DNA of 51,924 nt, counting the filler, from Jimgerdemannia flammicorona (taxonomy: Eukaryota), in assembly GCA_003990765.1 (NCBI GenBank). It is 2 parts of 2 records of this genome, joined end to end, with 100 filler letters (N's around TTAATTAATTAA, not from the genome) between each part and the next. Parts side by side here need not be neighbours in the genome. Positions count along the whole stretch, not along the records: positions 1 to 25,912 come from RBNJ01000776.1; 1 more part is not named here. One strand, given 5' to 3'. A program made the translations under genes and the position numbers. The notes under the pieces are model-generated. The model was not told the DNA's origin and made no database searches. It saw only the letters and a program-made list of their open reading frames with translations. Positions 1-51,924 of this stretch are shown here, one piece after another. The number at the start of each line of letters is the position of its first letter. The stretch's first letter is position 1.

Positions 1-198
1 GGCGGCGGCGCCCCCACCTATCACGGCAACTGGCGCTGGTGCCTACCATATTGAAATATTCTGAGCGGTTAGTTTACTTCGTCCGCGTGCGTACCTACCC
101 TGCTTCTTTCTACCTGCCCTGTGCAACGTAAGCCAGACTAACTCGACCTCCCCTGCAGCCGCGGAACTTATACCATCGTCGTGCAGCAACACTGGTGA
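1..198 (+). CDS. possible 3' end of an unidentified spliced gene (exons <1-67 and 159-198)
   Basis: GTTAGT donor at 68, CTAAC branch site and CAG acceptor at 156-158 join RRRPHLSRQLALVPTILKYSE to RRGTYTIVVQQHW-stop. No family recognised. Confidence 0.3.
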
Positions 199-1584
199 TT
201 CAGGCAGCGCGAGCACCACCGTCGTTTATACCGTTCCAGCATGCCCCGCCCCGCGTCAAGAGTGAGCGACCGGCCTTGAACACACACATCCAGACCATCA
301 CGTGGACTTTCTGGTAGGATAAAATATGTCGTAGGCAGGTTGGTTAGTATCAGTGATAAGAGCTGAGATTACTTGGCGGCGAATTCGTTCCCAGCTGTGA
401 AAATGATGTAACGGTGAGAGTGGGTGATGGAGTTCTATTTTCTATGTTATACTTAATTCTCGACGGTCGTCCTGCTGCATATCACCACTAATCTCAAACA
501 GGCGTCAGAATTCAACTCGACGAGACAATCGCAAAAGGCGTGGTGCGAAAACCGGCTAGTCGTCCGTGCCTCGATCTGCGCCGCATTGACGACGATGCGA
601 TCGCATGTCAAACTGTCGACGTGATCAGAGGTATGTCATGGTTGTTTGTTGTTTCAGACGTAAGATTAGCTCATGTATCGTTGGCTCTCCAGCTGGAATT
701 TGTAGTAACAGGTTACTTTATATTTCGGTTCTTCTAGGGCATGGGGCGCGCAATCCATACAAGCTACCACGCCCGCGCAGTTATGAACATAAGTAGCGCG
801 ATGCATGTATTAATACATATGAATAAAATATATATAATAATCATCTCTGGACACCGGAATTTACTTGGGGGCCACTTGCCGGTGGGGTTCGCAATCTTGG
901 GCGCCACAATCTTCACCCTGATCTTCTGCTGCGTTGGTTTCGGCTGCTCCGACGATGACGACAGCCTAGACTGATCGAAGGTCTCGCATGGCAAGACACC
1001 TGGGTACGCGTCTCGAAGGTGCCTTATGTGCTCAACGAAAAGTGAACCGACAAGATTCGGTTTGTCGGTTTTGGCCTCTTCACAGATGATCTCTCACAAC
1101 CTTAGGAATGCCGGATGCATGCACAAAACATGGTATGGAGTGGAAATGGGGGCGTGGGACTGGCACCGAAGGAAAACGTGTAGTTGCCGTTGCCAGTGCG
1201 GTCGCGGTTACCGCTTGGCACATACGTATTGCACAAAACGTCAGTCAGGGCTCGCGTCCAACATCGTAAGGAATGGAGTAGAATGCCATCGTGGTTGTGC
1301 TTGCCACCAGTAGGGCAGTTGGCATGCTAGTTAGGCTGAGACACGTTGTCCATAGAGATCGTTGTAGTATGGCCAAGTAGCAGGGTAGTTGTTCTGGCTA
1401 GTTGCTACTAATTATATATATTTACTGAAGAGTATTATTGATCTATTTTATAAAAAAGAAAAATTATATCTTAATCATATAAGATAATGATATGTTTTAG
1501 ATTTTCTATGGTGTAAGCAGAACCTTAATTAGCTGACAGCAGTTACAACAGATGTGCTGTAGTGTACTTCTGAGAGACATGGGC

Positions 1585-3607
1585 TGTAAGAGAGTTACTT
1601 TGTTAGAGTACAGTTACATAGTTCTGGAAGGGTTTTCTGGATGTTCTGGAAGACTGTTTTCTTTAAGGTCAAGATCAATTTTATATGGAGTACATTCTTT
1701 ATGCTTATTGATTTCAAGATTAGATTGATATCTCAACCAAAGTTCCTTTTCAGACTTGTTCTAGATGTTTAGGATTTTCCATATTTTAGAAAGTTCAAGA
1801 AACTAAGACTAGCTTAATTGAATTGGTGTATTGCTACAGACAATACTCAATTAGGAAATTTTGAAATCTAGTTAGAAGTGGGACCTAATGGGTGTGCAGA
1901 TTTACTTAAGAGTAGTTTATAGTTATTAAATAGGTTTATTCACTATTTATAATATTACTATACTAGGAGTAGTATATAAAGAGATATTTATATAGAGAAG
2001 TATTCTTAACTTATTTATTTGTATTTTTGTTTGAATTTCTGAGGTCTGAGAGAGTAGATATTTATACTAATGAGAAACTATCTAGGCTATACTAATTATA
2101 AGTATAGTACTTAGTACTTTGATAAGTCAAAATGCAGTTATATAGTATAAGTATGAACTGATATGTCAAGAGATCATCTGACTGATGAGTTAGTATACAG
2201 TTATGTAGTATAAGATTAATTTAACTATACTAATAACTGCTAAGCTATCTATAGATTTAGACACTATCTGTATATTCTTCAATGAGATCATTATTGATAA
2301 TATTATCTCTGATGAAGTAGTTATCTAGAAAGAGTGGTTCTTGAATTATATCTCTCTATTTGTTCATATAGTAATAAGTTAGAACTATGTCACTATTCTA
2401 TAAGATAGTATCATCTGTCTCATATGTTGAATAGAGTATTAGTAGGTAGAGAAGAGATATATCATCTTTGTTTTTATCAGATTTGCTGTCAATATATCTT
2501 TAATAGATTATAATACTATATATTATAGGGTTATAGTATACTAATAGCTATGGTTCATTTTATTCATACTCAGAAGGTGGGGTTGTTGGTTTGATTTTAA
2601 GAGTTATCTGGAGATATAAGTTATATTCTCTAGTCTTTTTATTATAGTTAAAGTAATTAGATATAAATGTAAATTGATACTTATACCAGTGGCTATTATC
2701 TCAATAGGCCTTGTAGATAGCTATAAACTGTTGTAAGTTTATTAGCAAGATTGGTAGAGTGATTAGAGTTGGTAGAGATCCTTGGCTAGAGGTCATATTG
2801 ATATCAGAGAGATCATTATCTTCTGCTTCATTATTATTGAACTAGATTATATTATAGACATCCTTTATGGTATATCCAACTTAGAGTATTTATAAGATAT
2901 AGTTATTAGGATGTAGAAAGAGTCTATCTGTAGTCTGAGCATACTTAATATACTTGTGGTTAAGTTCTATACCATATCATCAATTTGGCTATAGAATAGA
3001 GTGTCAACTATTTTAGCAGTAGTAACTCAGAGATAGAGAATAAAGATACTATACTTGTAAAAGAGTTTTTGGTATTTGTAAGTTATAAGTTTATATTTTG
3101 ATAATATTTATATTGTGGTAGTGCTAACTATATCTTCTAAAAGACAACCAATCTGATAGTAGCTTAAGATTTATCTAATTCAATAGACTTTACTAAATAT
3201 GTTCAGGGCATTCTATCAGACTTTTATAAAATAAAGAGGTGCTAGACTATGGATATTCATGAGAGGTAGGAGAGCTGTAGCTTGATTGATAATGATATTC
3301 CAAATATCAGTATAAATATAGTTGTAGATTTCAGTAGTTATATTTAGATATATATTTGAGAGTTATAGTTATTTGTTTGGTTTGTTTATAGTTCTCTATT
3401 TTAATATATTTATATATTCAATATATACTTTCAGTCCTAATTGAAAAGGTTTCATTTTTATAAATCTTGTATTTTATAGCTTCAAGTTGACTTAGCTTTA
3501 TAATCTATAACTTCAGTTTAACTCAGTTTCATGATCTTATATGTAGTTTCTGAATTTGTTCTGAGGGTGATATATGATTTTGGTGGCTTAGAGGTTGTGT
3601 ACTTACA
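1585..3607 (-). repeat. LTR-like segment bounded by TGTAAG...CTTACA (putative long 3' LTR)
   Basis: Terminal inverted hexamers at 1585-1590 and 3602-3607, with the PPT immediately inside (3608-3619). Bases 1585-1734 recur inverted at 26041-26198. Confidence 0.5.
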
Positions 3608-3734
3608 ACTCTCCCCTTCTTAGCTTTTGATATTCTCATCAAATTTTTCTAATTTGATCTAGTATTATTACACTATTTGAATGATCAAAAGTTCAGTAAT
3701 GTTTATTTTTCTCTAAAAGTGATATACTCATAGT

Positions 3735-4125
3735 TAGTACTTCCAATGAATCGAATCAAATCAAATTTGGCCCAAACTCAATTCGATTCAATCGAATCAA
3801 AGGTCCAATTCAATTCAAATTTTGATTTGAACCTTAATTTTCAAAATATAATAACTTGACGAAAATTCATCCAAATTTAATATATTTTAGCTTGTTAGAT
3901 TCACCATATTAATATGATTCTAACAAGTTAAAGTACATTAGATTTGGATGAGTTTACACTGAGTTATTGCATTTTGAAAATTAGGGTTCAAATCAGACCC
4001 TCAATTTGATTCGACTTTTGATTCGATTCAAATTGATTCAAATTGAAAAATCCCCAATTTGATTCGACTTGTTTAACCCTCAATTTGATTCGATTCGAAT
4101 TGATTTGACTTGTTTGGGAGTACTA
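3735..4125. mobile_element. non-autonomous hAT-type MITE (391 bp)
   Basis: Termini TAGTACTTCC / GGGAGTACTA, perfect 8-bp target duplication CTCATAGT (3727-3734 and 4126-4133), subterminal ATCGA/ATTCG repeats and a long central palindrome. Confidence 0.85.
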
Positions 4126-4439
4126 CTCATAGTATAGTTATCTAATATATTAGATTTATATATTAAAGGGTCATATATTCAATGCTATATATTAGAAGTG
4201 ATTCTGATGTTATATATCTCATTTCCCACCAGTGATATAGAGAAAATAGGCTGTCTTTTAGTTTTGCTATTTTTCTAAAGAGTTAGTATTTCTTTTGTCT
4301 TAACTTATTGAGTTTTTGATTTTGTTCATGATAATTATAAGGGTACTTTTAACAATATTCAGAAGGGGTAATATATAGTACAGAACTAATAGGAGTATTC
4401 AAATTTAGTTGTTCATAGAATTATATTCTTAAACTAAGT

Positions 4440-4819
4440 CAGTGGTATTCTGGAGATTAGTTTTGGATTTCTATATTATATTATAGATCAGATATTCTTT
4501 CTATTTGACAAGGTATTCTGAATGGTTCTGATTGCCATATTTGTTGAGGATTTGTTCAACTTTGTATTCTTCTTAATTATTAATAATAACAGGTGCTAGT
4601 AGTTTTGTAGTTTGATTTGAAAAATAGTTTGTTGTCATTTTCATTATTTTGCTTGAGATATTAGACATTGAAGACAGAGTAAATCTTATAATATCTAGTA
4701 GTGCCAATTTGTAGAAAGTTGGAGAGACTTGTACAATAACTTCAAATAGTCTAATAAATTTACTATTCAGCTTTATAGAGGGTCTATGCTTGAGATTATT
4801 AACTTAGTATTCTCAGATA
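4440..4819 (-). pseudogene. retrotransposon integrase C-terminus plus chromodomain relic
   Basis: LKHRPSIKLNSKFIRLFEV...FYKLALL... followed by EEYKVEQILNKYGNQNHSEYLVK*KEY. Stops are consistent with G>A/C>T changes. Confidence 0.75.
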
Positions 4820-6376
4820 TAATGTGTTTCAAAACTGAACCAATGTTTTATTAAATTTTACATTTTAATTATTTTAAATATATATGCTATATATAAATAT
4901 ATATATAATTATACTATATTGTAGCCCTATATCAGGGGTATCCAGAATATTAAATTTATTTTATTTAAGATTAATATAACTATAAAAAGAAATTCCCAAA
5001 AAAAAATTATTAGTTCAGTTTTGTAACCATTATACATTTTAGTATTTAATGTATCCTCCTTTTGCTTTATATACTGCTTGGATATATCTCAGTATACTCT
5101 CAACTAATTTCTTATAAATATCATCTAGAATGGTATTCTATTTGTCCTCCACCCTATCCCAGAGCTCATATATACCCTTTGAATATTCTTTATATATGTT
5201 GAGTTATCTCTTAATATGTGCCCATAAATGCTCAATGAGATTGAGGTCAGGCAATTATATAAGCCAGTCTAAAAGATGAAGTATATATTTCTTGAACCAT
5301 TTCTTAGTAGTATGTGATGTATGCTTGGAGTTATTATTTTGTTGAAATATTTTCCTCTAACCAATCTTGAAGTATTTAATCAATTTTTTCAGTTTGTTAT
5401 CAAGGATTGATTTGTACAGCTTGGCATCTATTTTCCTGTTGATTTTGCATACATATCCCATATTATAGTAATTTATACATCTCTAAACTATAATTAATCT
5501 ATCTCTGAATTTCACTATTAGTGTCACATATTTCTCTTTGAGCAGGATCCCTGACATTTTCCACACCCATTCTTATCTGTCAGACCCAAAATAATTGATT
5601 TTGATCTTATCCAAGAAAATGACAAGTTTTCAGTCATCAATTATCTAGTCTCTGTACTTATATATGAAATCATAGTAAGTTTTATTATACCAGCATAATA
5701 ATCTTAGCTTTTTTTTGCTTGACTATGGCCTTCAAACCAGCCTCTTTTAGGATCCAACATATTATTTGAGTACTTATAGTCAGTCTACTATTGATTTTAA
5801 ATAGTTTTGAGGCCTTTGGTAGTATATCTACCTTACTGTCAGTTACTTGATAAATGAGTCATGACTTATCACAAGCAGAGAGTTTGCTCAGATGACCTTC
5901 TTTTGAGATGACATTATTGTCACAATAATTGTTTCTAATTTGGACAATAGAGGTTTGACTAATGCTAGTCTCTTTTGTAATTTTTCTTATTGTTATGCCA
6001 GAACTTAGCATATTAATAATAATATTGCACATATTCAAGGAGAGTTTCTTCATACTTATTTTAAAGGAAATAAATTTTACAGAGAGATAGAGATATGGTC
6101 AAAGAACAACTATGCAAAATTTCAGATATTTATGTCAACTATAGGTCGGTCTACTACCAAATATATGTCTTTTGATGATGATATTATAAAACTGAATCAA
6201 TAATTTTTTTTTTATGGTTAAATTAATATTAATTAAACTAAATTTAGTATCCTTGGATACCTCTGATATAGGGCTACAATATAGTATAATTATATATAAT
6301 TATATATAGTATATATATTTAAAATAATTAAAATATAAAATTTAATAAAACATTGGTTCAGTTTTGGAACACACTG
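4820..6376 (-). mobile_element. Tc1-family (DD34E) DNA transposon with long TIRs, inactivated
   Basis: About 200-bp TIRs (left TAATGTGTTTCAAAACTGAACCAATG..., right reverse complement CAGTGTGTTCCAAAACTGAACCAATG...). TA flanks at 4818-4819 and 6377-6378. Confidence 0.9.
5039..6053 (-). pseudogene. Tc1 transposase pseudogene
   Basis: N-terminal HTH (MKKLSLN...SGITIRKITKETSISQTSI). FQQNNNSKH (decayed QQDNDPKH) is followed 34 residues later by the E of LPDLNLIEHLW. C-terminal KAKGGYIKY*. Many stops. Confidence 0.88.
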
Positions 6377-6378
6377 TA

Positions 6379-6700
6379 GGGTTCTCTTGTTTTAACCATG
6401 GAGTCCCAAGGATGATCTCATTGTCAGGAAGTGATATGATTTGAAGTGTAACATATACTCAGTAGTTACCAATTCTGAAGAGTAGGTTGTAGACTTTCTT
6501 ACTAATAATATATAAGATTCTATCAGCTATAGTAACTACTTGAGTTTGTTGTACTGGAGAGTCAGAACCTTGAGTCTGTTGGCTGTTTCTTCATTGATGA
6601 AATTGTCTGAGACACTACTGTCTATTATAATCTTAACAGATATCCAATTAATAAATACTTAGAGAGTAAGCAGTTTGTCTAATCTAATGATAGTAATTTC
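6379..6700 (-). pseudogene. retropepsin-like protease relic of the chromovirus
   Basis: VFINWISVKIIIDSSVSDNFINEE ... LPDNEIILGTPWLKQENP. Confidence 0.75.
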
Positions 6701-7051
6701 TATTATAGGAGATTTTCTTTTATTGGTTCTCCTTTGGGCCAGTTCATTGACACAAGAGAAGCAATCATCAATTATTCAAGAAGAGTACATTCTAATACCA
6801 TGGTAGCATTGGTCACTTAGTACAAATCCATCTTTGATTTTCTTGTAGAATTGTTCTTGCAATATCTTGACATAGTATATATCCTTATATGTACTAAAGA
6901 AGTGTTTCTTAGCCACTAAGTGGAACTCATAACCTTTGTTGTAACTATGAAGTGGATACTGGAGAAAGATCAAGCAGCTGTTTATTGATCGATCCAAATT
7001 GCGCATTTTTACACGTCAATAAAATGATGACGTATTCTAAGAATCACGTTT

Positions 7052-7506
7052 CTAAGCCACATTATCGAGATAGGAATTTAGTACGGTTTTGAGATTAAGT
7101 TCGGTCAAGGTCGTATTCATCTTCAGAGACTTAGCAAGGGCGCATGCTCCTTTGTCGCCAATATTATTCCCTTTACACTTAAGTACTGATCGTGAGATTC
7201 ATTCCATCACGCAGTTCTGACATACATTCGAGATTCAGCTCGGTCAAGGTCGTGTTCTGATTGAGACACTCGGCTAGGGCACTGGCCCCCTCGTCGCCAA
7301 TGTCATTATCTTTAAATTGAGCGAACACGCACAGATCGTGAGCCTAATTGCATCACGCAGCTGCACAAAACGCTCCACCCAGTTCTAAAATACCCGAGAG
7401 ATTAAGAGCGGAAAGGATTGTTTTCTGTTTCAGAGAGTCAGATATGGCTCTGGTCCCCTCGCCGCCAATGCTGTTACCTTTAAAATAAAAAAAATAAAAA
7501 TAAAAA

Positions 7507-7552
<46 letters not shown>

Positions 7553-10500
7553 AACGAGCGAAAACGTGCGCCATTCCACAAAGCAACTACATATTGCTTT
7601 ACACAGTTCCTATATACATGAGATTCAACTGGTCAAGGTCTTATTCAACTTCAGAGACTCGGCTAGGGCACCTGCCCCCTCGGCGCCAATGGTATTATCT
7701 TTAAAATGAACAAGGGAGGAGCAAATATGCACAGATTGTAAGCTTCATTTCATCACGCAGGCACACACAATACTTCACATAGTTCTGACGTACGGCAAAG
7801 ATTCAACTTGGTCAAGGTCGTGTTCTGCTTCAGAGTCTCGGCTAAGGGCCGAGCTCCTTCCGTACCAATGCTATTACCTTTTAAAAAAATAGGAAATGAG
7901 TGAACATGCAGATCATACACTTCATCCCATCGCGTTCAGTTCCATCAAGCTTCAGAGACACGGCTAGGGCACGGCCCCCTCGTCGCCAATGCTATTATCT
8001 TTAAAATGCATAGAGAATGAGCGAACACACACAGATCATGACCTCTATTCTATCATGCAGCTGCAAACGATGATTGACACAGTGCTGACATACTTTCGAG
8101 ATTCAGATGGGTCAAGGTTGCGTTCTGCTTCAGAGACTCGGCTAGGGCGCAGACGCCCTCGTCGCCAATGTTATTATCTTTAAAATAAAGAGGGGACGAG
8201 CGAACAGATACAGTTCGTGACCTTCGTTCCGTCATGCTGCTGCACAAAATGCTTCACATATTTTTGAGACTCAGCTGGGTCAAGATTGCGTTCTGCTTCA
8301 GAGACTCGGCTAGGGCACGGGATCCTTCGTTATCACTGCTATTATCTTTAAAACAAACAGAGCGTGAGCGAACACGCACAGATCATAAGCTTCAACTCAT
8401 TATGCAGCTGCACACAATGCTTCTCAAAGTTCTGACATACTGTAGATATTTAGCTCGGTCAAGGTCGTGCTCCGCTTCAGAGACCCGGCTAGGGCACGGG
8501 CCCCCTCGTCGCCAATGTTATTATCTTAAAATGAAGAGGGATAAACGAACATGCAAAGATCATGAAATCCGCTCTACTCACACAGTGCTGACATACTTTC
8601 GAGATTCAGCTGGGTCAAGGCTTTGTTATTCTTCAGAGACTCGGCTAGGGTGCCAGCTCCTTCGTCGCCAATGTTATTATCTTTAAAATGAACAGGAGAT
8701 GAGTGAACTCTCCCAGATCGTGACCTACATTCCATTATGCAGCTGCACACAACGCCTTGCAAAATTCTGACATACATTTGATATTCAGCTCCTTCAAGGC
8801 CATGTTCTGCTTCAGAGATTCGGCTAGTGCGCAGGCTCCCTCACTGCCAATGTTATAACCTTATAAGTAACAGAAGGTGAGCGGAAACGCACAGATTATG
8901 AATTCCATTCCATCACGCAGCTGCACACAATGGTCCACTATTCTGATATACCGTTGAGGTTCAGCTTCGTCAAGGCCGTGTTCTGCTTCAGTGACATAAT
9001 CAAGGCGCGGGCTCCCTCGTCGCCAATGTTGATATCTTTAAAATGAACAGGAGATGAGTGAACACGCACCGATTGCGAGCTTCATTCCATCACACATCTG
9101 CACAGAATGTTTCACATACCTTCGAGATTTAGCTCGATCAAGGTCGTGTTCCACTTCAGAGAGTCGGCCAGGGCTTCAGCCCCCTCGGCGCCAATAACAT
9201 TCCCTTTAAAACGAGCGAACACGCATCGATCGTGAGCTTCCGTTCATCACACAGCTACACAAAAATGCGCCATACAGTTCTGACATACTTCTAAGGTTCA
9301 GCTCGGTCAAGGTCGTATTCTGTTTCATAGGGCGCGAGCACCCTCATCGCCAATGTTATTATCTTTAAAATTAACAGGGGATAAGCAAACTCACATAGGC
9401 CGTGAGCTTCATTCCATCATACAGCTGCACACAATGCTTCGCATAGTTCTGACACATACATTCGAGATTCAGCTCTGTCTAGGTCGTGTTCTGGCACAGA
9501 GATTGAACTAGAGCTCGGGCCCCCTCGTCGCCAAAACATTATCTACAGAATTAACAGGGATTAGCAATCTCACGCAGGCCGTGAGTATCCTTCCATCATG
9601 TAGCTGCACATAATAATTCCGGCATACCTTCGATATTGAGCTTAGCCAAGGCTGTATTCTGCTTCAGGAACGCGATTAGGATGCGTGCCACCTCGTAACC
9701 AATCTTATTTGCTTTGAAATGAACAGAGGATGAATGAGTATGCACAGATTGTGAGCTTCATTCCACTAAACAACAGTGACATACCTTCGAGATTCAGCTT
9801 AGTCAAGGTAGTGTTCTGCTTCAGCGTCTCGGCCGGGGCTTCGGCCCCCTTGACGCCAATGTCATTACCTTTAAATTAAGCGAACATGAGTTTCATTCCA
9901 TCACGCAGTTGCGCACAAAGTTTCACACAGCTTTGACATACATTTGAGATTCAGCTCGCTCAAATTAACGTTCTGCTTCGGAAACTCATCTTGAATGAAG
10001 GCCCCCTTGTCGCAAATGTTATTATCTTCATAATGAATAGGAGATGAGCGAACATGCACTATCGTGAGCTTCATTCCATAATGCACTCGCAAGCAACTCC
10101 TCACACAGTTCTGATATACCTTGGAGATTCAGCTTGGCCAAGGCCCATTGTAACCGATCTTATTAGCTTTAAAATGAACTGGGAATGAGTGAACATGCAA
10201 GGTAGTGTAACCCTCCCCATCACAAAGCTGCACATAATGCTTCATGCAATTCTGACATACTTACAAGATCCAACTCTACCAAGATCGGGTTCTGCTTCAG
10301 AGAGTCGGCCAGGGCTTTGGCTCCCTCGGTGCCAATGACATTCCCTATAAAATGAGGAAATAAGCACATGCTGTGAGCATTATTCCATCACGCAGTCGCA
10401 CACTATATTTTATACCGTGTTAACATTCAGTTTGATCAAGGTCGTGTTCTGCTTCAGGGACTCGGCTAAGTCGCCGGCCCCCTCGTCGCCAATGTCATTA

Positions 10501-11558
10501 TCTTTGAAATGAACAGGGCATGAACGAACACGTATATATCGCGAGCTTCATTCCATAACAGCTGATGCACACAATACTTTACACACTTCTGACATACATT
10601 CGAGATTCAGCTCCATCAAGGTGGTGTTCTGCTTCAGAAACTCGGCTAGGGCGTGGTCCTCTTCGTCACCAATGCCATTATCTTCATAATAAAGAGGAGA
10701 CGAACAAATACTTACAGATTACGAGGCTCATTCCAAAACTCAGCTGCACGCAATGCTTCGCACAGTTGGACATACCTGCGATATTCAGGTTGGTCAAGGC
10801 TGTATTCTGCTTCAGAGAATCGACTAAGGCGAGTCCCCCCTCGTGGCCGATATTATTCGCTTTGAAATTATCAAGGGAAGATCGAACAAGCACAGATCGT
10901 GAGCTTCATTCCAACATGCAGCTGCACAAAATGCTTTATTCAATTCTGATATACCTGCAAGGTTCATCTCGGTCAAGGTCCTGTTCTGCTTCAGAGACTT
11001 AGCTAGGGCTTGGGCCCCCTCGACGCCAATACTGTTGTCTGAAGATGAACAAGGAATGTGGAAACACGTGCAGATTGTGAGCTCCGTTCCATCGTGCAAC
11101 TAAAAACAGTGGTTTTCACAGTTCTGACATACCTTGGGGATTCAGTGCAGTCAAAGTTATGTTCTGCTTCAGGAACTCCGATATGGCACGGGCCAACAGA
11201 AGGCCGATACCGTTTTCTGGATGTGATTAGAGGATGTGAGTGCACCTAGATTATAATCTTGCTTCTACCCCAGCTACAAAGAATATTTCTCAAAATTCTG
11301 ATGCACCCCTGAGGGTCGAGCTTGGTCACGTTTGTGTCCTTTTTCAGAAATTCGATGAGAGGGCGCTTTGCACTGTCGCCTATGTACTTCCCTGAAGATG
11401 AATAGAGATGAGCAGCCATGCACAGGATGTTGATTTGTTTGCTGAAAAAGATTTTCACATTTTTTCAGATATACCGGAGAGATTTAACTCATGCGAGGTC
11501 GTTTTCTGCTTTAATATCTCGGGTAGGATGCTGGCCTTCTCATCGCCGATTCTGCGTT
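7052..11558 (-). repeat. tandem array of ~27 exon+intron units (~160-180 bp), each exon encoding one 28-aa LRR
   Basis: Intact 84-nt AG/GT-bounded exons at 11475-11558, 11133-11216, 10955-11038, 10776-10859, 10598-10681, 10261-10344, 9942-10025, 9785-9868, 9628-9711, 9120-9203, 8952-9035, 8776-8859, 8597-8680, 8441-8524, 8094-8177, 7794-7877, 7394-7477 and 7226-7309; terminal exon 7052-7170. Consensus xNxIGDEGAxALAESLKQNTTLTxLNLx. The introns are mutually homologous (GTATGTCAGAA...TGTGCAGCTG...ATGGAATGAAGCTCACGATCTGTG...TTCATTTTAAAG). Confidence 0.95.
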
Positions 11559-13140
11559 CTTTAGATGAATGGAAATTTAGCGAACACATTTAGAATATGA
11601 ACTTTATATAACAGTAGAAAACTATGGTTCACATGACTGACATACAGGTAGCTTTCCAATCGGTGGCAATGCTTTCCTCTAAACATAAATAACGAATATT
11701 ACAAGATAGCTGTTAGCCAAGTGTGATATTTCAAAATTATGACGATCCTCTGTTCTCCACTCGCCAATGTTACCTTCTATGCTACCGTAGCCTGAACAAT
11801 GCAACATAAGGCCGGAACATAAACGCCTGTCAGTTAGCAAATATGAACATCCTATGTAGGGATAATTGTACAATCTGTGAAGCTACCTACTTAGATTTGG
11901 TTGCAGCACGAGAGGGACAAGCGTCGATTGCGAGTGCTCTTTGGTGATGTGTTTAAGTTGTAAATGTGTGTGTAAAATTTACTTTTAGAATGGCTCGCTC
12001 CATCCTCGAATTCGAAGCTGTTGCTGTTTGCAGATTCCAGATATTGCTGATGGGTGACCCGTCTTACCTCGATGAATGACTGCATCTCAGGCGAAAATGG
12101 CATTGGTCTAAATGCAAGACCTTCTAAATTTGATTCTCTATCATTGGTTGCAAAACAAAAGGAATGCCGACTAAACCAGCTGCACATTCTAACAACTGAT
12201 GGTGTACTTCAAGTGCACTAGGCCGCTGGTTGGGGTCGACGCGCCAGCAGCTCCGGATGATATCGTTGAATGTTGTTGGTGCACCAGGGATCAACTCCTC
12301 TCGAAGGCCATCTGGATTTCTGGCGACGGCTACGGATGCATCGGTTTGTGGTGGCACGCTGACGATCAGCTGCCATAACAGGATTCCCAAGCAGTAGACG
12401 TCTGATTTCTGTGTATATTGTTCTCCTTTAAAGATCTCCGGAGGGAAGTATGCCATCCGACCGTAGACACCTTCCTCGGAATTTCCATCTTCTACAGCTT
12501 GACTAAGTCTGACAGCGCGGTGTGAGACTTGTGGAATACTACGTTTCCAGCGTGGAGATCCTTATGGCTGAAACCCATATTGTGGAGACTCGCCAAGCGG
12601 CTGGCAAGTTTAATGGCATACGCGAAGGTTGTATACCAATCGCCATCTTGTTCGCACGGCTGGTTCTCAAGGGTACCGATATCCGCAAATTGCATAATCA
12701 TCATATACTCTCAGTTTCAGAATGTCGTGACAAAGCGAAAATATTCATTGTAGGGGCATTGTCGGTATTATTTCTGCAGCGACGCAAATGGACATTGAGG
12801 ACTAACTGTATTGGTGAGATAAAACATAGCAAGGTTACTGGTAATTGGTATTGGAAAATATTGCATATATCACACGAACCGAAACTCACTTCTTCAACCA
12901 TTGACAATTTCAATTCTTTGGCGGCCACCTGATGCCATGCTGATTTCAGAGTAACATTGGCATGGTAAACCTTGGCAAACCCCCCTTCGGCAAATGTTGA
13001 AAAATCGTCAAGTTCACTGGGCGGAATCCAGGTAAGGTATGGCTTCAGTTGCGGCACGGCCAAAGTATCGAGGTAGGTCCTGTAGGCGGGTTTGGGCGAA
13101 CATGGCTTTGTAATAGTTATTCAGCGCTTCAGCGGTATCA
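7052..13140 (-). pseudogene. tyrosine-kinase-like protein kinase fused to a C-terminal RI/NLRC3-type LRR array; frameshifted (probable pseudogene)
   Basis: Kinase motifs AEGGFAKVY, VAAKEL, HKDLHAGN, YFPPE, SDVYCLG and CWRVDPNQRP at ~12190-13060 (intron 12806-12889), followed by ~27 LRR exons down to the TAG at 7052-7054. Frameshifts near 13081, 12710, 12512 and 12160. The 5' start is not resolved. Confidence 0.85.
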
Positions 13141-13629
13141 GGGCTGAGTCATATCACACATCACATGGCCATAGGTCAAATTGACCGCTTTGGTAACATC
13201 AGTTTCAATCAGTTGCCCTACGCCAGAGTCAACTTAGTTCAGGATTCAGATTTTCGACAGTTTCAGTATTAATAGTTAGTGCCGTTTCATCATCAACTTG
13301 GCAATTAGTAGCATACTACGTCTGTTGAATAGTCTGTTATATATCCTTCCCTTCTCTCTCCCCTTTACCCTCCCTCCCTTCCCTCTCTCCCCTTACCCAC
13401 TCTGTACCCCCTCTTCTTTCTCTCTCCTGATTCTCATTATACCATTCAATCAAGCTCACCGGGCTGCATAATGCTCTAATGCTGTCCTGTACTCTTCTCT
13501 TTTGCACTACACACCTATTCGTATGGTGAATCATCCCTAGTTATTCCGTCCGTATCAGTTACACCGTCCAAACCAGCTATACTGTCCACACCTCAACGAC
13601 TCCAAGACCCCTCCAAAGACGTACTGGTC

Positions 13630-14560
13630 GAGAAACCTTCCCCCGGAGATTGCAGAGCTCATACTCGGCTCCGTCAAGATCGATAATGATTGTGACCGCA
13701 ATATGCGTAACTTGGCTCCTTCGTGGCGCAAACCCGCCACACGCTTGCTCTTTAAGCACAATTTACGATGAACTGACCAACTACCTCCGCAAGATTCAAC
13801 GTCCGGAATACGCCCGCTACGCCAGCACCCCCCAAACCATTTGTCTTTCTCGTCTTTTAGGACCCGAAATCACAGAAAAGGCCCTCGTCGAGTCCGGCCT
13901 GAATATTGTCTCTTTCAAGATATTCAAGTGCCCTCCGACCTGGGTCGCTGAGCTATCCTCTTGACCATGTGCACTCACTAGCCACGCCTAGCCGAACTCT
14001 CCCTCCACTGCTGCAATCACTTCTACAGCAGAAAATTCATAACTGCCATCAAGCGTTGGCCGGGCTTGACCCACTTAGACCTTACCGACGTCGGGGCAAT
14101 CAATACCACGAAATTATCAGGCTTCTCCCGAACCTTCGGAGCCTTCGCCTGTCCTGCCAAGTCAATGAGAAATCGGACCGCAACTCCATGTTCCGCGACC
14201 GCATGTCCAACGGTCTCCTGCGTGTGATGATTAACACGAGCCAGTTTTCAAGGTCATTGAGCTCAACAACTGCACGCGCCTCTCCAACTTGCCCATCCTC
14301 AACTGTTTCAATAGTTTCGTCAACACCCTCGAGTGCCTCGTAACAAGTAAATCTCAGGCATCACCCTCGCCGAGGTCATCGCCGTTTGTGACTCCTTCGC
14401 TTCGTCGACGCTTCTCATTCCAGCTTCAACAACAAGGACCTTCGTCACCTCTCCGGCACTTCCTCGGACGGTAGCCCCGAGGTCGCCCCGTGTATTGGCC
14501 AGCAGACACCAGTTCGCGTCTCTTCGTATCGGTGGAAAATAAGAAATGAAGCACAATATC
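13630..14560 (+). pseudogene. F-box (probably F-box/LRR) protein relic with frameshifts
   Basis: RNLPPEIAELILGSV ... WRKPATRLLFKH (F-box-like), then IIRLLPNLRSLRLSC in another frame. No continuous ORF. Confidence 0.5.
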
Positions 14561-15514
14561 AGCAAGGGAATGAAATGTGGTTTACCAAAACGAATCAGCT
14601 ATGAAATTGCCTACACACGCATAGCAGTTTAAGTCTCAGTCATATGGTTATTCTCGCCCACGCCACTTCATACAATGATCTACGGCAATGACGAAACCCC
14701 CCCCACCAACATTATCTCCGCTGAGGTGAACACAACATTCCAGTCTCCACACAGGTTGGATCAGTCGCAGGTACCCGTGAGTCCACGGGCAACTCGTTCA
14801 TAAACACCCTTATGTCATTCCAAAAAATCAGGGAGCCAAGTCCATGGGCAATACACGATTCGAACTTCATGCAAAAGGACTTTTTTTTAAAAAAATAATA
14901 ATAATAACAATAATAACAATAATAATTATTATTATTAATGGATATGTATATATATAATTTTGCGTGTATAATTGCTGATCAGCGATTTTGGGTATGGTGG
15001 ATCTGAAGAAATATAATTTCTGTCAATGCCAAATGACCAACTCGCGTGCTCAAAACACGAACTCTTCGCACCATATGGGACCTTACACTCTTCATTATTA
15101 CTCATTACATCTACGGACACAACCCCAATTAATCCCATACATGTGTTTGTGTATCCAAAGGAAAATCCAGCACATCTATCAAAAAAAACACTACTACATC
15201 ACCCCAGATAGCGTCCCAGATAACAACCTACCAGGACTAGCAACCCAGACTGCAAAATAAATTTAATGATCCAAGATGTCATATACCCGACCCGACCGCA
15301 TGGCAATGTAATAGTATAAATGAAGATCGACAATGACAAAACTAGATGCGTGAATACATTTCATTCAAGTTCACCATTATCTAGCATATGGTGAGGTTCA
15401 ATCTGCTTGCGCATCGATGGTAAATGTTCCCATTAAACTACACATTTCATTGGTCAACTGCTCCGTTTGGCTCTTTTGTTATTAAAGTGTGTCTTGTTTG
15501 CTATTACTTCAATA

Positions 15515-15554
<40 letters not shown>

Positions 15555-15853
15555 GCATCAATCTTGGTGTTGGTGGAGAACCTTTATTAAGATCATTGAC
15601 CTTTGATGAAGATATTATGCATTCTTCTTAATTAAGAGAAGTTGGTTCTTTGATAGTGAAGTTGAAAACTTCTGTCAATCATAGTATAAAGAGGCTCTAG
15701 ACTATAAAAGTGTGTGTGCTTAAAATTCTTAACCAACTTATATATATAAACCTACACACATCTATGTCACTAGCCCAACTCTCATAGAGATACTAATGGC
15801 TATGCCAATTTAATTATAACAGAGTAACAAGCAGTAATAATAGCAGGATCTCA

Positions 15854-16185
15854 CCAGCCTACATATATCTCACTAGTCTACATCTAACTCACTAATCTCT
15901 ATATATCATTAGTCTATATATCTCACATACCTATATGTCCATATGTACCTTGCCAACCCACCTATATCTCATCAACCCCCACACATCTCATCAGCCCATA
16001 CACATCTTACCATCCTATATATATCTCACCCACCTGTATATATCTCACTATCCTATATACATCTCATCCACCTATATACATCTCACTACCCTACATGCAT
16101 CTTGCCCACCTATATATATCTCACTATCTGGTATAAATTCCACTAGCCCAGCCCCTGTGCATCTCACACACCTGTATATCTGCTT
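15854..16185. repeat. degenerate ~19-bp minisatellite (CACCTATATACATCTCA-like)
   Basis: Repeated CACC/CCTATATA(C/T)ATCTCAC units are visible by eye. Confidence 0.7.
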
Positions 16186-17919
16186 ACACACTCACACACC
16201 CAGTAAGATATATATGGACTGATGAGATTCATTCAAGTACATGTGAACTTGAATGTGCTACTGTGATGGTGCAGAGATCTATAACAAAAAAGAGAGAGTA
16301 GTTAGCATAGTAAGAGTTGGAAAATTCACCTACTGGTAATTCTTTTCATAATTATATTATACTATCATCCAAATATACCCAGAGAAGACTCATAGTGGAG
16401 GATTATTCCAAATTCATAGGGTCTATTTATAGAAGAAGAAAATATACATACTTAGTGACAATATGTAAAAGACTGTTGTCAACCAACTTGTTGAGTGTGA
16501 TATTTGAAAGTGTTAGAGGTAAATAATCATATTTTAGTCTATCAATTACAGGGATACTATAAGATCTGAATCATGGGGCAGTCTATGAATTATCAAGCAG
16601 TCTATCTATGAATTGCCAAGCAGTATATCTGTGAATCACTGGGCAGTCTGTAAAAGGGAAATGAGTAACCTCTCTGGTCGAAAAACTGATTTCACAAAGT
16701 CAACTTAGATAGCTTTTGACTACATGAAGCCAAAATTTGACCAGATGGGGTTCTGACAAATGATGGCTTAAAATATTATATTCAGATTCAGATTGAAGGA
16801 ATATATTATGTGCAAGATATTATCAAATACTCCAACTAGGCTCTGGCTTAGTAAATCATATCACACTCAAAATAACACTAATATATACTACTCTCAATCA
16901 ATGAGTGCTCTCTCTCTGCCATCATCAGTAAGATAAATAATAGTGTATCTCATATGATTATATAGATAGGATAAAAAAAGAATACATAAGTTCATTATAT
17001 TCTCATCAATCTGTCAGTTGGTCATGATGAACCTCTGTTAACTTACTTTGATACAGCCCAACACTTTACAGTTATATTGTCAAGGAAGGCCAATCTGTTC
17101 TTTATTTAAAAAATGGTTCTGGCCATCTTCTCAATCTTTTCACTATTTCAAATATTGAAAAAAAATATTACATACTTCTCAAGTGTTTTATCTCCACTTT
17201 TCATATAAAAAAAAAAAAAAAAAAAAAAAACTGATATCATCACATATATTTATTATATAATTAGATTTATTTATAGCTATTTAGTTTGCAACTAATAGTA
17301 GATGAGGTATATATAAAGAGTGGGATTTTGTGTGATGATTCCAGCACTAAATGCATAACTATAAAAGATCTTGAATTTCATCAAGTGGCAACAACTCATC
17401 TCTTTGAGTCTTGATATCAAAGTCAGGGTTGAGGGTAGTGAAGTCATTAGAAGAAATGTTGACCTTCTACAGAGTAATATCAATATAGTCAAAACACAGG
17501 ATCAGTTTTGTCTTGATCACTCGGCAGGTTGTAGTAGAGTTTGTAACAGTAACTGGTAAGCCTTGGCTGAGGTACAGAGAACTAGAATTTGTATATCAAG
17601 GTGAGGGGACTATATAGACATATCAATCAGTCACTGCACATCAGACTCTATCATATTGTCAGAATCAGAATAGTTATACTGGAATTATAAAATACATACA
17701 ATAAAGATAGGCTAAATATAGTAGAGGTCTGTAAGATATTAATCATAACTATAAATCTAACTTTTTCAGTTCCAAATTTCTTAATCACAGTCTGTTATCT
17801 GAAGAACCATTAGAAAAACCATATTCAATCCAATCTATCTACAGGGCCTACTAGTCTGACTCAAACTCTTCAAACTCCTGCACAGAGCCCACCAAACTGA
17901 AATCTTGGCTTGGAAGAAT

Positions 17920-18135
17920 TACTATTTATATTACAACCAAAAACTCTATACCTACTTTGACACTTTGGCCATACCACAGCTGGAGCCAAATTCTACCTAA
18001 AGAATTCAGTCAAACTCATGGTAAATTGAAACAACTTACCAAAGGTGGGTTTGCCAAAGTTTACCAGGCAAAAGTTATTGTGAAGTCAGTATATTATGAG
18101 GTGGCAGCCAAAGAATTGAAATTGTTAATAATTAG
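17920..18135 (+). pseudogene. decayed N-terminal fragment of a paralogue of the 12-13 kb kinase
   Basis: TYFDTLAIPQLEP and KGGFAKVYQAKVIVKSVYYEVAAKELKLLI align with TYLDTLAVPQLKP and EGGFAKVYHANVTLKSAWHQVAAKELKLSM. The Trp codon TGG has become TAA. Confidence 0.85.
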
Positions 18136-19305
18136 ATATTAAAATTAATATTTTTACTATTATTCTAATTATAACTATCATTAGTTTCTTCAATATAGCT
18201 GATATTATTCTAAAATTTTGTTTCTTTTATTTTTACAACTCTTTTAACCTAGTTACTATATTATTAAACAAATCTCTATAGTAATATTCTCTCAGCTAAT
18301 ATGTAGTTTTACTTCTATATTATTATTATTATTATTATTATTTTACTATTTAGAATAATAATGAAATTGATATTTATTTATTATTATTTATTATATTTCT
18401 AAATACATTGGCCTTCTCTCTATCTAGATATCTACTTATATACTGAAGCTTTATTTTATTTTATTTTTTATATCTTTAACCATAATAAAGACAATAATTT
18501 CTAAACTACTTCTGCTTCTGGTCAGCTCTAATACTAGTATGTAAATTTTATTTTAGATTGCAATACTTATTTTGAAAAGAAATATATTACTAAATGTTCT
18601 CAATTCAATGTCAGTAACAGCAATGTTGGTAATTGCATACAAGAGCTCTTGGAAGATAAGGGAGCTCCAGCATACAACCAGCAGAAATCTGAATGCAATT
18701 AAATCCAGTGGCAGTCCAATCCAATCTGGTGCAGTCTATTGCTTGAGGTAAAGGCGGGAGAATGGCAGAGGAAGTCGATATTGTGCTCTTCAGGCCTTCA
18801 AGCGACCGCCTTATACTATGGCTATCTGAATTGGTTGGTGGGTGACGAGGTGCGCGGCGGTTCGCGGGCTTTGGCGGGGTGGCGAGCAGATGTCGGGCAT
18901 GATGTAGGTGGTGTCGATTGGAAGGGGTTAAGTTATGCTAGTTTTAAGGGGCGGACGGAATGGGTACTCCTGAATTTTTATAAGTTATAAGCGGATAACC
19001 ATATAGGGGTCGTTCCTTGATGACGAGTAGTTGCCGAGCGCGGGCGAATAGACTAAGAGTACGTTGGCTAGACTATAGTGTTCGGATTGGCTCAGCGGGT
19101 GTTACGGTGATAGAATAAAGGATAGGTAATACGGTTCGGGCTGCGTAATAAAGATGTGCATCCAAGGCGGGTAATAAAGGGTTATAAATTGGTGACATCT
19201 CTGAGGAGTGATGTCGCAATATAAAAAACAAAGGAATTCTTTCTGCAGCCGAAACCGCACCTTAACCATCTTACAGACCCATTTATTTCACTCGCTTTTG
19301 TAAAC

Positions 19306-20799
19306 ATGGTCGAGCAATCCGACAGCGGTCTTAGCCTCAAGGATGACATTGCCTCCATCTGGAAGGACCCAACCTACCACGATGTGACTATCGTCTGCGC
19401 TGATGGCGTCGAGCTAGGTGCATGCCATGCCATACTGGCGTCAAGGTTTGTCCAATTTCGATTCACTTGAGCAGTTGTGTTCATTGTTTTTCATGGCACT
19501 AATGTCATCTGATCTCTTGAAAGATGCCCAGTATTCAAGGCGATGTTATACGGAAACATGCAAGAGAGTTTTTCTCATCGCATCGTCCTCAGCGACATCA
19601 CCTCCACGGTGTTCAACATCGTCCTCGATTTCATTCACACCGAAACCATTGACAAAACTGTCAACATTTCTATCACGGTAGGAATATACTGTGCGGCAAG
19701 CTTCCTCCTCCTCCCCAAACTTATGAAGATAGTGCTGGAGTGTGCGTGCAACCTTGACGATTTCGGTGTCGCCTCATCTCTTCTCAACGAAGCCGTTGCC
19801 GCCATCCCATGGAGCGAAGCCAATAAAGACCTCTACAATGTGCTCTTTCAACCATTCTGCGCTCACAAGCTCGCCATTGGCGAGCTGGCCGACCTCTCCG
19901 AAGAGGCCCTCGAGCTACTCCTCACTGAGGCAAGGGCCCTTGCCACACCTGAGCACGAACTGTTGCTGTGCGTCGTTGATTGGGCCTGGGAACGCAATGA
20001 GGATGCGCCGTCGGCTTCGGAGCGCCATGCTGTCCTGCATGATATTAACGATATGGTTGTAGGGTGCAGTGGCACAGTCCGGCTAGGAGATGGCGCGTCG
20101 CGCACCTTGCTACTCAGAATGATGAGCCACTTTGACCTCAAGCTCATTTGCCCACATCGACTCAAGAGCTTCACAGAGGCAGTCGACACATTTACAGAGA
20201 CCTCTCCACACTACATGTCATTTTTTAATCATGACTGCAAGAATACCACATGCCCTAGGGGGCATCCGTCCGGAAAGACACTTTATAATGCCATTCTCAA
20301 GTGGGATACATCGAAAGTCAACACTAGATGTCTGGAAATATCAGAAGATGGCAAGGTTATAGAGTATAAAATGGGGCTAAATCATGGGGTACGGACAATA
20401 CATCTTTCCACTCCTGGGATAAAGATTCGCAACAATCTACGCGAATGGGACATTGTTGTTGAATCCATCACCAGATTTTGCGATATTGGGCTCATTGGAG
20501 AGGAATACATAAATTTCGGTAGTTACATGATAAACCAGCCACATGCGTGGGCCTTCCGATCCTCCGAAGAATATCAATATATCACCGCCTATGCTGGACA
20601 AAATTTCGAGCATTATGGCCGACGTATTTGTAAAGGTGATGTCATAACCTTGCATTTAAACCCAGATGACCATACATGCGCCATTTCGATCAATGGGCAC
20701 AATCAAGGAACAGCCTGGACCAATCTCCCCGACAAGGTGTACCCTGCTGTAACATTAACTGATGGATGCAAGTACCGGGTGAAATATCATCAAGGCTAA
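19306..20799 (+). CDS. BTB/POZ (+BACK-like) and SPRY domain protein, 471 aa, 2 exons (19306-19445, 19524-20799)
   Basis: YHDVTIVCADGVELGACHAILASR|CPVFKAMLYGNMQES...VFNIVLDFIHT (BTB). The C-terminal GDVITLHLN...ISINGHNQGTAWTNLPDKVYPAVTL is SPRY/B30.2-like. A GT..AG intron restores the frame. Confidence 0.88.
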
Positions 20800-23700
20800 A
20801 TAAGCTCCTAGTTTAACAAATGAATAGTGACATTGTCCTGTACCCAATCTATGTTGTATTATCCCAACATTTTACATTTTTACGAACTGCTTATCATTTA
20901 GCTGTGGTCATTCATTCTTGACTTGCTGTCTTTTCTATAAGGTGTTGTGTCTGCTATATTCATCTTAAGTGGTACTATGGATAAAAGTATCATTGAGTGT
21001 TAACAAAAAATATATATATATTTTTTTGGTTTAATTGAAGTCTGAAAATTGAGCTCTGGGCTGCGACTCTACACTATATATCCAATCCAGTATTGGTGGA
21101 GAACAATGATTGTATAACCATACTGTCACAAAAATGTTGATAGTGGTCTTTCCATATACAGGAAAATATCATATTCTCACTAAAATGCTCTTGAGTACCT
21201 ATATTGATATATTGATATAAGCTGTTTAATTCATATATCTTTTGTGTTCACTGAAGGACAGTATGTTTCTTGTATATACTTTCAGTCTACACACAGATCT
21301 CAAGCAAGTGAATAATTGACTGCTTCATTGTACTTATTAAACTAAGAGCCTGTTAAGTGCCATATTTTAGGATTAATGCATTCCTATTATTTTATTCACT
21401 ATATCTCTTTTTCTCCAGAGACCACACCACTGAATTGGTGAAGTTGGAATCACTCCTAACAGGACCAGATAATAGTTAGAATAGGTGAAAAAGTGATTCA
21501 ATGGGTTTATTTTTATTTTATTTTTTTTCTTTAGCTTATCTTGTTTTCTAAATATATATCTTGCTTCTACCCAGTTTGTAATAGTATTTTTTGTGGAATT
21601 CAATGAATATGTATGTTACCTTCAACCAAAATAATTAACCAATATATCTAGTAGCTATGTTTGACATTCATGAATGCATGCCTTACATTATGGTAATGAG
21701 CTCTCTATTTATGACTATCTCTCTTCAGAATGGCCAGCACATAGTGCAAACATATTCCCACTAGATGTTACTTATATATATTACTGTAAGAGACCTACCA
21801 GCCTCATGACAACTTTTTTGATAAAGATACCAGCTTTTGATCTAAGTCTGAGCAGTGGCTGCAAAACTAAAAGTTTTGTCACCCATAGTATTAAAGAGTA
21901 TATTTGGATCTGTCTGGATTGATCAGCTGCTAAAAATATTATAAGCTATAATTTAAAAGTAATTAATTAGTAAGACAAAGGCATTGAGGTTAGTGAAGGA
22001 GACTCTGTTTACAATATTGACTGCTAAGGAGATGTCTTTGATATTGGCATTGTATTTGCTATCAAATGTGTGAAGATTTATAAGGAGCTTCAGAAAGTTT
22101 AGAGTATCATTTTGAGTATCAAACTTATTATAGATATTGTCAATATTGCCTGGATATTTATTGGAGAGGAATTCTGATATCATGTTAGTATTATCTGTAC
22201 TTGACTATTCTTTTTGGCTACATAACTACAAACTTCTATAGAAATCTACTTTCAATTAATATCAATTCTATCTAGTCTATATATATATATATATCAATTA
22301 GTGATACATATGAACTGCTCTATAAAGTAAGTATAGTAGCCTACATCCACTGCCATAACCAAGAAATATGATGAGCCTGTCCATCTGCTAACTGAAATCT
22401 TTAGTTTGTATAAGTTTGATAAGTGTCTTGAGGGTATCCTGGCTAGTGAGAGTGATATTATCAAAGTTGTTCAGAATGGTGAAAGCATATATCCAAGCAG
22501 GAGTTTTGTACAGTACTTCATAATCATGATGAGAAGAGATAACTGAGATATTCTCTACCACTTATAACAATTATTCCTATTTTATATCTACTATTTAGCT
22601 AATATATTCATTTTATTTTAGTTACTAACATTGCTAGAAAAAAAGGTTTTAGTAAGTTATTAATGTGAAACTGAATTAATATTGTCTGCTAGCACTATCA
22701 AGCAATATATATTATAGGAACTTAAGACAAAATGTCAAAGAATTCAAGAGACTGCCATTCTTATTTTTTGAGCAGATATATTCATCAAGTAATTAGATTT
22801 CATGTTATAATTATGATATATATGTCAAACACATACTATAAATCATATGAATTTATTATTTCATTAGGTGATCCTTGCATCAGTATAATCTGTCAATTTC
22901 AAGTATAAGAATCATTAACACACATATTCTTCATCCAATTGTTTAGTTGTAAGACAGCTTAACAACACATACTGTAGCTATGAGCAAGACTCCTTAGGGA
23001 ATGTTTCGATAGATTAGTATGAAGATAGTGAGAAAACAGAGGGCATGCCATTTTGCTTGCATATATATACTTTCCTCTCACCTATTTGTCTTTGACTGCT
23101 TGCTTATATATAAGACCACTTTCACATACATCTGAATCTTTTATAAATTGTCACTGGTTATGTGACCCATGGGTCGAAAAAACTAACCTTGGCATTTATC
23201 GCTCATTCCATCTGGAAACCTGGTCTGGTGAGAGGCTAATCTAACAAACTTATTTGAGGCAGCCTTGGTGAATTTGAATCCGTCATTGTCGATTCGTTGT
23301 CAAATGATTGAAACGTATCAAATAGCACCCCCTTCTCTCCCTTCTATAATTGTAGGTGCCTGATGTTTTTGAGAGTTACCAGATTTCCAGATTCCGCTTA
23401 CCGTGCAAACATGGACCCTTGTGTGGCACAAAATTACAAGGATGAATTTTCCTAATACACTAGGCCTTATATCTGTCCCTTGTCATCCGCTGTTCTGTAG
23501 ACAACCATATGCTTCGCTTGAGTGTAACTTCTGGGGGGAGAAGAAAGAAAGAAAAGGTGGTACTAATGACATAGAAACTACAAACTAGAGAAGATAAAAC
23601 ATCGATCTTGCGCCAAATAAAGATTTTGCACCAACAGAACTACAAAAGACGCTGATTTCAGGAACCTGCGGAAGATAAGCATATGAAAGGCAACAAGGAG

Positions 23701-23908
23701 ATAACTTATTTTTAGATTTGATAAACGTAATTCGGTACTTACTCTCAAAAGTCAACCCACCCCCTTATTTTTTTACCACCCTATCCCAAGTGGAATGATG
23801 ACTTAGTCCAGTGAAACGGTTCTACGCAAGATGCAAGATGAGACCGCTAGAAATACATCTCGGAAGGGGCGAGGGGGCTATGCACAGATTGACGTGGGCT
23901 CTCCATAT

Positions 23909-24013
23909 AGTCTGATATTTTTAATGGAGAAATTTGTATAAATAGTGAGTCTATAGGATTGCAATAAAGAGCAGTCTGATATTTTTAATAGAGAAATTTG
24001 TATAAATAGTGAG
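23909..24013. repeat. 41-bp direct repeat (23909-23949 and 23973-24013)
   Basis: AGTCTGATATTTTTAAT(G/A)GAGAAATTTGTATAAATAGTGAG occurs twice. Confidence 0.85.
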
Positions 24014-25912
24014 CAGTCTGAAATCTTTGAATAAGGTTGTTGGGCTTTACAACTCGATATATGTTATACGTCATTATGTGGCGTCATCAGGTTTACGTCA
24101 TCAGTAATCGCAACGCGCAAAAGGCAATGCTGCTCTTTGTCAAAAACCAGACTCTTCAATTTCACAATTTGTGACTTGGTACAAAAAACGTCGTCTATCT
24201 CTGCACGGCGGCACTGACAGTTCAAACGCACCAGATATATGCAAGGGTCTTTGAACAGGCATTACGAGCGGCAAAAGCGCATAGTGCAAATTATATATAT
24301 TCTGCCTGTTACCAGTTGAAAGAAACGCATATATTCTACCAACTCCCCGTTACAATACATGCGCACCGGCTGTTGGCACGGACATCCAACTGAGAATCGA
24401 ATTGCATCTACCTGAACATTAAGCAATCACACCTATATTGTGCGGCTAAATGAGTAAAAAGATGGAAAAATAAAATAAAATAAAATAAAGAAAAGAGAAA
24501 CCTCATCACACCCTCCCCATCGCTCTCTCCTTGTCCCTCCCTATTTTCCTCTCCGACTCCGACTCCATTCGCCTTCTCCCCAATGACCTCTCTCATGTCC
24601 GGCGACGAACTCCCGGCATCCGGTGTTCCCTCCCCTTCTTCGTCATCGCCGGTAACCTCCAAATCTTGTATGTGCGGCAACTTGTGCTTCTCGGTACGGG
24701 CGTGGTGACTGTGACCCGTCCTGGCACCGCGCGGATCCCCAGGTCCCAAACGGCCGCGCTAGGCTCATCTCTTCTTCGTCGTCAGGGCGGTCGATTGTGA
24801 CACATCGGATAACAGTGTCGATATGCTTGGAGGTGGAGGCGGGATCGTCTAAAATAATTGTGAATGGTGTAATCATAGATGTCATCAGGATGTCAATGAG
24901 GGAAATATTCTATTTGGATGCCCATAATGATAAAGAGATCCTTACCGAATTGTAACTCAGATTTTGTAACAATCTTCTTATCCAGATTTTTTAGGTACAA
25001 ATAATACAGATGGGTAGTACCCTCGAGATGCTTCGATCTACAATGCAAAGATGAACAAAGCACGTTAAACTCGAAATAAAACAAACATACTAATCCACGA
25101 GAACTCGCCCCCCATCTCCCCAAACAAAATAACGCAACGCTTACATCTTTCCCGCATCCCTCTGCACCACGGGCATGACCTGCGAGAAGGCCGAGATCTT
25201 GAACATGGCACTGGCGTTACAGTTGGTAGCCGGTGGCCTCGGACACAGAATATGTGATGCCGTCGAGATGCATATCCACGATGTGCTGCGAGGAGACGCG
25301 CGAGGAGACGCGCGAGGTCATCGCGTCAGCACCAGCGCCATCACCGGATTTGAGCGTGTGCGTGAGGAGCCAAGCGAGTTGCAATGTTGGGTTCGACCGA
25401 AGTGTGACATGTTGACTGTACAGAAAGTCACCTTGATCATTGAAAAAGGGTCAGATGCCAAGAATGTGAGAATGTAGAAATACGAACAACACCGAAATAT
25501 AGGCAAGAATGCGAGTTATCAGGCGAGAATACGAAATGTAAGACAAGAATCAAGAACGCAACAAACCTAGGTGCAACGGTGAGAGTTGTTAGTGGAACAC
25601 GTCTACCCATCACCGGTAACTTCCTATTTACAGTAGGACGCGTGACGCGTAATGCGTGACGCGTCAATAAACACACGAATGACGTTGTTTACGAATGACA
25701 ACATATCGGTTTCGGCCCTTACCAAAGGGCCTCATCAGTGGGCTAAGGCTGCCCAGACCGGCTGTTAGCAGGAAACAAATGCGGCGGTACTAGGGTGGGG
25801 TTTGTGTGCTCGGCCTACTCACATAATGTTGGGAAAGAAAATCTACTTCCGCCATGGACCGTTGATATCTTGCTGCCTGTCTCCCGTGCCACCCAGCGTT
25901 ATATATTTATAG

Positions 25913-26012
25913 NNNNNNNNNNNNNNNNNNNNNNNNNNNNNNNNNNNNNNNNNNNNTTAATTAATTAANNNNNNNNNNNNNNNNNNNNNNNNNNNNNNNN
26001 NNNNNNNNNNNN
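25913..26012. other. artificial assembly gap / contig linker (N44-TTAATTAATTAA-N44)
   Basis: Exactly 100 bp with a six-frame stop spacer in the middle. Adjacency across it is not guaranteed. Confidence 0.97.
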
Positions 26013-26040
<28 letters not shown>

Positions 26041-26043
<3 letters not shown>

Positions 26044-26198
26044 ACGTCAATCTGATCTTAAAATCAATAAGTGTAGAGGACATACTCTATATAAAATTAA
26101 TTTTGACTATAAGAAAACAGTCTTCCAGAATATCCAGAACTTCTAGAAAACTCTTTCAGAACTACGTAATAGTTACCCTAAAAAGCAACCCTCTTACA
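26041..26198 (+). repeat. LTR-end fragment, inverted copy of 1585-1734
   Basis: GAGACGTCAATCTGATCTTAAAATCAATAAG...CTCTTACA matches the reverse complement of 1585-1734, mostly with transition differences. It ends in CA. Confidence 0.8.
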
Positions 26199-26199
26199 T

Positions 26200-27875
26200 T
26201 AACTCTCTCACTATTACTTAGTCTTAACTTCTATCCAAGTAATAATTTCTCAAGTTTGAGACTTAACTTTTTCTGATAATTGTGAAAATTTACTTTTTAT
26301 TTTTATTTCTAATATTTTAAACTTGCTTAGTATTTTAGATAAAGCTTTTTTGAATAAATATAATTATCTTTATAAGTTCTCTTTTTCTATCTCTTGAGTT
26401 TTGTTTTTTTTATACTCTTTTGTTAATAATCTTTTTTACTCATATAATTCTGCTTGAAGTTTCTTAATCTTGGCTTCTTGAATAGTATTTTTCTCATATT
26501 TTTTTTTTAATAATTTTAACTTATCTCTAATTTTCTCTTTTAAAGATACCTTCTTTTTATTATTCTATTTCTTACTAATTTCAGTAAAAGAGATAAAGTG
26601 AGTTTTGATATCTACTTTCTATTTCTCAATAATTCTTATAATAATCTCATTGAGTTTATCTAATTTACTATTTTTGATTTTCTCTAATAATTTTTATAGT
26701 TCTCCTTCTAATCAATAAACTCTTTTATTTTCTATATTCTCTTCTGTTAATTTAGAATAATTTAATAAAAGGTTCTGAGTAGTTTTCTTAAAGCTTTTAT
26801 ACTTAATTTTAACTTTTACAGTTTATTCAGTAATATCTTTTACTATATCTTCTAAGGAAATATTATAGAGGTCATATTTATTTCTGAATTCTTATCTTCA
26901 ACCTTTTTCAAATAGTTCCTTTTTTATCTTATCCTCTGTAATAATTTCACAGTCATATTTAGTCTTAGTATATTTTTACATCTTTTTAGTTAGTCTTTTC
27001 TTGTCATTTCTTGAATATTCTATTATATATATTCTGTCACCTTCTACTTGCTTAGAAACCTTCTCTTGGTACTCAGATATTACTAGAATATTCTTGTCTT
27101 TCCTTGGTACCAAACATCTTATCTTAGCTAGTCATAGAATCTTTTAAAACATTATAGAACAGTATTAGTCAACTTTGTCAAAAATCTATTCTTTAGTATT
27201 TCTCTTTCTTTCCAGATCTTTCTTTTAAATCATGTATATATAAATATCCTTATTCTCTACTTAAATAAAGCTTAAAATATTTTCTCCTAGAAATCCTTTA
27301 AGAATACTTAAATCTTTAAGTATTTCTTTAAGCTACTTTAGGTCAACTAGAACTTTTAGATTTAGCTACTTTCTCTTAAAGAAACTAGAATCATTACATC
27401 CTCTTCTAATCATTTTTCAATAATTTTCTTACTTTTCTCTAAATCTAAACATTCCAGAGTAGAGAAAATATTTTTTTTAGTATTATTTATTATATTATAG
27501 TATTTAAATCAATTATTATAATATTGAATATATTGATAAAGTAAGCAAATATATTCTTATTGAGAACTTTCAATAGGATAATTCTCACAAAGCTTTGGTC
27601 AATATTCTTTATTATTAATTTGGGTGATTTTATCAACTACTACTAGATCAGAATTATGAGTAATATATTTATCCCTTAAATATTTGATTATCTTTTATTT
27701 AATTTCTTCATTATTTAACTGCTTAACTTGTAATAGTACTTTTAATTGTTTAATTTGGTTTAATAATTCTTTGTTTCTCTCTTGGAGTTCATTGATTATA
27801 TTTTTTATTATAAATTTATATTTATTTTTCTTTTATATACTTATATATTTCTTTTTATAAGATTATATTAAGTAT
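26200..27875 (-). mobile_element. heavily decayed, AT-rich retrotransposon gag-like relic
   Basis: K/E-rich broken minus-strand frame containing LFEKG*R*EFR (gag-like FxxGLxxE). Almost no CpG. Confidence 0.4.
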
Positions 27876-28343
27876 TATAATATAGCGGACGCTTACTCTT
27901 GAAAGTACATCAGATTTCTGTATCTTAAAAACCTGACTGTTCTGACTCTCGCAGAGTCTCTTGAAGTTACAGGGGAGGGTGGGTGAGTTCGAAGTATATC
28001 TGCCCACAGGCTTACTAGTTCCTTTGCTATCTCTTTGCTTTTGAACTATTTCGATCTGAGGTTTATTCACTTGAAGATACTAGGTTATTTATACAAGTTT
28101 GCTAGCTATAAGATGGTTACTAAGTTACATGGCTAAGTTATGAGTCATTTAACATTTTGTGAAATGTTTCGTCAGTTGCAAAATGCTATACTATATCAGG
28201 GAGCTCGATCTTGCACTTTGCGAAATATTTAGCAAGTTGCGAAATCGAGGACTGTTAACTATGTGGCTATACTACTTTGGGACTGGGTGTGATCAAGTAT
28301 CTATTCCTTATTTCCTTCTTCCGAATCTGGCTATACTGTCACA
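27876..28343 (-). repeat. 3' LTR (468 bp)
   Basis: Colinear with 34109-34576. Plus-strand TATAATATAGC (decayed TGTAACATAGC) ... TGTCACA, followed by the PPT complement ACTTCCTCCTG. Confidence 0.97.
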
Positions 28344-28344
28344 A

Positions 28345-28842
28345 CTTCCTCCTGAATAGATGATCTCATCCCTAAAGCATCTATTCAAACTCCCAAGCTT
28401 CAATGGTCTGTATGGTCTTGTATTGTGCAATTTGTTGTATCACTGTTTCCCAATAGTGTCGTCTAACTCGGTCGAAGTCTGAGGGAGTTACTCCTCACAG
28501 GTGGGCTAGTGCTGATTCATCCTCTCGGAATAGCTTATGGATTCTTTTGGCAATAGTGATCTGGAAATAGGAGAGCTGGCATTCTGCGATCCAGTTTTCT
28601 TTGGTCATTTCTGAGTCTTAGTTGAGTACTTGGCCGAGTTTGAAGTACTCTTGGAATTCATTCCGATGCTGATAGGCCTTGAAGTGTGAGATCCGAGAGA
28701 GATGAGTCTGCACAATGCTTTGGATACTGTCATAAGATTTCTCTATGGTCGGAGGCTTGATGGTGCACCATTGTCTCTCAATGGCTCTTTGGGCAGCACT
28801 AGTGATCTTGAGTGCCATTGCAGTACTTTTGTTACTGGCCAT
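28345..28842 (-). pseudogene. additional ORF3 between integrase and the 3' LTR (env position), function unknown
   Basis: The ATG at 28842 overlaps the pol stop (CATGGCCAGTAA). The frame continues MASNKSTAM...KRIHKLFREDESALAHL*GVTPSDFDRVRRHYWETVIQQ, and every stop is one C>T change from CAA/CAG/CGA. Confidence 0.6.
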
Positions 28843-31800
28843 GATATTTCTTGAGTCAGTTTCGATGAATGGTGGTAGGGATTATTGTGTCTGAGGGTTT
28901 TTGTAGCCAAAAGGTGGTTCCTTTTATATCTTGCACAAGGTAAGGTCCTTCCCACTTGGGCTCCAGTTTTCGTAATCATGAAGCTTCGACCATATTCCGA
29001 TACACCAGAACTTTGTCTCCTATCTTGATAATCTCCAAGGGTTTGTAGGTCTTTTCTGCATTCCTCCATTGTAGTGTCTGCGCCTTTGTTATGTAATCCT
29101 CAGCCTTCTTTCTGATTTGGTATAGTCTCCATATTTCCATGTCCACATGTTTCCATACAGCATCTCCATTGGATGAGAAGGTTCCCTGAGAACATTCTTC
29201 TCCGAACAGCATTTCTTGAGGGGTAAAGTGGGTGCTTTGTAATCGGATATCCCAGAGAGCAGATAATGCTATTGGTAGATAGTGATCCCAGTTCTCATAG
29301 TTATCGCAGATCTTGGCAATAATATTCTTGAGGGTTTTGTTGGTCCTTTCTACTTGTCCATTTCCTTGAGGGTGATATGCTGTGGTCCGAATATGCTGGA
29401 TCTTGTACTTCTTATAGAGAACTTCGAAGAACTGGTTCACAAATTCTGTTCCTCTGTCTGTAGTTACTTGTATTGGGGTCTTGAACCGGCAGATGATTTC
29501 TTTATAGAAGAAATCGGCGATTGACTGTGTATTGGCTTCCATAAGAGGTCCTGCTTCTATCCATTTTGTAAAGAGGTCTACAATGACAATGATGTATCGG
29601 TTGCCAGTCAAAGTCAAGGGTAGGGGGTCAATTACATCTATTGCAATGTGGGCGAATGGTACTGATTCTATGTGTGCTGATCCTGGGGCTTGATTTTGTT
29701 GATCTTATTTCTGTTTCTAGCATTTGTCGCAGGTCTTGACAAATTGTCTGATATCGTCCTCTATCCCTGGCCACCATATTGTTCTCCTTGTCTTGTCATA
29801 TGTATTCATTCCTCCTAGATGGCCAAGTTCATGTACTGATTTCATTGCTTACTCCTTCTTATATTCTAGTATAACTAGTAGTTTCCCTTTCTTCAGTATT
29901 TCTCCATCAGTTTCGAATTGTTTCCATGTTCTGTTGATAATCATTTGTGTCCATTCTTCCAGATGTTGGGGCATCTTTCGCTGTCTCAGATATGTGATAA
30001 TTCCATAGTAGAGCTCCTTATTCATAGTGATTTTGTAGGGGTGGGGTCCTTCGGGGTGTCCGTGAGAGGGCATCTGCATTGGCATTAGTTCTTCCAGAAT
30101 GATGTACGATGGTTACATCATAAGCTTGCAACTTCATTATCCATCTGACATAGATTCCTTTGGGTTGTCCAGTTGTCAGTAGCTAGGTGAGAGCTGAGTA
30201 GTCCGTTTGGATGGTGAAGTGTCTTCCAGCCAGATAGTAGTGGAACTTTTCTATGGCCCAGATAACTGCGAGGCATTCCAACTTGTAGAATTCATATTCT
30301 TTTTCAGCTCCTCGGGTTCCGCGGCTGAGGTATGCGATGACATACTCTACTTTATCTTTCTTTTGAGCTAGGACTACTCCTAGTTCTTGTGCACTTGCAT
30401 CAGTCTGTAGGATGAATTCTTGAGTCCAGTCAGGTCTTCTGAGGATGGGTGCCTGGGTCAGTCTAACCTTGAGTTCATCAAATGCTTTTTGTTGTTTGCC
30501 AGTCCACTGGAACTTGGTATCCTTCTTGTTGAGTTCATAGATTGGTCTCGCAATATTAGAGAATCCTCTAATAAATCTGCGATAATAGGAGGTGAGTCCC
30601 ATGAAGGCTTGGGCTTCTGTAACAGTGGTGGGTCTTGGGTATGCTGCCACTGCTTATATCTTGAGGGGGTCCATGTATGTTCCATCTCGGTTGATGATGT
30701 GGCCAAGGTAGGAGATCTTGATTTCTGTGAACTTGCACTTCTTGGGTTTGATGTAAAGGCCATATTGTCTTAGTCTCTCCATTATCTGCTATATGTGCTG
30801 CAGATGTTCCTCAGGTGTCTTGCTGTAGATGATTATATCATCAACATAGACCATCATCCATCTTCCCATGTCATAGCGGAAGATTTTATTCATCATTCGC
30901 TGGAAGCTTGCTGGTGCATTGCACATTCCGAATGGCATTCATAGGTAGACATAGGTTCCGTCTGGAGTGATGAAAGCTGACTTTTCACTTGCCATATCTG
31001 TGAGTCCGATTTGGTGGAATCCTGAGTATAAGTCCAAGGTGCTGTAGTATTGTGCTTCGTCTCCCAGTATTATGAGGATATCATTGATGAGAGGCAGTGA
31101 TTGGCAATCCTTCTTGGTAACCATGTTGAGTTTTCTGTAGTTGACACAGAGTCTTGGGGTGAATTCTCCAGGCTTGCTTCCTTTTTTTGGGGCCAGTATA
31201 ATAGGTGAGGACTAGGGACTGCTAGCTTCTTTAATAATGCTGGCTTCTTCTATCTGCTTGATTTCCTCTCTAAGCCATTCTTGGTAGGCTGGCGGGACAG
31301 GTCTTGCCTTCTGATAAATTGGTTCAGTGTCTCCAGTATCTACTTCATGATAGTAGTGTGGGGTCTTTCCTTTGATATCCTTGAAATCTGTGGCAAGGAC
31401 ATCCTCAAATTTGTGGAGTATTTTCTTGAGTTCCTCCTTAAGTGGGAATTCATCTCCAATGGTATAACTGTGTTTGCTCATATTTTCCTCCTTCTTGTGC
31501 TCGAGTTCAGTGATCTTGGTGCTGGCGAATACTCCTCTTCCTGTGGATCTGAATCCTTTCTTTCCTCTTTTTGTTTCCTCCAGATTCTTGACTTCTATGA
31601 TCTTTGGTTGTAGGATTGGAAAGATCAACATTTGCGCCAATCGGTCCTTCTTCTTGACTGGAAATGGGATTGTAGGATTGTGATTCCTAGCAATGAGTAG
31701 AATTTCTCCGGTATAGTCTAAATCAATGACTCCTCCTTCAATTGTAATTTCACTTCTAGCCAGGCTGCTTCTTGTCTTGAGAATCCCGATATAGTCCTTT

Positions 31801-34030
31801 GGGATGGTCATCTCCAGTCCAGTTGCAAGTAGAGTAGTTGTCTGGGGTTTCAGTACAGTCTCTTCTACTATGGCAATGTCCATTCTGGCTGCATTTTCCG
31901 ACTTGTATTCTGGCAAGACTGCATCAGAGTGGATCTTTCGAATCTTGACCTTGATTTCTTCTTCATCATCACTGTCCTCCAGGAGAGCTGGTGGTTCATC
32001 ATCTTCCTCCTTCTCTTCTTCCCTGGTCTGTTTTTCAAGAGCTTTCTGCCTTCTTTCCTGATGAATCTTCCTGATTCCGATAGTACACTGATAGCAATCA
32101 TTGATGTGCTCCATGTAGTACATCTTGATTCCATGAGGACAGACTCCTTGTGGTGCATAGCCTTCTGCCATCTTCTTGCACCATTCTTCTTTGCTCATCC
32201 ATCTGACTTTCTTCTTTTTGGAGTAGTCACCATATAAGCTTCCTCTAGCTCGCTCTCTTCTTCCTCCATATCAGGCAGAACTCCTTTGTTGATATTGATG
32301 GGAATTCGTATCTTCTGTCCCCGGTAGGTGATCTGCATCTTCTGGGCATTGAGGTCAATTACTGCCTTGGCTTTGTGAAGCCATTGGTTGCCAATGAGGA
32401 TATTATAGTTGGTGGCGTTGGTTACGATTATATCTACTGGGATGGTTGCTCCTCCAATCTTGATGGGAATGTCTCAGATCTTTCCCAGAGGTGTGGCTCT
32501 TGTGCCATTGGCTATGATGAACACCAGTTTTGTTGCTTCTTCTACATCCCAACCTAGGCAGTCTGCTGCCTTCTTGCTGAGGAGGCATCCTCCTGCTCCC
32601 ATATCAATGATGGCCTCAAAGATTCTATCTTCGATTTGGTATGTGGCATAAGCAGAGGTTTTGCAGTTATCCTCACTTTCTTCTCCTAAGTCCTCTTGAG
32701 CATTATTGGCCTCAGTTATCTTCCATCCCTGTTCCTTAGTTGTTTCAGTAAGTCCAAACCTCATTTGCTGTCTGAATGTTGGGATTTCTGCAAGCTGACC
32801 AAAGGTTGCATTGACCTTTTGTTGGCTGAGGTCCTTGAAGATACGTATCATACTTGAAGGTCTTGGTCTTGCGAAGCTTCTTCTCTTTTTCTCCTTCACT
32901 GGCTGGAGTGGTTTCTTGGATGATATCTTGAACTGCTTGCTCTAGCTCTGTATCTTGGTCCATCTCTTCAGCTTGGCTTTCTGTGGCAGTTTCCATCTGC
33001 TTTTCCACTGGGTTCTTCTTGGGTCTTCCTGGTGATCTCTTGTAGGGTTCTTTGCAAGTATCCTTCTTGGTGGTCTGAGCAAGATAGGCCTCCCATTCTT
33101 CTTCATCAGAATTTCCAATCTCCTTGAAGGTAATTGTATTGGCCTGCTTCTTGTTTTATGTGGCATTGCTTGGTTGAGCCTTGCACTTAGTTTTGCTCAT
33201 GCATTCATAGGAGTAGTGGCCTTCTTCTCTACAAGTATAGCAGGTACCTTTCTTCTTGTCTGAGGTGGCAGCAAACTTCTGGACAGGGCAGCAGTCTCTT
33301 CCTCGAATTTCCTTTACTACATCTCCCAGGTGGGCGGTCATTTCGGCAAACTTTTTGGCAAGTTCTTCTATAGGGTCACTGTTCTTTTGCTGCTCTGTAG
33401 CTTTTGGCTGAGGTGTGTTTTGATTGATCATTATGGTAGGGATCACACTGGTTGCCTTGAGTGTCTCGATTCTGACTCCTGTGATCCTTTCTATTGTATG
33501 GTCTTGTGGATGTCTGGTTATCCAGTATCGCTGAGCATAGGTGACCTTCTATGGCAGATCCAGAATCACTGGTGATGAGTGGATAGCCATGGCTATTTCT
33601 GGATGAACTCCTTTCATGAAGGTTGCTTTGGCTACCTGATCTCGGATAGCAGTAGTATAGTCGGCAAGGATTATCTGATATCGAATTCTGGTATAGAATG
33701 TGTTTGGATCCTCGCTCATTCCTTGGTATGTTATATTGAGCTGATCCTTCAGAGCTTGCTTGATCTCATCTGTGTAATATGTGTTTCGGAGCCAGGTCTT
33801 CTGTGCTGTCAGTATAATTTCCTGTATAGGTTGCGGCTGTGAATGCTGCTCTGGCAGGGCCTCATAGGCTGAAGGGCATGAGGGCTACTTGCTATGCTGC
33901 TATCAGGGTCCTTACAGTAGTATACTGCTCGAAATTGTTAATGAAGGTGATAATCGATTTATCTGAGGTATGTATATCCATGGAATACTGGTGGTCTCAT
34001 ATCCATCTTGTCTGGATATTGGGGCTTGGT
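28832..34030 (-). pseudogene. gag-pol polyprotein (zinc knuckle, protease, dUTPase, RT, RNase H, integrase)
   Basis: CYTCREEGHYSYEC; AIIDMGAG (decayed DTG); YSTLDLYSGFHQI and YVDDII; FILQTDAS...KLECLAVIWA; HHCC, VDLFTKW, TDRGTEF, NGQVERTN and KWEGPY. Multiple premature stops. Confidence 0.95.
31539..31955 (-). CDS. trimeric dUTPase domain within pol, between protease and RT
   Basis: All five motifs are recognisable: AARMDI, KTRSSLA, GVIDLDYTGEI, KDRLAQ and RGKKGFRSTG. The Gly>Arg changes fit G>A mutation. Confidence 0.95.
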
Positions 34031-34108
34031 TTAGGTAGTGGCAGTTGTTCATTGTTCAGCTTGAAAGTGAGGGATTCATCTTGAATTACCAGCCAATGGG
34101 CACTAAGT

Positions 34109-34576
34109 TGTAACATAGCAGACGCTTACTCTTGAAAGTACGTCGGATTTCTGTATCTTGAAAACTTGACTGTTCTGACTCTCGTAGAGTCTCTTGAAGT
34201 TGCAGGGGAGAGTGGGTGAGTTCGAAGTGTATCTGCCCACAGGCTTACTAGTTCCTTTGCTATCTCTTTGCTTTTGAACTATTTCGATCTGAGGTTTATT
34301 CACTTGAAGATACTAGGTTATTTATACAAGTTTGCTAGCTATAAGATGGTTACTAAGTTATGTGGCTAAGTTATGAGTCATTTAACATTTTGTGAAATGT
34401 TTTGTCAGTTGTGAAATACTATACTATATCGGGGAGCTCGATCTTGCACTTTGCGAAATATTTAGCAAGTTGCGAAATCGAGAACTGTTAACTATGTGGC
34501 TATACTACTTTGGGACTGGGTATAATTAAATGTCTATTCTCTATTTTCTTCTTCTGAATCTAGCTATACCGTCATA
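34109..34576 (-). repeat. 5' LTR (468 bp)
   Basis: TGTAACATAGC ... CGTCATA, colinear with 27876-28343. Confidence 0.97.
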
Positions 34577-34579
34577 GTA

Positions 34580-34750
34580 TATTCCTTATTCTATAATGCA
34601 GTCAAATTTGGTTATAAAAAAAAACTACTATAAAAATATTATAAAAATCAAAAGAACATCAAAAAATATTATAATTTTATAATAAATATCAAAAATTTAA
34701 AAAATTTTTGCAGCTAAATTTGGCTGCATTGTATTACAGAATAAGGAATA
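34580..34750. mobile_element. MITE-like foldback element (~170 bp)
   Basis: TATTCCTTATTCTATAATGCAGTCAAATTTGG ... CTAAATTTGGCTGCATTGTATTACAGAATAAGGAATA are imperfect inverted repeats around an A-rich core. Confidence 0.7.
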
Positions 34751-35700
34751 GATTATTTTAGTCAAAATAAAAAACAATGGTTATTTTTCTTTAAGGTAGT
34801 TCTGAATGAAAGAAATATATCAGATTTTTATATTTTACTGATAATAATCTAGTTATAGTATAAAAATAAAAAAATGTTCTCTGAAAAAATTATATTCTAT
34901 CTAATTATGATATATTAAAGTCCTATCAGTATTAGTGAAGACTTTAAAAGAAGTATGAAAATAGAGAATATTAGGTTATACTTTCAGTTTACCTCTAATC
35001 AAATTATATGGTAAATATTGAATAATTAAAAAATTATGAGCAAAGCAGTAGTAAAAATAATCACTTTGTCTGGTTTTATTGCAGCATACTCCATATATCT
35101 TAACAAATACTTCTCTGAGAATCTTGGAAGAACAACCACAATTACAATCTACTTTCAAGAACTCATTTGCTTTTTTGTATTCAGACATCATAACCATAAT
35201 ATATTTTATACACAGTTTGTCTGGGTTTGTTAAATTTTTTCTACATAGTGTATTAAAGAATACATAACCCATATACAGCCTTTTTTATCCTCAGTTCTTA
35301 GTAATCCTCACCCAGAAGTATCTTCGTAATAAGAGATAATTATACTTCTATTAGAACTGACATAATTGTTGATAAATTTTGTAGATAGTTATCTCTTTAT
35401 CTAAATATTCTTATATTAGTTATTTTGAAACCTTATTCTTCTTTCAAAATACTCCTGATGGTACTTTAATTTTTCGGTTCCATAGTGGATTTGATGTAAA
35501 TTAATTTCATATGGTTATTTTAATATACATAGGGATAATCCTATGTATTCATTCATTTGGCAGGAAATGATACTCACAGTCTCATTGCTCGTTGCTTTTC
35601 TCAAATATGCCCATAGGGTAGCCGCCACGCTTAGCAACAAAACCTGACAAAGCCGAACGACCAATCTCTCTATTGTCTGGCTCTCAGCCTTCCAGCCATG

Positions 35701-36509
35701 CTATTTGACCCTCTTCCTGACTGGAGTGTTGATGACATTGCCAAAACAGCCCCCAATCTCTCTGTTCTCTGGTGCCTCATCCTCCTCGCCATCTTCAGTC
35801 TGCCGTTTCCGATGCGCCCTAGAGTGTGAAAGTGCGATGTCGTTGGTGCGGTCGCAGATTAACTTGAGAGTTTGCTAGGAGAGATGGAAAAAGGTGAGTA
35901 ACCAAATGTCGTGCCATTGGATATTAAAGAGAAAACTAACGAAATTCAACATCAGCACGTAAAAGGCTTCAAGAGTGGCAAGCATCCTGACCGTGGCTGG
36001 CAACTTTGTTGTCGCAAGCAGGCCGAATCGACAGAGGTTCGTGGCCCGACAGTCCATCCCGAACGTATAGTCCAGCCTTATACAAGAAAAAAGAAGAATA
36101 GGTATTCTTTCATTTTTTAAAAAAAGGGAACCAAAAATGTATTAACGACTGTTTTCTACGTACCCCATGATTGGACCCCGAGCACAAAGGTCCGATGCAG
36201 TTCATCGTATGGTGCGTTAGTATTCGAAGTGAAAAAGCCGTGCAAAATATCGCGCATAGTGACAGCCAGGTCGACGTGATCTTCAAAGACCTTTTTCCGA
36301 TGTGCCTCTGGAAGACCGCCTGATCTGAGACCAACAATTGCCTCGAGCTTGTCATTGCTGTGCTTGAGCGAGCCGCGAAAGTCACATTTCTGACCGACCC
36401 GTGCACAGAGAACGACGGAGCGACCTTGGTTACGACGAGCTGCAGATGCCCAGCAACAGATTTCTCCACTAAAAAAGAGGAAAAAAGTATTTCAGTGTCG
36501 GTAATCATA

Positions 36510-36550
<41 letters not shown>

Positions 36551-37926
36551 CACAAAGACGTAAAGCCAGATCATTAAAACTCACACGTCCATTTTCAACT
36601 CGGATCTGTCAAGGAATCGTCTCGTTAGCATGTTGGGAAATGAATTGTCAAATGCCGCCTCTGAGACCGGCAGATCTACGTCGCCGAGATTTTCCGCACT
36701 AGGTGGTGAATGCCGTATCGTTTCAATAGGATGTATAATTTAACAAAGGTAAATATATCACTTCAACTCACTATGTCATGATGGCGAGCATCAAAGTATT
36801 GATGTCGCGTTTGTCGTCTGCGGTGAGTGCGATACCGTACTCTTTTGCAATGGATTCCGGCATGAGACGATCAAACGCTAGCGCTGGGTAATTGCCGTCA
36901 TTGACAATCTGGTAAAAGCGTGAGAGGGGGAAGGAATAAGCGAAGGTTCGTCCAACTCCACATGAAATGAAGCTCGAGGTTACCTTGTGAACTTCGTCAA
37001 AAAATCGACATATGGCATCGGACACCTTTGTATGCGACAGCTTGACGTCTTGATGAAAGCTCTTTACCATCTCTGCCCAATCCTCAATGGAAAACAGGGT
37101 CTTCGTTTCTGGATGGTCGCCGGTGAGATCCAATATCCCCCAGTAAACCGGGCTTCAAAAATTCTTGTGATTAATACGATATTGAAGAATCGGATCGGAA
37201 TGGCTTACTTCGAGCATTTCTGAGATTCTGGGATCGTCTCGACGTAATTCGCCAATACCTCTTGTACGTTTGTTCCACTCGAGAGAATCCAATATTTAGT
37301 ATGACTTGAGGTGTCTTGATGCTCCAATCTTTCCACAAATGCGTAATCGGCTTTGTTTCCCATCTTCATTGAGGTATCGCGGTTTTCTTCTGCCGAAGCC
37401 GCGCACTCCCCATTCTCGCCTTCACTGACGTCTTTCTCAGTCAATCTGTCGCTGTTATCGTCTCCATCGACGAGTTGATTGACTACGCGCTTGTTCGCAT
37501 GAAATTCCTGATATAAATATTAGTAAAATATTAGTAAAGCTATTGTAAGAAATTTCACATCCTGGTTTCTGAGGTTACCTTTAGATCTTCATTGGTACAC
37601 GCCGAAGTAAGTTTCATTCTTAATGCAGTCTTGTGTTCTTCTGCTTCAGTTTTGTATCTCAGCTTATTCTTGAACTGCGACACTTCGACAGTTGAGAACA
37701 ATTTGTCATATGCAGACAACATTCTGTTCATCTTTTTTTTAGCATTTTTGCTGACGCTTTCACTTTTCTCGTAGCTCTGGAGCACGGTATAGATATCTTT
37801 TTTGATATTGTCGATCATATCGACATATAGTTCCTGCTTCGATTCTATGTATTGCAACATAGAGATGATTGACCAATCTTTATACCTCACACTGCTGAGA
37901 TAGTCGAACACGATATCACGAAACAT
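35701..37926 (-). CDS. multi-exon protein with a C-terminal PD-(D/E)xK restriction-endonuclease-like (Crinkler-REase-type) region; possible frameshift near 36058
   Basis: GT/AG-bounded exons read MFRDIVFDYL..., KYWILSSGTNVQEVL..., PVYWGILDL..., SEAAFDNSF..., GEICCWASAARRNQGR...VGQKCDFRG...LEAIVGLRSGG...KVFEDHVDLAVTMRDIL...FVLGVQSWG and end NTPVRKRVK*. The family assignment rests on motif resemblance only. Confidence 0.6.
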
Positions 37927-38025
37927 CTATAAAAATAAAAAAAAGTTCTAAGCTGTTTGTTTAACGCGTCCACAAAACCAAACGAAAGAAGCACAACGAC
38001 AGTCAACTGCATACTGGAAAACAGG

Positions 38026-38250
38026 ATGCAGGTATGGGCCTTCAGCACGTATGCTCAAGGATGTTCCCTGCAGACTGCATCCAGGCATCTGACATAGGAC
38101 GAAGGGCCATATGCCAGTAGGTATGCGTAACACACCCTGGACACTGGCATGCAGGTATGGGCCTTCAGCATGTATGCTCAAGGATGTTCCCTGCAGACCA
38201 GCGCCAAACATCTAACGCAGGACGAAAGGCCGCACGCCAGTAGGGATGCG
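38026..38250. repeat. 123-bp tandem duplication (copies start at 38026 and 38149)
   Basis: ATGCAGGTATGGGCCTTCAGCA(C/T)GTATGCTCAAGGATGTTCCCTGCAGAC... occurs twice. Confidence 0.85.
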
Positions 38251-38749
38251 CGTGACTGGTAGCATATAAATACACGTTGTTCAGGAAGTGACAGACGCGA
38301 TAATGCGTATTATGTATCTTTGCCTAAAAGGAAAGGAACGCGTGAAAATTCTTTTCAAGCCACCGATGACTTCACAAGTTCACTGTCTTATATAATACTA
38401 TAAAATTTATTTAAACATGAAATACTAATTTAAGTACCAATAAAAAAGTTTTATATGCTTAATAGTATAAATATAATAAATGCTCCAAAGTATTAGACTT
38501 CATGTATCGCATATTTGCAATAGAGACGCTCAGGTTTAATATTGGCGCAACAGCCAAAGGTGGGTGGTTGAAATAAGCTCACGCGACCGTGCTCATATGA
38601 CGCCTGGCCACCTGTTACTTCTCTATATCACAACTCTCCGTCATTAAGGCGGAGGGGTATGGAGGTCAGGGAATTGTGTTGGTGCCAAGGCTCTTGGCTC
38701 TTGGCGTCCTTGTGGCCTTGTGGTTATGGAGGTCGAAACGCGTATTGGG

Positions 38750-38782
38750 TGACGTCACCACGTGTCATGGCGGCTGACCAAT
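38750..38782 (+). promoter_or_regulatory. candidate cofilin promoter motifs (CRE TGACGTCA, E-box CACGTG, CCAAT)
   Basis: Clustered 120-150 bp upstream of the ATG, followed by a CT-rich tract. Confidence 0.45.
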
Positions 38783-38900
38783 GGCATGCGAGAGGGGTGA
38801 TTGTCATCACAGCCCCTCGGCACTCAATAGCGCCTTGGTCCACACCTGCTTCACTCTACTCCTCTCTTCCCTATCCACACCCCCCACCGCATTAAACAAA

Positions 38901-39927
38901 ATGGTACGTCTGAAACCCTCAGCTCCTGTTGTCCCACCTTCGCCACTGTGTCTACACCCAGTTCTACACGCATGCTTCACCATGACCACTGATCCTGATG
39001 ACCCTTCCGGCCACTTTTCCACCCTTTGCTCGTTGGCAATCGCATACAATCTCGCTGCGTGCAGTCCTCTGGTGTTGCCGTTAACGAAAGCTGCTTGGAG
39101 ATCTACCAGGAGCTCAAGCTCCGCAAGAAGTACAAGTTCCTCCTGTTCAAGCTCTCTGACGACCACAAGGAGATCGTCCTCGAGAAAGCCATCGAACAGG
39201 GTGAATACTCAACCTTCCTCGAGCATCTCCCGAAGGACGAGCCTCGTTATGCTGTGTATGATTTTGAGTATGAGAAGCCTGGTGAGGGGACGAGGAACAA
39301 GATTGTCTTCTATGCCTGGTACGTGAATTTTTTATTTCGTTGGTATTGTTGGTGAATGCGCTAGCAACGGGAAACGTGAATCTGAGGCTATAGTGCCTTT
39401 TTAAAGCAGTGGGATGAGAATAGGGGTTTAGCCATACATGCGATCTGCTGGATCGAGGTGGCACATTTGCGTGGAATAGGGAGAGAAGGCCTTCAAGAGG
39501 CCACTGAACCAGCATCATGTTGGGATTGTGGGTTGGTTGTGATGTATTCACCGGGCCTGCAGTCTTAGCTTCCCTACCATAGGGGAAGTTGGCCATCGAA
39601 CTTCATACCACTGGGCTCGGATTAGTGACGAGACGCCTGGAGGGTATAGATTGTCGGCTGTGGATGATATATTTATATAGTGTGTTGCACATTCGCTCTT
39701 TGGAACGCTGTGAACTCACCAAATACTCGCCCTCCACTTCGGTCTACATATGTACACCGCTTAGGACCCCTGATACCGCGAAGATCAGGCAGAAAATGGT
39801 GTACGCCTCCAGCAAGGACGCGCTCCGCAAGACGCTCGTTGGCATCTCTACCGAAATCCAAGGCACCGACTTTGATGAGGTCGAATATGATACGATCCTC
39901 GAGAAGGTGTCTCGCTCGTCCGCCTAA
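38901..39927 (+). CDS. COF1: cofilin / actin-depolymerising factor, 139 aa (exons 38901-38903, 39065-39318, 39765-39927)
   Basis: [11 protein letters not shown]...[46 protein letters not shown]; canonical splice sites; total 420 nt. Confidence 0.97.
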
Positions 39928-40269
39928 ATAATCTGATGGTTTCTTCCCCACCCTTCTTCTGCTGCGGGGGGTTTTTTTTTCCGGCTTCTATTATACATCG
40001 TCTCATTCCACTCGCCGTGTTTGAATGTAACCAAGTAACTTTGCAATCCGGTATATATCGGTGGCCGCGTCGACACGAATACACACACATACTTCATACT
40101 ATTGAATGAATATAGACGGATTGACAGAGCAGGTGACAGCGTGATGGCTTCCCAAATGAACGGTTTTCACATGATAATCCGGGTGGCGCGGAGCAGTCAC
40201 TCCCAAAATCCTTGAGACATAACAGGGCTCAGGCAATCTACTGTAGACCACCCTCTCGAACGGTAACCA

Positions 40270-43200
40270 ATGGTAGGCAATACTCGTCTACCGCAACAGC
40301 CCCCTAGCTTTCTATATCTCAAAACTTTATACTCTCTCGCTCAGGAACCTCCTAACACCGTAAGATCTATACTGGTCAGCGGCATTGACATCATCTCCAA
40401 CCTCTTTTGTGTCTTTCTCGAATTCGTCGCTCGCTGGTCAAATGTAAGATGAATTTTCTTCATATTGACGAATCTCCCCAACATGACAGAAATGGGCTTG
40501 GCCACAAAATAAATTGCTCTTCTTTCCTGGCGCAGAAAATATGGAATGCATTCCACGAACTGAAACCGGAGGACCTTCTGCGAAAGGATATGGCCTCTTC
40601 GAGAACCTATGAGGAATGGAGTGAAAAGGCTGCAAAGCTTGATCTGTGAGTTGATATGTCATTTATATTTTTAACTTCCATGATTCCGCTTTCAATTTCA
40701 ACTTTCATCTCACATCATGTCACTATATTCATGTGCAGCGATTGCGGTAAGAAATGCGACATCTAGCCAGTATGTGTATGCCGTGATACTTGGAATTATA
40801 TTAATTTTTCGGTTTTGAACTATTAGGCAACGATGACTGGAAAGCCAACCCCGAGTCGAGGTTCTACGACTACAATCTGATCCAATCCCGGTTGCAACAC
40901 TTGAAGGAAGTCCGCCAAACTGGCGACGTGATGGCCATGATTTATCTGTTGCGGTCAGGTAACTGCGCAGTTTTTTATACGCAGAGAAGGGGGGATTTGA
41001 ATATACTGCTTTGGAATCACAACCTAGGCGGAATGTTATGACCGTCAATACTTTCTTAATACATTACATCAACCCAGGTCTCCTCCGAAATCTTGGTGGT
41101 ATGTGCGACGCAAAGCTATATTACAAGTCTCCACTGGGGTATGATATACTCGGTTTGTCGTCTCTGCCGAAATCCCAGGATTTCAACATGCGATTTCAAT
41201 TGCTCATTCTCTCACATGACATTTCTGCTATGAACTATATTAGCACGAAACAATTGATTGAAGACTACATGCAAGAAGTCGTATCGCAGCTCGATCACAT
41301 CGCTGCAACCAACTTCTCCGAACTCAATCCCCAGGCCAAGCTTGATTTCTTCAACGACACGAGGCAGAGTTTTGGCTGTTCTGCCCTTGTGCTGCACGGC
41401 GGTTCTGCATTTGGTGAGTAGATGGCACGTGATTTGTCTTGGCTGTATTCGTGGTTACGAGTGCCCGAGAAGACGACCAGACACTGAATCTTAATTAAAT
41501 AACACGTATCTTCTTTCTCTCTCTCTCTTGAATAGGCCTGTATCATCTTGGCGTCGTAAAAGCTTTGAATCAGGCCGGGCTCTTGCCACGGATCATCAGC
41601 GGAACCTCGGTGGGTGCGCTGATGGCAGCGTTGATCTGCATTCATACCGATAGCGAGTTGCCGGTAGGTTCTGTTGCTATTCTACAATCCTCATGCCGTT
41701 CGGGCTTGATATGCCGTCGCAACATTGGCCGCTTTCGACACTTTCGCTCGAAGGGCTAATACTTGTGCTACCAACTGGATGATCTTCGGCTGCTCGCAGC
41801 ATATTTTTAAACCCGAGGGTATCGATCTTAAGGCCTTCACCAAGAAAGGCACCAAGGGCAACGTGCGGCGCAAGATTACACGTCTTTTGAAATACGGTTG
41901 TTCTATTCGACAATGCTTCAGTTTATTTCAGTTCGAATATCTGCAACGTTAAAACATGGCTTATTCAAATGCTATACTTGCATACCCCATGGTAATACAG
42001 GATATTTGATGGACATCAAGGTGTTGGAAGAATGTGTACGAAGCAATGTTGGGGATTTGACGTTTGAGGTGGGTGTATAACAATGCTGAATACAGTATGT
42101 TCATGCAGGTACTGGCGTACGCAATGCCCTAAATTATCCTTCATTTCGGATTGCAGGAGGCGTACGCCAAAACAAAGCGCATCTTGAACATTAGTGTCTC
42201 ATCCACCCGCAAGTTTGAAGTTCCTCAGCTTCTCAATTATCTCACGGCACCGAACGTGGTGAGTACATGCCTCCCTAAGTCAATATGGATCAGTGGGACT
42301 ATTGCTAAACGAATTTCGTCTTTCATTGATGATGAAAAACGATATTGTGCAAAAGTTAATTTGGAGTGCAGCTTGCGCTTCTACCGCGCTCATGGGGCTT
42401 TACGATACCGTGAACTTGCTGGCAAAGGACAAATACGGAGCTATCGTTTCATGGAGTCCTTCAAGTAAGCCCTTGCTTTCCAATTGAAATACAACAGTTG
42501 TCTTGAACACCGCGCATCGCCAAAGTGTGGATTTCTACCCTATCATGACTTATCTTACCGTGATCGCTTCATGAAACATTTCAAACTCTAAACGAAATTG
42601 CAGCCGTTAAATGGACTGAGGCGTCACCAGCTGAAAGGTTGGTGACCTTTTTGATACCTACATAATATTTGTTTTTGCTGACGTGTTCAAAACATTGCGA
42701 AAGGGCTGGTAATTGGCAATTTACACGGTTTCCTTGCTTTGTTACAGCGAATCTCCGCTGACGCGATTGGCAGAGCTTTTCAACGTCAATCACTTCATCG
42801 TCTCGCAGGCGAATCCGTACATTGTGCCATTTGTACCCAGGAGCATCAAATCTCCTGGAGAGGGCCTTATCGTTAAAATTGGCTACGTTATTTCCTCCGA
42901 GTTTCGGCATCGGCTTTTCCAGGTTTGTATCATTTTGAAGGTGAACTCGTTTCCACAAAATTTTACCACATTTTTATGCGGCTTTGGCTGACAAGTGATT
43001 ATCTTTATGTCATAAGCTTGATCAGATGCACCTTTTGCCGCATATGTTCCGTGGCATAGCCGACGAGAATGTGTCCGGCAACGTTACAATTGTTCCAGAT
43101 CTGTCTATTATTGTAAGTCTTGTTTATTAATTTCCACACTCCAAATTTTATGATCATTGGTCGTGAAATTATTTATAAGTGAGATTTTTTATACTTTGGC

Positions 43201-43558
43201 TTTTTACGATATGCAGGATTTCAAGAAGGTTTTTTCAAACCCGACACATGCCTCCCTTGATTACTGGATTTTGAAGGGCGAGCAATCCGCCTGGCCCATG
43301 CTAGCCATGATCAGGACTAGATGCATGATCGAGCTGGAGTTGGATCGAAGTGAGTTTATTGATCGATTTTGTTTTATGTTATGTATGTGTGAGAGGAGCT
43401 AGGGATAGGGGTTGAATTCAGACACATATGCTGACATGCAATCGGTTTCACTCTCGCTAATAGTACTCCTCAGTTTGAAATCACACGCATCGGACCGCAC
43501 GGCGTCTACGGGACCACAGACCTTGACCATCAAAAAGCGCACCAAGTCCATGCATTGA
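40270..43558 (+). CDS. TGL3: patatin-like triacylglycerol lipase, Tgl3-like, many exons
   Basis: DUF3336-like N-terminus (TYEEW...LD...GNDDWK...YDYNLI...LLRNLGG), ALVLHGGSAFG, LPRIISGTSVG, GDLTFEEAY, QLLNYLTAPNVLIWSA, ESPLTRLAELFNVNHFIVSQA; ends KKRTKSMH*. Confidence 0.9.
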
Positions 43559-43877
43559 CGTAATTGCTGTGAATGGTTAGGAGGGGTTATCCTTTTTTGA
43601 TTTGTGGATTGTATTGGAAAAAATGTTTGCTTTATCATGACATAGATAAGTGTAGTTTACAGGAATGAAGTTAGCTTCGACATTCCCAAGTTGATTTGAA
43701 ATTTTCATGCAAAATAGAAATCTTTGGTAGTATCTTGAAGTCAGACGAAGTAAGAGTCAGTGCTGGTTGATTACATCTCAATCAACCAGTGGCGGAAGTA
43801 TATCGTGTGCGTGATTCAGTACAGAGGTTTTCAAGCCAGAACAATTTGCCTGTAATTTCACTTCTGATAAACGACGT

Positions 43878-44364
43878 TCAGTCCCATGCATTTTTCAACA
43901 TTTTTTTCTTTTCCGCTTTTCGTTGTGCTTTGGTTACCCTTTCCTCCGCTTTTTCAGAATTGATCAGCGCACGTTGGTATATTTTCTCCTTCTTCGCCTT
44001 TACGCCCTTTTTCATGGGTACTTTCTTCACCTTTTTAAGCAGAGAGGTTGTCAACGTAATGTCGGGTATGGCTTGTTTGCGAGCTTGTAGAAGTTCGAGC
44101 TGCGCCGCGACACGCGCTTTGCCTGGCTCGCGAGCACAAAAAAAGGTGTTGGAATAAGGGACATAAAACATACACTAGTGATGATGTGTAGCTAACGCTT
44201 TTGCTTGCACCGACCTGAGGCGGTTGAAGGATCGGTGCTGATGGGAGTCGCGTGCTGCGAAATATCTAATGAGGTTTTAAAATGGAAGAAATATAGCACA
44301 TTGGAAAACAATTGTCGAACACACTCGCTGACTTACTGTTGTTTGCTGGTTTTGTTTTCCCCAT
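43878..44364 (-). CDS. small basic protein resembling ribosome-biogenesis factor Alb1/Ecm1 (3 exons)
   Basis: MGKTKPAN|...|GKARVAAQLELL...KIYQRALINSEKAEERVTKAQRKAEKKKMLKNAWD*. Lys-rich C-terminal helix ending in Trp; canonical introns. Confidence 0.6.
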
Positions 44365-44500
44365 TTCCTGTCTAGTAGGCGTGGTTGGCAGCACGCAAAG
44401 GTAAAAAATGGCCAATCACATGATCCAAGCCACTGACACGGCTACATGTGATAAGAATTCACGAATTCACGAAACGCGCACGGAACGACGTCTCACAAAT

Positions 44501-47500
44501 ATGGCGGCAACTTTGAATAAAAATCCAAAAGGTGCCTTTTTCGTTGTCTAGTTGCGTTTTCGAGCGACATTGGCATACTCAAACACTCTGCCGAGAAACT
44601 TATTATTACGAATATTTCGTGCCTCACCTTGTTTCCGCAGTGCGTTCCGCGGACGACATCGATGATTCTCAAGATTCACAGGAAGAATATTCTCTCAGCT
44701 CAAGCCAGGGCGAGAAAACTAGCCAGGACGAGAAAACTAGCCAGGAACTGGAAATCATCTGCACTTGTAAGCTCTTTTCCACACTGCAAACAACTATTGT
44801 GTGTAGTCGATACTCACCACCGTTTCTATAAGATGCTGGCATTAAAGGAAACAAGACCAAAGTGGCCAACTCTCTGACGGCCATTATACAGCCAGTGGCG
44901 GTGAATGGAGTTGAAGATAATCATATTGACAAGATGCTGAACGCGATTCTGGGTGGTAAATTAGGTCAGTTTCAAAGAAACGGGAAATTGTATATCTTTT
45001 TGTAATGGCGGATCCGTCCTCCTTGATGCACTCATTCCCTCTTACCTGGCCTTGTAGACGAGGCAAGTTCCAAAAGGCTTGCCAAGTTGCTACTGCCGCG
45101 CAAACGTGTGAGGGAGGATCATGTGGTGAAGATTTTGGGAAGTTTATCTAGTGGTAGAAAAAGTGTACTGGTAAGAAGTTTTGATTTATTACGCCTACAC
45201 ACTTTTTACCCTATATCACACATTATTACATTAGCATGTCGACTTACTTTACTTACGTCCATGTTGCCATGTTGACTACCTAACATTTTATTTGATAGAC
45301 CTTCCTGCTCCGATGGGCGATCCTCATCTACGACGTTTTGGAGAGTACGGACAAATTGCGGAAACTCTACGGTGTCATTTTCCACTATCTGGAATTCCAA
45401 ACTCTCAGGTTTGAACCCCTACCACGCACACCTACATATCCCTTCAATTTTTGAGTTATGATAACAAAACGATGTATCCAATGTACATGTCGTGTCCTAG
45501 GCCGGAGATATGCCATCTTCTGTACTATCTGACTCGTCGTGAACATGTAAAACCGTTCCGGATACGGAAACTGTATCCTTTGGCACGAATTTCAACCTAT
45601 GTCATTGCAATCAATAGGAAAATGTGCTCGGTTGCTTTCTTCATGCGATCTGAGGTTCCTTGACAGTGATATTATTCTTTAACAGCATGGACCTACATCA
45701 CCGTGTCGGGCCCGAACCCGCAGTTATTGGTCTTCTGTCCGTATATAAGGATTACTATCCTAATCTGGTCATGACGAATATCCCCCCGTCCAAGCGCCTC
45801 ATATTCAAGGTCTGTATGGCATCATGTAAAGCTGACGCTTTTATCATTTGATATTTTAATAAGACAAGGATTATTGAACGAAAGGTGACATTCGCAATTC
45901 TACGTTATTACAGTGCCCTGATCTGGCGTGGCAACAGTCAATCCAAGAGATACAAGCCAAATGGAACGCGGAAAACTTTCAGTTTGTCATTGCTTCGCAC
46001 GCGCCTTTGCAGATGGGCTCAGCGGTACGTCTGAGCAAACCAATATTTCTGATCTGGAATGTGATTCTATTGCTCATCATCTGTACGACGTGTGGGTAAT
46101 TGGCAAACAGGCAGTAATTTTTGAGGGCTGATATTACACACCCGTCCAAATGAGTTACATTATCTATGATCTATGATCGCTTTCTTCAACTTCTAGTTAA
46201 AACGGCGAAAAGTCTATCATGTGGATGTTCCGACGTTGAAAACGCTAAATGTTGCACCGGTACATAACTTTCGCGCCATGTTTTGATTCAATCACCGAAA
46301 CTTCTACATTTCAATGGTTGGTGTGCTGCCGAAGGATTCAATTCATGCCCCTACTGGTCATTCCAGAAATCCGTCACGATTGAGGAATTATCGGGCTTTA
46401 AAGACCTCGCGCGCCACATTGATCGTCTCGAGCTGCCAAATCAACTCGCATCTGTTCTGGACAACCGGCTGTTGCAGCATTTGGTCGTTTGTAATCCCGA
46501 GGGTGAGTCAGTCCAGCACGCATGTTTATTTTATCATTGTGGTTTATTCGCTTTGAACTACTTTATTATCGTGCTCTGACACTAGGTTTCTCCATTGTTA
46601 TTCGGAATCCCTTACTAGAAACTGTTATTGCCAGGATCAGCCATTGGCTTGGTCAATGTATTATGGATGTTGTCTTTTGGAGAGATCAGACAGCGGAGAA
46701 CCGTACCATTTTTGGCGAACTACTTGAGAAGGTGGTGCGATTGACTGAGTTTACGAAGGTAAGAGGAATGGTTAGATAACGAAGGGCCGAGGCGACGAAG
46801 AAGAGGGGAGTTTGTATAGTAGGTTGACCCTATGATCTTGTTTATGCCGAGAGAGTGCTAGATTTCTCATAATAACGTCGAAGTAAAACGTTGTATTATC
46901 TTCATAGGCTAGAAATTAACTGTATCTGGATTCATCCATATCCATCCACAGGAACTATTTCCTGTTTTCGAGACCTTTTTGAATTCCTATATCCGATCGT
47001 GGGATGGCATTGAGCATCAACAAGAGATTTTTAAGCTCATCTCTTTCGTAAGGCCGACTTCTTACGAAGGTAGGAGTAATTACATTATTTGCGCATATCG
47101 TGCATCGTGATGAATAAGACAACTTTTGGTATCTTTACCCGGCATTGTTCTTTATTTGCTTTCCTAGATTTGTATGGTCGATTTTTGAAGCCGTTGCATC
47201 GGCTGTTTTATGTGTCGCCGGCATTGTGGAAGGTAGCATATCATGGTTATAAACATTCTATCTTTATATTTTGTTTTGATAGATTACGACGGGAGCTCTT
47301 GAGCATGAGCTGTTGACTCGTCCCATCTTATTGTTTTGTCTGCATTTTGTTTGATTTGCAGTCGAAGCTCATTTTGACCTGCACCGAATGGCTCAAGAAC
47401 TGGTCCCTACACTATTGGGGTGGGCACAGCACGCGAAGGAGGCAGCAACAAGGGTCTGAAGCTTCAGCGCTTGAAGATGAACTGTAAGTGGCACGGTGTC

Positions 47501-48863
47501 TGATACGATATACTCGCTGTCCTTAGGAACATCCTATTGATCTTTCGGTAATCGTTACTTTTTTTCTTCTTCTCGTTATTTTGCGCCTAGAGAGGGCATG
47601 TTTGCAGGTCTGTCATTCAAGATCGACTATTTCAAGACTATGCGTGAGTTCATCATGCACGTCGACCTGACCTGCGTTATGGGGCTTGAGGTGGGTGTTC
47701 GATCTACGGAGGAGTGGAATGAGTTCCGGTTTGACCGAGTTGGTGATCTTAAGCGGGCTTTGCAAGGGATAGTAAGGCGGATGGATTCCCAACATGATTT
47801 CAAAGATGCCTTCTCTTTTCGCGATTTAGCTAGAAAACGATGATGTTTCGGTGCAGCATGCGACGCTGTCGTTCTTTGAACTGGTGAGTTGATTGCGGGA
47901 TGGCTGAGCTGTAGACTTTCGAAGGAGAGGATGTCTAGTCATCGATTTAATAGATCAGCGTTCCTGTAAAAGATATCTGACGCTTTACGCTGCTGACGGC
48001 CATCGATCGACATTTGGTTAGGTATCCTCCATGTCCCTCGAGTACAACATCCCGGAAATCATCATCCCCTCCTTCGTCGTTGTCCACCGCTGTTTCTTCT
48101 CCATTTCCGGGATGGCGATGTCGAGGATGTGCGGCATAGTTGCGCAGTATGTTTCTTTCTATCATACTTTATTTATTTATTTATTCGACACGGTGTCTTG
48201 TTTATTTTATTCCTTCAAGGAGATCGTGGACAGCTCGTTGCCATTTATTAATCTTCCTTCCGCGTATCTTTGAGTTAGGTACAAAGTTGCCTTTGAAGAG
48301 AATGAACGACGCAAGGATCGCGAATGGGCCTCGGCATACTCGCGCGAATACGTCAACCATTTCAATTCATTCGTGATGGACATCTGCAATTGTTTGTGGC
48401 GCAACCGTGGGCTTAATCGGACGGACAAGAATGCATCGGCATGCTTACTTTCAGAGTAGGTTGAGATAATCTGTTCCGATTTCCAAGACAACAAGGGCAA
48501 TGCAAATGGTTGACTGGTATCATTGTTTTTGCTGAATTTTTTAGAGAGGTGGTAGAGCAGCTAAACAAAATTTGCGAAGAACGGCGGGACAATATGTCGT
48601 ATTTGTTCTCGCTGACGCACTCGGTGGCGATGGGATCGTTCTCGCGCGGGTTCATGAGGGGGTTGGAGTTGCATTCGGCGCAGAAGCATGCGGGGCCGGT
48701 GACGTCGCACTCGGTGAAGGAAAATGCGATGGTGGGTGGGGTGCAGATCGGGTATTCGGACTATCGGGTGCAATACCTGGACCACCTCCTGGACAAAGGG
48801 TTCAGCGGCATGCACACCTTCTTGTACAGCTCCATGACGTCACTCATGAGCCGTAAGAAATGA
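44501..48863 (+). CDS. mis6: inner kinetochore protein CENP-I / Mis6 / Ctf3, many exons
   Basis: LLLPRKRVREDHVVKILGSL, LYGVIFHYL...RPEICHLLYYLTRREHVKPFRI, LLSVYKDYYP, HIDRLELPNQL, YIRSWDG, FNSFVMDICNCLWRNR, LFSLTHS, GPVT, YRVQYLDHL...FLYSSMTSL. Confidence 0.9.
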
Positions 48864-48876
48864 TGACGTCAATAAA
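48835..48876 (+). promoter_or_regulatory. two CRE/ATF palindromes (TGACGTCA at 48835-48842 and 48864-48871) and AATAAA straddling the mis6 stop
   Basis: Seen directly, 65-100 bp upstream of the likely ATG (48938) of the next gene. Confidence 0.5.
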
Positions 48877-48937
48877 GCACACAAAAGGATTTGATCGTCC
48901 GATTCTTGCATCCTTTCCTCCTATTCACCCCTCTCAA

Positions 48938-50812
48938 ATGGAGACAAATCTCTCCCGCTGGGCCGACGACGACACATCGCAACAGAAGAAGGGAAAGAGT
49001 CAGTTCTCCGGCCTGGCAAAGCTGGTCGGCGGTGACCTGTTCGAATTCGAACACCCGAAAACCGATTGGAACAACGATTGGGATAAGAAAACACTCGCCG
49101 ACGTGTCCGGGTCCCGCAATGCCTCTCGGGACTTTGCCAGCACCGTCGAGGAGTGGGCACCGGACGGACACGAGGCTCCCTCGCCGACCAGCAACACCAG
49201 TGCCGCCTCTAGCGCCAACACCCGCAGCAGCAACAACGCCCTGATCGGTGGAGACAGGCCCGCCGATGAGATTACAGGCGCATTCAAAGGCGTCTTCTCC
49301 AACGTGAGCTCGGGTGCGATCCTCGGTACCACCTGGGGCAATGCCGCTGCATTGGGCAACACTCGGAACGACGGTGGCAATGGTGGTCGTGCCGGCGGGA
49401 ACGACAACATGTGGGGAAACGACAGCATGTGGGGGAAAGACAGTCAAACGACAGCAATGGCTTCGAGGACCTCATGGGCTGACACTTCCAGTGATAGCAG
49501 GCAGCGTGGTAACGCCAATGCGAATATCAACTCGAACGGATTTGCCAAAGCAAGGAACCCTGAGAGGTCTCGTTCTCCCGAACGCGGAATACAAAACAAA
49601 TGGATGGATGGTCAGAGCGACCGCAGTGCGGCCTCTTCTGGACCGAGTGCTCAGAATAAGAGTACGAACAATGGAACCGCGACGCGAGCTTCGGCTTGGC
49701 CAACGTCCTTCGATGAAGACGAAGAGGAGGAAGAGAACGACGACGACGGGTGGGCCCAACCTGTCATTGCTGGATGGGGTCAGCGGCAGTCCGCAAAGTC
49801 CGAAGCGCCCGCAAAGTCTGAAGAACCTGCAAAGTCCGAAGAGCCTGATGCGCCGCCGGTTGATCCTCTTGCAGGGTGGCACCAACTCATGGACCCGAAT
49901 GCCAAGATTCGTGCTGACGGCCTAGGGGCCGGTAACCTGCATCGCAAAGGTCGTAACTTCATCCCGGTCGATGAGGCAGCCATCCTGCGCCAGCGTGAGG
50001 GCCAACCAGTCTCGAAAAAAGTAGGAAGGGGGGGCAAGGCGAAGTCGGGTCTCGCCGCCAAACCTTTGGCTTCAATGTCTACCGCCCGTGTCGCGACCGC
50101 CAAGACTCCGTCGAAACTCGCGCCCGCACCGATGACACCCTCCATGAGTAGCAAGCCCAAACCCACTCCACAACAGCAAGATGCGATCAAAAGGTCGGGT
50201 TCTGCTGCTTCATCTCCGATCAAGAAGCCGGGTTCTGTTGCTGCACAGCAAGATACGATCAAGAGGCCGGGTGCTGTTCCTCCACCGTCTCGCCCCGTCG
50301 CCGCTGGTGCGGGTGGTTGGGCCAGTGGGCCACTTGCGTCGCAGCGATTCTGGTCACAGAACACTCCGCCGCCGCCAAAGCCCCAACCACAGGTGCAAGG
50401 TCAGCAGCCCAGACAATCGCAACCCAGTTCGTCGGTGTGGGGGAAAACTCCTTTGGCGCAATCGCCGGTCCAACCGCAGCAAGGTAAGAAGCCGTCATTG
50501 GGCTCTCAACAATGGCCGTCGGTCAGCAGACCTCCGCCAGGTATCCCTGCGCCTGCGCCTGCGCCCGCGCCCGCATCTGCACCCGCGTCGACGACACAGA
50601 ACGATCGGGTGGACCCGGCTCGTGGGACGCTCCTGGTGACAATCAACGTGGAGCTCGAGGATGGTCGACAGGAGCCGATACGGGTGTACATGTACGACGA
50701 GCCTGCGGATCTGGCTAAACGGTTTTGTCGCGTATGGCGCGTGACGAACCCAATCGTGCAGCCAGCGCTGGAGGACCTGATCCGTGGGCAAAAGGAGGAG
50801 AGGTTGCAGTGA
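48938..50812 (+). CDS. intronless low-complexity GW/WG-rich protein with a small folded C-terminal domain (~624 aa; ORF open from 48860)
   Basis: Long open frame rich in S/G/N/P/Q with spaced Trp residues. C-terminal LLVTINVELEDGRQEPIRVYMYDEPADLAKRFC...LEDLIR. The ATG at 48938 follows a CT-rich leader and CAAA. Confidence 0.85.
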   Translation: METNLSRWADDDTSQQKKGKSQFSGLAKLVGGDLFEFEHPKTDWNNDWDKKTLADVSGSRNASRDFASTVEEWAPDGHEAPSPTSNTSAASSANTRSSNNALIGGDRPADEITGAFKGVFSNVSSGAILGTTWGNAAALGNTRNDGGNGGRAGGNDNMWGNDSMWGKDSQTTAMASRTSWADTSSDSRQRGNANANINSNGFAKARNPERSRSPERGIQNKWMDGQSDRSAASSGPSAQNKSTNNGTATRASAWPTSFDEDEEEEENDDDGWAQPVIAGWGQRQSAKSEAPAKSEEPAKSEEPDAPPVDPLAGWHQLMDPNAKIRADGLGAGNLHRKGRNFIPVDEAAILRQREGQPVSKKVGRGGKAKSGLAAKPLASMSTARVATAKTPSKLAPAPMTPSMSSKPKPTPQQQDAIKRSGSAASSPIKKPGSVAAQQDTIKRPGAVPPPSRPVAAGAGGWASGPLASQRFWSQNTPPPPKPQPQVQGQQPRQSQPSSSVWGKTPLAQSPVQPQQGKKPSLGSQQWPSVSRPPPGIPAPAPAPAPASAPASTTQNDRVDPARGTLLVTINVELEDGRQEPIRVYMYDEPADLAKRFCRVWRVTNPIVQPALEDLIRGQKEERLQ

Positions 50813-51750
50813 TGCGCCGAGGGATGTATGCGTGTGTGTACGAGTTTGAGAGTCGGACGGCTGGCTTGGCAATCGGATTTCAGTTCAAACAGACATTGCA
50901 TTGCGGGATTTCACTTCTACGCCAGTGCGAGGAGCTGAAGCTTTGCGTCGGGTTTAGACAATGCATTTTGCAGTTGGGAAATAAAGGTCTCATGGTAAAA
51001 TGCGCGAAATGATAGTTTTTCTTTTACGACTTTTTTCTTTGACCACATTATATTTACCTTTTTTTTTTTTTTGCATAATGATACGTTTTGCCACATCATT
51101 ATTCACCTATCTGTCTCGTTTCTAATGTGTCTTTCCGGCGAACTTTGCATTTCTCGCAATATCGGTTTAGGTTTATCTTTGTTGTTTTGATTGGTTTCTC
51201 TTATCAGGTATTGATTGATTTGATGTATAGATTTTTCAGGCTTAGGCCAGCATAGCCGTGCCATGTGTGATGGATGCGAATTGTTTTGGGTTTCTTTTCT
51301 TTTCTGGATTTTAATTAGAACGGTAGAGGCGCTTAGCATGACCTTAGCATGATTGCAAATACCAATACACGCTCTAAACATGGTGTTTGTTGTACGCGGG
51401 TGGAGTATAATTTTGGGGTGGTGTCTGGGGGTGTGGTGTGCCTTGTTATGGAACAGTTGGGAAACTGGGAAATAATCATTCGTGTGTTGAGTGCGAGGAA
51501 GCGCGTGGCGCAGAGCCAAATACGGGCGGCGTCCCGCTTCGGGCTGGTTTGGCGTATTGTGATTGGTTGGCCCGGAGGTTCATCGGCTCGTTCGCCGTCA
51601 CGCCCGTCCCCTGTCTGGCGTATAAGACCAAGGACCACCCTGCTCCCGCTGTCTTTGTTCCCTTAGGCCGTTCTCCCTAACTTGAACACATCCTAACAAA
51701 ACCCCCTTGACATCCCCCTTCCCTCCCCTCTTCCCACTTCAACCTCAAAC

Positions 51751-51819
51751 ATGCGTGAGTGCATCTCTGTCCACGTTGGTCAGGCCGGTGTTCAGATCGG
51801 TAACGCCTGTTGGGAATTG
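51751..51819 (+). CDS. TUB1: alpha-tubulin, first exon (gene continues beyond the window)
   Basis: [23 protein letters not shown] followed by a GTACGT donor. Confidence 0.97.
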
Positions 51820-51924
51820 GTACGTTACGTATACAGCAAAGAAAATGAAGGACATCTACTGACAGCGAAGCGATGTGTAAAACCAACCAATAAATCCTCA
51901 ATAACACCTGTTTTCCATCCCCCC

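What the first reader, a model, noticed from the sequence alone, without database searches (positions are those of the whole stretch)
7052..13140. Kinase fused to ~27 interchangeable one-LRR-per-exon cassettes: candidate diversifying non-self receptor system in a fungus
Seen: downstream of a TKL-type kinase (HKDLHAGN loop), each 28-aa ribonuclease-inhibitor/NLRC3-type LRR sits in its own 84-nt exon with phase-1 boundaries at both ends. The ~70-100-nt introns are homologous to each other, so exon+intron is the duplicating unit. Any cassette can be skipped, duplicated, deleted or swapped without breaking frame. Established: described fungal NLR sensors use WD40/TPR/ankyrin repeats rather than LRRs, whereas repeat-per-exon LRR architecture is known from vertebrate NOD/NLR genes and from exon-shuffling ROCO LRR genes of the brown alga Ectocarpus. 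Inference: this is an intracellular kinase-LRR sensor family whose binding surface is varied by unequal recombination, gene conversion and/or combinatorial splicing.
Basis: partly seen in the sequence, partly recalled or inferred. Interest (0 to 1): 0.9.

Follow-up and report, generated by a model that had tools for sequence, protein, structure and literature searches.

The report
Decaying fungal kinase gene with exon-modular LRRs
A fungal gene joins a protein kinase to 27 leucine-rich repeats that each sit in their own exon, a layout known from algal and vertebrate immune receptors, but this particular copy is a transcribed, broken pseudogene.

Summary
On the minus strand (about 13079 to 7052) a TK/TKL-like kinase is followed by 27 RNI-type (Pfam LRR_6) cassettes. 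Each is one 28-residue repeat in an 84-nt exon with phase-1 borders. The introns are 55-140 nt and homologous to each other. Contigs of two public runs join exons at the predicted borders, so the locus is transcribed and spliced.

This copy is not a working receptor. Measured against four relatives, the kinase/linker exon has four frame breaks. One removes the L-I-D of the IDVG (DFG-equivalent) motif and one brings an in-frame stop. Eight of the 27 cassettes are damaged.

The family is real. The named relative is Endogone sp. FLAS-F59071 protein P0005 (kinase + LRR_6, 769 aa). A soil-metagenome relative (L005) has the same one-LRR-per-exon layout. Hundreds of paralogous contigs lie on the cassettes.

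Recent cassette exchange and diversifying selection are not supported. Cassettes are about 68% identical (best 86%), show no neighbour effect, and have pN/pS of 0.58. Exon skipping could not be tested.

Verdict: a transcribed pseudogene of a new fungal variant of exon-modular LRR genes.

The parts
12890..13079 (-). Kinase N-lobe exon (AEGGFAKVY glycine loop, VAAKEL lysine). The upstream exon(s) and the start codon were not located.
   Evidence: Aligns to P0005 residues 48-105. AG at 13081-13080 read. X1 record 7 stops fitting at 13077 and carries 153 other letters upstream. The 3' end is inferred from the GTGAGT donor at 12889.
12806..12889 (-). Intron inside the kinase domain (84 nt if the GTGAGT donor is used).
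   Evidence: Gap in the alignment to P0005. X1 record 5 begins to fit exactly at 12805 with 31 other letters before it. The same intron position is seen in L001 and L003.
11891..12805 (-). Large exon: kinase core (HKDLHAGN), C-lobe and a family-specific linker. It is broken by four frame disruptions: at about 12710 (1 nt missing), 12513 (L-I-D of IDVG lost plus a shift), about 12120 (shift with an in-frame stop) and about 11970 (2 extra nt in an ACAC run).
   Evidence: tblastn against P0005, P0001, P0002 and P0003 changes frame at these four places. Pfam PF07714 and PF00069 hit the C-lobe ORF. X1 record 5 covers 12519-12805 with 0 gaps, so the 12710 break is not an assembly error. X1 and X3 lack the 2 nt at 11965, and removing them restores the frame.
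11559..11890 (-). Introns plus about 51 nt of small exon(s) that could not be placed with certainty.
   Evidence: X1 record 2 has 135 letters between 11890 and 11390, which equals the 84-nt cassette 11558-11475 plus 51 nt. My 18+33-nt model would give a TAA at the next junction, so it is left open.
11475..11558 (-). LRR cassette 1, intact (84 nt, AG..GTATAT), divergent.
11307..11391 (-). LRR cassette 2, damaged: 85 nt with a weak GTGCAT donor. The following intron is retained in contigs.
   Evidence: X1 and X3 lack 1 nt at 11313, which gives 84 nt. X2 record 10 matches the window's 85-nt form and reads through 11390-11133.
11133..11216 (-). LRR cassette 3, intact.
   Evidence: It is spliced to 11038 in X2 record 10.
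10955..11038 (-). LRR cassette 4, intact.
   Evidence: The exact joint 11133|11038 is seen with 0 differences.
10776..10859 (-). LRR cassette 5, intact.
10598..10681 (-). LRR cassette 6, intact.
10425..10501 (-). LRR cassette 7, damaged: the 3' end and donor are lost. It is 77 nt, or 86 nt to the next GTATAA.
10261..10344 (-). LRR cassette 8, intact.
10120..10166 (-). LRR cassette 9, damaged: 37-nt internal deletion (47 nt) with a stop.
9942..10025 (-). LRR cassette 10, intact but divergent.
9785..9868 (-). LRR cassette 11, intact.
9628..9711 (-). LRR cassette 12, intact (donor GTATGC).
9460..9542 (-). LRR cassette 13, damaged: 83 nt with stops. It is still present in a contig.
   Evidence: X2 record 9 fits 9426-9542 with 0 differences.
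9289..9362 (-). LRR cassette 14, damaged: 10-nt deletion (74 nt) with stops.
9120..9203 (-). LRR cassette 15, intact. Other sequence joins it at both borders in a contig.
   Evidence: X2 record 8 fits 9120-9202 with 0 differences inside a 151-nt contig.
8952..9035 (-). LRR cassette 16, intact.
8776..8859 (-). LRR cassette 17, intact.
8597..8680 (-). LRR cassette 18, intact.
8441..8524 (-). LRR cassette 19, intact.
   Evidence: LRR_6 at 24.1 bits.
8262..8345 (-). LRR cassette 20, damaged: open 84 nt, but the donor is ATATGT and the IG core is lost.
8094..8177 (-). LRR cassette 21, intact.
7934..7998 (-). LRR cassette 22, damaged: truncated (65 nt), frameshift, no donor.
7794..7877 (-). LRR cassette 23, intact.
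   Evidence: Loose ends at 7799 run on into another cassette's start in 4 (X1) and 11 (X2) contigs.
7618..7698 (-). LRR cassette 24, damaged: indels (81 nt) with a stop. The following intron holds a 69-nt mononucleotide run (7482-7550).
7394..7477 (-). LRR cassette 25, intact (donor GTATTT).
7226..7309 (-). LRR cassette 26, intact. It is closest to the array consensus.
   Evidence: LRR_6 at 27.2 bits.
7052..7170 (-). Terminal exon: LRR cassette 27, an 11-residue tail and the stop codon at 7054-7052.

Best explanation
The locus is a transcribed, decaying copy (pseudogene) of a cytosolic kinase-LRR gene family of an Endogonales-like (Mucoromycota) fungus. In intact members, an N-terminal TK/TKL-like kinase is joined by a ~150-residue linker to a C-terminal ribonuclease-inhibitor-type LRR solenoid.

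The LRR domain is built from symmetric phase 1-1 exons of 84 nt, one repeat each. The array grew by tandem duplication of exon+intron units: 27 here against about 12 repeats in the Endogone protein P0005.

Shown: the cassettes diverged under protein-level constraint, and this copy was then disabled. It lost the DFG-equivalent Asp, has three further frame breaks in the kinase/linker exon, and has eight damaged cassettes. It is still transcribed and spliced.

Inferred: in intact members the LRR solenoid binds a protein partner or ligand and controls the kinase. The modular exon layout lets repeat number change without loss of frame, so the family evolves by birth and death. Whether the ligands are non-self molecules is not known.
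For: Architecture.

Fungal, Endogonales-like origin:
- The best named relatives are Endogone sp. FLAS-F59071 proteins. P0005 (769 aa) carries PF07714, PF00069 and LRR_6 (PF13516). It is 57-74% identical to the window over the kinase HSPs and has the same domain order.
- Introns are short, with GTATGT donors.

Pseudogene:
- The frame changes at 12710, 12513, about 12120 (with a stop) and about 11970 against all four relatives tested.
- All 8 relatives in alignment A1 keep L-I-D-V-G where the window has only V-R.
- X1 record 5 spans the 12710 break with 0 gaps. X2 record 10 confirms the 85-nt form of cassette 2.
- 8 of 27 cassettes are damaged by deletions of 37, 10 and 1 nt, a truncation, or donor loss.

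Past coding constraint:
- Acceptor AG is kept in 27 of 27 cassettes and donor GT in 23 of 26.
- Framework residues N1, I3, G4, L15, K16, N18, L21, L24 and N25 are kept in 17-19 of the 20 open cassettes.
- pS is 0.47 against pN 0.27. Codon-position diversity is 0.32/0.28/0.39.

Transcription and splicing: joints or fit borders fall at 11133|11038, 12805, 13077 and 9203/9120. There are 135 letters for the 500 nt between 11890 and 11390.

Family:
- L005 has a related kinase followed by LRR exons of 84, 90 and 84 nt with AG..GT borders.
- L001 and L003 have unbroken kinase ORFs with the same kinase intron.
- 700 (X1) and 882 (X2) contigs lie on the stretch. Of these, 374 and 538 are only 90-95% alike and so come from other loci.
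- LRR_6 arrays are also fused to a MYND domain in Jimgerdemannia flammicorona (P0083).

Cytosolic.
Against: - X1 and X2 are 'RNA?' only by the tool's guess. That they are RNA is my inference from the exact exon-exon joints. Some contigs contain intron sequence.
- Two of the lesions (11965 and 11313) are absent from the X1/X3 contigs. A less damaged allele or near-identical copy therefore exists, and part of the damage could be strain-specific.
- No listed contig bridges the 12513 and 12120 breaks, so assembly error there is not excluded (the 12120 break lies in a T run).
- Only one annotated full-length kinase-LRR protein was found. Only 1 of the 40 kinase relatives scanned carries LRR_6, and that one looks unrelated because it also has SidE_PDE. 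Metagenome gene calls stop at introns, so this count is a poor measure.
- No whole genome was available, so family size and the domains fused to other arrays are not measured.
- The function of intact members is untested.
Confidence: 0.7

Rival explanations
1. The locus is a working member of a diversifying non-self receptor system. The lesions are assembly errors or are bypassed by skipping damaged cassettes, and the binding surface is varied by unequal recombination, gene conversion or combinatorial splicing.
For: - The locus is transcribed and spliced.
- 19 of 27 cassettes are intact, and all borders are phase 1, so skipping keeps the frame.
- Two lesions are absent from the X1/X3 contigs.
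- Inactivated LRR exons inside working genes are described for Ectocarpus ROCO genes (passages).
- Many joints between non-adjacent cassettes appear in contigs.
- The high share of broken relatives (3 of 5 soil loci) fits birth-and-death evolution of receptor families.
Against: - Skipping cassettes cannot mend the kinase/linker exon. The 12710 break is confirmed by an independent contig, the L-I-D of IDVG is missing, and there is an in-frame stop.
- Four damaged cassettes keep both splice sites, and one of them (9542-9460) is present in a contig.
- Cassette identity is 0.68 on average and at most 0.86, with no neighbour effect.
- pN/pS is 0.58 and variable sites are not confined to the concave face.
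- Joints between distant cassettes were laid at 90% likeness with sides of about 30 letters, so they fit paralogous mRNAs equally well.
Confidence: 0.12
2. The array is non-coding satellite-like DNA. An exon+intron unit of a dead gene was amplified as a tandem repeat after the gene had died.
For: - The repeat is tandem with a period of about 170-180 nt.
- Introns are nearly as conserved as exons (0.63 against 0.68).
- The similarity pattern is star-like, with cassette 26 nearest to most others.
- The gene is broken.
- The array has 27 units against about 12 in P0005.
Against: - AG is kept in 27 of 27 cassettes and GT in 23 of 26, despite about 35% divergence.
- Framework residues are kept, and pN is lower than pS.
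- The third codon position is the most variable.
- 20 of 27 cassettes are still open and exactly 84 nt.

Neutral decay at this divergence would have destroyed most of these features.
Confidence: 0.08
3. The family is an ordinary regulatory kinase with an LRR scaffold, in the manner of other RNI-like cytosolic proteins. It has no role in recognising non-self, and the exon layout is only a by-product of how the repeats duplicated.
For: - RNI-type LRRs occur in many housekeeping proteins. The nearest solved chains include ribonuclease inhibitor, LRRC34, dynein regulatory complex subunit 5 and RanGAP, as well as NOD2 and NLRPs.
- There is no signal of diversifying selection.
- Kinase plus LRR_6 proteins also occur in a diatom and other protists (P0040, P0109, P0115).
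Against: - Hundreds of paralogous cassette contigs lie on the stretch.
- Several relatives are pseudogenes.
- Repeat number differs greatly between members (27 against about 12).

These features are more typical of fast-turnover families than of a housekeeping gene.
Confidence: 0.35

Closest known systems
Endogone sp. FLAS-F59071 hypothetical protein BC937DRAFT_86469 (P0005)
   Same: It has the same domain order: N-terminal region, TK/TKL-like kinase with an HxDLHxGN loop and IDVG, a family-specific linker (FSPEMQ.FI..RR), and 28-residue LRR_6 repeats. It is 57-74% identical to the window over the kinase HSPs.
   Different: It is an intact predicted protein with about 12 repeats, against 27 cassettes here. 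It is annotated only as hypothetical. Its exon structure could not be seen with these tools.
Ectocarpus ROCO LRR genes (Zambounis et al. 2012, PMC3341825; brown-algal ROCO genes, PMC11378527)
   Same: Each LRR sits in its own exon whose length is a multiple of three. Inactivated LRR exons lie inside the arrays. Pseudogenes occur in the family. These genes have been proposed as candidate immune receptors (passages, listing and abstract start for PMC11378527).
   Different: Their exons are 72 nt and encode 24-residue plant-type LRRs placed N-terminal to Roc-COR. Here the exons are 84 nt and encode 28-residue RNI-type LRRs placed C-terminal to a kinase, and there is no Roc or COR. Ectocarpus has LRR exons on the opposite strand inside introns, and none is seen here. 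The Ectocarpus paper states that its LRR-kinase genes do not show exon shuffling.
Vertebrate NLR LRR exons (NLRP3; Hoss et al. 2019, PMC6642158)
   Same: The LRRs are RNI-type and are encoded by strictly modular exons, with the exon border at the same place in each repeat. This modularity permits exon skipping (passages). NOD2 and NLRP chains are among the nearest solved LRRs.
   Different: Their exons are 171 bp and encode two repeats (28+29 residues). Here each 84-nt exon encodes one repeat. Vertebrate NLRs have a NACHT domain. Here there is none, and a kinase takes the N-terminal place.
Fungal NLRs with highly conserved WD40/ANK/TPR repeats (Dyrka et al. 2014, PMC4986451)
   Same: Both are cytosolic fungal proteins in which a signalling domain is joined to a C-terminal superstructure-forming repeat array of variable length. 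Both families are multi-copy.
   Different: There is no NOD domain here. The repeats are LRRs, which that survey did not find in fungal NLRs. Repeats here are only about 68% identical and are not highly conserved internally. Each repeat here is separated from the next by an intron.
Kinase and LRR genes of Glomeromycotina and Mortierellaceae, reported as transferred to Mollicutes-related endobacteria (PMC10507103)
   Same: That paper shows that kinase genes and LRR-domain genes are already on record in Mucoromycota fungi (passages).
   Different: The paper concerns horizontal transfer. The passages I read give no exon structure and no kinase-LRR_6 fusion of this type. Its supplementary files were not opened.

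Membership tests
RNI-type leucine-rich repeat (Pfam LRR_6, PF13516) | A 28-29-residue repeat of the form LxxLxLxxNxIGDxGAxxLAxxLxxN that matches the Pfam model. | tested here: met
   Six single exons were scanned and all hit LRR_6 (E 3.3e-6 to 0.012). Two of the six exceed the 23.4-bit gathering score. P0005 scores 112.8 bits. The nearest solved chains are ribonuclease-inhibitor-like proteins.
Protein kinase, TK/TKL-like (Pfam PF07714) | The kinase fold matches the Pfam model. | tested here: met
   The C-lobe ORF scores 51.3 bits on PF07714 (cut-off 23.1) and 44.5 bits on PF00069. Assignment to the TKL group proper was not tested by phylogeny. The nearest solved kinase is ABL1.
Protein kinase, TK/TKL-like (Pfam PF07714) | An intact catalytic core: beta-3 Lys, HxD...N loop, DFG-type Asp, and one open frame. 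| tested here: not met
   VAAK and HKDLHAGN are present. The L-I-D of IDVG is deleted, and the exon has four frame breaks and a stop. The relatives P0001-P0008 keep all these motifs.
NOD-like receptor / STAND | A central NACHT or NB-ARC nucleotide-binding domain. | tested here: not met
   Pfam found no NACHT or NB-ARC in the window's ORFs or in P0005. The region between kinase and LRR is a ~150-residue linker with no Pfam hit.
ROCO (LRR-Roc-COR-kinase) | A Roc GTPase with a COR domain. | tested here: not met
   P0005 has no Roc or COR hit. The domain order is kinase then LRR.
Exon-modular LRR arrays (Ectocarpus type I LRR exons, vertebrate NLR exons) | Repeat-sized exons of identical length with the same phase at both ends. 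| tested here: met
   20 of 27 cassettes are exactly 84 nt and open. All have phase-1 borders. The same layout is seen in L005.
Exon-modular LRR arrays (Ectocarpus type I LRR exons, vertebrate NLR exons) | Alternative use (skipping) or recent shuffling of cassettes. | tested here: inconclusive
   Joints between non-adjacent cassettes exist in contigs but cannot be told apart from paralogous mRNAs. There are no cassettes on the opposite strand. There is no neighbour effect, and the best pair is 0.86 identical.
Fungal repeat arrays with high internal conservation | Repeats nearly identical to one another (recalled criterion: about 85% or more) with hypervariable sites under positive selection. 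| tested here: not met
   Mean exon identity is 0.68 and the maximum is 0.86. Overall pN/pS is 0.58.
Plant-type LRR receptor kinase | A signal peptide, an extracellular LRR, a transmembrane helix, then a cytosolic kinase. | tested here: not met
   The order is reversed (kinase first). In P0005 the highest 19-residue Kyte-Doolittle mean is 1.36, with no hydrophobic N-terminus. This is a crude hydropathy test only.

The most novel reading that the evidence does not exclude
Endogonales fungi may carry a large, expressed repertoire of cytosolic LRR receptor kinases that turns over quickly. Their ligand-binding solenoids would be assembled from interchangeable one-repeat exons. This would be a third, independent invention of exon-modular LRR immune-type receptors, after brown-algal ROCO genes and vertebrate NLRs, and the first LRR-based non-self sensor system in the fungal kingdom. 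It might be aimed at endobacteria, mycoviruses or foreign hyphae. The window's locus would be one of its many dead members.
Probability: 0.2. Interest if true: 0.85.

Novelty: new variant of a known kind. Interest (0 to 1): 0.5.

Why it matters
Surveys of fungal innate-immunity-like receptors report no LRR sensors (Dyrka 2014, passages). Fungi are therefore thought to rely on WD40, ankyrin and TPR arrays.

This locus and its relatives show that an early-diverging fungal lineage does have RNI/NLRC3-type LRR arrays fused to a signalling kinase. The exon layout is the one that allows repeat number to change freely in brown algae and vertebrates. My searches found no paper describing this for Endogonales or other Mucoromycota.

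If intact members prove polymorphic and ligand-binding, the origin and convergence of LRR-based recognition in fungi becomes directly testable. As it stands, the specific locus is a dead copy. Its value is as a pointer to the family.

Tried and rejected
- Whole genome of the window: none is held. There was therefore no census of paralogous arrays.
- Earlier findings of this scan: nothing by place, sequence or words.
- Sequencing runs: no RNA holder is listed as RNA on record. X1 and X2 are 'RNA?' by the tool's guess.
- Exon skipping: 15 joints were listed and 129 more were not shown. Many link non-adjacent cassettes (for example 7169 to 7799 and 7168 to 9789). They were laid at 90% likeness with short sides, so I could not assign them to this locus. 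No listed contig bridges 12513 or about 12120.
- Metagenome scan with the kinase alignment: 17 loci. Only L001-L005 are close relatives, and all are 1.8 kb or shorter. Only L005 reaches the first LRR exons, and no long array was recovered.
- Profile search of 1.84 billion representatives: 337 proteins at E<=1e-30. P0005's LRR columns entered the profile, so kinase and LRR hits are mixed and the number is not a family size.
- Pfam on 40 of the 150 listed proteins, chosen as longer than 400 aa with the best stretch in the kinase part. One of the 40 has LRR_6. The rest have multiple kinase domains, Sel1, Ras/Roc, MLKL_N, TLDc or MORN.
- Higher-order (two-unit) repeat suggested by the 335-nt period from Tandem Repeats Finder: rejected. 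Its matches (75%) are no better than those of the one-unit period, and nearest-neighbour pairs do not follow it.
- Conserved RNA structure in the introns: 0 predicted pairs in 16 introns.
- The idea that the intron is a degenerate second (B-type) repeat of a 57-residue RNI unit: considered from the ~178-nt period, but not tested beyond inspection and not adopted.
- A model of two mini-exons (18+33 nt) between the linker and cassette 1: it sums to the 51 nt required but gives a stop at the next junction, so it is left open.
- Flanking ORFs at 1-7050 and 13150-19500: no Pfam hits.
- Structure prediction and complex prediction were not run. They would not have changed the verdict.

Full report
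**1. What is in the sequence**

The feature lies on the minus strand. Three-frame translation of 13300-7000 shows a kinase (AEGGFAKVY, VAAKEL, HKDLHAGN). Behind it comes a long series of ...NNIGDEGA.ALAESLKQNTTLTELNLE... units in changing frames.

A search for AG-(about 84 nt)-GT with an open LRR-like frame found 11 clean 84-nt exons at once. An HMM built from them gave 38 rows in the 51.9-kb window. Of these, 28 rows (E from 0.068 to 1.5e-34) cover 27 consecutive units on the minus strand between 11570 and 7089. The remaining 10 rows have E of 1.1 or more. The array is therefore unique in the window and far beyond chance.

Aligning the 27 units shows that exon and intron are both alignable.

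**2. Cassette anatomy**

Each exon is [2 nt][27 codons][1 nt], so the introns are phase 1 on both sides.

Nineteen of the 27 cassettes are intact. Eighteen are 84 nt, open, and have AG and GT, mostly GTATGT. The nineteenth is the terminal exon, which runs from 7170 to the stop at 7054-7052.

Eight cassettes are damaged:

| Cassette (coordinates) | Damage |
|---|---|
| 11391-11307 | 85 nt, weak GTGCAT donor |
| 10501-10425 | 3' end and donor lost |
| 10166-10120 | 37-nt deletion |
| 9542-9460 | 83 nt, stops |
| 9362-9289 | 10-nt deletion |
| 8345-8262 | donor ATATGT |
| 7998-7934 | truncated |
| 7698-7618 | indels and a stop |

Single exons hit Pfam LRR_6. Two of the six tested exceed the gathering score. 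The Pfam motif straddles the exon junction: profile positions 13-24 match exon residues 1-12. Among the 20 open 84-nt cassettes, 392 of 400 ordered pairings give no stop at the split codon.

**3. Introns**

The introns are 55-140 nt, mostly 83-97 nt. I trained an HMM on the interiors of 12 introns, with 8 nt trimmed at the 5' end and 14 nt at the 3' end. It recovered 12 of the 14 untrained introns (E 2.8e-7 to 7e-18) and nothing else in the window at E<=0.01. The two misses are the first two, divergent introns.

No conserved RNA structure was predicted: 0 pairs in 16 introns. Shared descent of exon+intron units is the simplest account.

**4. Age and mode of the duplications**

- Mean pairwise identity is 0.68 for exons and 0.63 for introns.
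- The best pair is 0.82 overall and 0.86 in the exon.
- Identity does not fall with distance in the array (0.67-0.68 at lags 1-7).
- Most units are closest to cassette 26, which gives a star-like pattern.
- Among the 20 open cassettes, pS is 0.47 and pN is 0.27.
- Diversity by codon position is 0.32, 0.28 and 0.39.
- Framework residues N1, I3, G4, L15, K16, N18, L21, L24 and N25 are kept in 17-19 of 20 cassettes.
- The most variable sites are 9, 27, 5, 2, 19, 22 and 23. They lie on both the strand/loop side and the helix side.

The array therefore evolved as coding sequence for most of its history. I see neither recent homogenisation nor an excess of replacement changes.

**5. The kinase and linker are broken**

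tblastn was run with the Endogone protein P0005 and with three metagenomic relatives (P0001, P0002, P0003). It changes frame at the same four places in the large exon 12805-11891:

| Place | Lesion |
|---|---|
| about 12710 | one nt missing in ...ETE-EYMMIMQ |
| 12513 | the L-I-D of the IDVG (DFG-equivalent) motif is gone, and the frame shifts |
| about 12120 | shift with an in-frame stop |
| about 11970 | two extra nt in an ACAC run |

All eight relatives in alignment A1 keep L-I-D-V-G-L-S.

Independent contigs bear on three lesions:
- X1 record 5 spans 12519-12805 with no gap, so the 12710 break is real.
- X2 record 10 matches the 85-nt form of cassette 2.
- X1 and X3 lack the 2 nt at 11965 and the 1 nt at 11313. 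Leaving these out restores the frame and an 84-nt exon.

A less damaged allele or close copy therefore exists, and decay is ongoing. No listed contig bridges 12513 or about 12120.

**6. Transcription and splicing**

Two runs of one coded organism (X1, X2; 'RNA?' by the tool's guess) and one soil metagenome (X3) hold parts of the stretch. Laid at 90% likeness, they show:
- X2 record 10 joins 11133 directly to 11038 with no differences. This is exactly the predicted intron.
- X2 record 8 fits 9120-9202 inside a 151-nt contig that has other sequence on both sides.
- X1 record 5 starts to fit at 12805, the predicted acceptor.
- X1 record 7 stops fitting at 13077, two nt from an AG.
- X1 record 2 has 135 letters where the genome has 500 nt between 11890 and 11390.

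I infer that these are cDNA-derived contigs and that the locus, or a 98-100% identical copy, is transcribed and spliced as modelled.

The intron after cassette 2 is retained. The damaged cassette 9542-9460 is present in a contig. Both fit a transcribed pseudogene.

**7. The family**

*Named and metagenomic relatives.* The kinase C-lobe found 10 proteins. The only named ones are from Endogone sp. FLAS-F59071. P0005 (769 aa) has kinase plus LRR_6 in the same order. A near-length search with P0005 residues 1-430 gave 5 proteins, and only P0005 carries LRRs.

*Soil-metagenome loci.* L001 and L003 have unbroken kinase ORFs with the same kinase intron. L002, L004 and L005 carry stops or frameshifts. 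L005 continues into LRR exons of 84, 90 and 84 nt with AG..GT borders. The one-repeat-per-exon layout is thus shared by an independent relative.

*Paralogous contigs.* In X1 and X2, 700 and 882 contigs lie on the stretch. Of these, 374 and 538 are only 90-95% alike. The window's own cassettes are at most 86% identical to each other, so those contigs must come from other loci. Loose ends at cassette borders run on into the start of another cassette.

*Wider distribution.* RNI-type arrays are widespread in eukaryotes. They are fused to NACHT, F-box and kinase domains elsewhere, and to a MYND domain in Jimgerdemannia flammicorona.

*Localisation.* P0005 has no segment of transmembrane strength, so the proteins are probably cytosolic.

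**8. How it most likely works**

Shown:
- the architecture;
- past coding constraint;
- present disablement;
- transcription.

Inferred:
- In intact members the RNI-type solenoid binds a partner and gates the N-terminal kinase.
- Symmetric phase-1 exons with homologous introns allow unequal crossing-over to add or drop repeats in frame (27 here, about 12 in P0005).
- The family turns over by birth and death.

Whether the ligands are non-self is unknown. I give that about one chance in five.

**9. Comparison with what is known**

| Known system | Source seen | How this locus compares |
|---|---|---|
| Ectocarpus ROCO genes | PMC3341825, passages, | Closest analogue in layout: 72-nt exons, one 24-residue LRR each, inactivated exons inside arrays. 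|
| Vertebrate NLR genes | PMC6642158, passages, | Also close in layout: 171-bp exons encoding two repeats, with exon skipping in NLRP3. |
| NLRs | | Not a member: no NOD domain. |
| ROCO | | Not a member: no Roc or COR. |
| Plant-type LRR receptor kinases | | Not a member: reversed domain order and no transmembrane segment. |
| Highly conserved repeat arrays of fungal NLRs | | Not a member: repeats are too diverged. |

Dyrka 2014 found no LRR in fungal NLRs (PMC4986451, passages). Kinase and LRR genes of Mucoromycota are mentioned in a paper on transfer to endobacteria (PMC10507103, passages).

Six searches found no description of this architecture in fungi:
- Endogonales with leucine-rich repeat and kinase;
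- fungal NLR, LRR and early-diverging fungi;
- Jimgerdemannia with LRR;
- Glomeromycotina with tyrosine kinase-like and leucine-rich repeat;
- Mucoromycota with NOD-like receptor and LRR;
- Jimgerdemannia with Endogone and kinase.

Subscription journals are mostly outside that library, and no supplementary files were opened.

**10. Verdict**

The locus is a transcribed pseudogene of a real kinase-RNI-LRR family that has not been described in the papers I could search. It is a new fungal variant of exon-modular LRR genes. Interest is moderate (0.5). The pointer to the family is valuable, but this copy is dead and the diversification claim is untested.

Noticed in passing
window 17884-18121 (+): A short fragment resembles the N-terminal region and glycine-loop part of the same kinase family (P0005 residues 21-102). 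It lies in two frames on the opposite strand, about 5 kb upstream of the gene. It is probably a relic of a second copy in head-to-head orientation. The covering ORF 17855-18142 has no Pfam hit.
   Followed up: partly
window 28976-33765 (-): A degenerate LTR-retrotransposon-like element has integrase (rve), an RT/RNase H-like ORF, and a dUTPase domain in the protease/gag region. It is split over several frames. The dUTPase is an unusual passenger for a fungal element.
   Followed up: partly
window 19513-20799 (+): An unbroken 428-residue ORF has BTB/POZ and SPRY domains. It shows that long frames do survive in this assembly near the broken kinase gene.
   Followed up: partly
window 13530-14343 (+): Two overlapping ORFs in different frames read like one gene with a frameshift. 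The text has LRR-like ...LTHLDLTD... and ...LPNLRSLRLS... stretches. There are no Pfam hits. It may be another decayed gene next to the kinase-LRR locus.
   Followed up: no
window 7482-7550: A 69-nt mononucleotide run (A on the plus strand) sits inside the intron after cassette 24. Contigs appear cut there.
   Followed up: no
window 25913-25956 and 25969-26012: Two runs of 44 N each are assembly gaps, next to a 28-nt A run.
   Followed up: no
window 48857-50812 (+): A 651-residue open frame is rich in S, P, Q, G and A, with 18-nt tandem repeats at 49397-49443 and 49793-49847. It has no Pfam hit.
   Followed up: no
window 40963-41421 (+): An ORF has a DUF3336 domain (Pfam PF11815). From recall, this domain accompanies patatin-like lipases.
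   Followed up: no
L005 1-800; L002; L004: Three of the five close soil-metagenome relatives of the kinase also carry stops or frameshifts. L005 additionally lacks about 35 residues of the linker. This suggests a high pseudogene share in the family, although low-coverage contig errors are not excluded.
   Followed up: partly
window 2001-6400 and 26001-28000: AT-rich blocks (GC 0.23-0.28) flank gene-bearing stretches of GC 0.41-0.49. The kinase-LRR gene ends at the edge of one such block.
   Followed up: no
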